Origin: Alphaproteobacteria bacterium
Lineage (GTDB): Bacteria; Pseudomonadota; Alphaproteobacteria; RF32; CAG-239
Direction: 5' to 3'
Length of the DNA: 64,000 nt
NCBI GenBank assembly: GCA_017471705.1
Contig: JAFUSH010000034.1
Span: 43,934 to 107,933 of the forward strand
Shown: in pieces, positions 1 through 64,000 of the stretch
Numbering within the stretch: the first letter of the stretch is position 1
Layout of the letters: every line of letters begins with the position of its first letter
Notes under the pieces: generated by a model
Seen by the model: only the letters and a program-made list of their open reading frames with translations
Databases searched by the model: none
Told to the model about the DNA's origin: nothing
Position numbers and translations under genes: made by a program

Positions 1-544
1 TTGTCGTTACGGCTCGTTGTGCTAACGGAACGATTCTCTCCTTACTGCCTTTCCCGAATATGGTCACCAGATTTTTTTTATAATTGATTGCGGTTTCCGG
101 CAGGGCAACCAGTTCGGAAACTCGCATACCGGAAGCATACATCAGTTCAATCATAACGGCGATTCGATGAAAGCGAAAATCATCGCTGGCAGTTGCGGCA
201 GAAATCAAACTTTCAATTTCTTCTGCCGTCAAAAACTTAGGCAACGGTTTTTGTTGTTTCGGCGTTAAAATATTTTGTGCCGGATTATCGGAAATGATTT
301 TTTCGGAATAAAGAAATTTGCAAAATTCCTTTATGGCGGACAATTTACGCGCAATGGTTTTGGGAGCGAATCCTCTGGTTGCCAAATCCTGCATAAAAGA
401 TTCTATCTGTTTTTTATCCAAATGGTCATCGGTGAATATTAAAAATTGCTTCAAATCTCTTTCATAAGCTGCAATGGAGTTTTGCGCAGATCCCTTTTCT
501 GCAGCCATCATTTGCAAAAAACTCTCTATTTGTTCGCCGAACAT
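1..544 (-). CDS. XerC/XerD-family tyrosine recombinase, N-terminal part; the gene continues beyond the window edge
   Basis: Reverse-strand translation from the ATG at 544 reads MFGEQIESFLQMMAAEKGSAQNSIAAYERDLKQF...RVSELVAL. This is the typical XerD/XerC N-terminal core-binding domain and the start of the catalytic domain. An AAGGAG-like RBS is absent but an ATG is present. Confidence 0.7.
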   Translation of the reverse strand, partial: MFGEQIESFLQMMAAEKGSAQNSIAAYERDLKQFLIFTDDHLDKKQIESFMQDLATRGFAPKTIARKLSAIKEFCKFLYSEKIISDNPAQNILTPKQQKPLPKFLTAEEIESLISAATASDDFRFHRIAVMIELMYASGMRVSELVALPETAINYKKNLVTIFGKGSKERIVPLAQRAVTT

Positions 545-806
545 TGTTTATTTTTCTAAATTGACACTGATTTTTTGACTGATATGTTCGGTCGGGGCTT
601 GAATATCTTGAACAATTACAACTCCTACGCCCAAAATCAAGGCTGCGGCTACGGCGTAAAAAATAACTTTTGTATTATTTTGCCGTTGATAAGAATATCT
701 CATATTATTTTTCCTTATAAACTGTTAAAAATTGTTGATTATATACTAACAAGGTTATATCTTAAGGTCAATAGTTAAGAGTAATAGAATAACAAATGAA
801 GTTAAA

Positions 807-1445
807 ATGCCTAAAATAGATAAAATAATACTGCTTGTTGGTTTGATGGGAAGCGGTAAAACGAGCGTGGGTAAACGATTGGCCAGAAAATTGTCCTTGC
901 CGTTTGTAGACGGCGATTCGGAAATAGAAAAAGCTGCCGGATTGTCGTTGGTCGATGTTTTTAAATGTTTCGGTGAAAAAGAATATCGTGCCGGAGAAGA
1001 AAGGGTTATGAAACGTTTATTGCAAGGAAATCCTTGTGTTTTAGCTTCGGGGGGCGGTTCGTTTGTGGCAGAGCAAACTCGCAAACTGGCAAAAAATCAC
1101 GCTTTAACGATTTGGCTCAAGGCTGATATAGATACGCTTTATCATCGTACCGCCGGACGTACGCGCCGTCCGTTTTTACTTGGCGATAACAATACGGTGA
1201 AAGAAAAATTGCAGGAATATATAGCTGAGGAATATCCGTTTTATTCCGAAGCGGATATCGTTGTCGAAACTAAAGATGAAAAAGTAGAAAATACGGTGCG
1301 GCACGTGATAGCGGCAATTAACCGTTTTTACGGCATAAAACCGCCGCGTCGTCCGTTTAAGTATTTTCACAGAAAAGCAAAGGATAACAAAAATGCGTCC
1401 AAACAGCAGAACGCCGGCGCAAATGCGTCCGTTAGAGATAATTAA
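807..1445 (+). CDS. aroK: shikimate kinase with a ~35-aa basic C-terminal extension
   Basis: Walker A GLMGSGKTSVGKRLA, the shikimate kinase core, and an LID-region RTRRP motif. Confidence 0.85.
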   Translation: MPKIDKIILLVGLMGSGKTSVGKRLARKLSLPFVDGDSEIEKAAGLSLVDVFKCFGEKEYRAGEERVMKRLLQGNPCVLASGGGSFVAEQTRKLAKNHALTIWLKADIDTLYHRTAGRTRRPFLLGDNNTVKEKLQEYIAEEYPFYSEADIVVETKDEKVENTVRHVIAAINRFYGIKPPRRPFKYFHRKAKDNKNASKQQNAGANASVRDN

Positions 1446-2103
1446 AGATGTAAATTTATATGCCGAAGGGTCGTGTCTGATAAAATTCGGTAATACTCAC
1501 GTGCTATGCACTGCCAGTGTTGATGAAAAAGTTCCCGTATGGCTTCAGGGGCAGGGACGCGGCTGGGTTACCGCCGAATATTCTCTGTTACCGCGGGCAA
1601 CGCAAACCAGAGTGAGCAGGGAAACCAAAGGTGTCGGCGGCAGAACGCACGAAATTCAACGTTTGATAGGGCGCTCTTTGCGGGCGGCCGTGGATTTGAC
1701 GCAGATGCCGGATATTTGTATACAAATAGATTGTGATGTATTACAAGCTGACGGCGGAACCAGAACCGCTTCAATTTCCGGAGGCTTTGTGGCGTTATAT
1801 ATTGCATTGGATAACTTGGTGAAGAAAGGACGTTTGCCGCGCAATCCGATAAAAGAGTATGTTGCGGCGATATCCTGCGGAATTTATGATGGTGAAGCGG
1901 TGCTTGATTTGGATTATACGGAGGATTCTCACGCAGATGCCGATACCAATTTTGTATTGACGGAGAGCGGAAAAATAGTTGAAATACAGGCTACCGCCGA
2001 GGGAGCCGTTTTTGATGAAGCCGATTTTAATGAACTTTTCGGGTTAGCCAAGTCAGGTATTCATCAAATTATATGTGCGCAAAAGAAAGTTTTGGGAGAA
2101 TAA
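1393..2103 (+). CDS. rph: ribonuclease PH
   Basis: MRPNSRTPAQMRPLEI...GNTHVLCTASV...EYSLLPRATQTR...ADGGTRTASISGG, canonical RNase PH motifs. It overlaps the aroK 3' end by 53 bp. Confidence 0.9.
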   Translation: MRPNSRTPAQMRPLEIIKDVNLYAEGSCLIKFGNTHVLCTASVDEKVPVWLQGQGRGWVTAEYSLLPRATQTRVSRETKGVGGRTHEIQRLIGRSLRAAVDLTQMPDICIQIDCDVLQADGGTRTASISGGFVALYIALDNLVKKGRLPRNPIKEYVAAISCGIYDGEAVLDLDYTEDSHADADTNFVLTESGKIVEIQATAEGAVFDEADFNELFGLAKSGIHQIICAQKKVLGE

Positions 2104-2104
2104 A

Positions 2105-2698
2105 ATGAAACTTAACAAGATTCTGTTTGCCAGTCATAATGCCGGTAAAATATCGGAAATAAAAAATATGTTACAGCCTTTGGGAATTCAGGTTATTTCG
2201 GCTGCAGATATTTCATTCCCCGATGTGGAAGAAACCGGTAGTACATTTGCCGAAAATTCATTACTGAAATCACAAACCATTGCCCAAACTTTGAATATTC
2301 CGTGCATTGCCGACGATTCGGGATTGTGTGTTGACGCATTAAACGGTGCGCCCGGAGTATATTCGGCGCGTTATGCTCCAAACCGCGACTTTGATAAAGG
2401 TATCGATAAACTGCTGGCAGAGATGAATAAAAGTTCCGACAAAAATCGAAACGCACATTTTTCCTGCGTAGTTTCATTGGCATATCCCGACGGCAGGTAT
2501 AAATTGTTTGAAGGTCGAGTCGATGGTAAAATAGCTTTTGAGAAAATGCAGGGAGAAGAAGGTTTCGGTTATGATCCCATATTTATTCCTGACGGCTATA
2601 ATTGCAGTTTTGCACAAATGAGCAAAGAGGAGAAAAATAAAATATCGCATCGCGGCCGCGCAATGCAAAAGTTTAAAGAATACTTGCTCAGCCTTTAA
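2105..2698 (+). CDS. rdgB: non-canonical purine NTP pyrophosphatase (Ham1/RdgB family)
   Basis: MKLNKILFASHNAGKISE...GFGYDPIF. There is a GGGAGA RBS before the ATG at 2105. The ORF-track start at 2075 lacks an RBS. Confidence 0.8.
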   Translation: MKLNKILFASHNAGKISEIKNMLQPLGIQVISAADISFPDVEETGSTFAENSLLKSQTIAQTLNIPCIADDSGLCVDALNGAPGVYSARYAPNRDFDKGIDKLLAEMNKSSDKNRNAHFSCVVSLAYPDGRYKLFEGRVDGKIAFEKMQGEEGFGYDPIFIPDGYNCSFAQMSKEEKNKISHRGRAMQKFKEYLLSL

Positions 2699-2710
2699 CG
2701 GAGATATAAA

Positions 2711-5623
2711 ATGATGAATGTTTACAATATCAGCGGAGATAAATCTTTTGTTGATATTTTGGCCGGTTATTTTCTGCAAAGGTACGAAAATAAACCGGAA
2801 GAACTCGCAAATATATTGTTTTTAATGCCTAATCGAAGATCTTGTCAGAATTTGGCGGATGCTTTTGTGAGATATAACGGAGGAAAACCGACGCTTCTGC
2901 CCCGAATGGAGCCGATTGCCGATGCCGATGAAGATGAAATTTTTTTGAGCGGCGGCGCAAAAATTTTGCCCCTTCTTAAACCGGCAATTGACAATATGGA
3001 AAGGTCCCTTGATTTTACTAAGCTGATTATGCACAAAAATAAGTACGGTATTGATGATGTTTCTTTATCGCAAGCGTATGCTTTGGCTCAAAATTTGGCA
3101 TCATTAATGGATACCGTGCAGAATGAGGAGCTGAACTTTGCTGACTTGGATAAAATTGTTCCCGATAATTATTCGAGCCATTGGCAAAAAACATTGACCT
3201 TGCTCAAAATTATTACGGAATATTGGCCGCGTATTTTGGAAGAAAACGGATATTGCGATCCCGCGGAAAGAAAAAAACAACTCATCAGAGCCGAATTGGA
3301 TTTTTGGCGCTCCTCGCCTAACCGTCCTAAAATAATTATAGCCGGAAGTACGGCGGCATTTCCCGTTTTGAAGGAAATGGTGAAAACAGTTGCCGAGTTT
3401 CCTGACGGAGAAGTTTATTTATACGGAGTGGATAAATATTTGGACGCCGATTCGTGGCAAAAAATTGATGAAAACCATCCGCAGTATGAACTAAAAGAGT
3501 TACTTGATTATTTGCAATTGTCGCGCGATTGCGTAATTGATATACCAGATAAAGATATAAGCAATCGGGAAAAGTTGATAAGTGAAATAATGCGTCCTGC
3601 TTCAACCACCGGAGAATGGAGAAAATTGTCGGAAGAAATGTTTCCGGCGGATACATTCAAAGATATTCATTTAATAAATTGCGATGATATGCGTCACGAG
3701 GCGAAGACCATCGCGCTGATTATGCGTGAAACCTTGGAAACCGAAGGAAAAACAGTTGCTTTGGTAACGGTTGACCGTAATCTGTCGCGGAGAGTTATTT
3801 CCGAATTGAAAAAATGGAATATAGATGCCGATGATTCGGCTGGACAACCTTTGAGTTTAACGCACATAGGCGTATATTTTCGTTTGGTTGCCGAAGCAAT
3901 AGTGCAAAATAATATGACGGCCAAAATGGCATTACTCAAATATCCGTTCACAGCTTGCGGAAATGATAGCATAAATTTCAAAGAAAAAGTCTATGATTTA
4001 GAGTTGGCTTTAAGAAAAGAAAGAAAACTTACTCCGGTTCAGCAAAATTTGCTTGATGATTTTGAAAGGAGATTACTTCCTTTAAAAGAACTTTATGACA
4101 ATCCGATGGTGGATTTGAAAAAAATGCTTATAACTCACATAGAAGTAGCGCAAAGTTTATCCGATACGGATATTAAAACCGGTGATAAAATCATCTGGAA
4201 AGGTGATGACGGGTATGTTGCGGCGGAATTTTTTGCCGAATTTATAAATAAGAGTGATAAATTAGGTAATATTGCCGCCAATGATTATCTGCCGTTTTTA
4301 GTTACGGTTATGACCGAGAAAAATGTGCGTTCAAGATACGGATATCACCCTCGTGTCAAAATTTTAGGACCGATTGAAGCTCGTTTAACAAATTATGACA
4401 GGGTGATTATCGGAGAAGCAAACGAAGATGTCTGGCCTAAGCTGCCGAAAGCCGATATGTGGCTGTCCCGCCCGATGAAGTCCGATTTTAAAATGCCGCA
4501 AGCGGAAAGAAGTATAGGTGTCAGCGCGGCAGATTTTGCTCATTTATTGAATGCTCCGGAAGTTTTTGTTACCAGAGCGCAAAAGGTTGACGGCACTCCT
4601 ACCGATAAATCAAGATGGTGGCTTCGGATGGAAACGGTTTTGGATGCGATTTTCGGAAGTGATGATGAGCAGAAAAAGAAATACGCCTTTATTTACAGAG
4701 AACCTTATTCACAGTGGGCAAAAAATTTAGAAAGATGCGATAATCCTCGTCCGGTAAAGGCTCCGCAGCCTCGTCCGAAATTGAAATATCGTCCTCGCAA
4801 GCTTACGGCCAGTCAGGTAGAAATTTTAATGCGTGATCCGTACTCGGTTTACGCTAAAGAAATACTTAAATTGGAACCTTTGAAAAAATTGGATCGTGAA
4901 AAAGAAGTATTTGATTTCGGAATTATGGTTCACAAAGTATTGGAAGAATTTAATAAAAAATATTACGGCGAGTATTATCCGGAAAATGCTGCCGAAATAT
5001 TAATGAAATCCGGTATGCAAAAATTTGCGGAAAATAATGTCAGCGAGGAAGTGCAAACCTTTTGGAAGCCGCAATTAAAAGCAATGATTGATATGGTTGT
5101 CGGAAGAGAAGCGGAATATCGTCATCTTATAACCAAAGTAAACAGCGAAGTCAAAGGAGAAATGATATTTAAAGCCAAAGGCGGTGATTTTTTGATTTCG
5201 GCAAAAGCAGACAGAATAGATAAGACAAAAGACGGATGTATAAACATTATAGACTATAAAACAGGTAAAGGACGCAGTGATAAAGAGCTGAAAGAAGTAA
5301 CCGCCCCGCAATTACCGGTAGAAGCAATGATAGCGCAAAAAGTCGGATTTGAAGATGTTGAAAAAGCAGAAGTTGCAAGTATGCAATATTGGGCATTAAA
5401 AGACAAATCGGGAAAAACTGATTATGATGAAACTCAAAATGCCATAGATAAAATAGAAACGGCTTTGCAAAAACTCATAGACGGGTTTGATGATGAAAAG
5501 CGTCCGTATTTGGCAAAACCGGTATCAAGCAAATACGGACAATACGGTGATTATGACCATCTTTCCCGTTATTTGGAATGGTCTGTACGCGAAGATAGCG
5601 AGGAAGAAAATGATGATGAGTAA
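2711..5623 (+). CDS. addB: double-strand break repair protein AddB (alphaproteobacterial type, PD-(D/E)XK nuclease)
   Basis: 970 aa. It sits immediately upstream of a UvrD-like helicase/nuclease. The C-terminal nuclease region is DYKTGK. addB-addA-trxA synteny is typical of alphaproteobacteria. Confidence 0.75.
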   Translation: MMNVYNISGDKSFVDILAGYFLQRYENKPEELANILFLMPNRRSCQNLADAFVRYNGGKPTLLPRMEPIADADEDEIFLSGGAKILPLLKPAIDNMERSLDFTKLIMHKNKYGIDDVSLSQAYALAQNLASLMDTVQNEELNFADLDKIVPDNYSSHWQKTLTLLKIITEYWPRILEENGYCDPAERKKQLIRAELDFWRSSPNRPKIIIAGSTAAFPVLKEMVKTVAEFPDGEVYLYGVDKYLDADSWQKIDENHPQYELKELLDYLQLSRDCVIDIPDKDISNREKLISEIMRPASTTGEWRKLSEEMFPADTFKDIHLINCDDMRHEAKTIALIMRETLETEGKTVALVTVDRNLSRRVISELKKWNIDADDSAGQPLSLTHIGVYFRLVAEAIVQNNMTAKMALLKYPFTACGNDSINFKEKVYDLELALRKERKLTPVQQNLLDDFERRLLPLKELYDNPMVDLKKMLITHIEVAQSLSDTDIKTGDKIIWKGDDGYVAAEFFAEFINKSDKLGNIAANDYLPFLVTVMTEKNVRSRYGYHPRVKILGPIEARLTNYDRVIIGEANEDVWPKLPKADMWLSRPMKSDFKMPQAERSIGVSAADFAHLLNAPEVFVTRAQKVDGTPTDKSRWWLRMETVLDAIFGSDDEQKKKYAFIYREPYSQWAKNLERCDNPRPVKAPQPRPKLKYRPRKLTASQVEILMRDPYSVYAKEILKLEPLKKLDREKEVFDFGIMVHKVLEEFNKKYYGEYYPENAAEILMKSGMQKFAENNVSEEVQTFWKPQLKAMIDMVVGREAEYRHLITKVNSEVKGEMIFKAKGGDFLISAKADRIDKTKDGCINIIDYKTGKGRSDKELKEVTAPQLPVEAMIAQKVGFEDVEKAEVASMQYWALKDKSGKTDYDETQNAIDKIETALQKLIDGFDDEKRPYLAKPVSSKYGQYGDYDHLSRYLEWSVREDSEEENDDE

Positions 5624-8600
5624 TAATACTTATGAAGATTTGTATAATGAAAGCAAAGAAAAAGCATCGGAACGTCAACGCAAGGCGGCAAATCCTCGCG
5701 TATCGGTTTGGGTAGAGGCCTCTGCCGGTACCGGAAAAACTCAAGTTTTGTCTGACAGAGTGCTTCGTTTACTACTCGAGAGCACTGAGCCTCAAAGTAT
5801 TATGCCGAAAATTTTGTGCCTGACCTATACCAAAGCGGCGGCAGTGGAAATGAAAACACGTATTTCCGAGAGATTAAGCAAATGGTCGGTGCAAAGTGAT
5901 GAAGAATTGAAAGAAAATATCGAAAATTTATTAGGTAAAGATACGTGCAGCCAAGAAAAATTATCGGAGTATGCGGACAGAGCCGGTACTCTTTTTGCTA
6001 TGCTGTTGGACACTCCGGGCGGAATCAAAATACAGACCATACATAGTTTTTGCGAACAAATACTTAAGCGTTTTCCGCTGGAAGCAGGTATTTCTCCGTA
6101 TTTTGAAATTCTGGGAGAAAGAGAGGCTGCGGAAACTTTAAAACAAATTCAAAATGAAATACTGCGGGAGAGTAATTTTTCCGATACACCGGAGGCGTTG
6201 GCAGTTCTGTATCTGACGGCTAATTTAAGCGAACATTCATTTCCTAAGGTGATGAAACATATCACCGAAAATTATATTAAAATTAATGAAAGTCTGCATC
6301 AATACGGCGGATTGAATAAAATACTGGAAAAAATGCGGCAAAAATGGGGAATTACTGACGGCGAGAGTGATGAAAAAATCATAGCCGAAGCTATGCGTAA
6401 CATAAATAAAAATGATTTGGAACAAAACATAAAAGCTTTGCGGAAAGGCGGAAATAAAAATAATACGACGGCAAATATTTTACAAGAGGTGCTTTCCGGA
6501 GGGTTGATATGCGGAGATTTTGATAAATATGCAAGCTGTTTTTTGAGTAAGAGTGACGAAATATTCGGTCAAAATTGGCGGTATGGTGATAAAGATGCAG
6601 TAAAAAGCGATGCGGAAATAATTGATAGAATGAAAACGGAAGCGCAACGCTTGTATGATGTGCAGAAAAAACGTTGCAAAATCAGAATTTATGAATCCAG
6701 CAAGGCTTTTTTAACCGTAGCCCAAAGCATAAATCGTAAATATGAAGAATATAAGCGGGCAAAGTCTTATTTGGATTATGCCGATTTAATTGATAAAACC
6801 TGTGCATTATTATCCGATGCCGAGCAGGCTTCTTGGGTGTTGTATAAGCTTGACGGCGGGATAGACCATATTTTGCTTGATGAAGCTCAGGATACTTCAC
6901 CGCAGCAATGGAAAATTATAGAGGCGCTAAGCAATGAATTTTTTTCCGGTTCCGGTGTGCGGGAAAAAATCCGCACGGTGTTTGCGGTAGGTGACAGAAA
7001 ACAATCAATTTTCAGTTTTCAGGGAGCCGATCCGCAGAAATTTGATGAAATGTCAAGAGAATTCAAAAAACGCGCAGGTGTCAATTTTGATAAAATCGAT
7101 ATGGAGTACTCATTCCGCTCCACTCCGGCAATATTGGACGGAGTAAATACCATATTTGCCGATGAAAAAATTGCCGACGGCGTAATTTCAGCCGGTTCTC
7201 CCGTCGAACACATACCGGTAAGAGCCGGAGAATACGGCAGAGTTGAAATCTGGCCGTTATATGTGGCAGAAAAAAGTGAAAAAGCTTCCGAAGACGAAAA
7301 ATTAATGCCGCCGATGGAAATGAGTAAAAAAATTTCGGTCAGAACAAAAATGGCAAGACAAATTGCCGAAAAAATCGAAAAGATGATTGAAAGCAGCAAA
7401 GACACGGTTAATCCTCTGAGATACAAAGATTTTATGATTTTGGTAAGACATCGTAACGCATTTATGGAAGAATTTATTCGTGTTTGCAAAGAAAACCATA
7501 TTAATATAGTCGGCGCCGATAAAATGGTATTGGCCGAGCAGATAGCTGTGCAGGATTTGATTTCATTGGGTAAATTTCTGCTTTTGCCCGATGATGATTT
7601 ATCTTTGGCTGAAACGCTGAAATCTCCGCTGTTTAATCTGACGGATGCAGATTTGGAGGTTCTTTGCTGTGAACGTCAACCGAATGCCTCCCTTTGGAAT
7701 AGTCTTGGTAAAAACGCAAAATATGCGGGAATATATAAAGATTTGAGCAGATTAATCGAAAAATTGGATTTTATTCGTCCGTTTGAACTGTTCAATTATG
7801 TTTTGGTTAATATGGGCGGCCGTCATAAATTTATGCAAAGAATGGGAATTGAAGCGGAAGATGCCATTGATGAATTTATGAATATAACTTTGGAATACGA
7901 ACAAACTCAAACTCCTAATTTACAAGGGTTTATATCGTGGTTTGAAGATGATGAAACCGCTATCAAACGCGAAGGTGATGATGCCGAAAACGATGCGGTG
8001 CGATTAATGACGGTACATCATTCAAAAGGTCTGCAGGCTAGAGTGGTGTTTTTACCGGACAGTGTTCAACTTCCGAAAAACAGTTGCGAGCAAAAGCTGT
8101 TGTTCGGAAATGACGGATTGCCTTATTATCCGCTTCGTAAAAAGGACTATGATGATATATGCGTTAAAATAAACGATGATGACGGAATTGTGCAGTTGGA
8201 AGAATATCGTCGTTTGCTGTATGTTGCTTTGACCAGAGCCGAAGAACAGTTAATTATATGCGGATACGCAAATTCAGATAAAATAAAAGACGATTCGTGG
8301 CTGAAAATCTGCAAAAATGCGATAGGCAAGATTATTGCCGAAAATGAAGATAAAAAACTGGTGATGGAGAGTCCGGCAAAGAGAATTGTGAAACCGAAAA
8401 CAAAATATATCATACAGCCGCTTATTAAAGAAAAAGAAAAGTGGCTTGATGTCAAAGTCAATGGTGAATCGGCAATGGCAAGACCGTATACACCGTCTAA
8501 ATTAAAAAAAGAAAAAGACGAAGAACCGGATTCGGTTTCACCGCTTAAAGAAAAAGCTGACTATTATCGCCGCGGTAAGCTTATACATAAAATTATACAA

Positions 8601-9023
8601 TTTTTACCGGCGGAAAATAAAAATAAAGAACAGATTATTGATGACTACTTGCAAAAAAATGCCGGTGGCTTTTCGAAAGAGCAAAAACAGAAAATCAAAT
8701 CGGAAGTTTTACAATTATTGGCAAAAGAAGAATACGCAGCATTTTTCGGTTCGGATTCGCACGCAGAAGTTCCGATTTTCGGAGCGGTGGGCGGACAGAT
8801 TATTTCGGCGCAGATAGACAGATTAATTGTGCGGAAAGATAAGGTTATCATCATAGATTTTAAAACAAACAGAGAAGTTGCAAAAAATGCCGATAAAATT
8901 CCGGAGCTGTACCGCCGCCAATTAAAAGCTTATGAAAAACTTGTCTGTGCCATATATCCTAACCGCAAAGCGGAAAGCTACATTTTATGGACCAATGAAT
9001 TAAGGTTGATGCGTGTTTTATAA
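5610..9023 (+). CDS. addA: double-strand break repair helicase AddA (UvrD/Rep superfamily 1 helicase with C-terminal nuclease)
   Basis: Walker A ASAGTGKTQVL, helicase motifs (LLDEAQDTSP, VGDRKQSIFSF), and a C-terminal PD-(D/E)XK DRLIV...IDFKT. The start is taken at the ATG at 5610, which follows a GAGGAAGAAAA RBS and overlaps the addB stop. The ORF-track start at 5487 lies inside addB. Confidence 0.85.
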   Translation: MMMSNNTYEDLYNESKEKASERQRKAANPRVSVWVEASAGTGKTQVLSDRVLRLLLESTEPQSIMPKILCLTYTKAAAVEMKTRISERLSKWSVQSDEELKENIENLLGKDTCSQEKLSEYADRAGTLFAMLLDTPGGIKIQTIHSFCEQILKRFPLEAGISPYFEILGEREAAETLKQIQNEILRESNFSDTPEALAVLYLTANLSEHSFPKVMKHITENYIKINESLHQYGGLNKILEKMRQKWGITDGESDEKIIAEAMRNINKNDLEQNIKALRKGGNKNNTTANILQEVLSGGLICGDFDKYASCFLSKSDEIFGQNWRYGDKDAVKSDAEIIDRMKTEAQRLYDVQKKRCKIRIYESSKAFLTVAQSINRKYEEYKRAKSYLDYADLIDKTCALLSDAEQASWVLYKLDGGIDHILLDEAQDTSPQQWKIIEALSNEFFSGSGVREKIRTVFAVGDRKQSIFSFQGADPQKFDEMSREFKKRAGVNFDKIDMEYSFRSTPAILDGVNTIFADEKIADGVISAGSPVEHIPVRAGEYGRVEIWPLYVAEKSEKASEDEKLMPPMEMSKKISVRTKMARQIAEKIEKMIESSKDTVNPLRYKDFMILVRHRNAFMEEFIRVCKENHINIVGADKMVLAEQIAVQDLISLGKFLLLPDDDLSLAETLKSPLFNLTDADLEVLCCERQPNASLWNSLGKNAKYAGIYKDLSRLIEKLDFIRPFELFNYVLVNMGGRHKFMQRMGIEAEDAIDEFMNITLEYEQTQTPNLQGFISWFEDDETAIKREGDDAENDAVRLMTVHHSKGLQARVVFLPDSVQLPKNSCEQKLLFGNDGLPYYPLRKKDYDDICVKINDDDGIVQLEEYRRLLYVALTRAEEQLIICGYANSDKIKDDSWLKICKNAIGKIIAENEDKKLVMESPAKRIVKPKTKYIIQPLIKEKEKWLDVKVNGESAMARPYTPSKLKKEKDEEPDSVSPLKEKADYYRRGKLIHKIIQFLPAENKNKEQIIDDYLQKNAGGFSKEQKQKIKSEVLQLLAKEEYAAFFGSDSHAEVPIFGAVGGQIISAQIDRLIVRKDKVIIIDFKTNREVAKNADKIPELYRRQLKAYEKLVCAIYPNRKAESYILWTNELRLMRVL

Positions 9024-9113
9024 AAAAAGTGTTGTAATTATTTTGTTTATCTTTAATATTAATCACAAGGCGACTATATAGTCGGAAGGATAACAAATAA
9101 CAAGGAGAACAAA

Positions 9114-9431
9114 ATGACACAACCTTTGACAGACAGCCAATTTGATGAAACGGTTTCTAATTCTAAAGGCTTGGTGCTGATAGATTTTTGGGCGGAATGG
9201 TGCGGACCGTGCCGTCAATTGGGGCCGATTTTGGAAACCATTGACGATGAAATGGGTGACACCGTAAAGATTTATAAAATGAATGTTGACGATTCGCCTG
9301 AAGTCGCAAGCCGTTTCGGATTACGTAGCATTCCTACGATGTTTTTGTTTAAGGACGGTAAACAGGTTGATATGAAAGTGGGTTTGAATACACAATCCAC
9401 CATTCAATCTTGGATTGAGTCGTATAAATAA
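9114..9431 (+). CDS. trxA: thioredoxin
   Basis: WAEWCGPCRQ active site; 105 aa. Confidence 0.9.
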   Translation: MTQPLTDSQFDETVSNSKGLVLIDFWAEWCGPCRQLGPILETIDDEMGDTVKIYKMNVDDSPEVASRFGLRSIPTMFLFKDGKQVDMKVGLNTQSTIQSWIESYK

Positions 9432-9456
9432 TCAAACAATGTAAGATTTCTGAGAT

Positions 9457-9487
9457 AAAACTCCGAAAAGTTATTTTCGGAGTTTTT
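9457..9487 (+). terminator. rho-independent terminator after trxA
   Basis: AAAACTCCGAAAAGTTATTTTCGGAGTTTTT: a perfect stem followed by a T-run. Confidence 0.7.
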
Positions 9488-9640
9488 CCATAAAAACGCT
9501 TGATTTTATAAAATATTTGTGCTAAAAGTCAGCCGAAATTGAGCGGCTTTTATGTATGAGCGCTTGGCGCCACCGTAGTAAAAGCCTTGTATTAATCCGC
9601 TTTGTAAAGCAAAGCACAGAAAAAAGAAAGGAATGACATC

Positions 9641-10105
9641 ATGAGACATGGTGACGCACACAGAAAATTTAATATGCCGAAAAGCCAAAGAAGAGCTTTG
9701 TTCTCTAACCTGACTTCCGCATTGTTAACGCACGAACAAATTACGATTACGTTGACTCGAGCCAAAGAATTAAGAACTTTTGCCGACAATATGATTACTT
9801 ATGCCAAAAAAGGTGATTTGAATTCTCGCCGCTTAGCCGCAGCTTTCTTGCGCAATGATGAAGTCGTTTCTAAGCTTTTCTCTACTTTGGCAGAACGCTA
9901 TAAATCTCGTAACGGCGGTTATACCCGCGTTTTGAAAGCCGGTTTCCGTTATGGTGATTGCGCTCCGATGGCTGTTATTGAATTGGTTGACAGAGATGTA
10001 AACGCCAAAGGTGCTAAAGACTTGGCCAGAGTTGCCGCCGAAAAGGCTGCTGCTGAAGCTGCCGAAAAAGCAGAGGCTACTGCCGAGACAAGCGAAAACG
10101 CTTAG
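9641..10105 (+). CDS. rplQ: 50S ribosomal protein L17 with an Ala/Glu-rich C-terminal tail
   Basis: [24 protein letters not shown]...[15 protein letters not shown]: the L17 signature. It has its own RBS AAGGAATGACATCATG. It is not preceded by rpoA. Confidence 0.85.
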
Positions 10106-10122
10106 TCTTTTTTATGATTTGA

Positions 10123-10158
10123 AAAAAACTCCGTCGATTCGCGTCGCGGAGTTTTTTG
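10123..10158 (+). terminator. rho-independent terminator after rplQ
   Basis: AACTCCG-TCGATTCGCGTCG-CGGAGTT hairpin followed by TTTTTTGTTT. Confidence 0.7.
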
Positions 10159-10173
10159 TTTGCTTACCGAATA

Positions 10174-10207
10174 AAAAAACTCCTCATAAAGAGGAGCTGA
10201 GGAGTAA
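10174..10207 (-). terminator. terminator for the convergent small minus-strand gene
   Basis: CTCCTC/GAGGAG inverted repeat with an A-run on the plus strand (a T-run on the minus strand), just downstream of the 10220 stop. Confidence 0.5.
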
Positions 10208-10219
10208 AACAATGAAAAT

Positions 10220-10438
10220 TTATCTGGTTTTAAGGAAATTATCACGAACTATCTGAGCAAGATTTTCTTGTTCACGAACTTTCTCAGCTATAACCTCCTG
10301 TGATTTCATAATAGGAGAATAGCCGCGGTCAATCGAATTTATCATAGATTTTCCGAAAGGTATTTTCCCCCCATAGGTTGCTGGACCGGTTGATTTTGTT
10401 ACAGCACCTTTTGTAAAATCTTTACTCATATCATTCAT
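10220..10438 (-). CDS. small hypothetical protein (72 aa)
   Basis: A good RBS (AAGGAATAAAAAAATG) on the minus strand and its own terminator. No family is recognised. Confidence 0.4.
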   Translation of the reverse strand: MNDMSKDFTKGAVTKSTGPATYGGKIPFGKSMINSIDRGYSPIMKSQEVIAEKVREQENLAQIVRDNFLKTR

Positions 10439-10609
10439 TTTTTTATTCCTTGAATTCCTATTCTTACTTTAGACATAACACGGACAAAATATTTTGTCAA
10501 TAGTTTTTTACGATATAATATTTATTTGTTATAAAAACAACAATTTTGTTATACAATCTGTGGAAAATAAGGTAAAAATAACCCTGAATACAACGTTTTT
10601 GAGGAAAAG

Positions 10610-12181
10610 ATGTCTTTATTTAAATCTGTTGCTACATTCGGCGGTTTAACTTTTATCAGCAGAATAACCGGATTTTTACGCGATATGGTATTGGCTAATT
10701 TGCTTGGCGCTTCGGCAATGGCCGATGCTTTTGTGGTTGCGTTTAAACTGCCTAATTTGTTCCGCAGTTTATTTGCGGAAGGTGCTTTTACCAGCGCTTT
10801 TGTTCCGCTTTTTTCTCAAAAACTGGTGGCGGAAGGCAAGAAAAAATCGATTTTCTTTGCCGCACAGGCAATGTCGGTATTGGTGGTGATTGTCGGTCTT
10901 TTTGTGGTATTGTTTGAAATATGTATGCCGTATGTGGTTGATGTTTTAGCTCCGGGATTTTATAATGATGCCGGTAAAACCGAACTGGCTGTAGAGTTGT
11001 GCCGCATTACGTTTCCGTTTTTGCTGTTGATTTCCATTGTTTCTTTTCAGGGCGGAATTTTAAATTCTTTTGAAAAATTTGCCGCACCGGCAGCTGCTCC
11101 GATAATTCTCAACTTAACAATGATATTTTCCGCTTATGTTTTTGTGCCTTTTATGCCCACGGCGGCGCACGGTATAGCTTTAGGTATAACGGTGGCCGGC
11201 TTGTTTGAAATATTATGGCTGTGGATTTTTTTGAGACAGATAGATGTTAAAATTCATCCTTATCTGCATATTATAAAAATTATGCACAATCAGGAAATCA
11301 AAACCTTGTTTAAGCGCATTGCTCCGGGAGTGGTGGGTGCAGGTATTTATCAAATAAATATGGCGGTGGATACCATTTTGGTGTCATTGGTAGGAACCGG
11401 AGCGATTTCTTGGCTTTATTATGCTAACAGATTGCAGCAATTACCGTTAGGAGTTGTCGGTGCTGCCATAAGTGTGGCTTTGCTTCCGATATTATCCAAA
11501 TTTTTGAAAGCCGGAGATTTGGATAATGCCAGAAATACTCAGGATAAGGCAGTGGAATACGGGTTGCTGTTATCTTTTCCGGCGGCGGTTTTGCTTATAG
11601 TCTTGGCAGAACCGATAGTCAGACTATTGTTCCAACACGGTAAATTTATGTCTGCCGATGCTTTAATGACGGCAAATGCGGTGATTGCCTATTCCATAGG
11701 TTTGCCGCTGTATGTTATGACTAAAGCGCTGATGCCTAATTTTTTTGCCAGAGGAGATACGGTAACACCGGTGAAATACAGCGCCGTTGTTTTTATTACC
11801 AATCTGGTATTTAATCTGATACTGATGAAATTTTACGGACACGTGGGAATAGCTATGGCAACCACCATCGCCGCTTTTGTATCATTAATGCAATATATTA
11901 TAGGACTGAAAAAACGCGGATATTGGAGCTTTAAAAAACAACTGCTTAAAAAAATGTGTAAAATAATTGCGGTTTCCGTTTTGATGGGATTGGTTGTCTG
12001 GTCGGTAAATAAAACTATGTTGTTTTATTTTCCGGATTATATAGAGCATAAAATCACCTTATTTATGGGATTAGGCTTTCTGGGAATTATTGCTCTTGCA
12101 TTTTTCCTGATTACCGCTACAATGTGCTCAATAATAAATTGTCGTGAAATTCTGCAAATGATGAGGAGAAAAAATGGTTAA
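10610..12181 (+). CDS. murJ: lipid II flippase MurJ (MviN)
   Basis: 523 aa polytopic membrane protein. The N-terminus reads LTFISRITGFLRDMVLANLLGASAMADAFVVAFKLPNLFRSLFAEGAF, the canonical MurJ start. Confidence 0.85.
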   Translation: MSLFKSVATFGGLTFISRITGFLRDMVLANLLGASAMADAFVVAFKLPNLFRSLFAEGAFTSAFVPLFSQKLVAEGKKKSIFFAAQAMSVLVVIVGLFVVLFEICMPYVVDVLAPGFYNDAGKTELAVELCRITFPFLLLISIVSFQGGILNSFEKFAAPAAAPIILNLTMIFSAYVFVPFMPTAAHGIALGITVAGLFEILWLWIFLRQIDVKIHPYLHIIKIMHNQEIKTLFKRIAPGVVGAGIYQINMAVDTILVSLVGTGAISWLYYANRLQQLPLGVVGAAISVALLPILSKFLKAGDLDNARNTQDKAVEYGLLLSFPAAVLLIVLAEPIVRLLFQHGKFMSADALMTANAVIAYSIGLPLYVMTKALMPNFFARGDTVTPVKYSAVVFITNLVFNLILMKFYGHVGIAMATTIAAFVSLMQYIIGLKKRGYWSFKKQLLKKMCKIIAVSVLMGLVVWSVNKTMLFYFPDYIEHKITLFMGLGFLGIIALAFFLITATMCSIINCREILQMMRRKNG

Positions 12182-13313
12182 ATTTAATAGTGAAAAATTT
12201 GCAAAATTGGCGGAAAAAATCAAAAATATCAAATCAAAAAGTATTCAATCGATATTGTCCGGAGCAAAAGCGGTTAAGGATAGAGTTATTTTAATGTCAA
12301 AACAAACGGAGCGGAAAAATTTTTTGTCGGCAATATGGAACAAAATAAAGAAAATTAAATTAAAAAAGACATCAATGTACAAAGTAGGTAAAAAATGTAT
12401 AAAAAAAATTTCCGATTCGTGGAAAATTGTGCTGACATTTGTTCCTCTTTTCCTTATTTTTTACTATGTGTTGGGGAGTAAAATAGTTGAAAATATAGAT
12501 GTTAAAACTCAATACAAAATTGAAAAAAGTGATAATGCGCCTCTGTTTATGACAGCCGATACGATGTCGTTTTTAATCAAACGTGAAATTGATGATAAAA
12601 TGTGGACACCTAATTTACCACCGATTTTTCCGGCATATATTTTGGATAATATGCCGAATTTTCAGGTCGGGATTATTACGGCGGTCAGGGATATTACAAG
12701 TACATTACGATATTTCAAACATAATACCGATTCTCAGAATAAAGACATTAAAGCGGCGTATAAATTGCTTAATTATGCTCCGAATGTATGGATAATGTCT
12801 CGTAAGGGGAAATTTAATTTGGCTCCTTCATCTAATTCGCAATATCGTAAAGCCGGTAACGAATTACGCAAGTTTATGCGCGATGGCATATATAATCCTG
12901 ATGTTGATGATTTACGTCTGTTGTTGAAAAAAATCAGCACGAAATTGCAGAAATTAACGTTGGATAGTGAAGATTATCAACAAGAAAATACATCTTTTTG
13001 GTTTAACGGCGGAGCTGATGATTTGTTTTATATGCATAAGGGATATTCTTTCGCGTTGTGGCAAATCAGCAACACTTTGTGCAGGGATTATAAAGATTTA
13101 ATCGTCAGAAATAATTTGTATGAAGATTGGATTAGAATGAGCGCGTCGCTGCAAAAAGCAGCGGAATTTTCACCGGCTGTTATTCGTAACGGCAAGGTTG
13201 ACAGCGCATTTACTCCTAATCATTTGTTGATGCAGAACTATTATTTGTTGCGCAGTATCTCGGCGGCACTTAAAATAAGGGATAATCTTGCGGGGGTTAC
13301 AAATGCTGATTAA
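12174..13313 (+). CDS. hypothetical membrane-anchored protein (379 aa, single N-proximal TM)
   Basis: Long ORF with sensible codon usage, overlapping the murJ stop by 8 bp. One TM (VLTFVPLFLIFYYVL). Family not recognised with confidence. Confidence 0.5.
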   Translation: MVKFNSEKFAKLAEKIKNIKSKSIQSILSGAKAVKDRVILMSKQTERKNFLSAIWNKIKKIKLKKTSMYKVGKKCIKKISDSWKIVLTFVPLFLIFYYVLGSKIVENIDVKTQYKIEKSDNAPLFMTADTMSFLIKREIDDKMWTPNLPPIFPAYILDNMPNFQVGIITAVRDITSTLRYFKHNTDSQNKDIKAAYKLLNYAPNVWIMSRKGKFNLAPSSNSQYRKAGNELRKFMRDGIYNPDVDDLRLLLKKISTKLQKLTLDSEDYQQENTSFWFNGGADDLFYMHKGYSFALWQISNTLCRDYKDLIVRNNLYEDWIRMSASLQKAAEFSPAVIRNGKVDSAFTPNHLLMQNYYLLRSISAALKIRDNLAGVTNAD

Positions 13314-13821
13314 AACTGAAAATTTATCATCGAAATCAGTTATTAATTTTTATTTACCGAATAATACGGCAACGGCGAAAAGTATGCTTCTTTTTGTATC
13401 TTCGGCAGATTGTAAAAACGACTTCGTGCAGGAAATTTTTTCTATGAGCGGGGTTATTTATTGTTTATTGGCCGAAAATTTGATTTCAATAAAATATGCT
13501 GATAGTTCCGATAAAGAAGCAATAAAAGCGCTTGCTTTGGCGTGTATTGATGATTATATTCAGGGCTTGCCCGATTTTGACGGCGGATGCGATGATTTGT
13601 CATTAAAATGCGAGGCATTGGCAAATGCTCTTATTCGTCCGACACTCAATCGTGATAATGGGGATATTGTAATGTCTTTGTTGTCAGAAAATATTCTGCA
13701 GGTACAATTTACGGGGCATTGCGCCGGTTGTCCGTATGCTCAAAATACTTTGCAGAATGTTATTGTAAAAACATTTAAACATTACCTTCCTCAAATAAAT
13801 GAAGTGAGGTTGAAAGAATAG
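13288..13821 (+). CDS. Nfu-type Fe-S cluster scaffold (Nfu_N + NifU_C domains); the probable true start is the ATG at 13303
   Basis: MLIKTENLSSKSVINFYLP resembles the Nfu_N start (MFIQTE.TPNP..LKFLPG). The C-terminal FTGHCAGCPYAQNTL is the NifU C-terminal CxxC motif. Confidence 0.6.
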   Translation: MRGLQMLIKTENLSSKSVINFYLPNNTATAKSMLLFVSSADCKNDFVQEIFSMSGVIYCLLAENLISIKYADSSDKEAIKALALACIDDYIQGLPDFDGGCDDLSLKCEALANALIRPTLNRDNGDIVMSLLSENILQVQFTGHCAGCPYAQNTLQNVIVKTFKHYLPQINEVRLKE

Positions 13822-13824
13822 CAA

Positions 13825-14715
13825 ATGGCAAAGTTTGTAAAAATACTTTTACTTTGTATTTGTTTTGCCGGCAGCGCAAGTGCCGAACCGGTGATGGAAA
13901 AGCGCGACGGCGCCATATATGTTGAATCGGCAACTACCGCCGAAGTTGAAAAGTTGTTTCGTACTTATCATTTTAATGAATATAGGGAGGCTTACGGAAA
14001 ATATCCGCGGATTTATTTAAAAAAAATGCCGGAAGATTGGAAGGAAGTGCCGGAAAATAAAGCCAAACATCGTACTTTTATTCGTATTTTACTTCCGTTG
14101 GTTTTAAAAGTTAATGAAGCAATTTCGGCGGAAAGAGCTTTGATAGAAAATATAAACAATAAATATATCAATAATGTGCCTTTAAACGAAAACGATTTAA
14201 AGGTTTTGGAAGAAAAAGCGGTGAAATATGATGTTTTCACGCGTATGAAAGGTGATACGCGGACGGCTCTTTTATTGGAAGGATTGCTGACAAATATAGA
14301 TGTTTTGCCGCCTTCTATTATGATTGCATCGGCGGCGGCATATACCGATTGGGGAACTTCCCGTTTGGCAATGCAGGCCAATTCGTTGTATTTGGAAGAA
14401 GTCTGGTATACTGATGAGGGGTTAAAACCGCTGAATGATGAAAATGCCGATTACCGCTATAAAATATTTTCTTCTTTGGAAGAAAGCATAGCAGCGCACG
14501 CTCTTAAAATTAATTCTCATATTAATTATGATTATTTCAGAGTAGGTCGTAAGCTCGGTCGTGATATTAACCGTCCGCCGTACGGCGAGCAATTGACGGT
14601 GCATTTTCTGCACGATAATAATATGCGCAATATTCTGGGGTTGATAGACTACACCCTTGTTCATTATGGTTTGGCAAAAACCGATTATTTTCCGCAGTTG
14701 GTGGATGTCGAATAG
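13825..14715 (+). CDS. secreted protein, possibly a Bax/FlgJ-type glucosaminidase-domain protein
   Basis: Signal peptide MAKFVKILLLCICFAGSASA. The central region is loosely reminiscent of glucosaminidase (Bax-like) proteins. Family assignment is weak. Confidence 0.35.
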   Translation: MAKFVKILLLCICFAGSASAEPVMEKRDGAIYVESATTAEVEKLFRTYHFNEYREAYGKYPRIYLKKMPEDWKEVPENKAKHRTFIRILLPLVLKVNEAISAERALIENINNKYINNVPLNENDLKVLEEKAVKYDVFTRMKGDTRTALLLEGLLTNIDVLPPSIMIASAAAYTDWGTSRLAMQANSLYLEEVWYTDEGLKPLNDENADYRYKIFSSLEESIAAHALKINSHINYDYFRVGRKLGRDINRPPYGEQLTVHFLHDNNMRNILGLIDYTLVHYGLAKTDYFPQLVDVE

Positions 14716-14724
14716 GAGAAGGAT

Positions 14725-16398
14725 ATGTATTTCAAGCTCAATAAAAAGATAATTTACAGTATGCTGAGTCTTCTGGCGATTATGGTTATCATTTTTTTGG
14801 TAATTTTTACAAATTTGTATTCGCAAAAATTACAAGATAATCAGAATTCTGTTTATATCCGCAATCAATATGTAGTCAGTTTGTTATACGATAAGGTGCG
14901 TATGCAGAAGCAACTTGCGGAAATATCAGCGAAATATCCGGAACTTATTACAGATAAAAATTTATTGCCGCTAAAACAGGGTATTAATACGGCTCAACAG
15001 GAATTAAGTAATGAACAAAAATTGAGCGATGAGCTTCGGCAAAATTACGATAATAACAGGGAAGCCATTATTACCGGTGCCAAAATCGTAGGCATAAGCG
15101 CATTGTTTGTAATATTTTTTATTTTACTGATGCTGTTTTTGCTGGATTATTGGGTGATAATGCCGGTAGAAAAGTTAATTAAAATCAGTAATAACGTCTC
15201 ATCCGGTATTTTTTCCAGCCGTCTGGAAATGCCGGAAAACAGGCATTTTAAGGATGAATTTGATATTTTGTTCCGCACGTTTAACAAAATGCTGGAAAAT
15301 ACCGAACAAAATATTGAAGAAAGCAAGTTGAGAGAACTCTTTTTGCAACAGCTTATAGATGCCATACCGGACGGGGTGCGGGTTATTGATAAAGATTTTA
15401 ACGTAATAATGGTCAATCGCTCTTTTTACGGATTGTTAAAATTAAAAGAAAACTGTACCGAAAAAAAATGCTATGAGGCATACGGGTTTGATGATTGCGA
15501 CGGTTGCCCGATAAGCAGATATAATTGTCCGGTTCGTCATTTTAAAGATGATACAACCGATTTACACACCATTCACGAGGTCGGAAAAATTCCGTTATAT
15601 GTTAATGCAACTCGCCTGATTTTCGGAAAAAATAAGCAAGATTACTATATCGTTGAAGCAATTCACGATTTGAGCGGTGATGTTCGCTTTTCACATCAAC
15701 AAAAAGTATCATCTCTGGCATTTCTATCTACCTCTATTGCTCACGAAATGAAAAATAATTTGGGAGCAATTCGTCTGATTTTGGAAGGTTTGCTGGATAC
15801 ATCTTATCAATATCTGGATAAAGATAATAACCGCCGAAAATATCTGACTATGGCCTACAATCAATTGGTGGAAACGGTTAAAATACCGGAAAGATTGCTG
15901 AAACTTGCCCGTTATTCCGATGCGGATTACTGTTTAATAGATGTGTCATCATCCGTTAATGATACTATGCTGATGATAGATTACGAAGCTAAACGCCGCG
16001 GAATAGTTATTATTGAAGATATTTCAAATGATTTAGCATTTTGGGGCAATGAAGCGGATTTTAAAATGATGATTCTTAATTTAACGCAAAATGCCATAAA
16101 AGCTATGCCTAACGGCGGCGAATTAAAAATAACAGGTGTTAAAAAATCTGCTAATATGGTTTTGAGTATAAAGGACACAGGAATAGGCATAGATGAAAAG
16201 CAGATTAAACATATATTTGAACCGTTTTATTCGGCAAACAGCTATGCTAAAAGCTCAGGGTTAGGGTTGGCAATAGTCAGCAGTTTGGTTGAAAAAAGCC
16301 TCGGAACAATAAGCGTAAAGAGTAAATTAGGGAAAGGTACGGAATTTACTATAAAGATTCCCGTAAAGCCGAAAAAAAATTCTCCGAGTAAATCATAA
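14725..16398 (+). CDS. sensor histidine kinase (2 TM, cysteine-rich PAS-like sensor domain, HisKA, HATPase_c)
   Basis: H-box SIAHEMKNNLGAI. N, G1 and G2 boxes: NLTQNAIKAM, IKDTGIGID, GLGLAIV. No response regulator is adjacent. Confidence 0.8.
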   Translation: MYFKLNKKIIYSMLSLLAIMVIIFLVIFTNLYSQKLQDNQNSVYIRNQYVVSLLYDKVRMQKQLAEISAKYPELITDKNLLPLKQGINTAQQELSNEQKLSDELRQNYDNNREAIITGAKIVGISALFVIFFILLMLFLLDYWVIMPVEKLIKISNNVSSGIFSSRLEMPENRHFKDEFDILFRTFNKMLENTEQNIEESKLRELFLQQLIDAIPDGVRVIDKDFNVIMVNRSFYGLLKLKENCTEKKCYEAYGFDDCDGCPISRYNCPVRHFKDDTTDLHTIHEVGKIPLYVNATRLIFGKNKQDYYIVEAIHDLSGDVRFSHQQKVSSLAFLSTSIAHEMKNNLGAIRLILEGLLDTSYQYLDKDNNRRKYLTMAYNQLVETVKIPERLLKLARYSDADYCLIDVSSSVNDTMLMIDYEAKRRGIVIIEDISNDLAFWGNEADFKMMILNLTQNAIKAMPNGGELKITGVKKSANMVLSIKDTGIGIDEKQIKHIFEPFYSANSYAKSSGLGLAIVSSLVEKSLGTISVKSKLGKGTEFTIKIPVKPKKNSPSKS

Positions 16399-17352
16399 CT
16401 TACATATTTTTTCAATATCGTGATCAAGGCGCTTTTCTTTAAGTCCGTAAGGATCTTGATGGATAATTACCTGCGCCTGCGGAAACAGCGAAACAATTTC
16501 AGATTCGGCAATATCTGATATTTTATGTGTTTCATACAAAGTCTTGTTACCGTCAAATTCCAAGTGGAGTTCAACAAAGAATGTGCTTCCCGATATCCGT
16601 GAACGAAAATCGTGACACCCTAATACGCCGTCAAGACGTGTTACCGCATTAATAATTTTTTGGCGGTCAGCTTCGTTTATTTCTTTATCGGTGATTTCTT
16701 CCAATGCCTCATAAGCTATTACTCCGGCATTATATAATAAATACAAGGCAATTAAAACAGCAGTGGCAACATCAAACCACATCCAGTGTAAATATTTTAC
16801 CACAAACAAAGAAACAATAACCGAACCGTTTGACAATAAATCAACGGTATAATGCCCGCTGTCGGCATTAATTGCCTGCGAATGTACCCGTTTGATTGTA
16901 TATTTTTGCAATAATATTAAAGCCAGTGTAATTATCCAACAGATTGACATTATGATAATACCGAACATTGTTTCTTCTATTTGTCGAGGATTGGCAAAAC
17001 GATAAAATCCGTCGTAAAGAATAAAACCGGCCGAACCTATAATAAAGGCTGACTGAAGCAAAGCGCTGACCGATTCGGCTTTACCGTATCCGTAACGGTG
17101 CTTGTTGGTAAGCGGTTTATCCGAATAGTGAACAGCTACAAAAGTTATGATTGATGCCAGTATATCCGATAAGCTGTCGATTAAAGATGACAAAACAGAA
17201 AGTGAACCGGTCATAAAAGCTGCATAAGTTTTTATTAATGTCAAGACAAAAGCCGTGCTGATACTGGCGATAGCCGCAAATTTTTTCAGGAAGGATTCAT
17301 CTTGTTTATTGATTAATGATTTCAATAATTTTCTCCATTTTATGATAATCAA
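16393..17352 (-). CDS. cation diffusion facilitator (CDF) family metal efflux transporter
   Basis: N-terminal TM bundle with SLSVLSSLIDSLSDILAS and HRYGYGKAE, plus a C-terminal cytoplasmic domain: the typical CzcD/FieF architecture. Confidence 0.8.
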   Translation of the reverse strand: MIIIKWRKLLKSLINKQDESFLKKFAAIASISTAFVLTLIKTYAAFMTGSLSVLSSLIDSLSDILASIITFVAVHYSDKPLTNKHRYGYGKAESVSALLQSAFIIGSAGFILYDGFYRFANPRQIEETMFGIIIMSICWIITLALILLQKYTIKRVHSQAINADSGHYTVDLLSNGSVIVSLFVVKYLHWMWFDVATAVLIALYLLYNAGVIAYEALEEITDKEINEADRQKIINAVTRLDGVLGCHDFRSRISGSTFFVELHLEFDGNKTLYETHKISDIAESEIVSLFPQAQVIIHQDPYGLKEKRLDHDIEKICKL

Positions 17353-20300
17353 TGAGTGCTGCTTTTTCGTTTAGATATTCAGCAATCAATTTTAAGTGAG
17401 GATTTTGGTTCAATCTGTCAAAATCGTAAGAAACATAAGCTTTACCATCTTGTTTATAGAAAAATATTTCGGCTTTGTTTCCATCTTCAATCAGTAATTG
17501 TATGCTTTGTACAGGTTCGATTTGCGGTTTTGCCGTAATCTCAATAAACGGCGTGTTTAGCATAAGTTTTATCAGGTAAGCCAATCTGTCTTCCTGTTTT
17601 GCGTCGTGGTTACGGTCATAAACTCTGCCGTAACGCAGGTTCCACAAGTTGCTGTATGTCCAATTGTGCCAGTCCAAGTCCATATCTACGAAATCTGCAA
17701 TAATTTGCCAGACTTGAAATTGATTTTCAAAACGTATGTAAGCCGATTTATTGCCTCTGCCTATGTCAATACCGATGTCTCCAAGATAAAATTGCTGAAT
17801 AATATTATCACCGTTATTCAGGGAAACCTGTATTGTTTTGGAATTTTTATCTTCTATCGGAGAGAGATTAAAAATACTCAAATTTTCTGCTTTGTCACTC
17901 TTTTGTGCAAAAAAAGTCGCCTGTGCCGTTGTGGTCAGCAAACGACGAATTCGTTCCTGATATACCGGTAAGTCCGGCATTTGTTTGAGTTGCCATAGTC
18001 CGTTTTGTTTTTCAAAAGTCAATTCGGTATTATTGGATTTTAAGGATATCTTATCAATATCATTAATTTTTTGCAAAACATCGGGAAAGGCCGGTTTGTT
18101 TTCAAACGTATCCAAACGGCTGCGATTTGATAAATAGACGGATAAAATACCGCCGCCCAAAATAAGCAGGCATAAAATAAATAAAAAACACAGACGTTTG
18201 CTCGGAAGAGCGAAGCGTAATTTTTGATGTCTGCGTAAAATTATCTTCATAAATTGTTTTATAAGCAGCAATATGGATATTATAAGCGGGATTAGCCAAA
18301 TATTGAAGAAGTTAACCATTGATGATATTGAGTGAATGTTTGCATAAGCCTGATAACGCAAATCGCTTAAGTTTTGCCGTAAATCATTGAGTTCTTTTCT
18401 GATTTTGGAAATAGCCGCCAATTCATCGGGAGTGAAATTTTCCCGTTCTTCAAACTTCTTTTTGCTCCATACTTCTTGGATGGCTCGTTTTGCATTTTCT
18501 ATTCGGGCAAAAATCTCGTCTTCTTTTTTCTTGTATTGCAAAGAGTTTATACGGCGCATAGTTTCGATATCTTCAAATTTACGCGATAAAGTTCTTTTGC
18601 CGCGCAATCCTATCAATGAATTATCATTTGCCAAATAGTCTACGGCATTTAAAAGGAAGTTGGCGTTATCGAAAACATTGACAATATAATCACTTTCCAG
18701 AAATTTGCGTTTATTCATCCAAAAAGTGTCGTAAAGAAAATCGGAATCGGTTACAACAATAATATCAAACGGATTATCTTTTTCCAAACCGATAATTTCA
18801 GCGGCCATAATTTTTTGATTATCGTCCGGTTTAAAATATTGCAGAATATCTTGCGGATTAAGTCCGTCAAGCACTACTTTGGACGTCATAATTGATGAAA
18901 TATTGCTGCCGCGAAGCAACGGATAAAAAGCTATTTTACCGCTTTGCAGGGCGGAAATATCCGGAATAATCACCGAAGCTGATGCCATCATAATTTCATT
19001 TAAATTTTTGGTAATCGGATGCGCCGGATTCATATCTGTATGCGGAATTTTAAATTGAATAATGTCCTGCGAAAATACTGGATTTGTTTGATAATTAATT
19101 GTTGCGTCAACAGTTATGGAATTTTTCAAATCTGCCACCACATAGTCAGAATAGAATTTAAATTTCCAAAAATCTTCCAATTCTCCCAAGTCGGACTTTT
19201 CCAGTAATCCGCTGCTTAAGGAATAGAGGCGTGCCGCTTCGTGAGCCGGATCCGATATTATTACGATTTTACCGACATTGTGCGAAAACTGTTTAATTTG
19301 CGTAATCATTTCCTGTGATAAATTTTTAGGAAATAATAAAAGCAATACATCAATTTTGTTTTTGTTTAAATCTTGAGGGTCTTTAATATGTAAAACTTTA
19401 TATTTTTGTTGCAGCAAGCTGATAATTTCCCACGGATCGGTAACGAAAGAACCTCCTTCGGACGAACCGAATACAGGCAATCCGGTAATAATTCCCAGAG
19501 TTTTGCGTTCGATTCCCATAAGTTGCAGTTTAGATGTTATTTCCTGTTCGGGAGAAGTTTGTCCGATTTGTGCAAAAAAAGGAATTATCTGTTTATTTTT
19601 CAAAGTATCTTCCAAAGTCATTCCGAAAAGTGCGTTTTGGTTCAAATCAATCAAGGGTACGGATTGCAGACCATCGGCAATGGCTATATCTTCTTCGGTA
19701 CTTAAAAATTTCGGATAATAAATTTTATATTCAAATTTTCCGGCAGAATTTTTTTGATATTTTTTAAGCAATATTCTCAAATTTTCGAACTGACTGCGAA
19801 TATCGGAATTACGTTTGGCCAAGACAGGTGAAAAATAAAGTTTGGCGGTTACTCTTTCCGGCAGATTTTGCAATATTTTTTTAGTGTTGTCGCTAAGCGT
19901 AAATATTTTTTCTTTTGTAGCATCGTATTGAATTGTGGCAGCAAAATTATTGGCAATCAGGTTTATTCCGAAAAAGGCAAGTAACAAAGCCGTCCACGCC
20001 AGACAAGTTTGAGTTTTGGTTTGGGTTTTTAACCAACCGGAAGTACCGGAAGTTTTGTAATTTACAATCAAAACGGTGGTATAATTTCCAAAAATTATGA
20101 CCGAAGCGAAGAAAATAGCATCGCGTAATTCAATAAGACCGTTTATGGTGGAATTAAAGTGCGATATAAAGCTCAAAGATGCTATCATATCAATGAAAGA
20201 ATCCGGTAAAAATAAACGACAAAATGACAAAATATACTCTATTCCGCTCCAAAAGAAAAACAAGTTTACTATGACCGCCGTAACCAAAGCAATTACCTGA

Positions 20301-20776
20301 TTTTTAGTCAGAGCAGACATTGTTTGCGAAACAGCCAGCATACATCCTGCCAATAAAAAACTACCCAGATAACCGATAAAAATTACCGAATTTTCAGGGT
20401 GTCCCAACGCATTTACCGTAAGCCAAAAAGGAAAAGTAAGCATTAATGCAATGCCGCAAAATATCCAAGCGGCGAAAAATTTACCTAATACCAGATTTTT
20501 TATTGAAACAGGCAGGGTAGCCATTTGTACGATTGTCTTGGAATGAAATTCTTCCGCCCATAAACGCATAGATATACCGGGGATAAAAAGCAAATAAATC
20601 CACGGTTGAAAAGCAAACATAGAACTTAAATCTGCCTCACCGCGATTGAAAAAATCGCCGAAGTATATTGCAAAAGAACCGTTTAAAATCAAAAAACTCA
20701 ATAAATAGACATAAGCCAAAGGAGATACAAAATAACGAATTAGCTCGTTTTTAACAACTGCCAGAAGTTTTTTCAT
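17306..20776 (-). CDS. fused ABC-2 type permease / GldG-like ABC auxiliary domain / C-terminal DUF4340-like domain (1156 aa)
   Basis: The first ~240 aa is a 6-TM ABC-2 permease. A large extracytoplasmic region and further TM segments follow. It is translationally coupled to the upstream ABC ATPase. Confidence 0.55.
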   Translation of the reverse strand: MKKLLAVVKNELIRYFVSPLAYVYLLSFLILNGSFAIYFGDFFNRGEADLSSMFAFQPWIYLLFIPGISMRLWAEEFHSKTIVQMATLPVSIKNLVLGKFFAAWIFCGIALMLTFPFWLTVNALGHPENSVIFIGYLGSFLLAGCMLAVSQTMSALTKNQVIALVTAVIVNLFFFWSGIEYILSFCRLFLPDSFIDMIASLSFISHFNSTINGLIELRDAIFFASVIIFGNYTTVLIVNYKTSGTSGWLKTQTKTQTCLAWTALLLAFFGINLIANNFAATIQYDATKEKIFTLSDNTKKILQNLPERVTAKLYFSPVLAKRNSDIRSQFENLRILLKKYQKNSAGKFEYKIYYPKFLSTEEDIAIADGLQSVPLIDLNQNALFGMTLEDTLKNKQIIPFFAQIGQTSPEQEITSKLQLMGIERKTLGIITGLPVFGSSEGGSFVTDPWEIISLLQQKYKVLHIKDPQDLNKNKIDVLLLLFPKNLSQEMITQIKQFSHNVGKIVIISDPAHEAARLYSLSSGLLEKSDLGELEDFWKFKFYSDYVVADLKNSITVDATINYQTNPVFSQDIIQFKIPHTDMNPAHPITKNLNEIMMASASVIIPDISALQSGKIAFYPLLRGSNISSIMTSKVVLDGLNPQDILQYFKPDDNQKIMAAEIIGLEKDNPFDIIVVTDSDFLYDTFWMNKRKFLESDYIVNVFDNANFLLNAVDYLANDNSLIGLRGKRTLSRKFEDIETMRRINSLQYKKKEDEIFARIENAKRAIQEVWSKKKFEERENFTPDELAAISKIRKELNDLRQNLSDLRYQAYANIHSISSMVNFFNIWLIPLIISILLLIKQFMKIILRRHQKLRFALPSKRLCFLFILCLLILGGGILSVYLSNRSRLDTFENKPAFPDVLQKINDIDKISLKSNNTELTFEKQNGLWQLKQMPDLPVYQERIRRLLTTTAQATFFAQKSDKAENLSIFNLSPIEDKNSKTIQVSLNNGDNIIQQFYLGDIGIDIGRGNKSAYIRFENQFQVWQIIADFVDMDLDWHNWTYSNLWNLRYGRVYDRNHDAKQEDRLAYLIKLMLNTPFIEITAKPQIEPVQSIQLLIEDGNKAEIFFYKQDGKAYVSYDFDRLNQNPHLKLIAEYLNEKAALIDYHKMEKIIEIINQ

Positions 20777-20777
20777 T

Positions 20778-21500
20778 TTATATATCCTCCTTGGTCAAAG
20801 CGCGAAAGGCTTCATTTATATTTTTGCAACCGGTTTTTTTGAGTAAATTCGGCAAATCGGCATCGGCTTTTATCTGCCCTTTGTCAATCAGAATAATACG
20901 GTTACAGACGGATTCGGCTTCTTCCAATAAATGCGTGGAAATAATGATGGTTTTATTTTCCGACATATTTTTTATCAGAGAACGAATATAGTCTTTTTGG
21001 TTAGGGTCAAGTCCGTCCGTCGGTTCATCTAATAATAAAATCGGCGGATTGCTTATTATGCTTTGTGCAAAACCGACACGGCGCTGATATCCTTTGGAAA
21101 GTGTGTCGATTTTTTGTGACAGAACATTTTCAATATTGGCAACTTGTGCCGCTTTAGTTACCTCATTTTTGCCTAATCCGCGAATTTGCGCCGTATACAG
21201 TAAAAAACGTTTGACCGATAAATCAGCGTAAAGAGGAGAGCCTTCCGGTAAAAAACCGATATTTTCTTTGGCAAATAGAGGATATTGTGCGATGTTTTTT
21301 CCCAAGACTTCAATAGTTCCCGAAGTCGGAGCCAGATATCCGGCAATCATATTCATCAAAGTTGACTTTCCGGCTCCGTTGGGACCGAGAAGCGCGACTA
21401 TATCACCGATATGAGCTTCAAAATTCAAATTTTTCGAGGCTTGAATATCGCCGTAATTTTTGTATAAATTACTAATTCTGAGTGTTGTTTGCGTATTCAT
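20778..21500 (-). CDS. ABC transporter ATP-binding protein (ABC-2 subfamily)
   Basis: Walker A GPNGAGKST, signature LSKGYQRRV, Walker B ILLLDEPT. Confidence 0.85.
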   Translation of the reverse strand: MNTQTTLRISNLYKNYGDIQASKNLNFEAHIGDIVALLGPNGAGKSTLMNMIAGYLAPTSGTIEVLGKNIAQYPLFAKENIGFLPEGSPLYADLSVKRFLLYTAQIRGLGKNEVTKAAQVANIENVLSQKIDTLSKGYQRRVGFAQSIISNPPILLLDEPTDGLDPNQKDYIRSLIKNMSENKTIIISTHLLEEAESVCNRIILIDKGQIKADADLPNLLKKTGCKNINEAFRALTKEDI

Positions 21501-22590
21501 AGATTTCTCCTCCGGTCATTGGTTCGTATGCGCCGGTTGTATTAGGATAGGTAATCGGCAATCCGTATATTCTGCGCACGGCATTAAAAGCGGCAATTTG
21601 TGCTCCGATGGCTGTTAATTTCGGGTTGATTTCGGTCAGATTAATAACTTTTCTGGGAGCAAAATTTTGTTTTATATAGCGCAAAAGAGACGGATTTTTG
21701 ATTCCTTCTCCGCCGATATAGATATTTTGCGGAATTGCCGGCAGAAAATCAAGAGCCGACTGATAAATAGCTTCCGCAATAAAGTTGGCGGCGGTGGCGG
21801 TCCCGTCTTCCAAGGTCAATCCTTCCAAATGTTCTTTTTTATCGGCAAATTCCAATACATCTAATGATTTGGGCGGCGCTTTATGCAAAATTTTATGCTT
21901 AAGCATGGAATTTACCACTTGCGGGTGGATACTCCCCAAAGCTGCCAGTTTTCCGTTATAGTCTGTCTGCATATTGGCGTGACGAAATGTCCAATCCTCT
22001 ATCATCGCAATTCCCGGAGAACAATCATAAGCCGTAATTTCCCCGCTTTCACCGATATAGATAATGCTGCAAACCGCTTCAACATCGATAAAAAGCAACG
22101 GTTTCGGTAAGGTTTGTCCGATAAAGTTGAAAAAGGCAGGGGACAGCGGAGAAGCTTGTCCGCCCGAAAGCAAATCGGCTTTACGAAAATGAGTTATGAC
22201 TTGCTGTTTCAGTTTATCGGCAATCCGATGTCCGTCTTCCAGTTGATATGAACATTTATTTTGCGGTTCATTGAAAATAGTCAGACCGTCCACACCGATA
22301 CAGTCGGGTTTTTCGTTACCGCAGAATTCGGTAATGCATTCACAATAAAAATTACTGATGTTTTCTCTCACTTTTTGAACTTCTTCGTTTTGCTCCAATT
22401 CGAGGAATGACCAACTTCTTTTAGCTAATAGTTTGCGCAATGACAAAGCCAAATCTTCCGGATATGGAACAATAACCGAATTCATAAGTTTTTGTATATC
22501 TAAGCCGTCGGAAACAAGCAAAGCCAGCTCAACTGAATTGAGAGATGCGCCGCCGTACAGACCGAGAGATGTTAAACTTTTTATAACCAT
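21472..22590 (-). CDS. anmK: anhydro-N-acetylmuramic acid kinase
   Basis: 372 aa. The N-terminus SLGLYGGASLNSVELALL parallels AnmK M(S)GTSLDG.D.ALV. ASKHA-fold length and a C-terminal TGA...TGG motif. Confidence 0.55.
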   Translation of the reverse strand: MVIKSLTSLGLYGGASLNSVELALLVSDGLDIQKLMNSVIVPYPEDLALSLRKLLAKRSWSFLELEQNEEVQKVRENISNFYCECITEFCGNEKPDCIGVDGLTIFNEPQNKCSYQLEDGHRIADKLKQQVITHFRKADLLSGGQASPLSPAFFNFIGQTLPKPLLFIDVEAVCSIIYIGESGEITAYDCSPGIAMIEDWTFRHANMQTDYNGKLAALGSIHPQVVNSMLKHKILHKAPPKSLDVLEFADKKEHLEGLTLEDGTATAANFIAEAIYQSALDFLPAIPQNIYIGGEGIKNPSLLRYIKQNFAPRKVINLTEINPKLTAIGAQIAAFNAVRRIYGLPITYPNTTGAYEPMTGGEIYEYANNTQN

Positions 22591-22676
22591 AAGCCATTAA
22601 TCCTGTTGCAATAGCAAAATATTATGCTACTATACGTTAAAATTTAGTATAAAGCAATGAAAGGACAAATATAACT

Positions 22677-23927
22677 ATGTCACAGTTTAAGTCGGAATTT
22701 TTAAATATAATGCACGGACGCGGTTTTTACAATCAATGCACTAATGAAGAAGGTTTTGATGCGTACCTTTATGAATGCGAAAGCAAAGGTAAACCGGCAG
22801 TGGGGTATTTAGGTTCGGATCCGACCGGTGACAGTTTGCACGTGGGGCATATTGTGCCGTTGATGATGCTGCGTTGGTTCCAAAAATGCGGACACAAGCC
22901 GTTAACATTAGTCGGCGGTGCCACCGCGCGTATAGGCGATCCTTCCGGCAAAGATAAACTTCGACCTTTTTTGGATGAAGAAACGTTAAAGCATAATACG
23001 GCCGGATTGAAAAAATCTTTTTCCAAGTTTTTGAAATTCGGTGACGGTGCTACCGACGCTCTGATGGTTGATAACTGGGAGTGGTTTAAGGATATCAATT
23101 ATTTGTCGTTTTTACGTGATATCGGAACTTGTTATTCAGTTAACAGAATGTTGACGATGGATAGTGTGAAAAGCCGCTTGGAACGCGAACAGCCGATGTC
23201 TTTTTTGGAATTTAACTATATGCTTTTGCAAGGTTATGATTTTTGCGTGTTGTTGCAAAAATACGGTTGCCGCGCACAAATTGCCGGAGCAGACCAGTGG
23301 GGTAATATAGTATCCGGAACTGAGCTGGGACGCCGTCGGTATGATACGGAATTGTTCGGTTTTACCAGCCCGATTATCACCGATTCTTCCGGTAAAAAAA
23401 TGGGCAAATCCGAGGGTAATGCCGTGTGGATTAATGAAGATAAACTGCCTGCTTATGATTACTACCAATATTTCCGTAACATCGGAGATTCCGAAGTCGG
23501 TAAATGCTTGCGTATATATACCGATTTGCCGATGGATGAAGTTCACCGTTTGGAACAGTTACGGGATAAGGAAATCAATGAAGCCAAGAAAATATTGGCT
23601 TTTGAAGCTACCAAGATTTGCCGCGGCGAAGAGGAAGCACAGTCAGCGCAAAATACCGCGATAAAGGCATTTGAACAAGGAATTGCCGGCGGAGATTTAC
23701 CGGTACTGAATGCGGATTTGAAAACCGGTATCGGAGTTTTGGATGCTTTTTTGCAAATAGGATTTGTTGCCAGTAAAGGCGAAGCCAGACGTTTGATTAA
23801 ACAGGCCGGATTAAAGATAAACGATAAGCCGGTAACCGATGAAAATTATATCATTACATCAGCTGATTTGATTGACGGTGCGGTTAAAATAGCTCAAGGC
23901 AAGAAAAAGTTCGGTCTGATTAAATAA
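22677..23927 (+). CDS. tyrS: tyrosine--tRNA ligase
   Basis: HIGH-like GSDPTGDSLHVGH, KMSKS as KMGKSEGN, C-terminal S4 domain. Confidence 0.9.
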   Translation: MSQFKSEFLNIMHGRGFYNQCTNEEGFDAYLYECESKGKPAVGYLGSDPTGDSLHVGHIVPLMMLRWFQKCGHKPLTLVGGATARIGDPSGKDKLRPFLDEETLKHNTAGLKKSFSKFLKFGDGATDALMVDNWEWFKDINYLSFLRDIGTCYSVNRMLTMDSVKSRLEREQPMSFLEFNYMLLQGYDFCVLLQKYGCRAQIAGADQWGNIVSGTELGRRRYDTELFGFTSPIITDSSGKKMGKSEGNAVWINEDKLPAYDYYQYFRNIGDSEVGKCLRIYTDLPMDEVHRLEQLRDKEINEAKKILAFEATKICRGEEEAQSAQNTAIKAFEQGIAGGDLPVLNADLKTGIGVLDAFLQIGFVASKGEARRLIKQAGLKINDKPVTDENYIITSADLIDGAVKIAQGKKKFGLIK

Positions 23928-23942
23928 CAGGAAAAACAAATA

Positions 23943-25379
23943 ATGTCCAAGAGCCTTAAATATACATTATACGGCATTCTAATCTTGGATATTATAGGAA
24001 TATTGCTATCGGTCCCGTTCAGCTCAACTTTGCTAATGGATAACTTGGAACATCTGAGAATGAGTTATCTCGTGAGTCAGGGATATGTACCGTACCGCGA
24101 TTTTTTTGAACATCACCATCCGCTTTTATGGTATATGTTTGCGCCATTTATGAAAATTTTGCCGCATAATATCATAACGGTTCTATTTATTGCCCGCTTC
24201 TCAGCACTGATTGCGCGTGTGATAATGTTTTATTTTATTTATTTGATATTTAAGAGATTTTTCGGTGATGGCACATTAATACTGTATTTTATGCTGATAG
24301 TGTTCTCGTTCTACCCGATTTGGTATGGATTTTCGTATTTCAAGCCCGATGTTTTTGAGCTATTATTCTTTTTTATTGGTTTATACCTGTTTTTTATGTA
24401 TATGCATAGCCTTAAAATAATATATCTCATTGCAAGCGCTCTTTGCTTTATGGTGTCATTTTTATTTCTGCAAACCGCAATATTCAGTATTCTGCCGTTA
24501 TCTGTAATCTTAATTTATTTTGCAAAGAAAAATCCCAAAGTTACGGCAGATATTCTGATTGCAAGTGTATTGCCCATACTTATACTTTCGGGTATTGCTT
24601 TATATATGTATGAAAATGAAGTTATACGGCGCTATTATGATTTGAACTGGACTTTCAACAGAAACATATTTGATTTGTGTGACGATTTTATCGATTTTTC
24701 TTCGGTTATTCCGTATTATATTGTCCAACTGTTTATGGGAATTGTTTCATTAATGTGGGTTATTAAAAAGGATAGAGATAATAAATATGTGCAAACAGTG
24801 GGACTTCTATACATATTTTCAATTGCCGAACATACATTTTTTGTGACAACAAACGCACATTACCTGATATTAACATTGATATATTGTTCAATGATAATTG
24901 CTCCGGTTATGAAACAAATTTTCTGCAGTGTTAAAAAACAATCGAAAAACAGAGCCGTGTTTTATATATTTTCATATTTATTTGTATACATTATATTCAA
25001 TTTTACAGGATTGTGGCTGTGGAATAATAATGAATTATTCCGTAATCGGAAAATTTTTTCAAATTACGATAAGTCCCCGATAGTTAATATTGATAATACA
25101 TATAAGTTTATATGGAATAAGCACGTTTCTTATTATGAAATGCGCAATACATTGCATAAAGTTGATGATTATTTATTCCATACTCATCCCGAGTATGATA
25201 TTAACGAACAAATAAAGCAATATAAACCGGAGTATTTGGAATATGATGTAACGCTGGCGCAAAAACATCAAAGGTATAAAATTAAAAACGGCAGGTTTGA
25301 GATTTCATTGAAAAATCTGCAGGAATATGAGCAAATATATCCTAACTTATGGCGCCGCAAAGATACTTTTTCTCAATAA
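23943..25379 (+). CDS. polytopic membrane protein, possibly a GT-C-type glycosyltransferase-like protein
   Basis: About 11 predicted TM helices and a Phe/Tyr/Ile-rich composition. Family call is weak. Confidence 0.45.
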   Translation: MSKSLKYTLYGILILDIIGILLSVPFSSTLLMDNLEHLRMSYLVSQGYVPYRDFFEHHHPLLWYMFAPFMKILPHNIITVLFIARFSALIARVIMFYFIYLIFKRFFGDGTLILYFMLIVFSFYPIWYGFSYFKPDVFELLFFFIGLYLFFMYMHSLKIIYLIASALCFMVSFLFLQTAIFSILPLSVILIYFAKKNPKVTADILIASVLPILILSGIALYMYENEVIRRYYDLNWTFNRNIFDLCDDFIDFSSVIPYYIVQLFMGIVSLMWVIKKDRDNKYVQTVGLLYIFSIAEHTFFVTTNAHYLILTLIYCSMIIAPVMKQIFCSVKKQSKNRAVFYIFSYLFVYIIFNFTGLWLWNNNELFRNRKIFSNYDKSPIVNIDNTYKFIWNKHVSYYEMRNTLHKVDDYLFHTHPEYDINEQIKQYKPEYLEYDVTLAQKHQRYKIKNGRFEISLKNLQEYEQIYPNLWRRKDTFSQ

Positions 25380-26497
25380 ACTTTATTAAATGTTTCATTT
25401 TCGTATTTATAAACGGCGTAACTTTCGCTGACACGGGGTGCGCCGTTATGAAACATTTTATTGCCGAATTCGGTTTTAATCGTTTTATCGTTAAGAGCGG
25501 AAGAAAGTTTATTGTAATCAAATGATTTTGCCTTTTTTACCAGTTCTTGCCACAGTTTCACCGCTGAATAACCGTAAAGAGATAATCCTTCGGTATCCAA
25601 TCCGCTTAAACGCAATTTAACCAAAGTCTCGGCAAATTCAGGATTGTCGTCTTTACCTCGGAGTTCCATAAAATAAGTTCCTTCTGCCCATCTGTCCAAA
25701 TAACGGATATATTCATCGGTAGCACGATATTTATTGGTGAATATAATGAAATCTTCATTTTCTTCACGGATGGCGCGTGCCATTTTGCGAATATTTTTGG
25801 CAGTTCCCAATAAAAAAGCGATTTGATTTTGCTCATCAACAATTTTTTCTGCCAAATCATCGTAATCTTTATTTGTCATTTGATAAGTATAATGTTCAAT
25901 TACTACCGACTTACCGTGACGGGAAAACTCTTTGATAATGGCTTCGGCTTCCTGAGTACTATCACCATCGGCGGAATTACTGACAACAGCTACTTTCTGA
26001 CCGGCAAAAGCAGTGTTATAAAATTTGAAGAAATCCACGGCTTGCTGATTTGTATACCCCAACATTTTAACCAATCCGCTTTTAATTGTTTTAGCCTGCG
26101 AGTAGTTAACGGTTGTCGGAATAATCTGAAAGATTTTAGAGCGGGCAAAAACATCGGCAACCGTATCAAAAGAATTGGCGCAATAAGGTCCGATAACCAA
26201 ATTCAAGGGATTTTCTTTGGAAACCGCCAGCATTTGCGCTGTAGATATAGCCATCGCATCATTGCATTCATCATCAACTTCCAACAGATGAATTTTTTTT
26301 CCCAACAATCCGCCGTGCATATTTATCTCATCGACAGCTTTCTTTACTCCCTTAGAAAGCTCGGTACCTTGCTGCAGATAATCTCCGGCTTTGGGAGCAA
26401 TAAGAGCTACCGTGACCTTAGCATTAACCGGTGCGGATAATAGCAATAATCCGCTTAAAACTATGTATTTACCAAAACAATTCATATCTTTAAGCAT
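25373..26497 (-). CDS. periplasmic substrate-binding protein, LivJ/branched-chain amino acid-binding (PBP type 1) family; orphan
   Basis: Signal peptide, then KVTVALIAPKAGDYLQQGTELSKGVKKAVDEINMHGGLLGKKIHLLEVDDECN: the classical Leu/Ile/Val-binding protein N-terminus. Confidence 0.75.
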   Translation of the reverse strand: MLKDMNCFGKYIVLSGLLLLSAPVNAKVTVALIAPKAGDYLQQGTELSKGVKKAVDEINMHGGLLGKKIHLLEVDDECNDAMAISTAQMLAVSKENPLNLVIGPYCANSFDTVADVFARSKIFQIIPTTVNYSQAKTIKSGLVKMLGYTNQQAVDFFKFYNTAFAGQKVAVVSNSADGDSTQEAEAIIKEFSRHGKSVVIEHYTYQMTNKDYDDLAEKIVDEQNQIAFLLGTAKNIRKMARAIREENEDFIIFTNKYRATDEYIRYLDRWAEGTYFMELRGKDDNPEFAETLVKLRLSGLDTEGLSLYGYSAVKLWQELVKKAKSFDYNKLSSALNDKTIKTEFGNKMFHNGAPRVSESYAVYKYENETFNKVY

Positions 26498-26609
26498 TAG
26501 TTAATTTTTTGTTAATATATCAAAAAAATTTTTATTTGCAATAAATATTAAAAGGTTGCCAATTTACGGATAATGATGTTATATATCATAAGCATTTTAC
26601 GGAGAAAAT

Positions 26610-29429
26610 ATGACAGAAGGTAAATATATAGAAATTAAGGGCGCACGCCAGCATAATCTGAAAAACATAAACGTTAATATTCCTAAAAATAAATTAACGG
26701 TGATTACAGGCTTGTCCGGCTCGGGAAAATCATCTTTGGCATTTGATACCATATATGCCGAAGGTCAGCGGCGTTATGTTGAAAGTTTATCGGTATATGC
26801 CAGACAATTTTTGGATTTAATGAGCAAACCTGATGTAGATTCCATTGAAGGACTTTCGCCGGCAATATCTATTGAACAAAAAACGGTTTCGCATAACCCG
26901 CGCTCAACAGTGGGAACCATTACCGAAATATATGATTATATGCGGCTTCTGTGGGCAAGAGCCGGAACTCCGTATTCACCGGCGACCGGATTACCGATAG
27001 AAGCACAGTCCGTGTCGCAAATGGTAGATAAAATAATGTCTTATCCCGAGGGTTCAAAAATTATTCTGCTGTCTCCGATTGCCCGCGGTAAAAAAGGTGA
27101 ATTTAAAAAAGAGTTTGCCGAATTGCAAAAAAAAGGATTTCAGCGCCTTAATATTGATGATGAAATATATAATATCGATGAACTTCCGGATTTAAATAAG
27201 AATATAAAACATAATATTGAAGTAGTCGTTGACAGACTGATAATTAAAGACGGAATAGTCACTCGTTTAGCGCAATCGGTGGAAACTGCGCTTAAATTAA
27301 GCAACGGAATTTTATATGTGGAAAATATGGCTGATAAATCACGGGAAACTTTTTCTTCGCGATTCGCCTGTCCGGTTTCCGGATTTACCATAGAGGAAAT
27401 AGAACCTCGCTTGTTTTCTTTTAATAATCCACAGGGAGCTTGCCCGCATTGCGGAGGATTGGGAGCAAGTTTATATATGGATCCGGAGCTAGTTGTTCCA
27501 AACGAAAATTTAAGCTTGGCAAACGGAGCAATCGCTCCGTGGTCGGTAAGCAGTCACTCTGTTTTTTATCGGCAGACACTTAATTCTTTGTGTGATTATT
27601 TGGAAATATCCAATAAAACTCCGTGGAAAGATTTACCGGCTTATGCACAGGAAACCATATTATACGGCTCCGGCAATCGCTGTGTACCGATGGTTTTTTC
27701 CAAATGGGTGAGCGATAAACCTTTTGAAGGTGTTATTCCTAATATGGAGCGCCGTTTTTTGGAAACCGATTCGGCGGTGGTCAGAGATGAGCTTTCACGC
27801 TATCAATCGGCGGCTCCTTGTGAGAGTTGCCGCGGCAAGCGTTTAAAGCCTGAGGCTTTGGCGGTAAAAATCTGCGGTCTGGATATTATAGATGCTTCGG
27901 AAATGTCAGTTAAAAAAGCGCTTAAGTGGTTTGAGGGTGTTGAAGAACAATTAACTCCGCAAAAACGTGAAATAGCACGCAAAATAGTTAAAGAAATTCA
28001 CGAGCGCCTGAGTTTCTTGAATAATGTCGGATTGGATTATTTGACCTTATCGCGCCAATCGGGAACATTGTCGGGCGGCGAAGCACAGCGGATTCGGTTG
28101 GCATCGCAAATAGGTACCGGCTTAACCGGTGTTATGTATGTTTTGGATGAACCGTCCATAGGTTTGCATCAAAGGGATAATGACAAACTTTTGGATAGTC
28201 TGACTCGTCTGCGCGATATCGGCAATACCGTTATTGTGGTGGAGCACGATGAAGATGCTATGCGGGCGGCTGACTATTTGGTCGATATGGGGCCTCTTGC
28301 CGGAAGCAAGGGCGGATACGTAACCGCGAGCGGCACGGTTGAGCAAGTATTGAAAAATCCCGATAGTCTGACGGCGCAATATCTGACCGGTAAAAAATGC
28401 ATTCCGGTTCCGCCGAAACGCCGCAAAGGTAACGGTAAGTTTTTGGAGTTAAAAGGCGCGCGTACCAACAATTTGAAGAATATCGACGTAAAAATTCCAC
28501 TGGGAACGCTTACTTGCGTTACCGGAATATCCGGCAGCGGAAAATCATCGTTGATTTTGGAAACATTGTTTAAAGCAATTGATAAAGAGCTTAACGGCAG
28601 CCGTGTTCCCCCCGGACCGTATGATAAACTTATCGGTTTGCAGAATATTGATAAAGTTATTGATATTGACCAATCACCGATCGGCAGAACCCCGCGTTCT
28701 AATCCGGCAACCTATACCGGCGTGTTTACCAATATCCGCGATTGGTTTGCCGAATTGCCGGAAGCTAAAGCCAGAGGATATACTTCGGGATATTTTTCAT
28801 TTAATGTTGCCGGCGGACGTTGCGAAGCTTGCAAAGGCGACGGCGTAATGAAGATAGAAATGAATTTTCTGCCTGATGTGTACGTTCCGTGCGATGCTTG
28901 TCACGGTACTCGCTACAATCGTGAAACTTTAGAGGTTAAATATCGCGATAAGTCAATTGCCGATGTTTTGGATATGACAATTGATGATGCTTACGTGTTC
29001 TTTGAAAATATTCCGGCTATTAAACGCCGCCTTGATTTATTGCGCCGTGTCGGTTTGGGGTATGTTAAACTCGGGCAGCCGGCTCCGACATTATCGGGCG
29101 GTGAGGCGCAGCGCATTAAACTTTCTAAAGAATTGAGTAAAAAAGCCACCGGAAAAACATTGTATATTTTAGATGAACCGACTACCGGATTGCATTTTGA
29201 AGATATAAAACATTTGTTGGAAGTGTTGGAAATGCTGGTAGAGCAGGGAAATACGGTGGTAGTTATCGAGCATAATTTGGATGTGATAAAAACCGCTGAT
29301 TACATAATTGATGTCGGACCGGAGGGCGGCGACGGCGGCGGTGAAATCGTGGCAATCGGCACTCCGGAAGAAGTGGCGAAAAATAAAAAAAGCTTTACCG
29401 GAAAATACTTAAAAGGAAAACTGGGGTAA
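26610..29429 (+). CDS. uvrA: excinuclease ABC subunit A
   Basis: Two ABC modules ([15 protein letters not shown]; [11 protein letters not shown]), zinc-finger cysteines, 939 aa. Confidence 0.95.
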
Positions 29430-29432
29430 GAT

Positions 29433-29660
29433 TTATTTAAAACATATTTTTATCTGTTTGCCATAGAATTTAAGCAGTTTTTTTAAAGCGGTCACGTCTA
29501 TTGCCTTACCCAATTCCATAATATCAATCAAGTCAATCGGTACTCTGGAATGTTTGGCAACCTGATAAATATACAAATGTTTCTCTTGTCGAGCCAACCA
29601 TAGTTCGTGACCGATTTGCATTCTTATTTTTTTATTTAGCTCAACAGTATTATTAAACAT
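29433..29660 (-). CDS. small helix-turn-helix (XRE-like) DNA-binding protein
   Basis: 75 aa. LYIYQVAKHSRVPIDLIDIMELGK resembles an HTH_3 motif. It is convergent with uvrA, with only a 3-bp gap. Confidence 0.5.
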   Translation of the reverse strand: MFNNTVELNKKIRMQIGHELWLARQEKHLYIYQVAKHSRVPIDLIDIMELGKAIDVTALKKLLKFYGKQIKICFK

Positions 29661-29689
29661 TTGAAAAACTCCTTTTTGCCGATATTAAA

Positions 29690-29880
29690 CAAAAAAGACC
29701 ACTCGAAAAAGTGGTCGGGAGTTCAAAGCTGCTCAAAGTCAGTCTGGCGTATTCAATATATTCCGCCAGCTCCCCACCATTGAGGAGTTATTTTCTCTGA
29801 GAGGAGCTTTGATACTCCGCAGACGACCTCTCGTCCGCAGAAACCATATTAAACAAATGAGTATAATTTGCAAGCGAAAA
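29690..29880 (-). ncRNA. candidate structured small RNA of unknown class, ending in an intrinsic terminator
   Basis: A GC-enriched segment in a 350-bp non-coding gap. On the minus strand, GGAGTATCAAAGCT and AGCTTTGAACTCC form a 13-bp closing helix around ~80 nt. Inside are internal hairpins (CTGGCG...CGCCAG) and a terminal GACCACTTTTTCGAGTGGTC hairpin followed by TTTTTTG. Confidence 0.3.
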
Positions 29881-30012
29881 AATTGTGTTACCCTGTTTTT
29901 TGCCGATGGATAAAAAATTCAAGGGGACTCCAAATTAATTTTAACTAAGCGTTATTTAGGAGCGCCAAATTTTTAAACTTGCTTTTTATGTTGATTCTTA
30001 TATGTTTAAGGT

Positions 30013-30555
30013 ATGGTTGATGAAATAGAAAAAATATTGTTGCTTTCGTGTTGCGCTCCGTGTTCCTGCGCAGTAATCAAAACTTTGGCTGAACAAAAAA
30101 AAGATTTTGCCGTGGTGTTTTATAATCCGAACATCTGCCCTTATGCCGAGTATGAAAAGCGCCGAGACGAAAATAAACGTGTTTGCGAGCAATACGGCGT
30201 GGAATTTATTGAGCTTGAGTATGATAACGAGCGTTGGTGCGAATTAACCAAAGGATTGGAAAACGAGCCTGAGCGAGGAAAACGTTGTTCAATATGCTTT
30301 TATATGCGTTTAAAAAGAGTTATGCAATACGCTGAAGAACACAGATTTACGGCAGTAAGCTCTGTTTTGGGAGTTTCACGCTACAAAAATTTGGAACAGG
30401 TAAACGAAGCAGCATATAAAGCGGCAAAGGATACCGGATTTATTTATACCGAAATTGAAGGACGTAAGAACGGTATGCAGGATTTACGCCAAGAACTTAT
30501 AAAAGAATTGAACTTGTACAATCAAAATTATTGCGGATGCAAACCGCGTAACTGA
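30013..30555 (+). CDS. queH: epoxyqueuosine reductase QueH (DUF208)
   Basis: LLLSCCAPCSCAV is the QueH cysteine motif. There is a C-terminal CGC. Confidence 0.8.
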   Translation: MVDEIEKILLLSCCAPCSCAVIKTLAEQKKDFAVVFYNPNICPYAEYEKRRDENKRVCEQYGVEFIELEYDNERWCELTKGLENEPERGKRCSICFYMRLKRVMQYAEEHRFTAVSSVLGVSRYKNLEQVNEAAYKAAKDTGFIYTEIEGRKNGMQDLRQELIKELNLYNQNYCGCKPRN

Positions 30556-30571
30556 AAAAAGGAGAAAAAAT

Positions 30572-31552
30572 ATGCAAAAAATAATCCCGAATAAATTACA
30601 AAAAGGCGATAAAATAATGATAGTGGCTCCGTCCAGCGGATTAAAAATAGTGCGTGCGGATTGCCGTCAATGTTCTGAAGAACGCTTTAAGCAGATGGGA
30701 TTGGAGTTGGTGTTTGCCGATAATACAATTGATGACAATTGGAACAAACTCGGCACCGGTTCGGTAGAACAGCGGGCCGCGGATATTATGCAGGCCTTTA
30801 AGGATAAATCGGTAAAAGCGATTTTTACGGTTTTGGGAGGCTTTAACAGTAATCAGATTTTGGCGCATTTGGATTATGATGTTATTCGTCAAAATCCGAA
30901 AATTATCTGCGGATTTTCTGATATCACCGCTGTTTTGGGAGCTATTAATGCCAAGACGGGAATGGAAGTATATTACGGACCGCATTACAGTTCGCTCGGT
31001 ATGAAAAAAGGCTGCGAATATACATTGGATTATTTGCAGAAAATGCTGTTTTGCGATGATGAAGTTGAAATAAAAGCTTCGCCGGAATGGAGCGATGATC
31101 CGTGGTATATAGATCAGGAAAAAAGAGAATTTATAAAAAATGAAGGTTTTTGGCATATTCACGAAGGCGATGCAGAGGGTACCATTGTCGGCGGTAATTT
31201 ATGCACTTATAATTTGCTTTTGGGTACAGAATATCAGCCTAAATTTGAGCGTGACACGATTTTAATGATAGAAGATGACGCCGAGAGTTATCCTGCAGCA
31301 TTTGACCGTAATTTGCAAGCGTTGTGCCATCAACCGGATTTTAAAAATGTTAAAGGTTTGGTCATCGGACGTTTCCAAAAAGGCTCGAAAATTGATCGTG
31401 AAATGTTGGAATTTATGATTAATAACAAAGATGAGTTGAAAAATATTCCGGTGCTGGCAAACGTGGACTATGGGCATACCACGCCGATTATAACCATACC
31501 TTTGGGCGGTTATGCCAAAATGCAAAACGGCAGATTGCTTATCAAAAAATAA
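30572..31552 (+). CDS. ldcA: LD-carboxypeptidase (peptidase S66, LdcA/MccF family)
   Basis: GDKIMIVAPSSGL N-terminal motif, 326 aa, S66 architecture. Confidence 0.75.
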   Translation: MQKIIPNKLQKGDKIMIVAPSSGLKIVRADCRQCSEERFKQMGLELVFADNTIDDNWNKLGTGSVEQRAADIMQAFKDKSVKAIFTVLGGFNSNQILAHLDYDVIRQNPKIICGFSDITAVLGAINAKTGMEVYYGPHYSSLGMKKGCEYTLDYLQKMLFCDDEVEIKASPEWSDDPWYIDQEKREFIKNEGFWHIHEGDAEGTIVGGNLCTYNLLLGTEYQPKFERDTILMIEDDAESYPAAFDRNLQALCHQPDFKNVKGLVIGRFQKGSKIDREMLEFMINNKDELKNIPVLANVDYGHTTPIITIPLGGYAKMQNGRLLIKK

Positions 31553-31571
31553 ATACATCAGGATAAAACAG

Positions 31572-31609
31572 AAATCCCGATACTTTTTTGTAAAGTATCG
31601 GGATTTTTC
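31572..31609. terminator. bidirectional intrinsic terminator between ldcA (+) and the convergent minus-strand gene
   Basis: AAATCCCGATACTT-TTTTGTAA-AGTATCGGGATTT flanked by A/T runs on both sides. Confidence 0.7.
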
Positions 31610-32135
31610 AACATAGCGGTTTTTTGCAAAAAATCAGGCGTAAAGCTGTGATTATCAGAAATATAACGTATCCCCAGATGAATGACAGCGAAAATATCAG
31701 GAACAGTCTTTTGAGATAAAGAAAAATATCCCAATTATTATCACTGAAACGATTTACTCTAAAGTAAATTTCATTGTGCGGAGCACCGCAGACACGCCAT
31801 CTGCCCATAACAACGACATTCCAAAATATGTGGTAACTCAAGTTTGCACATAGCATATACTCGCACATTGCTATCTTAGAGAGTCTCACTTTTTCATAAT
31901 CTTCTCCGAAATACCAACTGTTAGGACATTGTCTACGGTCTTGGATAATGTCATCTTTAGTGGCCAAATCAAAGAAAAGGCTGCGCCTAATACATAAAAA
32001 CAGAGAAATAACTACGCTTATAACAAAAAATATAACGGCGAATGTCAATAATCGCCACGGCAATACGGATAAAGAAAATTCCCAAAAATTATCCATATCG
32101 GCAAGCCAATCGGAAAAACCATAATTACTATTCAT
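31608..32135 (-). CDS. hypothetical membrane protein (175 aa, 2-3 TM, Cys/Trp-rich)
   Basis: ORF with TM segments. No family recognised. Confidence 0.4.
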   Translation of the reverse strand: MNSNYGFSDWLADMDNFWEFSLSVLPWRLLTFAVIFFVISVVISLFLCIRRSLFFDLATKDDIIQDRRQCPNSWYFGEDYEKVRLSKIAMCEYMLCANLSYHIFWNVVVMGRWRVCGAPHNEIYFRVNRFSDNNWDIFLYLKRLFLIFSLSFIWGYVIFLIITALRLIFCKKPLC

Positions 32136-32240
32136 AATCTTTGTATTTTAAAGTTTATAATAATCAAAATCTGATTGATTTATAACAAGAACTTAAAATA
32201 GTGTCAATGTTTTTGAAATAAGAGGAGTGTGGGCTTTGCT

Positions 32241-34538
32241 CTAAACTAGCTGAGTTTTATAAAGAGCGGCATATTCACCTTCTTTAGCCAGAAGTTTTTC
32301 GTGTGAACCGCGTTCAACGATTCGTCCGTTATTAACAACCGCTATATAATCGGCATTACGCACTGTCGAAAGACGGTGAGCTATAACCAGTACCGTGCGG
32401 TCTTTCATCAGATTATCGATAGCCTGTTGTACCACCGCTTCAGATTTATTATCTAAAGCTGACGTCGCTTCATCTAAAATCAGAATAGGGGCATTTTTGA
32501 TAAAAGCGCGGGCAATGGCGATTCGTTGTTTTTGTCCACCGGAAAGCATTACTCCGCGTTCACCGATTTGTGTATCGAGTCCGTTTTCCAAACTGTTAAC
32601 GAACTCTTCCAAACAGGCGGATTTGATAGCTCGATTCAATTGTTCATCACTGATATCTTGGCGATCGAAAATAATATTTTCCCTGATAGTTCCTCCGAAC
32701 AGGAAATTATCCTGAAATACAACGGCGATATTCTCACGCAAATTGCACAAATCAATGTCTTTGGTGTTTATACCGTCGATGGTAATTTCACCGTGATGGA
32801 TGTCATAAAATCTCGGTAACAGCATCGCAATGGTACTTTTTCCGCCGCCGGAATTTCCGACTAAAGCAACGGTTTGCCCCGATTTTATGTTCAGATTTAT
32901 GTGATTAAGCACATATTTGCCTTTAACGTAAGAAAACGTAACATCTTTGAAAGATATATCACCGTTGCATTTTTCCAAAAACACAGGATTTTCGGCATTA
33001 ATCACTTTAGGTTTGTAGTTGAGCGTTTGGAATACGCGCTCGACCGCCATCAACGACATAATAACTCCGCTAAGATTATTTCCGATTGACTTAAGCGGAT
33101 TATACAGCATTACCAGTGAAGTTATGAACGAGACAAAATTACCGACGGTAATTTGATGTTGAGTTATCAAATAACTGCCGTACCAAATTACCAGAGCAAT
33201 GCCGCAAGCCGAGATAGTGTGCATTAAAGGTGCGACAACACCGATTTTTTTCATCATTACCATCAGCATATTCATCATTCCGTCAGTTGTTTGCTTGAAT
33301 TTTTCCTTATAGATTTTGGATAAATTATAGGCGCTTACTATCCGGTTTCCGCCGAATATTTCATTAAAATGAGCATAGAGAGCTGCTATAAAGTTAACGT
33401 CCTGTCTAACAGCAGTTTTCAATTTTTTCCGCATTTGCGTAACCGGATAAAAAGTCAAAATCAGAATGACAATGGCAACAATTGCCAGTTTCCAAGAGTT
33501 ATACAAAAGCACTATAATGAGTGATATTGAAGAAAAAAAACGCGTGGAAAATAAACGCATACTGTTGAGTAGTCCGCCGCAAGCCATTTCGGCATCGCGA
33601 TTAAAACGCATCAATACCATTCCGGAATCGGTCTTATCAAAGAATGAAGCGTCGTTATGTACCAGCCTGTCAAATAGTTTTCTCTTAATATCCAGTGCAA
33701 TTCGGTTACCCACCCAAGTGTTCATATAAGTAGCAATATAGGTGAACACAGCTTGCAAAACACTAAAAGTAATAATCATCAGCGGAATATAACTTGTCCA
33801 GCCAGTCTGCTGTTCAACTAACACTACATCCATAAATGGTTTTAATGACCACGCTATAACCGCATCCATAGAGCCGATGGGAATGGTTATGCCTACAGCT
33901 AATACGGCTCTAATCCAATAAGGTTTGGCGTAAGGCAATATAAGCGAATAGTTTTTTAACGAATAAATAGACAGCATTTTTTGCTTAATTTTGTCACGTA
34001 TTAGATAACATACAAAAATAAGCAACAAAATTCCCAAATAAACACCGGCAACAATTCCGAAACGAAGAAGTTTAAAAACAGAAGTGTTTTGCGGATAACA
34101 ATTACGGCATAATTCTATTTGCGTTATATCCGTAACGTCAAAAGAAATATTATTGGAGCTGTTGTTAATCACTTTTAATTTATCGTCTGTCGGTTGCATA
34201 TCGGTAAGATGGATTCCTTGCAAAAACACGTCGGAAATATGCAACGAGCCTGTATAATGTTTTATGGTAACATCTATATTTTTAATTTCCGGAGTATTGA
34301 TTTTGATTTTCTGCAGAACAGGCTGACCTTCCAACTGCGGATATACGGAAATAACATTTTTATCATCATCATTATAAGTATATGTTATATCAACATAAGG
34401 TTCGCCTTTGCCGTTTAAGAAAAAAGACAAATTTAAATCATTCGGACCATACCAAAAGCAAAAAGTTGCTCCGATAAATAACAAAAAGCCACCTAAAGTG
34501 TATGCAATAATTTTCAACAAGTACGATTTATTTCTCAT
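32241..34538 (-). CDS. ABC exporter, fused TMD-NBD (MsbA/ABCB type), with an extra ~180-aa N-terminal TM plus extracytoplasmic domain
   Basis: Walker A GNSGGGKST, signature LSGGQKQRIAIARA, Walker B ILILDEATSALD. The 6-TM exporter domain is preceded by an additional N-terminal module. Confidence 0.8.
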   Translation of the reverse strand: MRNKSYLLKIIAYTLGGFLLFIGATFCFWYGPNDLNLSFFLNGKGEPYVDITYTYNDDDKNVISVYPQLEGQPVLQKIKINTPEIKNIDVTIKHYTGSLHISDVFLQGIHLTDMQPTDDKLKVINNSSNNISFDVTDITQIELCRNCYPQNTSVFKLLRFGIVAGVYLGILLLIFVCYLIRDKIKQKMLSIYSLKNYSLILPYAKPYWIRAVLAVGITIPIGSMDAVIAWSLKPFMDVVLVEQQTGWTSYIPLMIITFSVLQAVFTYIATYMNTWVGNRIALDIKRKLFDRLVHNDASFFDKTDSGMVLMRFNRDAEMACGGLLNSMRLFSTRFFSSISLIIVLLYNSWKLAIVAIVILILTFYPVTQMRKKLKTAVRQDVNFIAALYAHFNEIFGGNRIVSAYNLSKIYKEKFKQTTDGMMNMLMVMMKKIGVVAPLMHTISACGIALVIWYGSYLITQHQITVGNFVSFITSLVMLYNPLKSIGNNLSGVIMSLMAVERVFQTLNYKPKVINAENPVFLEKCNGDISFKDVTFSYVKGKYVLNHINLNIKSGQTVALVGNSGGGKSTIAMLLPRFYDIHHGEITIDGINTKDIDLCNLRENIAVVFQDNFLFGGTIRENIIFDRQDISDEQLNRAIKSACLEEFVNSLENGLDTQIGERGVMLSGGQKQRIAIARAFIKNAPILILDEATSALDNKSEAVVQQAIDNLMKDRTVLVIAHRLSTVRNADYIAVVNNGRIVERGSHEKLLAKEGEYAALYKTQLV

Positions 34539-34597
34539 AGTAGAGATATATATAATATTTTTTTATTACTGGCAATATTAATTTTAGTTATGCAAAA

Positions 34598-35032
34598 TCA
34601 GATGATTTCTCTATCCCTTTTAAGCATTACCTTGTTTAAATCAACCGAACACCGCTCAATTGTTTTTACACCGTATTCGTTGGGAAATTCGGCGGAAAAT
34701 ACTTTGCAGAAATTGTCAAGAGCCTTATCTTTTGTCATTTTAGGATTTTTTTGCTGCACTAATTTTATGTATTTGTTCATAATCATATACAGCTTGTCAT
34801 TGGTCGACAGATTATTATTCATTATTGCGTGGCTGCTGCCGATGGCGGCTCCCAGATTTATACTGGTCGGATTAACTCGCAGATCTTGATTTTTTCGTTC
34901 CAAAAAAGTGCGTTTGTCGTGCGAATCATCAATGGCCTCTTTAGCCAATTGCACAAGTTTTTTCTCATCATCAGCCATCATATCAAGCTTGAGGATGAAT
35001 TTTAACCCTTCGGTATTCTTCTTATCAGTCAT
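34598..35032 (-). CDS. hypothetical protein (144 aa)
   Basis: ORF only. No recognisable motifs. Confidence 0.4.
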   Translation of the reverse strand: MTDKKNTEGLKFILKLDMMADDEKKLVQLAKEAIDDSHDKRTFLERKNQDLRVNPTSINLGAAIGSSHAIMNNNLSTNDKLYMIMNKYIKLVQQKNPKMTKDKALDNFCKVFSAEFPNEYGVKTIERCSVDLNKVMLKRDREII

Positions 35033-35219
35033 AACGCACCTCCATAATTATATAGCGCAATTATACCATAAATCAGAAGCCATTTCAATAGCATATTTTC
35101 CGGATATTAAGTAATTTTCAATATAATAAAGATACTGTATAACAAAATATTAATCATAGACAAAGTATACATTTGTAAAGTATAAAATATAGAAAAGAAA
35201 GTTACAAAGGAGAATATAA

Positions 35220-36188
35220 ATGAGCAGAATTAATGACGTGTTTTATTCGGATATATACATTACGCCGGAGAAAATGATGTTTGTACCGGATCCGAATACG
35301 GAATGCGGTTTGATGCAGATATTTCCGGAAGATTTTGACGATTTTTATTCTTTATTGGAGAGAGCGTATGATAAGAATCCCAGTTATTCGATAATTTATG
35401 AAGGATTCTTTTTCCGTGTTGAGCGTTCTGTTTCTATGTACGGTATTACTTTCTGTATGCGTAAAATGCCAAAAAAGGTTCCGGACTTGGATATTTTGGG
35501 CTATCCGCCGGCATTGATTGATTATCTGGCAGGTTTAGGCAAGGCATCGGGATTGATTTTACTATGCGGTGCTACCGGTTCGGGAAAGACAACCACCATA
35601 TCCAGTTTGTTACGTGAATATTTAATTCAGCACGGCGGTTTTGCCTACACTATTGAAGATCCGTTTGAAATGCCTTTGGATGGTGAATATAAGGCAATGA
35701 ACGGTTCTATAGGTGTGTGCAAACAAACTCAGCCGATTAACGATGATTGGGGGGCTTCGCTCCGTTCAGCTTTACGTTCTCGCCCTCGTTACATTATGGT
35801 GGGTGAGATTCGTAATCCGGCAGCCGCCAGCGAATGTTTGCGCGCTGCAACATCAGGTCACCTCGTGCTTTCCACAATTCACGCCAATAATGTTGCCGAT
35901 GCGATTGACGCCATTGTTAAGCACGCTTCCGCCGGTGAAATGAGTGAAGATTTGGCATTTGACTTGTTGTCACGCGGAATTTTGGGAATTGTTCACCAAG
36001 CGCTTATCGGCACCGGTCAAAAACGTCCGGTAGTGCAGTATTTGTTTGCTAATCCGAATACCACTAAAGGGGATCAAACCAGAAACATTATCAAGACCGG
36101 AAAAATTAACGTATCTACAACCATTGAAATGCAGATGACGCGTATGGCACAAGGGCGCCCGCTGTTTGATAAGCCGGAAATAGGCTAA
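35220..36188 (+). CDS. PilT/BfpF/VirB11-family hexameric secretion ATPase (short form, 322 aa)
   Basis: Walker A CGATGSGKTTT, Asp box YTIEDPFEMPL, Walker B YIMVGEIRN, His box GHLVLSTIHANN. Confidence 0.7.
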   Translation: MSRINDVFYSDIYITPEKMMFVPDPNTECGLMQIFPEDFDDFYSLLERAYDKNPSYSIIYEGFFFRVERSVSMYGITFCMRKMPKKVPDLDILGYPPALIDYLAGLGKASGLILLCGATGSGKTTTISSLLREYLIQHGGFAYTIEDPFEMPLDGEYKAMNGSIGVCKQTQPINDDWGASLRSALRSRPRYIMVGEIRNPAAASECLRAATSGHLVLSTIHANNVADAIDAIVKHASAGEMSEDLAFDLLSRGILGIVHQALIGTGQKRPVVQYLFANPNTTKGDQTRNIIKTGKINVSTTIEMQMTRMAQGRPLFDKPEIG

Positions 36189-36191
36189 AGT

Positions 36192-36743
36192 TTATTGGAA
36201 ATTCCATATAATGGTATTTTCTGTCGGCTGGCATACGTCGCGAGCCGCATATTTTGCCACGGGTAAGAAATGCTTGTCACCGTCCCATTCAAAATCAGTA
36301 GAGCCTTTTGAGTTTATTACAGTTATTTTCTGTAAGCTGAGCAGCTGTTCTTTGTTTGCTTTGGTTTCAACTAAACCTATACAGGCTGATTTATTTACTC
36401 CCGCCAAAACTATATCAAAAGTTAAATCTGACGGTAACGCGGTATTACCGTCGACTCCTATTCCGATTTTAAAATCATATTCAGTGTGTCTGAGCAATTC
36501 ATCGCTTACCAATTTATCGTCAATCGCCGTTTCGGTATTCAATTTCCAATAATTGGGATAATCGCGATAATATGCGTGGATATTATCGGCAGTTTGAAAA
36601 ATATGCTCGTGCAGCTTTTGATAAGGGTTGTGCAATAACAGGTAAATCAATGTAATCAAGACCAAGAACAACGATATTATTATAATTAATCCGTTATAAT
36701 TTGTCAGCCTGAGCCTTCTTAAATCTACATACAATTTACTCAT
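36192..36743 (-). CDS. candidate type IVb prepilin-like protein (PilS position); start taken at MSKLYV
   Basis: An 18-aa basic leader ending in G, followed by a ~20-aa hydrophobic segment (NYNG|LIIIISLFLVLITLIYLLL). The C-terminal half contains two Cys ~50 aa apart. It is the last gene of the pil-like operon, after the platform gene. It lacks the canonical Glu5. Confidence 0.35.
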   Translation of the reverse strand: MSKLYVDLRRLRLTNYNGLIIIISLFLVLITLIYLLLHNPYQKLHEHIFQTADNIHAYYRDYPNYWKLNTETAIDDKLVSDELLRHTEYDFKIGIGVDGNTALPSDLTFDIVLAGVNKSACIGLVETKANKEQLLSLQKITVINSKGSTDFEWDGDKHFLPVAKYAARDVCQPTENTIIWNFQ

Positions 36744-36744
36744 A

Positions 36745-37866
36745 TTATGCTTTACCCATAGAACTCGTGATTTGATCCTGCATATCGAAGGTACCGAACA
36801 CCGCCCAAGCAATAACCGCGGATACGAACAGCATTGCCACAACGTTCATTATTTCGGCTTTTTGTTCAATCATATAAACCGAATCTTCCAACCAGTCATT
36901 AGCCAATTTATCAAGCGCTTCTTCAAAGTTATCCAATTCGGAGTATATTTTCAAATCAGATATGACCTGCTTATCAGGAAATTCCTGACCGGCTTTAGCC
37001 AACGCCTGCCCCAAGTTATCACCGTTTTTAATATGGAACAAAGCTCCGTCGATGCGGTCACGAAGATATTTGTTGGCATCTTTTCTTAAAGAAGAAAGAG
37101 CGACAGATACCGGAACACCGCCCTTTACCAAAGCGGATAAAGCCAAAAGCCAAGTAATTCCGGTGAATATTTTATATAAAGACCACGGCGGAAAACGGTC
37201 AAATTTAACTCTGATTTTACCCGACCAGAAACCGATGGTTATATAAATTACCGAACCTATGGCAGGGAAAAAAGCGAAAGCGGCAATCCAGTTTTTCTGA
37301 ATCCAGCCTGATAAATCAACCAAAGAACGAGCCGTACCGGTCCAAATGGTATCCGGCGCCGCGCTGAGCATCGGAGGTACCATATATACACCGATAGCAT
37401 ACAAAATGAGAACGGAAGCCATCAATAAGAAGGAAGGGTACGCAATAGCACTCACAATCGGACGAATCATACGGGTTGAGCCTTCACTAACTTTAATAAG
37501 GTTTAATAAGGCGCTTTCCAAATCGGAAACATCACCCACCGAAAGCATTAAGCGCTCGCGGTTAGGCGCCCATCCTTTAAGAGCATCGGAAAACGGATGA
37601 CCTTCCTGCAGAGCGCGTCCCCAAGCGCTGACGGCAATAGCCATAGGCTCATTCGGACTTTGACCCTCATCGGATAAACCGTTGTAAATCATATCAAGAG
37701 CATTCATCAATGAAAAACGGTTACGCAGTAAGGCTGCTAATTTGCGATAGATTTTAAGACGCCCTTTGTTAGAAAAATTGCACATAAATTTTGCATAACC
37801 CATCAACCACTCGTTGGTGTTCATCATCGCACGGCTAAAGGCACTTTTTTTCTTTATTTCAGGCAT
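36745..37866 (-). CDS. GspF/PilC-family inner-membrane platform protein (R64 PilR / BfpE / TcpE-like)
   Basis: 373 aa. Two T2SSF-like repeats with 3 TM segments (AYPSFLLMASVLILYAIGVYMVPPM). Adjacent to the GspE-type ATPase. Confidence 0.7.
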   Translation of the reverse strand: MPEIKKKSAFSRAMMNTNEWLMGYAKFMCNFSNKGRLKIYRKLAALLRNRFSLMNALDMIYNGLSDEGQSPNEPMAIAVSAWGRALQEGHPFSDALKGWAPNRERLMLSVGDVSDLESALLNLIKVSEGSTRMIRPIVSAIAYPSFLLMASVLILYAIGVYMVPPMLSAAPDTIWTGTARSLVDLSGWIQKNWIAAFAFFPAIGSVIYITIGFWSGKIRVKFDRFPPWSLYKIFTGITWLLALSALVKGGVPVSVALSSLRKDANKYLRDRIDGALFHIKNGDNLGQALAKAGQEFPDKQVISDLKIYSELDNFEEALDKLANDWLEDSVYMIEQKAEIMNVVAMLFVSAVIAWAVFGTFDMQDQITSSMGKA

Positions 37867-37877
37867 ATTTCAAACTC

Positions 37878-39689
37878 CTAATAAATCGGACGCTGATCAA
37901 GCAAACCGCACCAACGCTCTACCTCGTCAATATCAATATAGCCTTTGAGCATTCGCTCAATTGCGGCATCCCTGAGCGGACGACCGTTCAATTCACTGAC
38001 CCAATAGTCAATAGCTTCTTTAGTATTTCCCTCAATCATCAAATGTAAGAAGTGGGCATCCGGCAAAATGATTTCCGGAACGGACATACGACCTATAACT
38101 CCCTTACCGTTGCAGTATTTACATCCTTCGCCGCGCATATAGGTGTTTTCCACACCGAAGTCGCCCAAAGCGGTTTTTAAACGTTTATAAGCCGCGGAAG
38201 ATTTTTTATCTTTAATCGAAACTCGGCAATAAGGACAAATCTTTCGGAATAATCGTTGAGAAACAAGACCTTTCATAATTTCAGGATCTTCCAACATATA
38301 ATGACGCACACCCATATCACGCAAACGAGTGATAATCGCCGGTGCCGAGTTGGCGTGCAGTGTCGTCCACACACTGTGACCTGACAAAGCGCCGCGGAAC
38401 ACCAGTGAAGCTGCTGATAACGTACGAATTTCGCCGACCATTAAAACATCAGGGTCTGAACGAAGTGCTGCTGACAGGGCTTTTGTAAACTCTTCATCTT
38501 TTTCTTCTTCGGTGGAAGCATTGGTAACCGGCATTTGTCTTGCTCCCGGAATCGGGTACTCAGGCGGGTCTTCCACGGTAATAACGTTAATTTCTCCTTT
38601 GTGTTCCTGCAGTAATTTAATCATATTGCGTTGCAAGGTGGTTGACTTACCTGAACCGGTAGGTCCGGCAATAACTTTAAGCCCTGTGGCATTGGCACGC
38701 AAACGATAGAACAAATCAAGTTCTCGGGTACCCAAACCCAGTGAACGCAAATCACTCTCACCGTTAGGGTTATCATCAGCGTACAACAAACGCATTACCA
38801 AATATTGCGAACCGAATGCAATAGGGTTGAACTGCAAACGAATAGCCAAAATGTTATGAGGTAATCTCAACTTACCATTGGTACCGCGTAAAGGTGTTGA
38901 ACCTAATTTTTGTGCGCCCTGAAATTCATTTTTGGCATAGTTGGCATCGGAAATATCGGCAGAAGCAAATGCGGCACGCACAAACGCCTCTCCCCATTCC
39001 TTAGAGTATTCAAGCTCGCGCTCCATCATACCGTTTATACGGAACAAAATAAGAGTAGAATCGGCAACTACAACGTGAATATCGGAAACTTTATGAATGG
39101 CTGCACGGGATATAACACTCAAAAAGTCGATTTGCATCTGGTAGTCAGATGTCTCTTCGGCAGAGATGTTAATTTGTCCCATACCGCGCTCGGCATAGGC
39201 ATATATGGCAGATATTTCGGCAGCAGAAAAATATCTCGGAGTTGCAACCGGAATTTTACGCCGCTTCATCGTGGCGACAAAGTTAAGCACTTTACCGTCA
39301 TATTTGTGAGCCTCATCGACAATATACGTACCGTCGGAAAACAACGCCAGCATATGACGAGTTTCGCTGTCAACACTGACCGGTCCGTTTTCAACGGTTA
39401 TAAGTCTGTTGTCGTTGGAAAAAAGCATTTGAAAAAGATTCTGGTTCTCCGCAGCATCTTCGGCAGAATCATCAATAATATCCTCATTTTTTCGTCTTAC
39501 CGGTGCATTTTGCACGGCGAGCTCGCCGGAATCTGCTTTAGCTACGTCCTTATCATTATCTTTTTTCTTTTTATTTGCACTGTCCGGCAAAGCATCTCCG
39601 GCGGGTTTTTCACTGTCGGAATTCCCTAAAATCTTGGATATGTCTTCGTCAACTACGACAACATCATTATTTTTATTTTCTTCAACCAT
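37878..39689 (-). CDS. GspE/PilB-family pilus assembly ATPase with C-terminal tetracysteine zinc motif (R64 PilQ-like)
   Basis: Walker A GPTGSGKSTT, Asp box ITVEDPPEY, Walker B VLMVGEIRT, His box GHSVWTTLHANS, and CPYC...CKYC. Confidence 0.85.
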   Translation of the reverse strand: MVEENKNNDVVVVDEDISKILGNSDSEKPAGDALPDSANKKKKDNDKDVAKADSGELAVQNAPVRRKNEDIIDDSAEDAAENQNLFQMLFSNDNRLITVENGPVSVDSETRHMLALFSDGTYIVDEAHKYDGKVLNFVATMKRRKIPVATPRYFSAAEISAIYAYAERGMGQINISAEETSDYQMQIDFLSVISRAAIHKVSDIHVVVADSTLILFRINGMMERELEYSKEWGEAFVRAAFASADISDANYAKNEFQGAQKLGSTPLRGTNGKLRLPHNILAIRLQFNPIAFGSQYLVMRLLYADDNPNGESDLRSLGLGTRELDLFYRLRANATGLKVIAGPTGSGKSTTLQRNMIKLLQEHKGEINVITVEDPPEYPIPGARQMPVTNASTEEEKDEEFTKALSAALRSDPDVLMVGEIRTLSAASLVFRGALSGHSVWTTLHANSAPAIITRLRDMGVRHYMLEDPEIMKGLVSQRLFRKICPYCRVSIKDKKSSAAYKRLKTALGDFGVENTYMRGEGCKYCNGKGVIGRMSVPEIILPDAHFLHLMIEGNTKEAIDYWVSELNGRPLRDAAIERMLKGYIDIDEVERWCGLLDQRPIY

Positions 39690-39698
39690 AATTGCCTT

Positions 39699-41327
39699 TT
39701 ATTGTACAAATGTTCCCGAACCGAAAGAAAGATTTCCGTTAGTTTTTTTCGGTTGCTTTATCAACACCGGAGCATTTTCATCGACAGCGCCTTTACCAAA
39801 AGTATTCGAAAAATTACCTTTAATTATTTGTTTGTCGGTTTGCTCAGGAGTCTTATCCGAACCGTTGAAAGTTACCATCGGTTCATATTCCATTACAGTG
39901 CCTCCGGTATATAAGTAGCTCTGAACCCCGTTATTGTCAAATGAAATATAATGATCTGTGATAGAAGTAACCACTTCTCCGTTTCTAAGCTTAGATCCTT
40001 TGTGAATTATGAAAGTACTGCCGTCGCGGCTTACGAGTTTGGCAATGACGTCGTCGCCTTTTCCCGTAATATCCATAATTGCATAGTCTTTAGACATATC
40101 AATCGCATCTTCGCCCGGAGTACCGTTATCCGAGAAAGGATTGGAAAGTTGTTTGATTTCATCTTCTCTTTCGAGCATAGAAGACTTCAGTTGATTAATA
40201 TTGTTATTCAGAAGTTCCATTTTATGATTGAAAACTCTAACTGAATTTTCGCTCAAAGTTTCCAACTCCGCCGTTTTGGCATTGAGTTGAGATATCTTGT
40301 CAAGAGAAGCACTTTGGAGAGCTGCTTTTTCTTCTTCAAGCTCGTGTATTCTCTTTTGCAATTCTGCATTTTTAGCCACCCATTGCTGGTTAACTACCAA
40401 CATTTCGTTCATATAGTCTTTCACTATTTGAGCCTGACGAACTTTTTCCAGTTCTATTTCTTTTTGCTTTAATTTTTCTTGTTCGGCGACAATCATTGCC
40501 TGACGCTCTGCCTCCATATCTTTAGCTCTTTCTTCTTCAGCCTTCATTCTCAAATCTTCTTCCTGCTGAGCTTTCAGACGAGCGGCACGTAAAGCTTCAA
40601 CCTTGCTTTTCAACTCCTCTCTGCGTAATTCCAGACGCAATAAGGTGGTTTGTTTTTCAATATTCGACATTTGATTAAATAAATCGTTGTCTACTTTTGA
40701 AAGCACGGAGTTGCCGAAACTTTCGAAAGGCGATTTTGCTTCACCGATTTCCGGAATTACATCATCTACTTCCGCCGTAGAGTCAATTTGCGCCTTATTG
40801 GCATCTGTTTCCAACGAATCGAGACTGTCATCATCAGGGAAAGGCTGAACATCCAACAGCGGAGACGGAACCGCGGCCGGTTTTTCCATTGACGGCTTTT
40901 CATCAACTTTTTTGCCGGCAATCGGTAAATCGGAGTTCATCGGTAAATCAGCAAGATTGTCTTGCTTAGGAGCAAATGTTTCTTCAGGTGAAACTTCATT
41001 GAGAAAATTCAAATCATCAGTATCTTCACCTTCAGTCTCATCTTCAGATGTTAAATCTTCTGCCGGAGCAACCGGAATCTCGTCCTTAACTTCCGGAAAT
41101 TTCTCTTCGGAACCGTCAGATGATATATCAATATCCTGATTTTCTTCGGCACTGTCGTCCGCAATTTCATCAAGCCCCAATAACTCATCACTGATATCTA
41201 CATCGGCGGCTGCCTGATTTGCCGAAGGTATCTCTTCTTTGGCATAACCGGTACCGATACCCGCAACTGTTATTATAAAAGCGCAGGCAATAAGTACTGT
41301 AATTTTATTATTCAGGTTGTTTTTCAT
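39699..41327 (-). CDS. secreted acidic coiled-coil protein with a C-terminal beta-rich domain (PilP-like position)
   Basis: Signal peptide, a ~200-aa acidic low-complexity region, ~180 aa of coiled coil, and a C-terminal ~130-aa domain. It sits between the PilO-like gene and the ATPase, as in the R64 pilO-pilP-pilQ order. Confidence 0.35.
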   Translation of the reverse strand: MKNNLNNKITVLIACAFIITVAGIGTGYAKEEIPSANQAAADVDISDELLGLDEIADDSAEENQDIDISSDGSEEKFPEVKDEIPVAPAEDLTSEDETEGEDTDDLNFLNEVSPEETFAPKQDNLADLPMNSDLPIAGKKVDEKPSMEKPAAVPSPLLDVQPFPDDDSLDSLETDANKAQIDSTAEVDDVIPEIGEAKSPFESFGNSVLSKVDNDLFNQMSNIEKQTTLLRLELRREELKSKVEALRAARLKAQQEEDLRMKAEEERAKDMEAERQAMIVAEQEKLKQKEIELEKVRQAQIVKDYMNEMLVVNQQWVAKNAELQKRIHELEEEKAALQSASLDKISQLNAKTAELETLSENSVRVFNHKMELLNNNINQLKSSMLEREDEIKQLSNPFSDNGTPGEDAIDMSKDYAIMDITGKGDDVIAKLVSRDGSTFIIHKGSKLRNGEVVTSITDHYISFDNNGVQSYLYTGGTVMEYEPMVTFNGSDKTPEQTDKQIIKGNFSNTFGKGAVDENAPVLIKQPKKTNGNLSFGSGTFVQ

Positions 41328-42555
41328 AGATTTCTCCTTTGTAAGTCCACATTCCGGAATTAATGTCGTATGTTATAGTATCAACCGTTAATCCTGAAAA
41401 TTTCATTAATAAATCACTCCAAATCAGCGGATCGTTGTTTGATGATATTGAATAAGCCATCAGTTTATATTTTGTACCGCGCGGTGACATCCAAGTTTTA
41501 GGACCGAATGATATACTTATTCCCAAAGATTGATTAATATCATTTAACACGTTTATCAAATCTTCTTCATCATATTCCGGAGGTGAATTCAATTTGGTGA
41601 TTTCACCTATCGGAACCGATACCATAACAGTACTGCCGTCTCGTCCCAAAACGCGCGATGAAAATTCAACGCCGGATACATTAAGCGCTTGTTCAATCCA
41701 AGTTAATCTTCCGAGGTCACGGCGCCAAGAAGTCACAACCCCCGCATTCGGTGTACAGGTAATACCTTCAATATGCCACCCCGGAGTGACCACCTGCACG
41801 ACCTTTTTGGTAGTCAAATAACACTGACGCATAACGTCTAAAGGATTATTTAGCTCTACCCAAGGCTTAGGTTCCGGCGGCAAAGGCGGTTCTTTTACTT
41901 CAACGGGTTCTATAACCGGTTCTTCCGGCGCGGTGAAAAATAAGTCTTTCAGGGTAGAATAACCGAACCATAAGATAACGGCAAAGCAAACAACTATAAC
42001 TCCCAGCATTAATGTATCATTGCTGGCGTTGATTTTTGCCAACCTTGTTTGGATACCTTTTTCCAACATAGGTCCCAAATGGTCAGCTTTGGTATCTTCT
42101 ATTCCCCAATCGGCCGGTGCGAATATAATGTCCCAATCCGGTACGGCTAACATTGCGATAAGCTGGTTTTTAGCATCTTTCTCGTTGATGAATAAAGTAT
42201 CACCGTCCGACAATATAACTTCGTTTCTGAAACATATATACCACCAACCGGTATCAACTTTGAATACGCCCAAGAAAGAAGTAACGGCTCCCAGACCGGT
42301 AATAAGAGATACCGCAGCAGAAGGCAATCCGGGGGTGAAACCTTGAGAGGAAGCGGCTAAACCGAACTGAGACGATTTACCTTTACGGGTAACGTACAAA
42401 TCTGCGCCTTCCAGAATATTTTCTGCGGCCTCCTTTACTTCCGGCAAAGGCTTTGCTTCGTTTAACAGCGGTTGCCAGAAAAGACTCGCGGCGTAAGTTA
42501 TCCCTCTTTCGGTGAAAGATGATCTCCAAGCCTTATCTTCAGTTTGATCTACCAC
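41308..42555 (-). CDS. bitopic pilus assembly protein (R64 PilO / GspL-like topology)
   Basis: A ~190-aa cytoplasmic domain, a single TM (LMLGVIVVCFAVILWFGY), a Pro-rich linker and a ~180-aa periplasmic domain. Located between the secretin and the PilP-like gene. Confidence 0.4.
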   Translation of the reverse strand: MVDQTEDKAWRSSFTERGITYAASLFWQPLLNEAKPLPEVKEAAENILEGADLYVTRKGKSSQFGLAASSQGFTPGLPSAAVSLITGLGAVTSFLGVFKVDTGWWYICFRNEVILSDGDTLFINEKDAKNQLIAMLAVPDWDIIFAPADWGIEDTKADHLGPMLEKGIQTRLAKINASNDTLMLGVIVVCFAVILWFGYSTLKDLFFTAPEEPVIEPVEVKEPPLPPEPKPWVELNNPLDVMRQCYLTTKKVVQVVTPGWHIEGITCTPNAGVVTSWRRDLGRLTWIEQALNVSGVEFSSRVLGRDGSTVMVSVPIGEITKLNSPPEYDEEDLINVLNDINQSLGISISFGPKTWMSPRGTKYKLMAYSISSNNDPLIWSDLLMKFSGLTVDTITYDINSGMWTYKGEIYEKQPE

Positions 42556-42571
42556 TTGCTCTCTCCTTAAA

Positions 42572-44194
42572 CTAATCGTTCATTCTGGATTCAGGTGATA
42601 ACGGCGATTCCAAAACAACCGGTGTTAACATAATAACAAGAATGGTTCTGGCTTTTTCAGCTGATTGCGAACCGCCTAACAGCATATTTTCAGGAGTTCC
42701 CACACCTTTTTTATCAACAGAATCTTCAACGCGTTCATAACCTGCCAAAATCAGCGTTTCACCCGATTTCATCGCAACTTCCTGTGTAAATCCGCGGGTT
42801 TCGATTACAGGGTTCTGAATGGATTCGGAATCACCGCCGCCTTCTTCACCGCCTCCGCTGACCGTAATGGTATCAAGCGACAGCAAGTCAGACAGTGTCA
42901 GGTTGAAAAACATTAAGATACGACCGTGATCCAAAATTCTCGGCAATACACTCATAGTGAAACCGGTTTCAATTTCCTCGGTATCGACGGAAACATCATA
43001 AGTATCACTGTCACCGCTGTTGGTCTTGGTAATTTGTGAAATGTAGTTTTGCGTTTTAACAACTTGAATCGGAGCCGGTTTATTGTTCATAGTCGTAACC
43101 GTACCGCTGGTAACCAAATTGGTTTGACCTTCTTGAGATAATGCCTGCATTGCGGCATCAACGCTCCAACTCTTGCTGCTGACAGCCATTGTCAAGTCAC
43201 TTAAAGCATTACCCAAATCACCCGGATGGGTTCCGGCAGTTACGCCTTTAATGCTACCGCGTTTATCAAAAGTTGCCGTTAAATCCAAATTATATTTATC
43301 GGCATTTGATATACTGAGCTGAATAACTTTTACGCTGATGGCGACTTGTTTGGATACACGATTATTTTGCTCATTGATATATTTTGCCACACGACGGATA
43401 TCTGTCGGTGTTGATGTAAGGTTAATAGTACCGCTTGCCTTATCAATATTAAGATTTGCATCTTGTGAAATCATAGATTGAATGGTGCTTTCCAAATTGC
43501 TCCACAAATCGAGTCCGTCAATAGAGCTGCTTTGCGAAATGCTGGAAGCACCTGCATCGGCACCGCCCACACTGACGCTCAAAGAAGGGCTTGTCGGTAA
43601 CGAATAAATTACAAAAGTTTTGGTAATAAACTTATAAAAATAAATTTCACCTTTTTCATATTTCCACCAAATACCGAAGCGGTTGGCAACTTCATCCAAT
43701 AAACCGCTCATCGGACCTTTGTAGTTGACAATCATTTTGGTCGAATCGGTCCATTGAGTGCCGATTTCATCCATAGAAGGTTTATTGCTGTCGGCCTGAG
43801 AAATAGCTGTTTCTTCAAGTTCAGGAGCATAACGAACCGAAAGAGAAGTGATTTTACTTATCATTGAACCGATTTCATACAAAGTAATAGGACGGTTGCT
43901 GATTAAAGTAATACCATCTTTCTTTTCCAAATAGGTCGGGATAGGTTCGCCTTCAAATTCAATTTTGGATGTGTCGCCGAGCCAAATATCGTTCTTAACT
44001 CTTACCACATCGTCAGGAATAGGCTCGGTAGGCATTGCTGCTTTCTGTTTTAAGTCCAAGGTATCCTTGGCACGCTGCGCCATTTCCCTGTCCATTTCCG
44101 GAGAGATGGAACAAGCTACCGTAATTCCTAAGATGCACAGTGTTAATAGTTTAAATATATTAGTCGTACGCATTTTCGTCCTCCATTGTTTCAA
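42572..44194 (-). CDS. secretin lipoprotein (type IVB pilus PilN/BfpB/TcpC family)
   Basis: Lipobox LGITVAC. The C-terminal secretin domain reads ETLILAGYERVEDSVDKKGVGTPENMLLGGSQSAEKARTILVIMLTPVVL. It lacks the N0-N1 GspD-type N-domain arrangement, consistent with T4bP lipo-secretins. Confidence 0.75.
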   Translation of the reverse strand: MKQWRTKMRTTNIFKLLTLCILGITVACSISPEMDREMAQRAKDTLDLKQKAAMPTEPIPDDVVRVKNDIWLGDTSKIEFEGEPIPTYLEKKDGITLISNRPITLYEIGSMISKITSLSVRYAPELEETAISQADSNKPSMDEIGTQWTDSTKMIVNYKGPMSGLLDEVANRFGIWWKYEKGEIYFYKFITKTFVIYSLPTSPSLSVSVGGADAGASSISQSSSIDGLDLWSNLESTIQSMISQDANLNIDKASGTINLTSTPTDIRRVAKYINEQNNRVSKQVAISVKVIQLSISNADKYNLDLTATFDKRGSIKGVTAGTHPGDLGNALSDLTMAVSSKSWSVDAAMQALSQEGQTNLVTSGTVTTMNNKPAPIQVVKTQNYISQITKTNSGDSDTYDVSVDTEEIETGFTMSVLPRILDHGRILMFFNLTLSDLLSLDTITVSGGGEEGGGDSESIQNPVIETRGFTQEVAMKSGETLILAGYERVEDSVDKKGVGTPENMLLGGSQSAEKARTILVIMLTPVVLESPLSPESRMND

Positions 44195-45143
44195 CTACCA
44201 GAACTCGGTTGCCTTTATAGAAGGTTGCAACCGGAGCCGGTCTGGCGCGTGCAAATGCTCTTATCAGTGCGGAAGCCACATCGGCAAAATTTCCTCTGAA
44301 CATAGCGCCGGCATTTAAAGTGTAGTTACGATTCGTTTTCCAAATCAATCTCCATCCGGCTTCATCGCTCCACATAGTCAGAAGTTCTTTAAGGCTCTGT
44401 CCTTCTTCTGCTAACCAATCCTTATTGGCTGAACTTTCCTCAGATGCTTCGTCATCACCGTCTTGAATATTTCCCCCTTGAGCAATATTTCCTTGTGTGC
44501 CGCCGGTAGTATTAGAAACGGTATATCCGTTTTGTACATATTGAGGTTGTCCTGCAACTGCCGGAGTGTTCGCATAAGCTGCTTGCCCCTGTCTGCCGTT
44601 TACCGGAACCTGTCTGCCGGCTGTCGGAACTTGTCCTCCTCCGACTGTAGGAGCCGTTCCGCCGTTTGCAGTTACCATCGGAGCATTGCCGTTTGCCGCG
44701 GGAGCAGCTCTTCCGTTATGCGGAATCGGAGCCGCCGGATTCCACGATTGATCATATCCGTTGTCAGCGATAACGCTGTTTTCGTATTCCACCACTTCAT
44801 TATCTATGCTCGGCGGAATAGCCGCAGATATATTATTTCCGGCGCCCGCTTGTGTAATACGATGATCTCGAGGCGAACGTTCGCCGTATCCACGAAAATC
44901 TGCAGCACCGCGAGTATAATTTATGTTGCCGGCATCACTGCATTCGCTGTAACCGTCGGCATTTTCAACGCAAACCGCCGTATATTCTCGATTACTGGTG
45001 CAGATGCCGTTTTCGCATTCTTCTTCCAGATAGCTTCTGTTGCTGAGGGCGCCGATACAGCCCGACGTGCTTAAAATGCAACAAATTAAGCCGGTAACAG
45101 CCAGTTTGTTTGTTATTATTTTTCCTTCAAATTTATTTCTCAT
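44160..45143 (-). CDS. PilL-like lipoprotein with C-terminal TcpQ-type domain
   Basis: Lipobox LSTSGC. A Gly/Asn/Ala/Pro-rich linker. The C-terminal ~90 aa reads DWLAEEGQSLKELLTMWSDEAGWRLIWKTNRNYTL...FRGNF, resembling the TcpQ/PilL domain. It is immediately upstream of, and overlapping, the secretin. Confidence 0.55.
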   Translation of the reverse strand: MRNKFEGKIITNKLAVTGLICCILSTSGCIGALSNRSYLEEECENGICTSNREYTAVCVENADGYSECSDAGNINYTRGAADFRGYGERSPRDHRITQAGAGNNISAAIPPSIDNEVVEYENSVIADNGYDQSWNPAAPIPHNGRAAPAANGNAPMVTANGGTAPTVGGGQVPTAGRQVPVNGRQGQAAYANTPAVAGQPQYVQNGYTVSNTTGGTQGNIAQGGNIQDGDDEASEESSANKDWLAEEGQSLKELLTMWSDEAGWRLIWKTNRNYTLNAGAMFRGNFADVASALIRAFARARPAPVATFYKGNRVLVVETMEDENAYD

Positions 45144-45191
45144 CGTATTTTCCTATAATACACGTTAAAATTGAAATATCAACATCGGATT

Positions 45192-46841
45192 CTAATACCA
45201 AGGATTATCGGCTCGTTTCATTGCCTTTATCTTGTCATCTTCCGATGCGTATCGTACATTCCTAATAATAAATGAGTTTGGCTCCCTATCGGTAAAAATT
45301 ATGTTAATTTTATGATAATCAACACCATTATTGGCCAAAATCTTGTACAACAGCTTTAAACGCTTTTCCTGCAAAGCGTACGGAGCTGTCTTGTCTATCC
45401 TTATTTCGATAAACACATCTTCGTTTTTCACCGAATTATCTGCGAAAGCGTGTAGCCATTCAAGAGTTTGACCGGAAATTTCCGCCCGATTCGGCTGAAA
45501 AGATAATTTTAATTCGGAAGGAGTAATGTTATCATCATTGCTACCCCCGATGCCTAAAAGCTTATTAAATATTGAACCTTCGCTTTTTTGAGATTTTTTA
45601 TTGTTATTTTTACTTTGAGTTTTCGGAGCAGTGATATTATCGTTACCGGTCTTCTTTTTAGAACCTGAAAACCACTCGGCGATACTGTCCGATAAACTTT
45701 TAGAAGTTTCTTCGTCTGCATCGACATCATCGTCTTCTTCAAAATCTTGAAAATCATCGTCGTTATCATTGTTTGATTTGGTACTTGATGAATTATCAAA
45801 ATATTTATCATCATCTAAGGCCGGAAGTGTGTGTTTGGCACGCAGTTCGCGCTCTAACTTCAAATTTTCTTCCGAAGATGAAAATTGCGGTGTCAGATTA
45901 CGCTCATTCGCAATGTTTTCCGGTATGGGAATGACTAAATTTTTTTGCATTCTGTATTCTTCGGTCGGTTGCTCAATAACTTCCTGATCCGGAGAAATAA
46001 TGTTATCTTGATGCTTTGCCGCGTAAACATTAGCGGAATTTTCCTCAGATTTTTTATTCGAAGTCTCTGCAACTTCCCACGGATTTGTATATCCTTCGTC
46101 GGAAGAAGATAGGCCGGCCGAAAATTCGGATTTCCCAATATATCCGTCGTTATTTACCAACGGTTCGGTCACAGCCGCATAGGTATCGGCTCCCAAATTA
46201 TCGGTACTTACGCCGCTTGAAGCCATAGCAATTTGGTTTTCATCGGCACTGTCCGAAAATACTACAGTTCCGTTTTCCGTTTTATAGTGGTGTACCAAAG
46301 GAATTCTGAAAACCGGAGCTTCAGAGGCATCGGCTATTTGCAATTCTTCGGATTCTTCTTTCGTTTCAGCCACCTCTAAAACAGAAGAATTTTCAGCATC
46401 AGCTATGTCTAAGATAGAGGCATCTTCAATACGCAAATCATCGTTGTCCGAAACCTTAACTTCGGCGGACTTTTCATCTAATTCGGTATAATCGGTAGTT
46501 TCTGGTCGGTATAGCACTGTATCGGAAGAACCTGATTTGACGCTTTGATTTGAAATCAATTTATCTTCATCGTTATACGGCAATTCATTATGTTGTTCCA
46601 AACTTTTGAATTTGTCATATAACGGATCATTTTCTTCATTGGCGGCAAAAAGCTCAATATTTTGAGCCGGCAAATTTTCAATATATTCTTCCGTCGGTCC
46701 GTTTTCATTCAAAGACAAAACAAAATAAGCCTTGGTAACCGAAAATACGGCAACCAGTGAGAGAATAAAGCTTCCTAAAAAGCATTTTAAACCAAGTTTA
46801 GGCATTCCAAAATCCCATACATTCATTAAAGGTATCGGCAC
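45192..46841 (-). CDS. membrane-anchored highly acidic low-complexity protein (549 aa), first gene of the pil-like operon
   Basis: N-terminal TM/signal anchor LGSFILSLVAVFSV, long D/E/S/N-rich stretches (DNDDDFQDFEEDDDVDADEE), and a conserved-looking ~100-aa C-terminal domain. Confidence 0.45.
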   Translation of the reverse strand: MPIPLMNVWDFGMPKLGLKCFLGSFILSLVAVFSVTKAYFVLSLNENGPTEEYIENLPAQNIELFAANEENDPLYDKFKSLEQHNELPYNDEDKLISNQSVKSGSSDTVLYRPETTDYTELDEKSAEVKVSDNDDLRIEDASILDIADAENSSVLEVAETKEESEELQIADASEAPVFRIPLVHHYKTENGTVVFSDSADENQIAMASSGVSTDNLGADTYAAVTEPLVNNDGYIGKSEFSAGLSSSDEGYTNPWEVAETSNKKSEENSANVYAAKHQDNIISPDQEVIEQPTEEYRMQKNLVIPIPENIANERNLTPQFSSSEENLKLERELRAKHTLPALDDDKYFDNSSSTKSNNDNDDDFQDFEEDDDVDADEETSKSLSDSIAEWFSGSKKKTGNDNITAPKTQSKNNNKKSQKSEGSIFNKLLGIGGSNDDNITPSELKLSFQPNRAEISGQTLEWLHAFADNSVKNEDVFIEIRIDKTAPYALQEKRLKLLYKILANNGVDYHKINIIFTDREPNSFIIRNVRYASEDDKIKAMKRADNPWY

Positions 46842-47030
46842 CGATAAGGCGCAAATATCCCACTATTTTGTTTGAAGATACAACTGATTGTGTTAAAATA
46901 GAGTTAATGATATAAATGAAAGTTGATAAGCCGGAAAAATGTTCAAAATACAGCGGCTGTTGCCATCTGTTTCTCGCGCACGCGCGCAATCTAATACCCT
47001 TGTAATCTGCGGAAAAATTTTGCTTTATAA

Positions 47031-47077
47031 AAAGTTCACAAAAAGTTCACAATTATTTTGCCGAGAATATGTTACAA
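47031..47077 (+). promoter_or_regulatory. tandem 10-bp direct repeat AAAGTTCACA x2 followed by an extended -10 (TGTTACAAT) in the pil/virB2 divergent region
   Basis: Exact tandem repeat at 47031-47040 and 47041-47050. TGnTACAAT lies at 47069-47077, upstream of virB2 paralog 1. Confidence 0.3.
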
Positions 47078-47309
47078 TCAATTTAACACTCAAAGAGTAT
47101 ACCGAAGTTAAACAGAGATATATTTCTTATCAGTTTATTAACCTTTTGGTGTTATTCGTGGTGTGTATAACTGGTGTATTGTAGAAATTTTTGTGAAAAT
47201 TCAGATTGATATAGACAAATGGGATATATTTTAACAAAAGTCTGGAAATTTTTTGTAAAATGATTTACAATAACAGTGTGATTAAGAATATATGTTAAGG
47301 AGAACTGAA

Positions 47310-47672
47310 ATGAAATTCTTAAAAAACAACATTATGAGCATTTTGGGTATGACCTTCTTATTTACGATGGTTATGCTGGGCGATGCAAACGCTACGGTGT
47401 TTGAAGATGTAAAAACAAAACTCGTAGATTTGTTCAAAAATGCTAAAATGGTAGTATTTATTATCGGTGGTTTCGGTTTGATTTGTTTGGCTTTCCAAGC
47501 AATCTTCGGAAAAGTTAAATGGGCTTGGTTTGCTGCTCTGGCTTTCGGTTTGGCCGTTGTGGCTGCTGCCGGTGCTATTATTAACTACGCTGCTAATAAC
47601 GATGTTGCTACCGGTAAGAACTTCTCAGATACATTGGGTGACGGTTCCGGTGCATCTAGTATGGGTCATTAA
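47310..47672 (+). CDS. virB2: VirB2/TrbC-family T4SS pilin, paralog 1
   Basis: Signal peptide followed by two hydrophobic helices separated by a short loop (VVFIIGGFGLICLAFQAIFG...WAWFAALAFGLAVVAAAGAI). AAGGAG RBS before the ATG at 47310. Confidence 0.7.
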   Translation: MKFLKNNIMSILGMTFLFTMVMLGDANATVFEDVKTKLVDLFKNAKMVVFIIGGFGLICLAFQAIFGKVKWAWFAALAFGLAVVAAAGAIINYAANNDVATGKNFSDTLGDGSGASSMGH

Positions 47673-47743
47673 TGCCAAGAATGATATTCGGGGGGAGCCC
47701 AGTCTCTCCCCGAATGTGGTAAAATTTTAAGGCGGAGGTAGAT

Positions 47744-48064
47744 ATGTTGTGCAATAGTATAAAGAGATTTTTGTACGAGAACAGATATGCAATTATCTTA
47801 TTTGTTTCTTTATTCTTTTTCATAACCGATGCCTCTGCTGAGACATTCGGTGCATTATCGACTGCCGGCACGGCAATTTTTCAGGGCTTGCGCAAAATTA
47901 TATATCCGGCGGCTACCATAGGTATAGCCTGTGTTTGTATCGGAGGTATGTTCGGCAGTTTTAACTGGAAGTGGTTAGTGGCAATTCTGTTGGGTGTGTT
48001 TATTATAGCCACGGCTAATTCCGGAAACGGTGTGGATGCTATTGCTATGGACGGCAGTAATTAG
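47744..48064 (+). CDS. virB2: VirB2-family pilin, paralog 2
   Basis: The same architecture (signal; ATIGIACVCIGGMFG...WKWLVAILLGVFIIA). GGAGG RBS. Confidence 0.65.
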   Translation: MLCNSIKRFLYENRYAIILFVSLFFFITDASAETFGALSTAGTAIFQGLRKIIYPAATIGIACVCIGGMFGSFNWKWLVAILLGVFIIATANSGNGVDAIAMDGSN

Positions 48065-48074
48065 GAGAATGCAG

Positions 48075-48473
48075 ATGAAAAGAATCGGCGTATTATGTTT
48101 TTTTATTTTAATTTGTTGTGTTGCTTTTGTTTCTCCGGCATTTGCCGAGCCTTCATCCGGTGATGCTATTTGGACTAAATTAGCTGGCAAGGCCAGTACT
48201 ATAGGGGTAGGTTTGCAGAAAAGCGGCTTTATTATAGGCGGTATCGGGTTAATCTTTTTTTCATTTATGGCAATTTTTAACAAGATATCGTGGAAGAATC
48301 TTGCCTATATTATGCTGAGCTGTTTTGTGCTTTCGGCAATGGTTGCATTGGTTAATTATTTTTCGGCAAAAGATGCAACCAGTACGGCTTCGTACTCAGA
48401 ATTTAACGGTCCTGACGGCGAGGTTTCTTTTGAAGGAGGCGTAGCTCCTGCCGGAGGGACGGCGCATAAATAG
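48075..48473 (+). CDS. virB2: VirB2-family pilin, paralog 3
   Basis: Signal MKRIGVLCFFILICCVAFVSPAFA and two hydrophobic helices. RBS AGGAGAATGCAGATG. Confidence 0.65.
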   Translation: MKRIGVLCFFILICCVAFVSPAFAEPSSGDAIWTKLAGKASTIGVGLQKSGFIIGGIGLIFFSFMAIFNKISWKNLAYIMLSCFVLSAMVALVNYFSAKDATSTASYSEFNGPDGEVSFEGGVAPAGGTAHK

Positions 48474-48482
48474 GGGAATATA

Positions 48483-48923
48483 ATGAGGTTGTTTGCTTGG
48501 CTGAGTGCTTTTTGTTTTTTTATATCGGTATCCCCTGCTATGGCATACATAGAAGAAGATACTGCCGGAATGACGGAAGCAGATGCCGGTGAGCAGAATA
48601 CCAATATGTATAAACTGAATGCACGCGGTGATTATTTTATCAAGAAACTGAAAAAAATAGATGAATATGCCAGTAAAAATAGTCGGTATGAAGTGCCTAA
48701 TCTGTCCGATATAAATGACATAAACAGTTTTGAACAAAAGAATAAGGAAGAAGAGCAAAATAAATTGATTTTAGCCGACGTGGTTAAAATGACGTCTAAT
48801 CCGCAACAACTGAAAGTTATTCTTAAATCCGATGTTTATACGTCATTGACGGCTATTAACGAAGTGCGCGATGCACAAGTTGCATCGGTATTGCAAAGAC
48901 AAATTGCCGGAGGACGCCGATGA
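48483..48923 (+). CDS. small secreted protein (146 aa) between the virB2 paralogs and virB3
   Basis: Signal peptide MRLFAWLSAFCFFISVSPAMA, then a hydrophilic Lys/Glu-rich body. It overlaps the virB3 start by 4 bp. Confidence 0.45.
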   Translation: MRLFAWLSAFCFFISVSPAMAYIEEDTAGMTEADAGEQNTNMYKLNARGDYFIKKLKKIDEYASKNSRYEVPNLSDINDINSFEQKNKEEEQNKLILADVVKMTSNPQQLKVILKSDVYTSLTAINEVRDAQVASVLQRQIAGGRR

Positions 48924-49210
48924 GAGAAGAGATTCTGAAAGCGGTTGCGCAACCTCCGAAAGTACTGTGGGCTCCGATGGTACCTGCTCTCATAAATTTA
49001 GGCGTTCAGTTTCCGATGATGTTTATCGGTATGGGTATCGGCGGAGCTAACCCGCTGTATTTTGTTGCTTGTATTATAATTGCGCACGCCGTGTTGGTGG
49101 GGTTGGGAATAAAAGAGCCGCATTTGTCCACAATGCTGCAGGCTTACGGTCAGACATACAGAAAAACAATAAATCTTTATGTGGTAAAGGGTAATAAGTT
49201 TGAGCCATGA
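48920..49210 (+). CDS. virB3: type IV secretion system protein VirB3
   Basis: 96 aa, two TM. LWAPMVPALINLGVQFPMMFIGMGIG is VirB3-like. Translationally coupled to virB4. Confidence 0.75.
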   Translation: MREEILKAVAQPPKVLWAPMVPALINLGVQFPMMFIGMGIGGANPLYFVACIIIAHAVLVGLGIKEPHLSTMLQAYGQTYRKTINLYVVKGNKFEP

Positions 49211-51636
49211 ATGAATACGATTTTTTCAGCATATTTGTGCAAGGATTAAACAATATTCAGGTAGCTGTAACGGTAATAGGTATTATTGCCGCGGCTTCGT
49301 TTTCGGTTTTATTGGTGACCAAATTCGGTAATTGGGTGTTGCCGCAACCGAGAGAATCACGGGTTTCAGACTTTTTGCCGTTTCAAAAATTGATGTCCGA
49401 CGGAGTTACCATTCAATGCAGTAACAATTCCTATGCCCGAGTATTCAGATTAGATGGTGTTGATTTATCATCTGCGACCAACGAAAAAGTATATTCTATG
49501 ATGGAAGCGCGGAAGGCGTGGATTGACGATATGTCAAATATGCAGGTAATATGCCGTATTATAACCACCAGAGACAGAGCTTCGTTGGAAAGTGAAAAAC
49601 GCGACTTCGGTAACAAATTGCTGGAAACTGTTTCAAAAATTTGGTATGAAGGGATGAACCGCGTTTATGAGAACAAACACTATATTGTTCTTTCGGTTAT
49701 TGATCGTAAAGACGCCTTGAAGGATTTGAACTACGCATCTCAAAGTTTGATATCTACATTGGGAGAGTATGGGGTAAGTCCTATGTATGAAAGTGATACC
49801 AGCAGTCCGCTTGATAGTCCGTTTTATTTGTTTTCTCATCTTTGCAGTCCGGTTTCCAAACCGACGCCGAAGGTTCGTAATACCGGCGGGGCGCGGATGT
49901 GCGAAATGCTTACGGCTGACCATATTCATTTTACGGAAGAGGAAGGAATTATTCATTTTTTCTCGGGTGACAGCGATTTGTTCGAAATTGTTATGGGAAT
50001 TCGTGTCAGCGGTGAAGCAATGGATGAAAGTATGATATATTCTTTGAACGCCATTGATTGCGAGTTGGTAATATTGCACAATATCAGACCGTTTTTCAGG
50101 GCTGAGGCCAGAGGTTTGTTAATGCAGCAACAGCGTATGGCAATGACTACGAGTTTGTCGGGAGGAGTGGTGGAGCAATACGCCGCGGCTCTGGCTTCAA
50201 TTGATGACAGTGATAATGACTATCAATCGCTGTGTGAATATTCAATGAGCATAATAGTAAAAGGAGCTTCAAAAGAAGAGTTGGATTTCGGAGAATCTGA
50301 AGTACAAAGAATATGCCGTTCTTTCGGTGTTACTCCGGTTCGGGAAGGCTGGGTAACGCAGGCAGTGTTCTTTACGCAATTTCCGACATACGATACTTAC
50401 CCGAGAACTTATCGCTATCTTTCACGCGTTATAGCTATGGCAATAACTATGGATAAACCTGCCGAAGGCTTCGGAAAAAGCGACTGGGGAAAAGGAGCAA
50501 TTACCATTTTCCGCACAATGTCCGGTTCGGCATATCGTTTCCAATTTCACGTAAGCAGTGAAGAATCGGCAGTGGCTCACTGTTGTATTATCGGTCCTAC
50601 CGGTCAAGGTAAAACAACGTTGTTGACATTTTTGGCCGGTCAGGCGATGCGGCACGGTGATTTGAAAGTGTTCTTCTTTGATCGTCACTTAGGTGCGCAA
50701 ATATTCACTCGAGCCGTTAAGGGAGCATATATCGGTTTTGACGGTGACGAAAAAAATGTTTCGCTTAATCCGTTTGATTGCGCAAATACCGCGGAAAACA
50801 GAGCGTTTTTACGTCGTTGGCTGAAGTCTATTACTATGATTGATGATGCTTTGGCCGATCGCGAAGTTTCTCGTGCGGTTACGACTGCTTTTGATTATTT
50901 ACGTCCGGAAGAACGTTTGTTGAAGAATCTGTATAAAAGTTGCTTTTCTCCGACCGGAAATATGCGCAGAGAGCTGTATCGTTGGGTAAATCCGGATCAA
51001 TACGGAGCTATTTTTAACGGTCAGGATGACAGTTTGGATTTGAAGAGCCGGCGCTTTATGGCTTTCGATTTCACACATATTTTTGAAGATGAGAATTTGG
51101 CTCCGGCGGTAATCAGTTACATTATGCACCGTATTCAAGCCGAAACCGGAGAAACCGGCGTTCCGTCATTGATCATGATTGATGAAACGGCGCCAATGCT
51201 GAAGCACCCGATGTTTAGAGATTATTTCATTATAGGTTTGCAAGAAGGACGTAAGAAACGTCAGGCTTACTTATGTGCGTTCCAACAACCTAACATTGTA
51301 GATAAATTGGGCGTGGGCGAAGTTATTCGCGGTCAATGTCAAACGGTTATTTTCTTCAGAAATCCGCAAGCACAACCCGATGATTATGCTAACTGGAATT
51401 TGACGCAAAATGAGCTTGATTTTATATTCGGTAAGAGTTACCGCGATTTTCCGTATGCCATACTGCTTTCCCGACCTGTTACCGGAGAATCGGTGATATT
51501 GGATGTTAATTTGGGCGGTTTGGGTAAATATCTGCGAGTTTATAACTCAGGTCGTAAGAATGTGTTGTTGGTTCAGCAGCTTATCCAAGAGTACGGCGAA
51601 GATAACTTCCTCACGAAATATTTGGATTTCTCATAA
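49207..51636 (+). CDS. virB4: type IV secretion system ATPase VirB4
   Basis: 809 aa. Walker A IIGPTGQGKTTLL, Walker B LIMIDETAPM, VirB4/CagE/TrbE domain order. Confidence 0.9.
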   Translation: MNEYDFFSIFVQGLNNIQVAVTVIGIIAAASFSVLLVTKFGNWVLPQPRESRVSDFLPFQKLMSDGVTIQCSNNSYARVFRLDGVDLSSATNEKVYSMMEARKAWIDDMSNMQVICRIITTRDRASLESEKRDFGNKLLETVSKIWYEGMNRVYENKHYIVLSVIDRKDALKDLNYASQSLISTLGEYGVSPMYESDTSSPLDSPFYLFSHLCSPVSKPTPKVRNTGGARMCEMLTADHIHFTEEEGIIHFFSGDSDLFEIVMGIRVSGEAMDESMIYSLNAIDCELVILHNIRPFFRAEARGLLMQQQRMAMTTSLSGGVVEQYAAALASIDDSDNDYQSLCEYSMSIIVKGASKEELDFGESEVQRICRSFGVTPVREGWVTQAVFFTQFPTYDTYPRTYRYLSRVIAMAITMDKPAEGFGKSDWGKGAITIFRTMSGSAYRFQFHVSSEESAVAHCCIIGPTGQGKTTLLTFLAGQAMRHGDLKVFFFDRHLGAQIFTRAVKGAYIGFDGDEKNVSLNPFDCANTAENRAFLRRWLKSITMIDDALADREVSRAVTTAFDYLRPEERLLKNLYKSCFSPTGNMRRELYRWVNPDQYGAIFNGQDDSLDLKSRRFMAFDFTHIFEDENLAPAVISYIMHRIQAETGETGVPSLIMIDETAPMLKHPMFRDYFIIGLQEGRKKRQAYLCAFQQPNIVDKLGVGEVIRGQCQTVIFFRNPQAQPDDYANWNLTQNELDFIFGKSYRDFPYAILLSRPVTGESVILDVNLGGLGKYLRVYNSGRKNVLLVQQLIQEYGEDNFLTKYLDFS

Positions 51637-51739
51637 TTGCTGATTTTGTATGCTGCGATCTACGGTGCTCTCTATGAAGTCGTTCCTCGCACGATGCAGT
51701 ACATTCTGCGTCAAGGAATCTGACCTTTCAACGTATAGC

Positions 51740-52040
51740 GTTGCTTCTGATTTCGCGTCATTCTGAACCCTGAGCATAGCGAATGGGTGAAGAATCCATT
51801 TCGTTCCGCCGGAACGAAACAACGCCATCGGCGTTGCTGGATACTTCGCCGCCAATGCGGCTCAGTATGACGATAAAAAGTCAGCGTTGCTTCTTTATTA
51901 TTTAATCGGAAGATCCTCTGATTTTTGCTTTTGGTCACAAAAGCAAAAAAGGGATGACTTTATTGTTATATTTTAGTCGGAAGCCTCTCTGACGATTCCT
52001 GCGGAATCGAGGGGTGACTTTATTATCTTTATAGTAATAT
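51740..52040. repeat. structured intergenic element with a 22-bp perfect palindrome, a long-range imperfect inverted repeat and a degenerate ~60-bp tandem duplication
   Basis: ATTTCGTTCCGCCGGAACGAAA (51798-51819). CGTCATTCTGAACCCTGAGC versus GCTCAGTATGACG. Units AATCGGAAGATCCTCTGA...GGGATGACTTTATTGTTAT and AGTCGGAAGCCTCTCTGA...GGGGTGACTTTATTATCTTT. GC-enriched relative to the flanks. Confidence 0.4.
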
Positions 52041-52226
52041 CTCCGAATGCACGGTGAAGTAAATTGGTCAATATTCTTAATAATAGACAATTTGTCCATT
52101 AAAATGTAACAAAAATTTAACATTTTTTTTATTAAAATTGTGATACACTAATAAAAGGAGAATGGGTTTACTTTGCGCTGAAGATATGTTAGCATAAGAA
52201 TATCTGGGCACTACAGGGAGGTTATT

Positions 52227-53453
52227 ATGATGGTAAATACAAAGAGATTCAATATTTTGGCCGGCGTTGCCTTTATGATAACGTTTGCGGCGCCTGATGC
52301 AAAAGCTTTTCCGTTGCTTTGTGGGGATCCTTCCCGTTTAGTAGCCAGCGCTAAGGTTACAATGCAGGAAATTATGATAATCAAGCAAGAAGTTGAGAGT
52401 AATCTGCGAATCATTGAAGAAATTCGCAACGGTGGCTTTGCCGCAGCCGGTGCGATGATTTTCGAGAAAATTCAAAACGGTGATTATGATCGCTTCGGTA
52501 AAGCTTTGAGTAATGTTAAAACCAATGCGCAGGATATGGCACATAATGTGGCGGAACGTGAAGAAAGAGCTAAAAGGGAAAAAGAGCTGAGAGAAAGCGG
52601 TATGAGCGCTAAAGAAGCTAAGGCTAAGGCTCAACAAGAATCCGCCGAGAGAATGGTAGAATGGCAGAAAAAACAAGACGAAGCCAGAGAAAAAGCTAAA
52701 TCTGAGCGCGGTTCAAACGCTTTTACAAATTCGTATAACTGGCTGAAAAATAATCAATCATTTACCAGCGGCGCCAGCACTGCTTTAAGAGGTGTTGACA
52801 GCGGCAATTGGGGACAGGCTTTAAGCGGTGCGGCAGGTGCCACCGGAGGTGCAATCAACAGCGGCGGCGAATCCACACTCGGAAACATTTTCCAAAATGC
52901 GGCAGGCGGTGCCGGAAATGCTCTGAACAGCGCGCTTGACGGCAATTGGGGTAATGCCTTTAATGCAGCGGCCGGAGGCGCCGGTTCCGCAATTGGCGGC
53001 GCGACTGGATCCGAAGGTATCGGTAATACCATCGGTGCGATTGGTAATATAGGCGCCGGTGCTTATGATGCTATCAGCAGCGGCGATGGTTTCGGCGGTA
53101 CCGTAAATAATTTAATTAATAACAACCAGATAAACTCCGGACTTACCGGTTTAGAGAACGGCTATAATCAAACACAGGAAGAGCGCGAGGCCGCGCTTAA
53201 AGCTCAAGAAGAAGCTGCGAAAAAACAAGCCGAGGAATTAAAAAAAGGATTAGACGAACAGATAAAGAAGGATCAAGAAGAGAGAAAGAAAGAGCAACAG
53301 AAAAAATGTCAGGAATGCCGTAAAAATGCTCAAGCCGGAGCAGAAGCTGCGGCGAAGGCTGCCGGTAAAACGGGATTGGCGGCTCAAGCAGATGCAGAAG
53401 CAAGGGTTAATAGCCAATGTTTAAGTGCTTGCGGTGGTTTTTCAGGTATGTAA
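52227..53453 (+). CDS. secreted coiled-coil / glycine-rich GNWG-repeat protein with C-terminal CxxC...CxxxC motif (paralog A)
   Basis: Signal peptide, an N-terminal coiled coil, two ~47-aa Gly/Ala/Asn repeats (GNWGQALSGAAGATGG...; GNWGNAFNAAAGGAG...), a Lys/Glu coiled coil, and a C-terminal CQEC...CLSACGG. Confidence 0.6.
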   Translation: MMVNTKRFNILAGVAFMITFAAPDAKAFPLLCGDPSRLVASAKVTMQEIMIIKQEVESNLRIIEEIRNGGFAAAGAMIFEKIQNGDYDRFGKALSNVKTNAQDMAHNVAEREERAKREKELRESGMSAKEAKAKAQQESAERMVEWQKKQDEAREKAKSERGSNAFTNSYNWLKNNQSFTSGASTALRGVDSGNWGQALSGAAGATGGAINSGGESTLGNIFQNAAGGAGNALNSALDGNWGNAFNAAAGGAGSAIGGATGSEGIGNTIGAIGNIGAGAYDAISSGDGFGGTVNNLINNNQINSGLTGLENGYNQTQEEREAALKAQEEAAKKQAEELKKGLDEQIKKDQEERKKEQQKKCQECRKNAQAGAEAAAKAAGKTGLAAQADAEARVNSQCLSACGGFSGM

Positions 53454-53465
53454 AGGAGCAAAACA

Positions 53466-54740
53466 ATGAAGAATAAAATATTAAACAGAATCTTATTTTT
53501 AACAGTTATTTCGGTAATGGTATTGCCCCTTCCGTACACAGTATCGGCGCAGACATTTACACCGCCGACTAGTAATGATGATCCGATTGACGGCGGTTCT
53601 ATCGGTGAAGTTGTGGTTACAGGCAAGAAACCTACATATACGGCGAATTTCAGCGGATTTAATCCTACTCCGCTGGATGGAGCAACTATCCCGACCATAA
53701 ATGTTACGGCAACTGCTCCTGCTCCTGTTGTCACTTCAGATGGTAATGATGATCCGATTGACGGCGGTTCTATCGGTGAGGTTGTGGTTACAGGCAAAAA
53801 ACCTACATATACGGCGAATTTCAGCGGTTTCAATCCTACTCCGCTGGATGGAGCAACTATCCCGACCATAAATGTGGGTAATTCTTATGACGGTCCGAGT
53901 GAAGAAGATGGAGAAGAAGGCACTGCAGGTGAGAGCTATACAATGACTTCGACTGTTCGTACGAATGATAACGGTAGTATAAACGAAACTACGGACAGCA
54001 GTTCATTTACAATAACCGACGGCGGAACAGGAAATGGTACAGATTTATCTGCAGCAATCGCCAATGCTGGCGGTAATATAGTTCCGGATCCAACGACTAC
54101 AACTATTAATCCCAGTGATGTAAAAATAGATAATTTACCGCAGCCGACAACTACAACGGTAAAGGAAGAGGAAGATTTAAGTCAGTATACCGGTTTGTAT
54201 AACGGTCGTCAGTTATTACCGGATATTATGGCGAGACATTGCCGAATTAAAGGTGAAGATGTTGCTAAAGATGTAAGTTTGTATGTTGAATGTATCAAAC
54301 AGTATGTTTCGGAAATGAACAGTTCCAATGCGGCGGCAAAAGCTAAAGCTCAGGAAGAATTTGAGATATTGCGTTATAAAGGATTGTTGGATATGGCTTC
54401 CAATGCGATGACCAAGTCGCAAAGTGTTCTCAATTATGAAAACACGATGAACGAATACAATAAAGCTGATCAGGATATGCAGACCGAATTTGACGATAAT
54501 CACGCTTTGATAGCAACAATGTCGTTTATTACCGATGTTATGAACAGTTTCAGAGAACTGCAGGCTGAACAACTTAAGTATTTGGCGATAAGCGGTATTG
54601 TTAACGTTGATCCGGCGGTTGTTTTGGCAGATGAAGAAGAGGAAGAACCGGAAGAAAAGAAACCTGCATCAACAAACGGTAATGCTGGAGATGCGGAAAT
54701 ACATACCACGGAAGCAAATACCACGATTAAACATAATTAA
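53466..54740 (+). CDS. secreted protein with a 57-aa tandem repeat, a Thr-rich linker and a C-terminal helical domain
   Basis: Signal peptide. The unit NDDPIDGGSIGEVVVTGKKPTYTANFSGFNPTPLDGATIPTINV occurs twice. PTTTT linkers and an acidic tail. Confidence 0.6.
   Translation: MKNKILNRILFLTVISVMVLPLPYTVSAQTFTPPTSNDDPIDGGSIGEVVVTGKKPTYTANFSGFNPTPLDGATIPTINVTATAPAPVVTSDGNDDPIDGGSIGEVVVTGKKPTYTANFSGFNPTPLDGATIPTINVGNSYDGPSEEDGEEGTAGESYTMTSTVRTNDNGSINETTDSSSFTITDGGTGNGTDLSAAIANAGGNIVPDPTTTTINPSDVKIDNLPQPTTTTVKEEEDLSQYTGLYNGRQLLPDIMARHCRIKGEDVAKDVSLYVECIKQYVSEMNSSNAAAKAKAQEEFEILRYKGLLDMASNAMTKSQSVLNYENTMNEYNKADQDMQTEFDDNHALIATMSFITDVMNSFRELQAEQLKYLAISGIVNVDPAVVLADEEEEEPEEKKPASTNGNAGDAEIHTTEANTTIKHN
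53571..53876 (+). repeat. two 135-bp near-identical direct repeats (53571-53705 and 53742-53876) inside a coding region
   Basis: About 5 mismatches over 135 bp. The 171-bp period is in frame. Confidence 0.8.
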
Positions 54741-54778
54741 CTGACTGCAGGGAAACTAGAACGGAGGGAGATGGAATT

Positions 54779-56422
54779 ATGAATAAGAGAATGTTAGCAA
54801 TATTCATTGCCGCAGCGCTGGTAGTTTTTCCGAAAACCTCCAAGGCCGATTTGGATGTACTGTCTATTGCCCAAGATCAAATAACGTCAATTACGGAAAA
54901 AGTCGGTGCTATTGTTAAAAAATATACGCAAATTCAAGCAAGTTTGCAGGAATTGAGCTTAAACCGTAATATTGTGTCGCAGTTGAAGGATAAAGTAAAA
55001 TCAGAATTAAAGTCAAGAGCTATGGCTTTTTACGGAGATTTGAAAGATATGGCAATGGCGGAAGGAATGGCATTTCTGAAAACTTCTTTAAGCAGTGTGT
55101 CGTTACCGGGGGTCGGTCAATACATCGATTTGGGAGGCTTTATTAATCCGAAACTGACGGTGGCAGTCGGCAAAACTTATTTAAAGAAAAAGCATAAAAA
55201 GAATGATGTACAAAGTACTGTGGCGCAAGATGAGCGCAGTAACAATCTGATGATAGATAATTTATCTGTTTTATTTGCCAACAGTTTGGTTCGTCGTAAG
55301 CAGATTATAGAAGAAGATCCTTGCAGTTGCGTTGCCGAAGCAGGCAGAGATTGCAGCGAAGAAAAACAAAAATGTGAAGATCAAGAAAAAGAATTTAATG
55401 AAATGAGCGATATCAATGTTGTAAAGAATAAACAGTATGGAGTTATGCTTAACGCTAATCATCGCTGGTTAAAAATTAAAGAAGCGGTTGCAATGTATGC
55501 AAAGATGAAAGGCGAGGCAATGATGAATCAGGGTAATATAGATGATATCAGTGCTATAACCGGTGAAATAGAAGATGAGGAAGAAGAGGATGACACCGGT
55601 GAAGATGCAGTTCAGGCTTTAATGCAAAACAAAATCAATCCGTTGGATTTGACGAATTCAGTGAAAGACAGTTTAAATAAAATTAAAAGCGGCGATTATA
55701 CAGGTGCTTTTGCCGGCGCAATGGGGACAGCTACCGATTTATACGGTAATGCTCCCGGCAGTTGGGATAGTGTTACTAAAGCTATGCAAGAAGTTACCAC
55801 CGGTGCAGGTGCTTTGAATAATGCTTACCATAATGCCGAGAACGGAAACTGGGGCGGCGCGCTTAATTCAGCTTTAGGCGGTGCCGGAAATATTGTAGGA
55901 AGTACCGGTAATGAAGGGTTGGGTAATATATTCAATAATGCCGCCGGAGGAGCCGGAAACGCGCTTAACTCTGCACTTAGCGGAAACTGGGGCGCGGCCA
56001 TAGGCAATGCGGCAGGCGGCGCCGGAAATGCAATCAGCGGTAGCGGTAATGATGTTTTGGGCAGTTCAATCGGTGCGGTCGGAAGTTTAGTTAATGTCGG
56101 AGTAAATGCGGCAAATGCCGGCGGAAATTTAGGCGATATTATTGATAACACCGTGGGCAACAGTCAAGCTCAAGGAGCGTTGAATGCATTGTATGGTGCG
56201 TATGATGCGCAAAATACGCAAAACGCGGCCATTGTAGAAGCTCAGCAAAAAGCGGAAGAAGAACGTAATAAAAAATTTGAAGAAATGAAAAAACAGCAAG
56301 AAGAAGAGATGAAAAAGCGCAAGCAGGCTGAGTGCAAAAAATGCAATGAAGATAATGAAGCTTTGTTAAAAGCGGGCAAGCCGCTATCATCGCTCAAATC
56401 TTGTATCGGTGTTTGTATGTGA
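54779..56422 (+). CDS. secreted coiled-coil / glycine-rich GNWG-repeat protein with C-terminal CxxC...CxxxC motif (paralog B)
   Basis: Signal peptide, a VirB5/TrbJ-like N-terminal coiled coil, a mid Cys cluster CSC...C...C, and GNWGGALNSALGGAGN.../GNWGAAIGNAAGGAGN... repeats that resemble paralog A at the DNA level. C-terminal CKKC...CIGVC. Confidence 0.6.
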   Translation: MNKRMLAIFIAAALVVFPKTSKADLDVLSIAQDQITSITEKVGAIVKKYTQIQASLQELSLNRNIVSQLKDKVKSELKSRAMAFYGDLKDMAMAEGMAFLKTSLSSVSLPGVGQYIDLGGFINPKLTVAVGKTYLKKKHKKNDVQSTVAQDERSNNLMIDNLSVLFANSLVRRKQIIEEDPCSCVAEAGRDCSEEKQKCEDQEKEFNEMSDINVVKNKQYGVMLNANHRWLKIKEAVAMYAKMKGEAMMNQGNIDDISAITGEIEDEEEEDDTGEDAVQALMQNKINPLDLTNSVKDSLNKIKSGDYTGAFAGAMGTATDLYGNAPGSWDSVTKAMQEVTTGAGALNNAYHNAENGNWGGALNSALGGAGNIVGSTGNEGLGNIFNNAAGGAGNALNSALSGNWGAAIGNAAGGAGNAISGSGNDVLGSSIGAVGSLVNVGVNAANAGGNLGDIIDNTVGNSQAQGALNALYGAYDAQNTQNAAIVEAQQKAEEERNKKFEEMKKQQEEEMKKRKQAECKKCNEDNEALLKAGKPLSSLKSCIGVCM

Positions 56423-56439
56423 TAAGGGAGGACAAGGGT

Positions 56440-57705
56440 ATGAAAAAATATAATAAAAAGATTTTAATACTTGTAGCCGTTTCTTATCTGTCGGTGACTG
56501 CTCCGGCAATGGCTGTAACCAAATTGGAAGCTACAGGACCGGCTGCCGATATTGTTAACAAAATTCAGAAAGTTAAAGAAAAGTTCGAAGATATTCAAAC
56601 AAAGATAATGAAGGAGAAGGAAAAGTGGACCAAAAAGGCAGAGGCTTTCTTGGATAAAACACTTGGAACCGAAGGCGCGGCTTTGTTTAAGCAATATGTT
56701 GTAGAACCGGGAGCCGGTATTGTTAAAAGTGTTGCTAAAGGTCAGTATAACGCAGGTGATTTCAGTTTAAGCGGGTTTACCAGCGCCATAAAATCGGAAC
56801 TTGGCAATTACAAACTTGATTTTGCAACTTTGGTGTCGCAAGCAAAAGATATGGCTAATACTGCGGCCAAAGCCAGACTTGAAAAGAGCAGAGCCATTGA
56901 AATTCAAGTTGCTAAGCTGCAATCTGAATGGGATGCAAAGAATAATCTTAATGCAACCGTGAAGTCGGCTCAGTTGGAAGCAGAACTTGAAGAATTGGCT
57001 AAAAGAATATCTGGATTGAAAGAGCAAGCGGCTCAACTAAACAATAAGACGCTTGAGGAAACCGAAGCTCAAAAGAAAATGCAGGAAAAGATGGTGGCAA
57101 TGCAGGATTTGATGGCAAGTTACAGCGGTAAAATATCTCAGGATGATTTACTTAAAAAACTTAATGCCGAGGCAATGTCATTGTTCACGCTTAAAACCGA
57201 TGAAGAAGAAGATCAGGCGATATATTCTGCCAGTATGGAAAAGCTGTTTTTAGGTAAGTATGATTTCGGAACATCTGAGAATTTGGCGAGAATTCGCCGC
57301 GCTCGTCAGGAAGAATATTATAAGTCCGAAAAGAATATTCTCAAAGTTATTGTCGAAACTTATAACAGTATTGAAAATACCGAACAAAACATAAAAGGCT
57401 GTACGCAGGCAAGCGGAGAAGCACAGGCTATATTCGGCGGCAGTGCTATGCGTGTATGTGTCGATGTTCAGATAATAAAGATAGCAGCACAATATATGGA
57501 AATGTTATTGGCGCAAATTCAACAGGAAGCCAGTTTGGAGATTCAAAACTGGGCGGATATATACAAATTACCGGATTACAACCGTGATTATACCAAGTTT
57601 AATTTGGATGATTACGTTCTGACCAAAGATGACCTGAAAAAGAATTTGAAAAGTATGGCAACCGGAGCCATCGGTGATGCAATGATGAAATTTAAAGGTT
57701 TTTAA
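56440..57705 (+). CDS. secreted coiled-coil protein (421 aa)
   Basis: Signal MKKYNKKILILVAVSYLSVTAPAMA. GGGAGG RBS before the ATG at 56440. Long helical heptad regions and two Cys. Confidence 0.55.
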   Translation: MKKYNKKILILVAVSYLSVTAPAMAVTKLEATGPAADIVNKIQKVKEKFEDIQTKIMKEKEKWTKKAEAFLDKTLGTEGAALFKQYVVEPGAGIVKSVAKGQYNAGDFSLSGFTSAIKSELGNYKLDFATLVSQAKDMANTAAKARLEKSRAIEIQVAKLQSEWDAKNNLNATVKSAQLEAELEELAKRISGLKEQAAQLNNKTLEETEAQKKMQEKMVAMQDLMASYSGKISQDDLLKKLNAEAMSLFTLKTDEEEDQAIYSASMEKLFLGKYDFGTSENLARIRRARQEEYYKSEKNILKVIVETYNSIENTEQNIKGCTQASGEAQAIFGGSAMRVCVDVQIIKIAAQYMEMLLAQIQQEASLEIQNWADIYKLPDYNRDYTKFNLDDYVLTKDDLKKNLKSMATGAIGDAMMKFKGF

Positions 57706-57717
57706 GAGAGGTGTGAA

Positions 57718-60700
57718 ATGAAGAAAATAGTTTATTTTATATCCGTTTTAATGACTTGCCTTTGTCTTAACCGCAATGCGCAGGCGTTTGTATGGCCGGA
57801 TTTTACGCCTCTGATTCCGTTTTCTCCGCAATTTTGCGTTATGTGTATTCCACCGGCGATTGATTGGGCATATAATACCGTTGACCAAGTTAAAGATGCG
57901 AAGAATCGTTTGAAAGAAATGACCGACGTGACCAAAATTAAACAGGCGCTTTCGGCATATGCGGCAAATCTCGGAAATATGGCGCTTAATTGGGCAACAC
58001 AAAAATTATCCGCACGCAAAAAAGTTATATCGTATTCCCGTACCATTATGGATAGTGAGCGCGAGGGAGTGGATGTAAAAAAAGAAGATTCGGTTAAAGT
58101 TGATTTCGTAAATCTGTTTTTGCAGTATCCTTCGACTAAAAATAAAATAAAGAAAGCATATCAGAAAAAAGGAGATGCCATTAAAACCGATACATCTCTT
58201 GAGATGTACATTACCGCTTCCGAAATGATGAAAGAATTATGCGGTGCTAAGGGTAAAGGATGCGAATTAGCAACTACTTTAGCAGATTACGACGGAGATG
58301 TAAGCACCGAATTTAAAGATTTTAAAGATATGGGAATGATGTTGCAATTAAGTCTGGTTGAGCAATGCTTTATGCAAGGTCAATATTGTGGTTTAATCGG
58401 TACAATCGGTTGCGAGCCGGGTAAAGATGGAGACAGTAGTGCGGAGCCGTCGGAAGAACAACCGACAGAGGGAGAAAGCACCGATGAAGATAAGGTTTGT
58501 CACTGGAAGGCCAGTTTGCAGCTAGCCCGTATGTATGATAAAATTATGCGCTACAATGAAATGCTTGTTTATATGCAGTATCAGTATGAAGCTGTTAAAG
58601 GTATTGATACTCTGGCAAAAATCAGAGCTGCTAAAGAAAATGAAGGTACTAAGGGTGAGCAAGGTGCTTTTCTTATGGATAAATATTTGCCGCAAAAGAA
58701 AAATGTGGCCTACAGCACATTATCAGACACTTTTGCGTTTGCCGATGAAGAACTCACAGATGAAGATTTAGAAGAGTTTTCTAAATATGAAAAAAGTATG
58801 TCCAATCGCGAAAATGTATTGGGCGGCAACTTTGAAACTCTTAAAGAAGCAAAAGGTTTTGAAACGGTTTTGGATGATAAAAAAGATGATCTTGCCAGTA
58901 TGCAATTTTTGGAAGAAACCAATAAAGCACTGAAAGATGCATTGGTATATCACAATATGAAACAGATGTTGCCCGATTACAGAGGCACATTTAAAACTTT
59001 AAAACAAGCCGAGGAATATCACGATAAGACTGTGGAATATTTACAGGATTCCGGCGAATGTATAAAGGGATATTTGGAACCTCATTACAATAATCCTGCT
59101 AAAGTGTGGTTTGGTGAAGGGTGTGATTATTTTGACCAAGGAACCATATATTGTCACTATTCACCGGAAAAAGAAATAAATGACAGTGAGGAAAGCAAAG
59201 GTTTGTATGATGAGCTGTGTCCGGACAATCCTCAATATAAGTGTTTTATTCAAAAACTGGAAGAAAGCGATATGAATAAAGGTGTTGCCGGAGCTTTGTT
59301 AGCTTTTTATAATGAAGGCAAAACAGCTGATGCGTTGCAGGAAACTCAGACTTATCTCAAAGAGGGCGAACAGTCACCGGAAGTTGAAACAGAAAAAACT
59401 TCGGAAAAGTCATATACCGCTCAGGTTACCATAGAAGGCGGAGATGAGGTTTCCGGAGATAAAGAAACGTATGTTACCGGTCGTGATGATTCTGCGATGA
59501 TGGGCAGGGATAACGCCAATGCCTCAGATGTGTTGCCGAGTGCCAGTTCGGTTCAAGCAAAAGCAAAGACTACTCGTGATGATCAGGAAGCCGATGAAAA
59601 TATAAAAGATCCTAAGGCTGCCGAGAGTTTGGCCGATGAGACACGGAAAGGACACCTGATGAATTGGATATGGGGTGCTACTATGGCTAATGTCATTTCT
59701 GCCGATTTAGACAGTTCTTCTCCAAAATTCGGAACACGTAAAAATAAGTTTCCGTTATGGAATGACCAGAAAGAGTTTTATGACCAATATATTGACGGCA
59801 AATATGATAACATTTCTCAATATATGGAAAGAGCTCCGATGCCTGATGGTATTATGAGTGCTGCCGAGGCGATAAACGAAGTGTATAATTATCCTGAGAT
59901 AGTTAAAGAAATAAAAGATGCGTTAGGCAATGTAACGGATACGATTACGGTGACTAAAGATGAACAGCAGGGATTTATAGCTGATGCTATAGAAGCTGTT
60001 AAGGATGATTTTAAGGATGTAAAAGACGAAACAAAAGAAACAATGGACAGCTTGATTGAAACGGAAACGGCTGAGCTTGAGGCGTTAAAAGCAGAACATA
60101 ATGCCAAGATTAGTAAATTATTGGAAGAAAAAGAATTGCTTCAGAGCCGTTTGGGACAAACCAATAGGGATTTGGATGCCGCAAATCAGGCATTTAATAA
60201 TGCCGGAGGAAAAATAGCTTCTTCAGTAAATACCGACAGAGCAACTAAGGAAAATGACGAAGCGAATAGAGAATTGCAGGCTAAGTACCGCAATCCGGTG
60301 GATTTATCCCAATCTCCGGCAAATAAGAAATTTGCGGGGATGAAGGCGGAAAGCGCAGAAAACAAAAAAGCTGCCGAAGCCGAACTTAAAGCCAAAGAAA
60401 AAGAAGCTCAAAACTTGGAAAAGAGTTCGGAAATGTTGGCTAAGTTGCTGAAGGCTAAAAAAGAAGAAATTGAAAAAGAACGCCGTCAGTTTGTTAAAAA
60501 ATACAGCGAAGCCGAAGAAAATGCCCGCAACGGATTTAATGATAAGGTGGAAGCTTATCTGGAAGAAGGTGTCGTTCTGAAAGATGAAGATGTCACTGCT
60601 ACTATTGAAAATGCAATAGTAAGAGCATCTGAGAAACTTTCCAAAGAGTTGTCAAGTCAGTATGGTACGGCGATTTCTATTGAACTGCCGACTGTAGCAG

Positions 60701-62379
60701 CAAGCGGAGCCGGACAAATGATTGCCTGTCTGCGTGAAAAAGCATCGCAAACTGCCAAAGATACGAAAGAGCAGGATATGAATTCGCTGAAAGCAAACGG
60801 CAAAATATATTATAATGAGTATGCGCCGGATGTTACGAATAAACACAACTCAATGATTAATAAAATGAAGAGTATAAGCGAATGTGCAATCGAAGGCGTA
60901 CCTTCCGAACCTATAGCCGAAAAAGTTTTCGGAGATATGTGCGATTCCGTTAATTGTACTACTCCTGATTTAAGCAAAGACGAAAACGGTTTGATAAATT
61001 ATTTTGTCGGTGCTTTGGGTGTAAGAGATGACTTGAAGGCTCCTACTCCGCCGGTAGCATTTTCATCGGCGCCGATGCGTGAAATTTTCCACTTTGATAT
61101 TGCTGACTACGAAAGTATTGAGAAGTATTACGAAGATGATGAGCCGAAAAATCCGAGCAGTTCGGATATTACCATAACGGCAGAAGGTTTCTTGAAGTTG
61201 GGTGAGGATATGCAATCCGGTCAAAAAGAGGCACAACAGAAATTGGAAAATCAAGGCGAAGTGGCCGGAACATTCCCTGAAATATGGAAGTATGTATTGA
61301 GACGTCATACTTACGGTCAAAAACAATTTGATCTAAAGAGGCTGTTGGGCAGTAAGGAATTAGGTGATGATGTTCGCGGTAATCCGGATAAGAGTTATTT
61401 GCGTTCAGGCAGTTTCCCTTGTTATATTGATAACAATGTAATTGATGCTTCGGCGGTGGTTAAATTGGTAGGTTTCAGACTTGTCCCGAATAATTTCAGC
61501 TATTCGATAAACAGTACGCCGGATAAGGATTTGTATACTAAAGTTCCGTGTAAAGGGTTGTTGATTAAAAAAGGAAGAGTGTTTGATTTTACGGCTGACG
61601 GAAGTCCACCTAACGGCGTACCTGTAAACGGTGAAGGAAGTATCAGCGAAACCAGTGAATTAGGAACTATTTTAGGATATGTTCCTGACGCAAACAATAA
61701 TATAGTGCGAGTTCTATTCGGTCACGGAATACCTACGGATATGAGCAAGGCTCCGCGTAAGCTGACATTTAATTCTACGCTGCAAAAAGCTGTGAATATT
61801 ATTTCCGAAACGGAAGAATTAGGCGAAGATAAAAGTAAAGATGCGGTATTCTATATGGCTAACCGCACCTTGCTTGACCGCAATCAGTTCGGTGATTATT
61901 TAAATCAGGTAGAGCAAGAAGCTATAGCGCGTGAATCTTTGGCGAAAATTCAAAACCAGATAGATGAGATATTGACAAATCTGCAAGATGTTTTTTACGG
62001 CACCGGTATTGTTATATCTGATGAGTTTAATTTACTGAATGATGATGATTATAAAGAGGCTGCCGAGGCTTTGGATGAACAAAAGCAAATATATCTTAAC
62101 AGAGCCGAAACGGAAATTCAAAAAGTTAAGGGTGTTTCCGAGACGGTAAAAAACAAGACGGAAACGCTTTTGAAGACCATTGCCGTTTTACGTGCGGATA
62201 GCGATGAAATTATTCATTTGAACGGCGGTGAGGATATAAATCAGGTTAAGTCCAGAATAGCCAATCAGAGTGCTGATAATTCGGTCGGAGATGAATATGA
62301 AAAAATGGGTGACGAAGCTCATCTGCGCCGGATAAGAGATTTACAGCCTCCTTTCTGTGAAGTTCATCCTTATAAATAA
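57718..62379 (+). CDS. giant secreted cysteine-rich coiled-coil protein (1553 aa)
   Basis: Signal MKKIVYFISVLMTCLCLNRNAQA. About 24 Cys, many in CxxC/Cx(n)C pairs. A central ~400-aa Lys/Glu coiled coil. No TM helices. Confidence 0.6.
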   Translation: MKKIVYFISVLMTCLCLNRNAQAFVWPDFTPLIPFSPQFCVMCIPPAIDWAYNTVDQVKDAKNRLKEMTDVTKIKQALSAYAANLGNMALNWATQKLSARKKVISYSRTIMDSEREGVDVKKEDSVKVDFVNLFLQYPSTKNKIKKAYQKKGDAIKTDTSLEMYITASEMMKELCGAKGKGCELATTLADYDGDVSTEFKDFKDMGMMLQLSLVEQCFMQGQYCGLIGTIGCEPGKDGDSSAEPSEEQPTEGESTDEDKVCHWKASLQLARMYDKIMRYNEMLVYMQYQYEAVKGIDTLAKIRAAKENEGTKGEQGAFLMDKYLPQKKNVAYSTLSDTFAFADEELTDEDLEEFSKYEKSMSNRENVLGGNFETLKEAKGFETVLDDKKDDLASMQFLEETNKALKDALVYHNMKQMLPDYRGTFKTLKQAEEYHDKTVEYLQDSGECIKGYLEPHYNNPAKVWFGEGCDYFDQGTIYCHYSPEKEINDSEESKGLYDELCPDNPQYKCFIQKLEESDMNKGVAGALLAFYNEGKTADALQETQTYLKEGEQSPEVETEKTSEKSYTAQVTIEGGDEVSGDKETYVTGRDDSAMMGRDNANASDVLPSASSVQAKAKTTRDDQEADENIKDPKAAESLADETRKGHLMNWIWGATMANVISADLDSSSPKFGTRKNKFPLWNDQKEFYDQYIDGKYDNISQYMERAPMPDGIMSAAEAINEVYNYPEIVKEIKDALGNVTDTITVTKDEQQGFIADAIEAVKDDFKDVKDETKETMDSLIETETAELEALKAEHNAKISKLLEEKELLQSRLGQTNRDLDAANQAFNNAGGKIASSVNTDRATKENDEANRELQAKYRNPVDLSQSPANKKFAGMKAESAENKKAAEAELKAKEKEAQNLEKSSEMLAKLLKAKKEEIEKERRQFVKKYSEAEENARNGFNDKVEAYLEEGVVLKDEDVTATIENAIVRASEKLSKELSSQYGTAISIELPTVAASGAGQMIACLREKASQTAKDTKEQDMNSLKANGKIYYNEYAPDVTNKHNSMINKMKSISECAIEGVPSEPIAEKVFGDMCDSVNCTTPDLSKDENGLINYFVGALGVRDDLKAPTPPVAFSSAPMREIFHFDIADYESIEKYYEDDEPKNPSSSDITITAEGFLKLGEDMQSGQKEAQQKLENQGEVAGTFPEIWKYVLRRHTYGQKQFDLKRLLGSKELGDDVRGNPDKSYLRSGSFPCYIDNNVIDASAVVKLVGFRLVPNNFSYSINSTPDKDLYTKVPCKGLLIKKGRVFDFTADGSPPNGVPVNGEGSISETSELGTILGYVPDANNNIVRVLFGHGIPTDMSKAPRKLTFNSTLQKAVNIISETEELGEDKSKDAVFYMANRTLLDRNQFGDYLNQVEQEAIARESLAKIQNQIDEILTNLQDVFYGTGIVISDEFNLLNDDDYKEAAEALDEQKQIYLNRAETEIQKVKGVSETVKNKTETLLKTIAVLRADSDEIIHLNGGEDINQVKSRIANQSADNSVGDEYEKMGDEAHLRRIRDLQPPFCEVHPYK

Positions 62380-62390
62380 AGGTAGGTAAA

Positions 62391-63146
62391 TTGGTTGAAT
62401 TAGGCAGAATAGAAGTAAAAAAGAAATTGATAGCCGGAAACTATCCTTCTCAGAGGCAGAATGATAGTCAGGTTCAGTTTTTATCAGAACTCAGTGAGGC
62501 CGATAGATCATCAAAAGAAGTCTATTTTCGTTGGTTATCTCGTTTGGTTATGCTCTGTGCCGTTGTGTCATTAAGTTTCTTTTTGAGCTCGTCATTGGTA
62601 ATATTCAGATTGGCTCCGGAGATTATTGTGGAGCCATTGCTGCTGATAAGGCAAAATGATTCGGAAAGTATGGTGAGATATGAGCCGATTACTACTAAGA
62701 TGCCGTCAATTCGCCAATTTACGGAGATGTTTATAAGACAATATGTTATTATGCGTAATACGGTTATTAATGATGAACAAGAGATGCGTACGCGCTGGGG
62801 ACCCGGAGGAATTGTCCATTATTTATCAATGCCGGATGTGTATGCTGATTTTGTGGGCTTAAATGCGGAATCCGTCAATAATATGTTTGATGACGGATAT
62901 TCCAGTGAAGTTCGGATAAATGAACTGGAAAAAGAGGAAACAAGTCCGGCGTGGTCAGTGATATTTACGGTTTACAACTTATCTAAAGATCGCAGCAGCA
63001 GCGGATCGCTCACTCTTAAAACGCAGCGATATAAAGCATCCATAACTCCTAAATTTATTCCTGAACGCAGTATGTACAGAGCACGTTTGATTAATCCGCT
63101 CGGCTTTACGGTTATAAAATATAATCAGAGCGAGATAAGAGAGTAA
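62391..63146 (+). CDS. virB8: type IV secretion system protein VirB8 (paralog a); possible TTG start
   Basis: A cytoplasmic N-terminus, a single TM (LVMLCAVVSLSFFLSSSLVIF) and a periplasmic NTF2-like domain with FTEMFIRQYVIMRNTV. Confidence 0.7.
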   Translation: MVELGRIEVKKKLIAGNYPSQRQNDSQVQFLSELSEADRSSKEVYFRWLSRLVMLCAVVSLSFFLSSSLVIFRLAPEIIVEPLLLIRQNDSESMVRYEPITTKMPSIRQFTEMFIRQYVIMRNTVINDEQEMRTRWGPGGIVHYLSMPDVYADFVGLNAESVNNMFDDGYSSEVRINELEKEETSPAWSVIFTVYNLSKDRSSSGSLTLKTQRYKASITPKFIPERSMYRARLINPLGFTVIKYNQSEIRE

Positions 63147-63292
63147 TTTGTTTAATTTATTTTAATCTTTTTATTTTATTATATCACCCAAAGGGGTATC
63201 TTTGCCTTTCGTCGTAGTGTGTAAAAGCGGGGGAAATCCTTTAGTGTAGGCACTTCTGCACGGTTAAATAAAAAAAATGAAAGAAATGAAAA

Positions 63293-63481
63293 ATGTATAA
63301 AAAAATTTTGATTTTTGTTGCTTTTTTAATTTTATCAGCCTGTAGTTTATTCGGTTCTTATTATGAACCTGAAGCTGTGGGTATAGGTAAAGATATAAAC
63401 GAGTTGAAGTTATCTCCTTGTGCTTGTATGCAGATTGAGTTAATAAAAGAAGTTCCGGATTGGTTTTGGGAAACAATTTAA
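63293..63481 (+). CDS. virB7: small lipoprotein, VirB7-like
   Basis: 62 aa, lipobox LSACS. It lies between two virB8 paralogs, as in the Rickettsiales rvhB8a-rvhB7-rvhB8b arrangement. Confidence 0.45.
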   Translation: MYKKILIFVAFLILSACSLFGSYYEPEAVGIGKDINELKLSPCACMQIELIKEVPDWFWETI

Positions 63482-63495
63482 TTTAGGGAAAAGAA

Positions 63496-64000
63496 ATGGC
63501 GGATCAACTCGGTATAAACAGTACGCAACAGCGGCTTATCGGTTCGGAACAAACCAGAAGCGCTATGGCACAGCGTTCTCAGGTAAATCAACATTTGAAT
63601 CATAGTGAAGATTCATTTGTGGTAAATGCCAGTGAAAAAAGATATTTATGGACAGCTCGTGCTTTTGCCGTAGTTACCGCTATAAGCATTTGCTGCAATC
63701 TGCTGTTATTACTGACGGTGGCGAATATTTTGCCTCTTTATCGTGTTGAGCCGTATTTGTTGACATTATCTAATAAAGAAGAGCAAGTGTACCGAATTGT
63801 TCCTTACAGTAAAGATATGGAATCGCAAAAGTCTATAACGGAGACGTTTGTGAGACAGTATATTTTATTACGTACCACATTGCTGCCGGATATTGAAGAA
63901 ATGCAATCTCGTTGGCAAAACGGCGGCGATTTGCAAGAAATGTCTTCTCCGATTGTTTATCAAGATTTCCTGAAAATTACCGGTAACAAGTTTATGCAAA
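63496..64000 (+). CDS. virB8: type IV secretion system protein VirB8 (paralog b); 3' end lies beyond the window
   Basis: N-terminal cytoplasmic region, a TM (AFAVVTAISICCNLLLLLTVANIL), then ETFVRQYILLRTTL. The ATG at 63496 follows a GGGAAAAG RBS. Confidence 0.7.
   Translation, partial: MADQLGINSTQQRLIGSEQTRSAMAQRSQVNQHLNHSEDSFVVNASEKRYLWTARAFAVVTAISICCNLLLLLTVANILPLYRVEPYLLTLSNKEEQVYRIVPYSKDMESQKSITETFVRQYILLRTTLLPDIEEMQSRWQNGGDLQEMSSPIVYQDFLKITGNKFMQ

Follow-up and report, generated by a model that had tools for sequence, protein, structure and literature searches.

The Trw system of Bartonella, a T4SS that has several pilin variants and no VirD4, serves host contact rather than transfer. 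Trw diversifies its exposed pilus parts and amplifies true paralogues, namely trwL (VirB2) and trwJ-trwI-trwH (VirB5-VirB6-VirB7), and VirB6 is retained. In the Cag T4SS of Helicobacter pylori the pilus-associated proteins CagH, CagI and CagL are Sec-exported, specific to the system and without sequence similarity to VirB5, and they have a C-terminal motif in common. The VirB9 of Cag is enlarged, and its VirB10 is giant and bears repeats; a coupling protein is retained, as is CagW, which is polytopic and VirB6-like. In Bordetella the ptx genes for the five Sec-exported subunits of pertussis toxin share an operon with ptl, and the Ptl system lacks VirD4 and VirB5 and possesses a VirB6 (PtlD).

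In this study we analysed a window of 64,000 nucleotides, meaning the whole stretch of DNA given above, from a rumen metagenome MAG. It carries a chromosomal operon of uncultured rumen and gut Alphaproteobacteria in which five genes for secreted proteins (O1-O5) lie between virB4 and virB8, a slot usually taken by VirB5, the protein of the pilus tip, and VirB6, the polytopic channel protein of the inner membrane with five or more TM helices. Like Trw, the locus combines several VirB2 variants, here three, with the absence of virD4; it differs from Trw in that its five proteins are of different families and that there is no VirB6 in the locus. The giant VirB10 recalls Cag, as does a C-terminal element common to O1 and O3, which is reminiscent of the CagH/CagI/CagL motif. 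Homology to Cag was not detected (CagL ranked fourth in Foldseek with a non-significant E=2.5), and in contrast to Cag the locus has neither VirB6 nor virD4. As in Ptl, five Sec-exported proteins are encoded in an operon without virD4 or a recognisable VirB5. The ptx genes, however, precede the ptl block whereas O1-O5 sit inside the structural block, and ptx products have recognisable toxin domains while none was found in O1-O5 with Pfam and NCBIfam.

The rvh genes of Rickettsia are dispersed over five islets (PMC2653234). Both rvh and the operon described here are chromosomal, alphaproteobacterial and VirB-type, have a block of several lineage-specific genes after virB3-virB4, each carry an ancient VirB8 duplication (here virB8a and virB8b, 32% identity), and show no recognisable VirB5 (PMC2653234, PMC11077975). 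They also share the order virB8a-virB7-virB8b-virB9-virB10-virB11, interrupted here by a repeat protein before virB10 (PMC2653234); the virB8-virB7-virB8 arrangement pointed out in a preliminary description of this DNA is real and matches islet C of Rickettsia rvh (PMC2653234). However, the block after virB4 consists of polytopic VirB6 paralogues in rvh and of soluble Sec-exported proteins here, and one contiguous operon stands against five islets. Three operonic virB2 genes set the locus further apart, as do a giant VirB10 and an extra repeat protein, neither of which is described for rvh in PMC2653234 or PMC11077975. Of the other rvh hallmarks, multicopy RvhB6, duplicated VirB4/VirB9 and a virD4 after virB11 were not seen in the locus, where virB4 and virB9 are single-copy. 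The nearest relative is labelled 'uncultured Rhodospirillaceae', and the housekeeping genes on the contig are of the free-living type. Nothing in our analysis places the host in the Rickettsiales, and the Rickettsiales baseline of the preliminary description is thus unsupported.

Layout of the operon

The operon genes in the window all lie on the + strand. The operon opens with three pilin genes: virB2a (47292-47672, 126 aa, signal plus two TM segments; Pfam TrbC/VirB2 4.4e-8), virB2b (47744-48064, 106 aa; 1.6e-10; 26% identity to virB2a) and virB2c (48075-48473; 9e-7), with mutual identities of 25-30%. The virB2c product has 132 aa counted from the ATG, and the ORF itself opens at a GTG at 48030. 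Between virB2c and virB3 lies X0 (48483-48923, 146 aa), a secreted orphan with a signal peptide, no Pfam or NCBIfam match and hhalign probabilities below 1% to VirB5, VirB6 and O1-O5; its identity is 30-77% in the related loci that include the region. The virB3 gene (48920-49210, 96 aa, two TM segments) has a weak Pfam VirB3 match (0.0076) and overlaps virB4 (49207-51636, 809 aa), whose ATPase product matches TIGR00929 VirB4_CagE at 2e-112 and Pfam CagE_TrbE_VirB at 1.4e-14. The spacer that follows (51637-52226) is unusually long, compared with 65-150 bp in relatives; it has no Rfam match, its 3' end is AT-rich and GGGAGG stands ahead of the O1 ATG.

The five secreted ORFs are tightly packed between positions 52227 and 62379: O1 (52227-53453, 408 aa), O2 (53466-54740, 424 aa), O3 (54779-56422, 547 aa), O4 (56440-57705, 421 aa from the ATG) and O5 (57718-62379, 1553 aa with 20 Cys). 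An alternative TTG start for O4 is present at 56401. Gaps from O1 through to virB8a measure 11-38 nt, that between O5 and virB8a being 11 nt. Downstream follow virB8a (62391-63146, 251 aa, TTG start; Pfam VirB8 4.3e-12), a VirB7-like lipoprotein gene (63293-63481, 62 aa, lipobox LSAC and an SPCAC motif) and the 5' part of virB8b (63496-64000), which runs past the window end and encodes 250 aa in full, with a Pfam VirB8 match on the full gene. Coordinates and gene order are as previously claimed. The number five holds for this locus and is not fixed: related loci carry 4-7 ORFs in the slot. The 3' part of the operon comprises virB9, the giant repeat protein, the giant virB10 and virB11, after which it stops; the next gene is an opposite-strand yidC in three loci or a sensor kinase in a fourth. 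No virD4, relaxase, virB1 or virB6 was found in or adjoining the operon.

Export signals and comparison with VirB6 and VirB5

Signal and TM calls were made from hydropathy and inspection. Each of the five proteins starts with a basic n-region and a hydrophobic core followed by an AxA-type site, the predicted cleavage points being AKA|F, VSA|Q, SKA|D, AMA|V and AQA|F, and these Sec-type features are kept in every O1-O5 homologue from 24 other species. Past the signal there is no further hydrophobic segment: Kyte-Doolittle means over 19 residues peak at 0.80-1.45. Four VirB6 proteins of related plasmid systems, used as controls, peak at 2.28-3.20, and each has 45-86 windows that score 1.6 or more. 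Among 109 homologues no multi-TM pattern was seen, four (O4/O5) having a single window above 1.6 (maximum 1.74). Pfam TrbL/VirB6 (PF04610) did not match O1-O5 at E<=1 or 20 O5 homologues at E<=0.01; the controls from Roseibium (2.1e-7) and Paracaedimonas (6.7e-5) matched. Against a four-sequence VirB6 profile, hhalign gave 0.0-0.1% for O1-O5. Moreover, no VirB6-like ORF was found in the 64-kb window, in ~5 kb past virB11 or in ~35 related loci. The cleavable-looking Sec signals on all five ORFs and the lack of a polytopic VirB6 domain, for the five ORFs and the whole window, are both borne out. The absence of VirB6 in or beside the operon would be an unusual T4SS build, if none is encoded elsewhere in the genome. 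The long coiled coils that had also been described come down to stretches rich in E/K/Q/A, faint noise-level matches to coiled-coil Pfam families and, for O4, an all-helical secondary structure in AlphaFold.

The position of O1 directly 3' of virB4, together with its signal peptide, is a VirB5-like placement, and the other four proteins have signals too. However, Pfam VirB5 (PF07996) failed to match O1-O5, any of 64 members of the O1 family or any of 20 O5 members, unlike the VirB5 of an Erythrobacter plasmid (6.8e-7). Mature profiles with signal peptides removed were compared with a seven-sequence VirB5 profile; hhalign gave 6% for O1, 16% for O4 in an alignment outside the N-terminus, and below 1% for O2, O3 and O5, against 95.6% for a known-divergent plasmid VirB5 paralogue. 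Toward a VirB5 paralogue O1 reached 27%, and its N-terminal resemblance to VirB5 spans ~30 residues. The O1 consensus FPLPTxDxxR..QxxxIKQEIE, followed by a helix, can be compared with the (G)IPVxD start of VirB5, and hhalign pairs O1 residues 3-34 with VirB5 residues 3-37 at low probability. On these profiles, what is left of a kinship to VirB5 is a short motif at the N-terminus of O1. Of three ORFs said to start with VirB5-like N-termini, only O1 retains a resemblance once signals are removed, which leaves the earlier proposal of three unsupported. The VirB5 fold, as in TraC, is a three-helix bundle with a globular appendage; AlphaFold models of O1-O5 are of low confidence and gave no fold match. 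The suggested analogy to amplified VirB5 in Trw does not hold either, because the five are not mutual paralogues save for a C-terminal module common to O1 and O3.

O1-O5 are orphan families: searches against Pfam, NCBIfam and PDB matched none of them. Apart from the module of O1 and O3 (hhalign 92-97%, signals removed), they are mutually unrelated by the same comparison. O1, whose family numbers 69 among the 1.84 billion representatives searched, has a conserved ~180-aa N-domain (FPLPTxD...IQNGGYAAA...GDYDRFG...YNWLK) followed by Gly/Asn/Ala-rich GNWGxA repeats, a charged helix and a Cys-containing tail. O3 opens with an N-domain beginning ADLDVLS and continues with a GNWGxA repeat module, a charged helix and a CxxC...CxxxC tail; the Gly-rich module of both proteins has a conserved Trp and a Cys tail. 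O2 and O5 combine conserved with hypervariable modules. The N-part of O2 is variable, Thr/Gly/Asp-rich and contains a 133-bp direct duplication, and its conserved C-terminal helical domain of ~150 aa is the sole part alignable across species. O5 has a conserved N-domain (WPDFTPLIP...), a Cys-rich helix/sheet module, a charged helical middle and a mixed C-terminal domain. None of its 41 homologous clusters is named by any source, 20 homologues gave no Pfam match at E<=0.01, and no PDB sequence matched; one cluster carries a beta-flower domain (PF21785) and nothing else. An AlphaFold model of O5 residues 24-560 (pLDDT 61.5) was confident at ~423-543 only and showed no fold match.

Conservation of the locus and its plasmid relatives

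Synteny of the operon extends to 24 GTDB species, which were found via O4, and to further metagenome contigs; in all contigs found independently via VirB10, O5 lies directly upstream of virB8a. Even in the most distant syntenic members VirB4 is 73% identical, and in all loci the structural genes from virB2 to virB11 other than virB6 are contiguous in one operon. Cross-species identity is 85-96% for VirB4 in the main clade versus 21-48% for O1-O5. Between the window and one related locus (L007), dN was 0.016 for VirB4, 0.025 for VirB3, 0.020 for VirB7, 0.033 for VirB8b and 0.069 for VirB8a, compared with 0.086-0.184 for O1-O5, 0.138 for X0 and 0.136 for VirB2c. The nonsynonymous rates of O1-O5 are 5-10 times those of VirB3, VirB4 and VirB7 and at the level of the three VirB2 pilin paralogues. 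For all genes compared dN/dS was below 0.15, although these values are rough since dS is saturated (above 1). O1-O5 are functional genes under purifying selection that evolve at the pace of the pilins. Kept order, purifying selection and pilin-like nonsynonymous rates are the behaviour of exposed machine parts, in agreement with the preliminary description.

The nearest VirB4 proteins in the plasmid collection (34-37% identity) belong to Microvirga pMVF16-3, Erythrobacter aureus YH-07 and Sphingosinicella p1. Their T4SSs are of the MobA/MobL relaxase type and also have a VirB7-like SPCAC lipoprotein; on the Microvirga (E 9e-11) and Erythrobacter (1e-12) plasmids the lipoprotein encoded ahead of virB8 is a homologue of the VirB7-like protein described here. 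As in our locus, the slot after virB4 holds signal-bearing or soluble proteins only and no TrbL/VirB6, in their case VirB5 and a soluble VirB5 paralogue of 420-450 aa (hhalign 95.6%). Neither has detectable kinship to O1-O5 except for the O1 N-terminal motif. Since the proteins in the sister slots are soluble and polytopic VirB6 is missing there, the use of a soluble protein at the place of VirB6 is older than the clade. Unlike the locus here, the three plasmid loci look conjugative, with virD4 and a relaxase present, and they have one virB2, one virB8 and a VirB10 of normal size. MOB-suite types the three plasmid records as mobilizable or non-mobilizable. In relatives further removed (Paracaedimonas, Roseibium, Nitrosospira, Edwardsiella) the canonical VirB5 and TrbL/VirB6 are present.

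Possible roles of the secreted proteins

Our leading explanation, which we hold tentatively, is that this T4SS has lineage-specific subunits exported by Sec, namely O1-O5 and probably X0, which fill the VirB5/VirB6 slot of the operon and most likely the periplasmic and surface places of VirB5 and VirB6 in canonical systems. Each protein would pass through the inner membrane via Sec and then lose its signal peptide. The conserved modules (O1 N-domain, O2 C-domain, O3/O4 helical domains, O5 N- and C-domains) might dock on a core of VirB3/VirB4, both VirB8s, VirB9 and the giant VirB10, and the three divergent VirB2 pilins would form a pilus or surface structure from which the variable parts point outward. 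In gut Alphaproteobacteria the machine could then serve contact and adhesion, or contact-dependent delivery, rather than conjugation. That the proteins physically belong to the machine and take over what VirB5 and VirB6 do is what we infer here: Pfam, NCBIfam, PDB and hhalign gave no homology or fold link from O1-O5 to VirB5, VirB6 or another T4SS component, and, by analogy with ptx/ptl, operon position should not be taken as proof of physical membership.

It is also possible, if on balance improbable, that canonical VirB6 and VirD4 (perhaps VirB5) are encoded elsewhere in the genome, the machine being conventional and O1-O5 add-on surface proteins or adhesins; Sec-dependent adhesins embedded in the locus were the alternative offered in the preliminary description, and they may yet be the right reading. 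With virD4 also absent from the locus, the gene set of the operon is incomplete if cytoplasmic substrates are translocated, and rvh, with which the virB8a-virB7-virB8b order is shared, offers a precedent for dispersed genes; the VirB6 search covered the 64-kb window and ~10 kb around related loci. Yet all other structural genes are contiguous throughout, the window, the region past virB11 and the related loci yielded no VirB6-like ORF, and the three closest plasmid clusters, which do carry virD4 and a relaxase gene, likewise lack VirB6. A serious rival, though in our judgement an unlikely one, is a role of O1-O5 as Sec-dependent substrates of a coupling-protein-free T4SS, which would reach the periplasm via Sec, perhaps assemble there and be pushed across the outer membrane in a two-step route like pertussis toxin; in that case O1 and O3 could carry, in their GNWGxA modules, toxin parts of a glycine-zipper or bacteriocin-like kind that insert into membranes. 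The Sec signals on all five proteins, the absence of virD4 from operon and vicinity, fast evolution as in effectors or toxins, the Gly-rich module with its Trp and Cys tail, and the textbook precedent of five co-operonic toxin subunits beside the VirD4-less Ptl are consistent with such substrates. Substrate genes, however, are usually peripheral and more mobile, whereas the O genes keep a fixed order clade-wide inside the structural block; Pfam and NCBIfam found no toxin, enzyme or AB5 domain, the glycine-zipper idea is one of composition with no family match, and because Ptl retains its VirB6, the missing VirB6 would be left unexplained. That the locus is a decaying, non-functional remnant with meaningless open frames is extremely improbable and already contradicted by the conservation data. 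Two loci (L021, L024) do have O5 or virB4/virB9 broken into two frames, but these splits are confined to single MAGs and may be assembly errors, and a 1553-aa open frame maintained in more than 40 sequence clusters, the low (if rough, dS being saturated) dN/dS and the signal peptides conserved in every homologue all argue against decay.

Returning to O1-O5 as machine subunits, a wider and rather doubtful extension would be that the clade, and possibly its plasmid sisters, has a T4SS without polytopic VirB6 in which soluble proteins exported by Sec, from families that occur nowhere else, form the periplasmic stalk, pilus base and tip, and that O1/O2 or their fused form might be a remote, split VirB5 descendant. 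Such a fused form occurs in two divergent loci (L030 and L043), where the O2 C-domain is joined to an O1-like N-terminus (hhalign 96.5%) and the N-termini read LIPTVDF and GLPTVDF.

Layout of the T4SS operon

The T4SS genes form a single tight operon on the + strand that begins at 47.3 kb and extends to the window's end. It opens with three virB2 pilin genes (47292-47672, 47744-48064 and 48075-48473), all of which match Pfam TrbC/VirB2 and share a pairwise identity of 25-30%. Between virB2c and virB3 lies a small secreted orphan of 146 aa (X0, 48483-48923), followed by virB3 itself (48920-49210) and virB4 (49207-51636; TIGR00929 2e-112). The place after virB4 where VirB5 and VirB6 normally sit is occupied by five ORFs: O1 (52227-53453), O2 (53466-54740), O3 (54779-56422), O4 (56440-57705) and O5 (57718-62379). 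Downstream follow virB8a (62391-63146; Pfam VirB8 4.3e-12), a 62-aa lipoprotein gene in the VirB7 position (63293-63481) and virB8b, which starts at 63496 and continues beyond the window end. In the ENA and Logan assemblies of the identical contig we found virB9 (552 aa), then one or two large 'beta-flower' repeat proteins and a VirB10 of 1412 aa combining 'beta-flower' repeats with a TrbI domain. VirB11 (327 aa, TIGR02788 4e-43) comes next after VirB10, as seen on related contigs fetched via VirB10. The operon ends with virB11, and yidC on the opposite strand is the next gene in three of the four loci reaching that far.

The preliminary description had noted five secreted ORFs between virB4 and virB8 and no VirB6 domain among them. 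Both statements are confirmed. Each of the five N-termini has a basic n-region, a hydrophobic core and an AxA-type cleavage site; signal and transmembrane calls were based on hydropathy, inspection and cross-species conservation. Past the signal, 19-residue Kyte-Doolittle means peak at 0.80-1.45, compared with 2.28-3.20 and dozens of windows above 1.6 in four control VirB6 proteins from related plasmid systems. Pfam TrbL/VirB6 matches none of the five; although divergent, the VirB6 proteins of Roseibium (2.1e-7) and Paracaedimonas (6.7e-5) are recovered by the same model. Profile-profile comparison of the O families with VirB6 gave 0.0-0.1%. The other polytopic ORFs in the 64-kb window are MurJ, ABC transporters, a cation-efflux protein and a T2SS-F protein, none of which is a VirB6. 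Hence the observation stands.

The spacer between virB4 and O1 (51637-52226) is 590 bp long, compared with 65-150 bp in related species. It holds short direct repeats, a perfect 12-nt hairpin and an AT-rich stretch preceding a strong ribosome-binding site, and has no Rfam match. Scans for tandem repeats, promoters and terminators, and Rfam families across the region all stayed at background level. For the part of the operon beyond the window, two related loci (L002 13540-20756 and L031 4052-12916) encode a protein of 1000-1800 aa and a VirB10 of ~1420 aa between virB9 and virB11, both full of Pfam 'beta-flower' repeats (DxNGNVIGxV...; Bflower_2 1.6e-82 and 1.4e-45). This pairing suggests that the outer or periplasmic complex is greatly enlarged.

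Affinities of the secreted proteins

Three of the five ORFs had also been described as having VirB5-like N-termini. We compared all five with a VirB5 profile built from seven proteins encoded immediately downstream of virB4, at the VirB5 site, in related plasmid loci; the Erythrobacter member matches Pfam PF07996 at 6.8e-7. The positive control consisted of the proteins of 420-450 aa encoded after VirB5 on plasmids of Microvirga, Erythrobacter and Sphingosinicella; these reached 95.6% against this profile, so the test detects remote VirB5 relatives. O2, O3 and O5 stayed below 1% and O4 reached 16% over 83 columns. O1 gave 6% with the VirB5 profile and 27% with a paralogue profile, both limited to the first ~30 mature residues. 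The likeness holds for O1, where the signal leads into a hydrophobic-Pro-hydrophobic-x-Asp opening plus a long helix, and is clearest in divergent loci; it is a motif rather than demonstrated homology. A VirB5 fold is not established for any of the five.

The sole internal homology among O1-O5 is a C-terminal module common to O1 and O3 (40% identity; hhalign 92-97%), consisting of Gly/Asn/Ala-rich GNWGxA repeats, a charged helix and a Cys-containing tail. Early hhalign signals between O1 and O4 (78%) and between O3 and O4 (45%) vanished after signal-peptide trimming and are therefore a signal-sequence artefact. Because O1-O5 are not paralogues, the proposed analogy to the amplified VirB5 copies of the Bartonella Trw system fails. 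Comparisons of the O families with the plasmid 'Y' proteins, VirB6 and X0 were negative in hhalign, and X0 is unrelated to VirB5, VirB6 or O1-O5.

Pfam and NCBIfam searches with O1-O5, X0 and the VirB7-position lipoprotein returned coiled-coil noise at most, and member-by-member Pfam searches with 20 O5 homologues and 64 O1-family members gave no relevant match. Profiles of the O1, O4 and O5 families retrieved only low-complexity or coiled-coil chains from the PDB. A full HMMER pass of the O1 N-domain profile over 1.84 billion representative proteins found 69 proteins, a small and closed family with many members of 180-250 aa, and no bridge to VirB5. In the same representative library, one protein of 3579 aa (P0093) carries 23 repeats matching O1 N-domain residues 81-115 (the IQNGDYDRFG region). 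Our literature search on the T4SS of gut 'RF32'-type Alphaproteobacteria and on naturally VirB6-less T4SSs found nothing relevant. As all members are annotated 'hypothetical' and belong to no Pfam family, the system is apparently undescribed.

Conservation in gut genomes and relatives of the machine

Scanning one genome per GTDB species with the O4 profile yielded 24 loci, all from uncultured rumen or human-gut MAGs; the contig itself belongs to a set of ruminant gut metagenomes, and O4 and O5 exactly match IJ532_05075 and IJ532_05080 of NCBI ('MAG: Alphaproteobacteria bacterium'). The system is widespread among uncultured Alphaproteobacteria living in the guts of ruminants and humans. The labels of the 24 loci are Alphaproteobacteria, except for a few generic or aberrant ones (Proteobacteria, Pseudomonadota, one 'Bacteroidaceae' bin), and the nearest locus is labelled 'uncultured Rhodospirillaceae'. 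We saw no sign of a Rickettsiales host, and the earlier Rickettsiales framing is not established.

In sufficiently long loci the order is virB2a-b-c, X0, virB3, virB4, the secreted ORFs, virB8a, virB7, virB8b, virB9 and the repeat protein, except that no separate virB2c was detected in one locus (L012). Loci found independently through VirB10 have O5 immediately upstream of virB8a, and the arrangement is unchanged around the most distant O5 homologues (24-26% identity). The block comprises four to seven ORFs, with O1 or O2 at times duplicated or split. The signal peptide is kept in every homologue of O1-O5, and X0 is conserved in the related loci covering its region. The most divergent sub-clade has four ORFs in the block. 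In the first of these (510-519 aa; L030 5704-7233 and L043 4216-5775), the N-terminus resembles that of O1 (LIPTVDF / GLPTVDF) and the C-terminal domain that of O2 (hhalign 96.5%). O1 and O2 therefore look like two halves of a single ancestral gene, separated by fission (or joined by fusion). In L030, the most divergent GTDB locus, the position upstream of virB3 that separate pilin genes take in the main clade is taken by a 741-aa ORF (493-2715) containing four hydrophobic segments and a piece resembling VirB2.

Cross-species identity is 85-96% for VirB4, 79-96% for VirB7 and 61-95% for VirB8 and VirB9, as against 21-48% for O1-O5 and 30-36% for X0. Between the window and its closest relative, dN is 0.016 for VirB4, 0.025 for VirB3, 0.020 for VirB7, 0.033 for VirB8b and 0.069 for VirB8a; it is 0.086-0.184 for O1-O5, 0.138 for X0 and 0.136 for VirB2c. 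dN/dS is below 0.15 throughout, but dS is saturated, which makes the ratio uninformative on positive selection; we used relative dN alone. Judged by these comparisons, O1-O5 are real, constrained genes changing at the speed of pilins, as expected of exposed parts or of secreted products. The idea of exposed, lineage-specific proteins holds. Conservation contradicts a reading as decaying genes or pseudogenes. O2 contains a 133-bp direct duplication (53572-53704 / 53743-53875, 97% identical) encoding a repeated ~45-aa module, at which short-read assemblies break or gain Ns; the apparent length difference between samples (288 vs 424 aa) is a scaffold gap at this repeat and not strain variation.

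Within the plasmid collection, the VirB4 proteins closest to that of the window are encoded on large alphaproteobacterial plasmids of Microvirga (37%), Sphingosinicella (34.5%) and Erythrobacter (33.6%). Unlike the window's locus, these plasmids encode a MobA/MobL relaxase together with a complete virB2-virB11/virD4 set; like it, they have the SPCAC lipoprotein before virB8. Their slot after virB4 (L005 20351-23218; L006 20424-22664; L038 6945-9090) holds VirB5 and a soluble VirB5 paralogue of 420-450 aa. TrbL/VirB6 was found in none of the three T4SS gene clusters; Microvirga has an additional protein of 228 aa that contains three hydrophobic segments and matches no Pfam family. The plasmid loci look conjugative, but MOB-suite classes the records as non-mobilizable or mobilizable. 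These systems may be VirB6-less conjugation systems. The slightly more distant systems of Paracaedimonas, Roseibium, Nitrosospira and Edwardsiella have a textbook VirB5 and polytopic VirB6. It therefore seems that a soluble exported protein took the place of VirB6 before the chromosomal gut clade arose.

The order virB8a-virB7-virB8b-virB9-virB10-virB11 is identical to that of islet C of the Rickettsiales vir homolog (rvh) system in Rickettsia, and virB3-virB4 plus a lineage-specific block recalls rvh islet A (PMC2653234). However, virD4 lies next to virB11 in islet C (PMC2653234) and is not there in the operon described here, which also lacks the multicopy polytopic RvhB6 and the duplicated VirB4 and VirB9 that are hallmarks of rvh (PMC11077975). 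The common virB8a-virB7-virB8b order makes the origin of rvh testable against a possibly non-Rickettsiales relative.

Possible roles and genomic surroundings

In the solved R388 machine, VirB6 is the stalk base for pilin assembly, with VirB5 on top, and to our knowledge VirB6 is regarded as indispensable in the T4SSs characterised to date. A whole conserved VirB-type lineage with soluble exported orphans in this slot would challenge that view. We tentatively favour the reading, which falls a little short of probable, that O1-O5, with X0 a probable further member, physically belong to the machine as exported subunits and functionally replace VirB5 and VirB6. Their conserved modules would dock on the core, and the variable ones would be exposed on the surface or on a pilus structure built of the three pilin variants. 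As relaxase and coupling protein genes are absent from the operon, such a machine might serve contact rather than conjugation. Taken together, the VirD4-less machine, the three variants of pilin, the giant VirB10 with its repeats and the rapidly evolving exposed proteins suggest an apparatus for contact with a partner, be it a host, a protist or another bacterium.

The main rival reading follows the pattern of pertussis toxin: O1-O5 would be Sec-exported substrates of the VirD4-less T4SS that is encoded together with them. The Gly-rich modules found in O1 and O3 could then insert into membranes. The fixed internal position of the O genes argues against this reading and the missing VirB6 would be left unexplained by it; we consider it unlikely. 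For an operon spanning virB2 to virB11 without VirB6, either the stalk or the base of the pilus is constructed in another way, or the gene set is scattered, as it is in Rickettsiales. A location of the VirB6 and VirD4 genes elsewhere in the genome, in the latter manner, is less likely than not but likelier than the toxin pattern; it is partly orthogonal to the favoured reading of O1-O5 as machine subunits.

The non-operon remainder of the window is ordinary chromosome, with genes for shikimate kinase, RNase PH, an AddAB-like nuclease, TyrRS, UvrA, QueH, AnmK and LD-carboxypeptidase. Back to back with the T4SS operon lies a type IVb-pilus-like cluster (35220-46841, mostly minus strand). It comprises a PilT-like ATPase (35220-36188, + strand), T2SS-F (36745-37866), a T2SS-E ATPase (37878-39689), PAP_PilO (41308-42555), a secretin (42572-44194), TcpQ (44160-45143) and two ORFs of ~545 aa without assignment, and is similar to the thin-pilus sets of some conjugative plasmids.

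Follow-up and report, generated by a model that had tools for sequence, protein, structure and literature searches.

The window, that is, the whole stretch of 64,000 nucleotides that was analysed, carries a chromosomal T4SS cluster in which two genes, here called A and B, are neighbours between virB4 and virB8 (Table 1). Gene M, which lies between them and encodes an exported protein, does not carry the module that A and B share, yet it is a member of the same conserved block, A-M-B-D-E. The order of this block is identical in 13 species-level MAG loci, and the block always occupies the virB5-virB6 position, between virB4 and virB8. Loci of this kind have two to four VirB2 paralogues, and beyond the block follow VirB8, a 62-aa lipoprotein, a second VirB8, VirB9 and VirB10. 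The machine is enlarged, with a VirB10 of 1412 aa, a VirB9 of 552 aa and extra proteins of 1014 and 486 aa. The part of the operon examined, from virB2 to virB10, showed no VirB6-like polytopic protein, and because of this the architecture of the T4SS machine itself is uncertain. Public records label the MAGs as rumen or gut 'Alphaproteobacteria bacterium' or 'uncultured Rhodospirillaceae bacterium', which does not fit the Rickettsiales framing of a first-pass annotation of this DNA; the host is an uncultured rumen alphaproteobacterium, not a demonstrated Rickettsiales.

Table 1. Features of the locus (positions within the window; aa, residues of the protein concerned).
Feature	Position	Strand	Basis or remark
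VirB2 pilin paralogues, two	47744-48064, 48030-48473	+	Pfam TrbC/VirB2; synteny
orf146	48483-48923	+	Upstream T4SS block; synteny
VirB3	48920-49210	+	Pfam VirB3; synteny
VirB4	49207-51636	+	Pfam CagE_TrbE_VirB; synteny
Upstream T4SS gene set as a whole	47744-51636	+	
Gene A, 408 aa, first after virB4	52227-53453	+	ORF; 23-member family alignment A1; 13 loci
A signal peptide, aa 1-27	52227-52307	+	Cleavage motif AKA↓F, read from sequence
A N-terminal conserved domain, aa 28-100	52308-52526	+	Invariant columns in alignments A1 and A4
A repeat module, aa 166-312	52722-53162	+	23-aa amphipathic units paired as 46-aa units
A GNWG anchors (aa 193, 239)	52803-52814, 52941-52952	+	
A charged (K/E/Q/A) helix, aa 313-360	53163-53306	+	AF2; aligns with B coil
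A four-Cys tail, aa 361-408	53307-53450	+	'Long' variant, CQEC-x33-CLSAC-GGFSGM
Gene M, 424 aa	53466-54740	+	ORF; synteny
Gene B, 547 aa	54779-56422	+	ORF; family alignment A2
B repeat module, aa 296-477	55664-56209	+	Degenerate lead-in (KSGDYTGAF...), then six 23-aa units
B GNWG anchors (aa 356, 402)	55844-55855, 55982-55993	+	
B charged helix, aa 478-518	56210-56332	+	AF2; hhalign
B four-Cys tail, aa 519-547	56333-56419	+	'Short' variant, CKKC-x19-CIGVC-M
Gene D, 421 aa	from ATG at 56440	+	ORF-list start 56401
Gene E, 1553 aa	57718-62379	+	
Genes D and E, rest of conserved block	56440-62379	+	
VirB8, first gene past block	62391-63146	+	Pfam PF04335

Both A and B begin with a cleavable Sec-type signal peptide, read directly from the sequence as MMVNTKRFNILAGVAFMITFAAPDAKA cleaved before FPLL in A and MNKRMLAIFIAAALVVFPKTSKA cleaved before DLDV in B, and neither has a later hydrophobic segment; judged by the hydrophobicity of the sequences, no membrane segment was found beyond the signal peptide in any of A, M, B, D and E. 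In A the signal is followed by a conserved N-terminal domain, a K/E-rich helix, the repeat module, a charged coil and a tail with cysteines at 361/364/398/402 (CQEC...CLSAC). The best-conserved portion is aa 28-100, with the pattern FPLxxDxxRL...IKQExESN...NGG...KIQNGDYDRFG, and A27-F28-P29 is invariant across the A family (alignment A1). B, which is identical to NCBI MBQ8481884.1 ('hypothetical protein IJ532_05070'), has an N-terminal domain of ~270 aa that is unrelated to that of A and holds a CxC...C...C cluster at aa 182-199; the repeat module, charged coil and four-Cys tail (519/522/542/546, CKKC...CIGVC) then follow. The ORFs, signals, GNWG repeats and four cysteines on which the first-pass annotation had based its claim of a common architecture are thus all present.

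What A and B have in common is confined to their C-terminal parts. Composition-adjusted BLASTP aligns them with 40% identity over 201 aa (E 3e-18), and comparison of profiles by hhalign gives a probability of 99.9% (E 1.3e-36) over the C-terminal ~200 columns only; the N-terminal domains do not align to each other. GNWG anchors are spaced by exactly 46 aa (138 nt) within A and within B, and these four are the only ones in a six-frame translation of the whole window, in which A and B are the only module-bearing proteins. The repeat proper recurs every 23 aa (spacing 69 nt), and two such repeats make a unit of 46 aa; the hydrophobic moment has its peak at 100 degrees in both 23-aa halves (28 distinct units), and the composition is 24-27% Gly, 19% Ala and 14-19% Asn. 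AF2 renders the units as helix-turn-helix, followed by a helix at 317-379 in A (pLDDT climbing from 54 to 89 over aa 321-360) and at 463-531 in B (pLDDT 55-86 over aa 491-530), with coil and tail at pLDDT 74-89. Averaged over the protein, pLDDT is 57 in A and 42.5 in B and, because the repeats are poorly modelled (pLDDT below 50), the hairpin fold rests mainly on sequence periodicity. As read from its sequence, then, the module is an array of 23-residue amphipathic segments, followed by a charged helix of ~45 residues and a short tail.

Such a strong composition bias, together with the low AF2 confidence, could mean that A and B are low-complexity ORFs and not real genes, or that they are alike in composition alone. 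We consider this refuted, and scarcely credible: orthologues stand at the same position in 13 or more species (synteny in 13 loci), dN/dS is 0.05-0.10 (0.10 for A against L004 and 0.05 for B, with 0.012 for VirB4), conservation is position-specific, with the anchor Trp in 86% of units and the cysteines invariant, and the BLASTP similarity above is already adjusted for composition. Independent assemblies contain both ORFs unbroken, and selection on them is purifying, which disposes of the frameshifts considered at first pass.

Pfam, NCBIfam and PDB sequence and fold searches with A and B gave no match, in keeping with the earlier remark that this domain combination is not a recognised one, and their relatives number only 47 among 1.84 billion representatives. 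Nor did the repeats turn out to belong to a well-known family, as had been thought possible, since no autotransporter or collagen model matches, and their period of 23/46 residues differs from the three-residue period of collagen. TPR and Sel1-like solenoids are similar in consisting of tandem amphipathic helix pairs, of which the first helix starts G-(D/N)-(Y/W)-x-x-A, but their units are of 34-40 residues rather than 46, the Gly/Asn content of A and B is extreme by comparison, and the TPR and Sel1 Pfam models match neither A and B nor their family. A TPR-CHAT protein and GDY-repeat proteins are weak matches of the module profile (E 1e-5 or weaker), a likeness that is probably compositional. 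The mycobacterial PE_PGRS and PPE-MPTR proteins are secretion-system-linked surface proteins with Gly/Ala/Asn-rich, GC-rich, copy-number-variable repeats, and in these respects they are like A and B; however, A and B lack PE and PPE domains and gave no Pfam matches to them, their repeats follow another grammar and another period, and the system concerned is type VII rather than a T4SS.

The repeat DNA is indeed GC-rich (0.51-0.55 against 0.40 for the window), because of the Gly and Ala codons. It is not, as the first-pass annotation had it, nearly identical between the two genes: no A/B nucleotide match is better than 26 nt at 96%, the peptide NAAGGAGNALNSAL, identical in A and B, is encoded with 76% nucleotide identity and synonymous differences, and copies of the repeat inside one gene share only 60-73% of their nucleotides. 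Divergence of the DNA has reached saturation, which makes A and B of this genome poor substrates for recombination, contrary to the earlier suggestion, and by sequence they are too different to recombine today. Changes in repeat number and exchange between the loci, which had also been proposed, are seen across species but not within this genome. Among orthologues the repeat number shifts in whole 46-residue units (0 to about 6); L015 and L016 differ in length by 92 aa, and tandem copies are found in L015 (138 nt, 3.2 copies, 96% identity) and L013 (2.6 copies, 88% identity). The coil and tail of the window's A match the B orthologue of another species with 44% identity over 245 aa (E 4e-50), but its own B with only 73 bits, and the closest relative of the A tail is the tail of a B orthologue (P0010/L020). 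These two elements have been exchanged between the lineages of A and B. One might see in these exchanges, and in the young tandem copies, the signs of a contingency system, with gene conversion and switching of copy number going on within populations of this organism and driven by the similarity of the repeat DNA. For this genome such a model is already disfavoured, and we think it very improbable, given the 26-nt limit of A/B near-identity, the divergence of intragenic copies, the saturation of synonymous sites even within identical peptides, and the agreement of independent assemblies from several samples with the window. In all of these B is 100% identical, and from A to virB8 the DNA of L017 shows 100% identity, outside a scaffold gap in gene M, and that of L018 99.98%.

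Across the 13 species-level MAGs, VirB4 remains 86-97% identical where A and B drop to 25-38%, and the module thus changes at several times the pace of the core machine while still under purifying selection. Within a clade A and B share their type of tail, and the type changes in both proteins together, a co-variation that is confounded by phylogeny, as independent clades are few. The rumen-clade tail has the Cys hairpins, CxxC and CxxxC, while L012, L015 and L016 have [IL]N[DES]SL[KRN][KQ]Q and L011 has NDPN. Disulfide-stapled hairpins are known from the plant alpha-hairpinins (CxxxC...CxxxC) and the mitochondrial twin-CX3C and CX9C proteins, and the tail of A and B likewise has two Cys pairs, each one helical turn apart, on consecutive helices (AF2 pLDDT 74-89). 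It differs from them in its spacing (CxxC plus CxxxC), in a variable loop of 5-33 residues and in its bacterial, extracytoplasmic setting; pairing of the cysteines in disulfides is predicted, but they may alternatively form a metal site. About half of the lineages lack the Cys tail, and the family must therefore be able to function without disulfide clamping.

Our tentative explanation, to which we give a little less than an even chance, is that A and B are Sec-exported accessory or pilus-associated subunits, sharing a docking module, of a lineage-specific, chromosomally encoded T4SS found in uncultured Alphaproteobacteria of rumen and gut, and they are probably fast-evolving outer parts of the secretion machine. 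After export to the periplasm, they would become part of the apparatus or its pilus or be displayed there. As an address or docking element, the coil and tail common to both would take A and B to one site or to each other, clamped in the rumen clade by two disulfides from the CxxC helix to the CxxxC helix; in favour of such an address are the tail type that A and B share within a clade and the match of the window's A coil and tail to a B of another species. The helical-hairpin array would be the exposed part, adjustable in length, and the different N-terminal domains would make different contacts. Gene A, right after virB4, would be the positional counterpart of VirB5.

A narrower version of this explanation claims true family membership: A, and perhaps B too, would be a VirB5/TrbJ-type minor pilin, highly diverged, that caps the T4SS pilus and in which the repeat module is a C-terminal extension peculiar to the lineage. 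Genes of the VirB5/TraC/TrwJ minor pilins (PF07996) also lie right after virB4, as does VirB5 in the related plasmid operons examined, and these proteins, like A with its signal peptide and all-helical make-up, are Sec-exported and helical. The mature start of A, (F/I)P(L/V)xxDxxR(L/I), with a Q/E-rich helix, resembles the xPVxD of VirB5-position proteins, and the locus has no other VirB5 candidate. A further point in favour is a 22-column motif match to a Microvirga plasmid T4SS protein (probability 38%), the sole outside match of the A N-terminal domain, for which a homology search found no relatives beyond its own family. In the Bartonella Trw system amplified trwJ copies provide variant surface parts alongside multiple VirB2 pilins, and VirB2 paralogues are multiple here as well. 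However, the PF07996 and NCBIfam TrbJ/VirB5 models give nothing on the window proteins, PF07996 does not occur in the family listings of the 23 A and 33 B members, and hhalign against three VirB5-position proteins of related plasmid systems gives a probability of 0.2-0.4%. A and B are also 1.5-2 times longer than VirB5 and carry a repeat module and Cys tail unknown in it, and we hold this version to be possible but unlikely.

A T4SS that is likewise chromosomal and inherited vertically, with VirB2 and VirB8 both duplicated, is the Rickettsiales rvh system, which has tandem VirB6-like paralogues after virB3-virB4. In both systems a block of several lineage-specific, fast-evolving genes fills the place between virB4 and virB8, and a canonical VirB5 is missing; the rvh genes, however, encode polytopic VirB6-domain membrane proteins, which A, M, B, D and E are not. 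The want of a VirB6-like protein from virB2 to virB10, the enlargement of the machine and the length changes in whole units would suit a periplasmic scaffold or spacer, either substituting for a VirB6-type stalk or tying the inner-membrane to an enlarged outer-membrane complex, in which the number of hairpins sets the length and the Cys tail makes intermolecular disulfides, as in VirB7-VirB9 of Agrobacterium. We are doubtful of such a role, and rate it as decidedly improbable, as internal parts ought to be about as well conserved as VirB4 and VirB8, and a range of 0 to about 6 units is hard to square with a fixed periplasmic distance.

It is also rather unlikely, in our view, that A and B are exported cargo, whether periplasmic T4SS substrates released as pertussis toxin is, or bacteriocin-like or pore-forming glycine-rich proteins directed against neighbouring cells or host membranes. 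The Sec signal with a shared C-terminal tail as possible recognition signal, the amphipathic helices rich in small residues and the fast divergence of A and B would be consistent with this, as would a weak Microcin V match of one family member (E 0.013) and weak module matches on large toxin-like proteins with GDY/GNW helical repeats (P0068, P0076). These microcin and toxin similarities are, however, compositional and not significant, no toxin or immunity domain was found in Pfam and NCBIfam searches, and the helices are too polar (Asn- and Ser-rich) to look membrane-spanning. Furthermore, the position of A and B inside the structural operon is fixed in every genome, while cargo genes are usually more mobile than this.

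For A and B as accessory subunits with a common docking element, the CagH, CagI and CagL proteins of H. pylori offer a parallel. These are operon neighbours without homologues elsewhere, and share a C-terminal motif, encoded by divergent DNA. [quoted passage not shown] It is important to note that no sequence relationship to A and B was detected, that the Cag motif is a hexapeptide as against a 200-residue module, and that the Cag proteins have neither Gly/Ala/Asn repeats nor the four-Cys tail. Like A and B, however, they are peculiar to their T4SS, with no homologues in other systems, and their genes are neighbours in the machine cluster; the bodies differ, and a common C-terminal element is specified by divergent DNA. 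With no claim of homology, A and B may thus resemble the CagH/CagI/CagL pilus subassembly in function.

Both open reading frames that the first-pass annotation had described as paralogous GNWG repeat proteins, here genes A and B, are present as complete genes on the forward strand. The product of B is identical to NCBI entry MBQ8481884.1, the locus is found in independent ENA and Logan assemblies, in all of which the B product is identical, and orthologues of A and B occur in at least 13 species-level MAGs. At the DNA level the stretch from A to virB8 is 100% identical in L017, outside a scaffold gap in the intervening exported-protein gene M, and 99.98% identical in L018. Comparison with the orthologous locus L004 gives dN/dS values of 0.10 for A, 0.05 for B and 0.06-0.07 for the repeat regions, values that are rough because dS is saturated. 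The frameshifts that the annotation had named as a possible flaw were thus not found, both frames being intact in independent assemblies with low dN/dS, and we consider it barely conceivable that the two genes are artefacts.

Each protein starts with a Sec-type signal, consisting of a basic n-region and a hydrophobic core followed by AKA/F or SKA/D, and a hydropathy scan of A and B revealed no other hydrophobic segment. The four GNWG motifs detected in a six-frame translation of the 64-kb window all lie in these proteins (residues 193 and 239 of A, 356 and 402 of B), with a spacing of 46 aa in both, and each protein has the four cysteines originally noted (361/364/398/402 in A, 519/522/542/546 in B). 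Residues 177-374 of A and 337-532 of B are 40% identical (BLASTP with composition adjustment, E 3e-18), and the two family profiles align with a probability of 99.9% (E 1.3e-36) over the C-terminal ~200 columns only. As the similarity is confined to this part, the paralogy of A and B is that of one C-terminal module carried on two unrelated N-terminal bodies.

At the protein level the repeat unit of this module is 23 residues; residues 356-470 of B comprise five exact 23-mers with a degenerate unit ahead of them. The consensus of the 28 distinct 46-aa units found across the family is GNWG(G/Q)ALSGAxGGAGxxxNSxGxxxLGNIFNxASxGAGNALNSALN. The hydrophobic moment of the mean profile has its maximum at 100 degrees in each half-unit and shows nothing at 160-180 degrees, suggesting that each unit forms two amphipathic helices rather than beta strands; on the same evidence we set aside the idea that the 23-aa period reflects a beta-solenoid or an amyloid-like structure. 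AF2 models built from the family alignments have a pLDDT of 57 for A and 42.5 for B. The repeats are drawn as helix-turn-helix units at a pLDDT below 50, and only the charged helix and the cysteine tail are confidently modelled (74-89). Since CxxC and CxxxC fall on two consecutive predicted helices, the simplest reading of the tail is a hairpin that would be stapled by disulfides, the alternative being a metal site. A conserved motif in the N-terminal part of A (NGGFAAAGAMIFEKIQNGDYDRFGKAL, residues 62-102) resembles one C-terminal repeat unit (KIKSGDYTGAF.../GNIFNNAAGGAGNAL); the module HMM reaches it at E 8 only, and a common origin of motif and repeat is no more than a candidate explanation.

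The annotation had not recognised this combination of domains, and nor did our searches. With E values up to 10, Pfam and NCBIfam returned only compositional noise (TolA, ARGLU, Microcin V) for the window proteins and all family members, with no match to any part of A, B or their relatives. Autotransporter passengers and collagen-like repeats had been named in the annotation as examples of known families that would refute its view; neither these nor autotransporter beta-domains appear among the Pfam or NCBIfam matches, and the period is 23/46 residues, with a helical hydrophobic periodicity, and not the Gly-X-Y triplet of collagen. Glycine-zipper/Rickettsia 17-kDa antigen and PE_PGRS/PPE families were likewise absent from the Pfam matches at E up to 10. 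TPR and Sel1-like repeats share the amphipathic helix-pair periodicity of the module, but there is no Pfam TPR or Sel1 match and the unit is 46 aa, as against helix pairs of 34-40 residues. Searches of PDB sequence profiles gave nothing below E 0.05 for A or B; the best match, phiKZ gp174 (E 0.055), a baseplate 'pin' protein (PMC13250141), falls short of significance and points to no functional connection. A profile search with the highly conserved N-terminal domain of A found no relatives beyond the family, and literature searches on GNWG and on the T4SSs of these gut Alphaproteobacteria yielded nothing relevant. When 1.84 billion representatives were searched exhaustively with HMMER, the module profile matched 47 proteins at E <= 1e-3, most of which belong to the T4SS family of A and B, while the others, matched weakly, are Gly-rich or TPR-like and have a helix that starts with GDY/GNW-x-x-A. 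Our conclusion is that the family of A and B is unclassified and very small, and that its repeat module had not been described before.

Two of the weak matches (E 1e-8 to 1e-5) are large toxin-like proteins from unrelated metagenomes, P0068 (1465 aa) and P0076 (1009 aa), in which 'x-G-(N/D)-(W/Y)-x-G/A-A' Gly/Ala-rich helical repeat arrays follow a hydrophobic segment; P0068 also has a stretch that, by eye, is LysM-like. These may represent the repeat grammar of A and B in other secreted proteins, or mere common composition.

The window is chromosomal, with AddAB-like nuclease/helicase genes, MurJ, TyrRS and UvrA upstream. Database records name the source organisms as rumen or gut 'Alphaproteobacteria bacterium' and, once, as 'uncultured Rhodospirillaceae bacterium'. 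A and B lie in a T4SS gene cluster arranged head-to-head with a type IVb pilus operon, and the divergent pilus genes are likewise found upstream in those loci whose flank is covered, in every one of which the TcpQ and 549-aa genes keep their position.

Features of the T4SS region, with positions in the window and identities across 13 species-level loci
Feature	Position	Strand	Identity to window	Remarks
Separate VirB11/T2SSE-like ATPase	35220-36188	+		
Type IVb pilus operon	36192-46841	-		PilN-type secretin, TcpQ, PilO, T2SSE ATPase, T2SSF platform protein
VirB2 paralogues	47744-48473	+		Start of second copy probably internal ATG near 48069, not overlapping GTG 48030
VirB3		+	69-96%	
VirB4		+	86-97%	
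virB4-A gap	51637-52226			590 nt
Structured element (core)	51640-52060			Candidate insertion
Gene A	52227-53453	+	Drops to 25-38% in distant loci	408 aa
N-terminal motif of A	~52410-52532	+		
Gene M	53466-54740	+	Drops to 25-38% in distant loci	Exported protein
Tandem duplication in M	53572-53875			171 nt (57 aa)
Gene B	54779-56422	+	Drops to 25-38% in distant loci	547 aa
Gene D	56440-57705	+	Drops to 25-38% in distant loci	421 aa from ATG 56440 used by gene callers; TTG 56401 of ORF list overlaps B
Gene E	57718-62379	+	Drops to 25-38% in distant loci	1553 aa, giant exported Cys-containing protein, no family match
VirB8		+	55-87%	

The T4SS genes run in the order VirB2 (two copies), orf146, VirB3, VirB4, A, M, B, D, E and VirB8. 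Beyond the end of the window the T4SS is an enlarged one. In positions 10903-20756 of L018, two VirB8 genes flank that of a 62-aa VirB7-like lipoprotein; after them come a VirB9 of 552 aa, a protein of 1014 aa that has beta-flower and RHS repeats, another of 486 aa and, again with beta-flower repeats, a VirB10 of 1412 aa. From virB2 to virB10, across the window and the L018 stretch, we saw no VirB6-like polytopic protein: A, M, B, D and E each have an N-terminal signal segment only, against the five or more membrane segments expected of VirB6/TrbL. In related plasmid systems, virB4 is followed by a ~260-aa VirB5-position protein and then by a membrane protein, annotated in two of three plasmids as a ~340-aa 'type IV secretion system protein'. 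Judged by this gene order, the A-M-B-D-E block occupies the usual place of VirB5 and VirB6.

We regard it as plausible, though short of probable, that A and B are Sec-exported, extracytoplasmic accessory parts of the T4SS with a common docking module. A narrower alternative is that A is a true VirB5. Gene A comes directly after virB4, both in the window and in each of the 13 loci, the slot taken by VirB5-position genes in the related plasmids, and its signal peptide, helicity and short N-terminal motif are in keeping with such membership; nothing else speaks for it. The sequence and profile tests were negative. Neither A nor B matches PF07996 or the NCBIfam VirB5/TrbJ models, and PF07996 is absent from the families listed for 23 A and 33 B family members; as a control of sorts, the Microvirga VirB5-position protein itself matches PF07996 weakly (E 0.17). 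Using hhalign against the VirB5-position proteins of Nitrosospira, Roseibium and Microvirga plasmids, a thin three-sequence profile, the N-terminal domain of A reached a probability of 0.2% and protein B one of 0.4%. Membership of the VirB5 family is, in our judgement, unlikely.

The gene order from the virB2 genes to virB8 is identical in 13 of 13 loci, and the block between virB4 and virB8 is its most divergent part (see the table). Gene E, which in L010 is split into two ORFs, keeps its position but drops to 26-35% identity in distant loci. Changes in module length are of whole units. Among A orthologues, P0042 has one extra 46-aa unit and P0045, P0047 and P0054 have one or two fewer; the B orthologues P0033-P0035 have up to about six units, and between those of L015 and L016 there is a difference of 92 aa, or two units. 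Tandem 138-nt copies are present in L015 (3.2 copies at 96% identity) and L013 (2.6 at 88%), and the A proteins of the human-gut clade are nearly repeat-free.

The four-cysteine tail is limited to the rumen clade. Outside it, A and B of one genome share other end motifs, for example [IL]N[DES]SL[KRN][KQ]Q in L012, L015 and L016, and NDPN in L011. Window A has the 'long' form of the tail (CQEC-x33-CxxxC-GGxxGM), which is identical to the B-orthologue tail of L020 (P0010) at 38 of 73 positions, compared with 21 of 77 for the tail of the A protein in L020. When the complete module is compared, window A is 44% identical to this L020 B protein (245 aa, E 4e-50), while its own B scores only 73 bits and ranks no higher than fifth among its best partners. 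To judge from these alignments, the tail has moved between the A and B lineages.

The first-pass annotation had also held that the repeat DNA of A and B is GC-rich and nearly identical, making the genes substrates for recombination. The repeat regions are indeed richer in GC than the window (0.51-0.55 against 0.40), owing to their Gly and Ala codons. Near-identity, however, extends at most to 26 nt at 96%, and an identical 14-residue peptide, NAAGGAGNALNSAL, is encoded in A and B with 76% nucleotide identity and many synonymous differences. Repeat copies within each gene, recurring every 69 and 138 nt, are 60-73% identical, and dS to the nearest species exceeds 1. On this nucleotide evidence we reject recent gene conversion between A and B in this genome. 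That the pair constitutes an active contingency locus, as the annotation proposed, would accord with the unit-wise length changes seen between species, but given such divergent repeat DNA we think it very improbable.

Gene M contains a tandem duplication whose copies are 97% identical; it is much younger than the A and B repeats and a better candidate for copy-number variation. In L017, another assembly of the same strain, the sequence breaks into a run of Ns exactly at this duplication, and the shorter M gene of that sample reflects this scaffold gap, not real variation.

Taken together, A and B are signal-bearing, soluble and fixed members of a T4SS operon with a common module of helical repeats, coil and tail; they evolve fast under constraint, change length by whole units, and have tails that co-vary and have been exchanged. 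We suggest that they would be exported by Sec and then join the extracytoplasmic part of the T4SS. Through the common coil and tail the two proteins could dock or pair, held in the rumen clade by a disulfide clamp, and the hairpin array would be exposed and adjustable in length; distinct contacts would be made by the different N-terminal domains, A being the positional counterpart of VirB5. A and B might instead be exported cargo or bacteriocin-like, which their fixed place in the operon makes us think quite unlikely, or a periplasmic scaffold, a reading that we find improbable.

T4SSs are known to recruit outer components that are specific to a lineage and determine the contacts of the machine, such as CagL/I/H, the Trw pilus variants and the rvh VirB6 paralogues, and to our knowledge these have been studied almost only in pathogens. 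A and B fit this theme of lineage-specific, fast-evolving, repeat-bearing accessory proteins. Their closest functional precedent is CagH, CagI and CagL of H. pylori, a functional class and not a homology family. [quoted passage not shown] A and B are likewise operon neighbours with a common C-terminal module and tail encoded by divergent DNA. A bolder proposal, speculative and in our view unlikely, is that A-M-B-D-E replaces the canonical VirB5-VirB6 part in a widespread lineage of commensal Alphaproteobacteria from the rumen and the human gut. A and B would then be pilus or surface subunits of a new class, in which the number of Gly/Ala/Asn hairpins would set how far an enlarged, Cag-like T4SS directed at hosts or neighbours reaches, or how specific it is, with docking through an exchangeable, sometimes disulfide-clamped C-terminal address.

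The family occupies a central place in a conserved chromosomal T4SS of uncultured Alphaproteobacteria, an unusual machine, kept from rumen to human gut, with no recognisable VirB5 or VirB6, a giant VirB10 and an adjacent type IVb pilus. It offers a clean example of modular evolution, in which repeats change by whole units and paralogues swap their tails. Should A and B be exposed subunits, they would also provide a handle on the contacts of this T4SS, although the practical value is modest until the system is cultured or reconstituted.

Three further observations concern the loci themselves. The window has two VirB2 pilin paralogues, as against three or four in other species (loci L006-L016). 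The gap between virB4 and A, ~70-145 nt in orthologous loci, contains an extra ~420 nt in the window that folds far better than shuffled sequence (z -5.95 and -5.3 on the two strands) and comprises two tandem 'TCGGAAG-hairpin-GGRTGACTTTATT' units. This stretch matches no Rfam family and has no second copy in the window, and JGI metagenome contigs lack its 37-mer; possibly it is a structured non-coding element whose insertion is strain-specific. Lastly, L014 (CAVEOB010000003.1) and L015 (CAVKTH010000005.1) carry the T4SS locus in bins labelled [Ruminococcus] gnavus and Bacteroidaceae, and these contigs are most likely mis-binned.

What the first reader, a model, noticed from the sequence alone, without database searches (positions are those of the whole stretch)
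53571..53876. Near-perfect in-frame 135-bp tandem duplication inside a secreted-protein gene
Two 135-bp copies (about 96% identical) are separated by 36 bp and encode a duplicated 45-aa NDDPIDGGSIGEVVVTGKKPTYTANFSGFNPTPLDGATIPTINV module. High identity implies a recent duplication, or concerted evolution. Such in-frame repeats in surface proteins are classic contingency loci for size variation.
Basis: seen in the sequence. Interest (0 to 1): 0.55.

Follow-up and report, generated by a model that had tools for sequence, protein, structure and literature searches.

The report
Duplicated Ton-box-like module in T4SS protein
A real, in-frame duplication doubles a short, conserved "Ton-box-like" peptide in the floppy front end of a secreted protein of unknown family that always sits inside a type IV secretion gene cluster of uncultured rumen Alphaproteobacteria. 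It looks like a fixed, selected change in motif number, not a fast-switching size-variation locus.

Summary
Window 53571-53705 and 53742-53876 are 135-nt in-frame copies (6 mismatches; the 133-nt core is 97% identical), 171 nt (57 codons) apart, inside ORF 53466-54740 (424 aa, signal peptide).

The gene is the second ORF after virB4 in a chromosomal type IV secretion (T4SS) plus type IVb pilus locus. This locus is syntenic across uncultured rumen Alphaproteobacteria.

- **Selection:** five of the six differences between copies are synonymous (pN 0.01, dS about 0.17), so both copies are under purifying selection.
- **Age:** independent assemblies differ by only 2 bases in 20.5 kb, so the duplication long predates the split of the sampled strains.
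- **Copy number:** the two assemblies whose DNA I read through the repeat have two copies, and a third broke at the repeat. The 65%-identical ortholog has one copy.
- **Motif:** each copy carries GEVVVTG in a region predicted to be disordered. The motif (aliphatic-x-E-V-V-[VI]-T-[GPA]) recurs 1-5 times in this rare family (22 observed, 0.45 expected). In orthologs it is identical to a published Bacteroides SusC Ton box (DEVVVTG).
- **Family:** the conserved helical domain matches no Pfam, PDB or VirB5 profile.

The "contingency locus" reading is not supported. Selected doubling of a binding motif is my best explanation. Binding to TonB is untested.

The parts
53466..54740 (+). ORF of 424 aa carrying the duplication. 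Secreted protein of an uncharacterised family, second gene after virB4.
   Evidence: AGGAG at 53454-53458 lies 7 nt upstream of the ATG. No Pfam, NCBIfam or PDB sequence match.
53466..53549 (+). Predicted Sec signal peptide (residues 1-28, ...TVSA|QTF).
   Evidence: Hydrophobic segment at residues 4-22. Ala28 is nearly invariant in the alignment of homologs. Read from the sequence; no signal-peptide predictor was available.
53571..53705 (+). Repeat copy 1 (residues 36-80, SNDDPIDGGSIGEVVVTGKKPTYTANFSGFNPTPLDGATIPTINV).
   Evidence: The only two differences from assembly L001 in 20.5 kb lie here: 53595 G>T (Gly44Cys) and 53643 G>A (Ala60Thr).
53604..53624 (+). Ton-box-like heptapeptide GEVVVTG, instance 1 (residues 47-53).
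   Evidence: DEVVVTG is the Ton box of Bt1763 (PMC7782687).
53706..53741 (+). Unique 36-nt spacer between the copies (TATAPAPVVTSD).
   Evidence: No other match in the window. No similarity to the sequence flanking either copy.
53742..53876 (+). Repeat copy 2 (residues 93-137).
   Evidence: Identical in the window and L001. In L002 the stretch from 53705 to 53831 is replaced by a 100-N scaffold gap.
53775..53795 (+). Ton-box-like heptapeptide GEVVVTG, instance 2 (residues 104-110).
53931..54014 (+). Conserved beta-hairpin segment (residues 156-183, ESYTMTSTVRTNDNGSINETTDSSSFTI).
   Evidence: Conserved block in alignment A2. Predicted strands 156-168 and 171-183, pLDDT about 65.
54174..54635 (+). 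Conserved C-terminal helical domain (residues about 237-390) with two invariant cysteines (Cys259, Cys276). This is the family-defining core.
   Evidence: Alignments A2 and A3. AlphaFold2 model pLDDT 86.5, pTM 0.71, long helices. 111 representatives in 1.84 billion proteins.
47292..48473 (+). Context: three consecutive TrbC/VirB2 pilin paralogs.
49207..51636 (+). Context: VirB4 ATPase (809 aa).
52227..53453 (+). Context: first unknown secreted protein after virB4 (408 aa).
54779..62379 (+). Context: three further unknown signal-peptide proteins (547 aa; 434 aa as listed here, called as 421 aa in L001; 1553 aa) before virB8. None has transmembrane segments beyond the signal peptide.
62391..63146 (+). 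Context: VirB8.
   Evidence: In L001 it is followed by a 62-aa ORF, a second VirB8 and CagX/VirB9.
36745..45143 (-). Context: divergently oriented type IVb pilus genes (T2SSF, T2SSE ATPase, PilO, secretin, TcpQ).
   Evidence: The same arrangement occurs in L001, L005 and L016.

Best explanation
A 57-codon unit was duplicated in frame in the N-terminal region of a Sec-exported accessory protein of a chromosomal type IV secretion system (T4SS). The unit is a 45-codon module plus a 12-codon spacer. This region is predicted to be intrinsically disordered and is evolutionarily hypervariable.

The duplication is fixed in this lineage, and both copies are kept by purifying selection. Its effect is to present two copies instead of one of a short, beta-strand-prone linear motif (aliphatic-x-E-V-V-[VI]-T-[GPA]; here SIGEVVVTGKKPTYTANF). 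The motif sits on a flexible Thr/Pro/Gly-rich tether ahead of the conserved, disulfide-containing helical domain, which presumably anchors the protein in or on the T4SS.

My inference is that the motif binds a partner by strand addition, as Ton boxes do. The number of motif copies would then tune avidity or reach.

**Shown:** the duplication, its frame, its presence in independent assemblies, the synonymous-only divergence, the conserved locus, the motif's recurrence and enrichment, and the disorder prediction.

**Inferred:** binding by strand addition, the avidity rationale, the surface or pilus-associated location, and the identity of the partner (TonB of another cell, own TonB, or a T4SS or pilus component).
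For: - **Real, in frame and reproducible.**. Assembly L001, from another sample, has the same two copies with the same diagnostic differences.
- **Purifying selection.** Of 6 differences, 5 are synonymous. pS is 0.149, pN is 0.0099, and P(at least 5 of 6 synonymous under neutrality) = 0.0046.
- **Lineage-specific gain.** The ortholog P0002 has one module in two assemblies.
- **Functional motif.** The regex [DEQ][VI][VI][VI][TK][GAP] occurs 22 times in 14 of 122 family proteins, against 0.45 expected (maximum 4 in 500 shuffles). The residue two positions before it is aliphatic in all but one instance.
- **Motif placement.** It occurs on either side of the helical domain and at extreme C-termini (P0047, P0052, P0023).
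- **Independent amplification.** Modules carrying the motif have multiplied separately: P0018 has 3 diverged copies (23 of 52 identical), P0023 has 2 (31 of 76), and P0051 has 5 tandem 22-aa units.
- **Motif specificity.** In 471,000 six-frame residues of all fetched loci, it is found in long ORFs only in this gene family.
- **Disorder.** pLDDT is 30-37 over residues 18-153.
- **Ton-box identity.** DEVVVTG is the annotated Ton box of the B. thetaiotaomicron SusC-like protein Bt1763 (PMC7782687). P0002 and P0020 carry LDEVVVTG.
- **T4SS linkage.** The same gene order holds from 65% down to about 30% identity.
Against: - No binding partner is known, and nothing here tests binding.
- Most family members (about 108 of 122) lack the motif, so it is an optional accessory.
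- Close relatives swap the whole N-terminal module for unrelated ones (L011/L012 vs P0013). The region may therefore simply tolerate change.
- The selection test rests on only 6 substitutions.
- The disorder call comes from a low-confidence model built on a shallow alignment of that region.
- A heptapeptide identity with a Ton box can arise by convergence on a generic beta-strand sequence.
- The only two differences between assemblies are non-synonymous and lie in copy 1. This fits either relaxed or diversifying selection on that copy, or assembly noise.
Confidence: 0.6

Rival explanations
1. Contingency locus: the repeat is a hot spot for RecA- or slippage-mediated gain and loss. The protein would change length at high frequency within populations.
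For: - Two 95.6-97% identical copies in direct orientation can recombine.
- The number of motif copies differs between lineages of the family (1-5).
- P0051 has five near-identical tandem 22-aa units.
- One assembly broke exactly at the repeat, so its copy number is unknown.
Against: - There are only two copies, separated by a unique 36-nt spacer, and the longest identical run is 44 nt.
- Both assemblies read through the repeat have two copies, and the 424-aa two-copy protein is on record on 4 contigs.
- dS of about 0.17 between copies, against about 1e-4 between strains, shows long-term stability.
- The single-copy state is stable in two assemblies of the sister lineage.
Confidence: 0.1
2. 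Assembly artefact: either a spurious duplication, or a longer array collapsed to two copies by short-read metagenome assembly.
For: - Scaffold L002 has a 100-N gap running from the end of copy 1 into copy 2.
- The only 2 differences in 20,535 nt between the window and L001 fall in copy 1 (P about 4e-5 if placed at random). A collapsed extra copy or mixed reads could produce this.
Against: - The copies carry six fixed diagnostic differences and different unique flanks.
- The reading frame is preserved.
- The window and L001, from a separate sample, give the same structure base for base outside the two SNPs. The protein collection lists the identical 424-aa product on three contigs (P0024).
- The L001 variant bases are not those of copy 2, so they are not simple cross-mapping.
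Confidence: 0.07
3. Neutral spacer growth: the duplication merely lengthens a disordered stalk in a region that tolerates any insertion, and the motif has no specific function.
For: - The region is hypervariable and modular. Many homologs lack the module or carry unrelated ones.
- It is predicted to be disordered.
Against: - Five of six differences between copies are synonymous.
- The motif is conserved across about 40%-identical proteins, enriched about 50-fold, and independently amplified.
Confidence: 0.15
4. Diversity-generating or cassette mechanism: one copy acts as template for directed mutagenesis or conversion of the other.
For: The two differences between assemblies are both non-synonymous and both lie in copy 1.
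Against: - Differences between the copies are not adenine-specific: A/G, A/G, G/A, A/T, T/C and T/G.
- They are almost all synonymous.
- No reverse transcriptase appeared among the window ORFs scanned. The scan did not cover every small ORF.
Confidence: 0.03

Closest known systems
VirB5 / TraC / TrwJ / CagL minor pilins (T4SS tip or stalk proteins, Pfam PF07996)
   Same: - Sec-exported.
- Encoded just downstream of virB4.
- The minimal family members are 211-230 aa, like VirB5.
- The core is an elongated helical bundle.
- Variable appended regions, as expected for a contact protein.
- CagL appears among the non-significant fold matches.
   Different: - No sequence or profile similarity: no Pfam hit in 31 members, and hhalign against an alignment of three plasmid VirB5s gives probability 0.09%.
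- Foldseek finds nothing significant (E of 0.4 or more).
- It is the second, not the first, ORF after virB4.
- It has an invariant cysteine pair.
Ton box of TonB-dependent transporters (for example Bt1763 82-DEVVVTG-88)
   Same: - Orthologs carry the identical heptapeptide LDEVVVTG. The window has GEVVVTG (6 of 7 residues).
- The motif lies in a flexible region near a free terminus.
   Different: - No plug or beta-barrel domain follows.
- The motif can be repeated or C-terminal.
- Binding to TonB is untested.
N-terminal intrinsically unstructured translocation domains of TonB-dependent bacteriocins (colicin M, pyocins S2/SD2)
   Same: A Gly/Pro-rich disordered N-terminus with a Ton-box-type motif within the first 10-25 mature residues (PMC4964976). 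Here the motif sits at mature positions 19-25, and at 9-15 in P0013, P0014 and P0020.
   Different: - No receptor-binding or cytotoxic domain was detected.
- The protein is a conserved member of a T4SS operon, not a bacteriocin-immunity pair.
Tandem-repeat surface proteins with copy-number variation (for example streptococcal alpha C/Rib; from my own knowledge)
   Same: In-frame repeats of a protein module in a secreted protein.
   Different: - Those have many identical, contiguous repeats and documented size variation.
- Here there are two copies at 95.6% identity with a unique spacer, and no variation was observed.
Rickettsiales vir homolog (rvh) T4SS organisation
   Same: - A chromosomal, apparently vertically inherited T4SS.
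- Paralogous scaffold genes: three virB2, and two virB8 flanking a small ORF.
- A run of five genes between virB4 and virB8, and no detectable VirB5.
   Different: The five rvh genes are polytopic VirB6 paralogs (PMC2653234). Here the five proteins have no transmembrane segment beyond the signal peptide.

Membership tests
VirB5/TraC/TrbJ (PF07996) | Significant sequence or profile match to VirB5 family models | tested here: not met
   No PF07996 hit at E<=10 in 21 + 10 members. hhalign of A3 vs a 3-sequence VirB5 alignment gives probability 0.09%. No PDB sequence hit.
VirB5/TraC/TrbJ (PF07996) | Fold: three-helix bundle with globular appendage, superposable on TraC or CagL | tested here: inconclusive
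   A confident helical-bundle model (pLDDT 86.5), but Foldseek finds nothing at E<0.4. CagL (3zcj) has E 2.5, probability 0.18.
VirB5/TraC/TrbJ (PF07996) | Signal peptide and a gene position directly after virB4 | tested here: inconclusive
   A signal peptide is present. The gene is the second ORF after virB4 in every locus.
Ton box (TonB-dependent transporters and bacteriocins) | Heptapeptide matching a documented Ton box | tested here: met
   DEVVVTG is the Bt1763 Ton box (PMC7782687). P0002 and P0020 have DEVVVTG, and the window has GEVVVTG twice.
Ton box (TonB-dependent transporters and bacteriocins) | Located in a flexible segment that can extend as a strand | tested here: met
   pLDDT is 30-37 across residues 18-153. 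The motif lies near the mature N-terminus, or at the C-terminus in other members. This is a prediction only.
Ton box (TonB-dependent transporters and bacteriocins) | Binds the TonB C-terminal domain by beta-strand addition | not testable with these tools
   No complex prediction or binding assay was available.
Ton box (TonB-dependent transporters and bacteriocins) | Attached to a plug/barrel, or to bacteriocin receptor-binding and killing domains | tested here: not met
   No Plug, TonB_dep_Rec or bacteriocin domains in any member.
Contingency / variable tandem-repeat surface protein | Array of several contiguous, near-identical units | tested here: not met
   Two copies at 95.6% identity with a unique 36-nt spacer. 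TRF reports no array.
Contingency / variable tandem-repeat surface protein | Copy number differs among closely related strains | tested here: inconclusive
   The window and L001 have two copies, and the full-length 424-aa protein is on record on 4 contigs. One further assembly is unresolved. All are at least 99.99% identical, so the sample is almost clonal.
Diversity-generating retroelement target | Adenine-specific differences between template and variable repeat | tested here: not met
   The six differences are A/G, A/G, G/A, A/T, T/C and T/G.

The most novel reading that the evidence does not exclude
The family is a previously undescribed T4SS or pilus contact protein whose flexible end carries a mimic of the Ton box used by outer-membrane transporters. 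In orthologs the mimic is identical to the Bacteroides SusC Ton box.

Like the disordered translocation domains of TonB-dependent bacteriocins, the end would thread through an outer-membrane protein of a neighbouring Gram-negative cell (rumen Bacteroidota, for example). There it would engage that cell's TonB, using the target's own energy to dock or breach its envelope. The number of motif copies (1-5; two here) would set the efficiency.
Probability: 0.1. Interest if true: 0.8.

Novelty: new member of a known kind. Interest (0 to 1): 0.42.

Why it matters
The duplication itself is an ordinary event: a module duplicated in a variable secreted protein. Checking it brought three things to light.

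1. A rare, unannotated protein family (111 representatives among 1.84 billion proteins). It is a fixed part of a T4SS plus type IVb pilus locus in uncultured rumen Alphaproteobacteria.
2. That locus has five unknown secreted proteins where VirB5, VirB6 and VirB7 normally lie.
3. A mobile short linear motif has been amplified independently in several lineages. It is identical to a documented Ton box.

If the motif does engage TonB or another envelope protein, this would be a new way for a secretion system to recognise or exploit a target cell. It would also give a handle on what these rumen T4SSs are for.

Tried and rejected
- **Family assignment failed.**
  - Pfam and NCBIfam scans of the protein and its neighbours gave nothing, and Pfam scans of 31 family members gave nothing either.
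  - PDB sequence searches with two profiles found nothing.
  - Foldseek against PDB (two models) and against BFVD found nothing significant.
  - hhalign against an alignment of plasmid VirB5s gave no match, for the family or for any of the neighbours.
  - hhalign against the proteins in the VirB5 position of Microvirga plasmid pMVF16-3 (the closest VirB4 among plasmids, 37%) gave no match.
- **tblastn** of the protein against PLSDB plasmids: no match.
- **Module-only search** of the 5.8-billion protein set returned nothing for technical reasons: no candidate shared three words. That search was wasted. An earlier attempt failed on a parameter limit.
- **Exact look-ups** of the window protein and of P0024 in the contig index: not on record, although the identical sequence P0024 is listed in the cluster table.
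- **First GTDB scan** with the single protein: nothing. The scan with the alignment found only two rumen MAGs. The JGI metagenome scan found five loci, none from the window lineage. More strains to test copy number could therefore not be found.
- **The third homolog search**, using the domain alignment, added few sequences.
- **DGR reading rejected:** the mismatches are not adenine-specific.
- **LPXTG or PEP-CTERM-like sorting signals rejected:** the spacing is wrong, no transmembrane stretch follows, and the host is Gram-negative (read from the sequence).
- **VirB6 identity for the neighbours rejected:** they have no transmembrane segments.
- **Literature:** no paper in the library links a Ton box with T4SS or VirB5.

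Full report
**1. The observation**

The repeat is real. The repeat finder reports 53572-53704 and 53743-53875 as a 133-nt direct repeat at 97% identity, spaced 171 nt apart.

Read in the frame of ORF 53466-54740 (+, 424 aa), the two copies are 45 codons each: 53571-53705 and 53742-53876. They differ at six positions: 53571, 53609, 53627, 53657, 53660 and 53705. The encoded peptides are identical except for the first residue (Ser36/Gly93).

The 36 nt between the copies encode TATAPAPVVTSD and match nothing else in the window. Similarity ends abruptly on both sides of the core. Tandem Repeats Finder does not list the repeat, because it has only two units with a non-homologous spacer.

**2. Is it an artefact, and does the copy number vary?**

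The protein collection holds three versions of this protein on five contigs.

- **P0024** is identical to the window protein. It is NCBI MBQ8481883.1, a MAG labelled 'Alphaproteobacteria bacterium', and is found on three contigs.
- **P0001** comes from an ENA assembly of another sample (locus L001).
- **P0025** (288 aa) comes from a third sample (locus L002).

L001 is identical to window 43466-64000 except for two bases. Both lie in copy 1 and both are non-synonymous: 53595 G>T (Gly44Cys) and 53643 G>A (Ala60Thr). The chance that two random differences both land in copy 1 is about 4e-5.

L002 is 100% identical on both sides. A 100-N scaffold gap replaces 53705-53831, so the assembler broke exactly at the repeat. 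The gene call there is truncated for that reason.

So the two-copy structure is reproducible: the DNA of two assemblies was read through the repeat, and the full-length protein is on record on four contigs. One further assembly is unresolved. All of these genomes are almost clonal. Short-read difficulty at this site is real, so a collapsed third copy cannot be excluded without the reads.

Scans of GTDB genomes and JGI metagenomes found no other strain of this lineage.

**3. Age and selection**

Five of the six differences between copies are synonymous. pS is 0.149, dS (Jukes-Cantor) is 0.166, and pN is 0.0099. The probability of at least five of six being synonymous under neutrality is 0.0046.

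Strains of this organism differ by about 1e-4 per site. The duplication is therefore far older than the sampled strain diversity. It is still younger than the split from the nearest ortholog: P0002 (65% identity, from a roe-deer rumen MAG) has a single module in two assemblies.

Synonymous differences persist across the whole unit, which argues against recent gene conversion. The longest perfectly identical run between copies is 44 nt, so the substrate for unequal recombination is modest (my inference).

**4. The gene and its locus**

The window is chromosomal. It carries aroK, rph, addAB-like genes, murJ, tyrS and uvrA.

The gene lies in a T4SS cluster with this order:
- three TrbC/VirB2 paralogs;
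- a 146-aa ORF and a 96-aa ORF;
- VirB4;
- five ORFs with signal peptides and no family match (408 aa; 424 aa, the target; 547 aa; about 421-434 aa; 1553 aa);
- VirB8, a 62-aa ORF, a second VirB8, and CagX/VirB9.

A type IVb pilus cluster lies divergently upstream: TcpQ, secretin, PilO, a T2SSE ATPase and T2SSF.

This order is conserved in loci whose target-family protein is only 65%, 41% and about 30-35% identical (L003/L004, L005-L007, L016/L017). All come from uncultured gut or rumen Alphaproteobacteria.

None of the five unknown proteins has a transmembrane segment beyond the signal peptide, so they are not VirB6 paralogs of the rvh type. None resembles VirB5 by hhalign.

**5. The protein family**

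An hmmsearch of the family profile against 1.84 billion representative proteins finds only 111 members.

The conserved core is a domain of about 160-200 aa with two invariant cysteines (Cys259 and Cys276 here). With 99 sequences, AlphaFold2 models it confidently as an elongated helical bundle (pLDDT 86.5, pTM 0.71).

Minimal members are 211-230 aa: a signal peptide plus this domain. Others add variable regions on the N-terminal side (the window's clade) or the C-terminal side.

No test placed the domain in a known family:
- no Pfam, NCBIfam or PDB sequence match;
- no significant Foldseek match (best E 0.4; CagL at E 2.5);
- hhalign against plasmid VirB5s gives probability 0.09%.

It resembles VirB5 in size, export, helical nature and neighbourhood. 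It fails the homology tests, so I do not file it as VirB5.

**6. The variable region and the motif**

The N-terminal region is modular. Relatives carry Cys-rich modules, a beta-rich module, or the EVVVTG module. Proteins with nearly identical C-terminal halves carry different N-terminal modules (L011/L012 vs P0013).

In the full-length model, residues 18-153 have pLDDT 30-37. I read this as disorder, with the caveat that the alignment is shallow there.

The conserved core of the duplicated module is aliphatic-x-E-V-V-[VI]-T-[GPA]. In the window's subgroup it is followed by K-x-P-T-Y-x-A-N-F. The motif occurs 22 times in 14 of 122 family proteins, against 0.45 expected from shuffles.

It appears before or after the helical domain, and at the very C-terminus in three proteins. 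It is multiplied independently in other lineages:
- three diverged copies in P0018;
- two in P0023;
- five tandem 22-aa units in P0051.

In all fetched loci it occurs in real ORFs only in this family. Diverged multi-copy versions elsewhere show that extra copies are retained over long periods. That fits selection on the number of motifs, not transient slippage.

**7. Resemblance to a Ton box**

The Ton box of the B. thetaiotaomicron SusC-like transporter Bt1763 is given as 82-DEVVVTG-88 (PMC7782687). That heptapeptide is present exactly in P0002 and P0020. The window has GEVVVTG twice.

TonB-dependent bacteriocins place a Ton box in a disordered, Gly/Pro-rich N-terminal translocation domain (PMC4964976). 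Here the motif sits 19-25 residues from the predicted mature N-terminus, and 9-15 residues in P0013, P0014 and P0020.

This is a lead, not a test. No plug, barrel or bacteriocin domain is present. TonB binding could not be examined. No paper in the library connects Ton boxes with T4SS. The motif may bind some other envelope partner by strand addition.

**8. Verdict**

- **Observation:** confirmed.
- **Interpretation:** partly supported. It is a lineage-specific in-frame duplication in a secreted protein. The evidence points to an old, fixed, selectively maintained doubling of a binding motif, not to a contingency locus.
- **Interest:** the duplication itself is ordinary. The interest lies in the uncharacterised T4SS-linked family and its Ton-box-like, copy-number-variable motif.

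Noticed in passing
window 53595 and 53643 (vs L001 10130 and 10178): The only two differences in 20,535 aligned bases between the window and an independent assembly are both non-synonymous (Gly44Cys, Ala60Thr). Both lie in repeat copy 1. The cause could be real microdiversity, a collapsed extra copy, or consensus error.
   Followed up: partly
L002 2859-2958 (= window 53705-53831): A third assembly has a 100-N scaffold gap exactly between the end of copy 1 and the last 44 nt of copy 2. The gene is therefore mis-called there as a 288-aa protein (P0025).
   Followed up: yes
window 52227-53453 and 54779-56422: The ORFs either side of the target (408 aa and 547 aa) are paralogs over about 200 C-terminal residues (37-40% identity). 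They contain 69-nt (23-aa) Gly/Ala/Asn-rich 'GNWG...AAGGAGNALNSAL' repeats (52829-53001; 55858-55983) and Cys-containing C-termini. No family match.
   Followed up: partly
window 52227-62379: Five consecutive signal-peptide proteins, one of 1553 aa, occupy the place of virB5, virB6 and virB7 between virB4 and virB8. None has transmembrane helices or resembles VirB5. No VirB6 was found in the window.
   Followed up: partly
window 47292-48473; L001 18926-20783: Three tandem VirB2/TrbC pilin paralogs, and two VirB8 genes flanking a 62-aa ORF. This paralogy is reminiscent of the Rickettsiales rvh T4SS.
   Followed up: no
window 36745-46841 (- strand): A type IVb pilus cluster (T2SSF, T2SSE ATPase, PilO, secretin, TcpQ, plus a 549-aa unknown ORF) lies head-to-head with the T4SS operon. 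The pairing is conserved in L001, L005 and L016.
   Followed up: partly
L005 8144-19699 vs L006: Two strains of a related species differ by 91 substitutions. These are clustered in the 3' end of virB4, the C-terminal part of the first unknown gene, and the fourth gene (13-37 per kb). The target-family gene and the others are nearly identical (0-3 per kb). The pattern looks like mosaic recombination tracts.
   Followed up: partly
L011 1017-2378 / L012 2968-4329 vs P0013: Proteins with almost identical C-terminal halves carry entirely different N-terminal modules: a beta-rich 'SYSVRNING...' module vs the EVVVTG module. This indicates cassette-like swapping of the N-terminal region.
   Followed up: partly
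P0051 residues about 460-567; P0047, P0052 and P0023 C-termini: A distant family member has five tandem 22-aa repeats, each containing LPEVVITP. Three others end in ...C-x-[LIM]-DEVV[VI]T[GA] plus a few lysines, directly after Cys-rich modules.
   Followed up: partly
window 53384-53869 (- strand): A 161-aa antisense ORF spans both repeat copies. It is the mirror image of the repeat and is most likely not a gene.
   Followed up: no
L015 (Microvirga sp. VF16 plasmid pMVF16-3, 671942-674392): The closest VirB4 in the plasmid collection (37% identity over 94%) belongs to a compact virB-like operon on a 731-kb plasmid, where it is annotated 'hypothetical protein'. The proteins in the VirB5 position there are unrelated to the family studied here.
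   Followed up: yes
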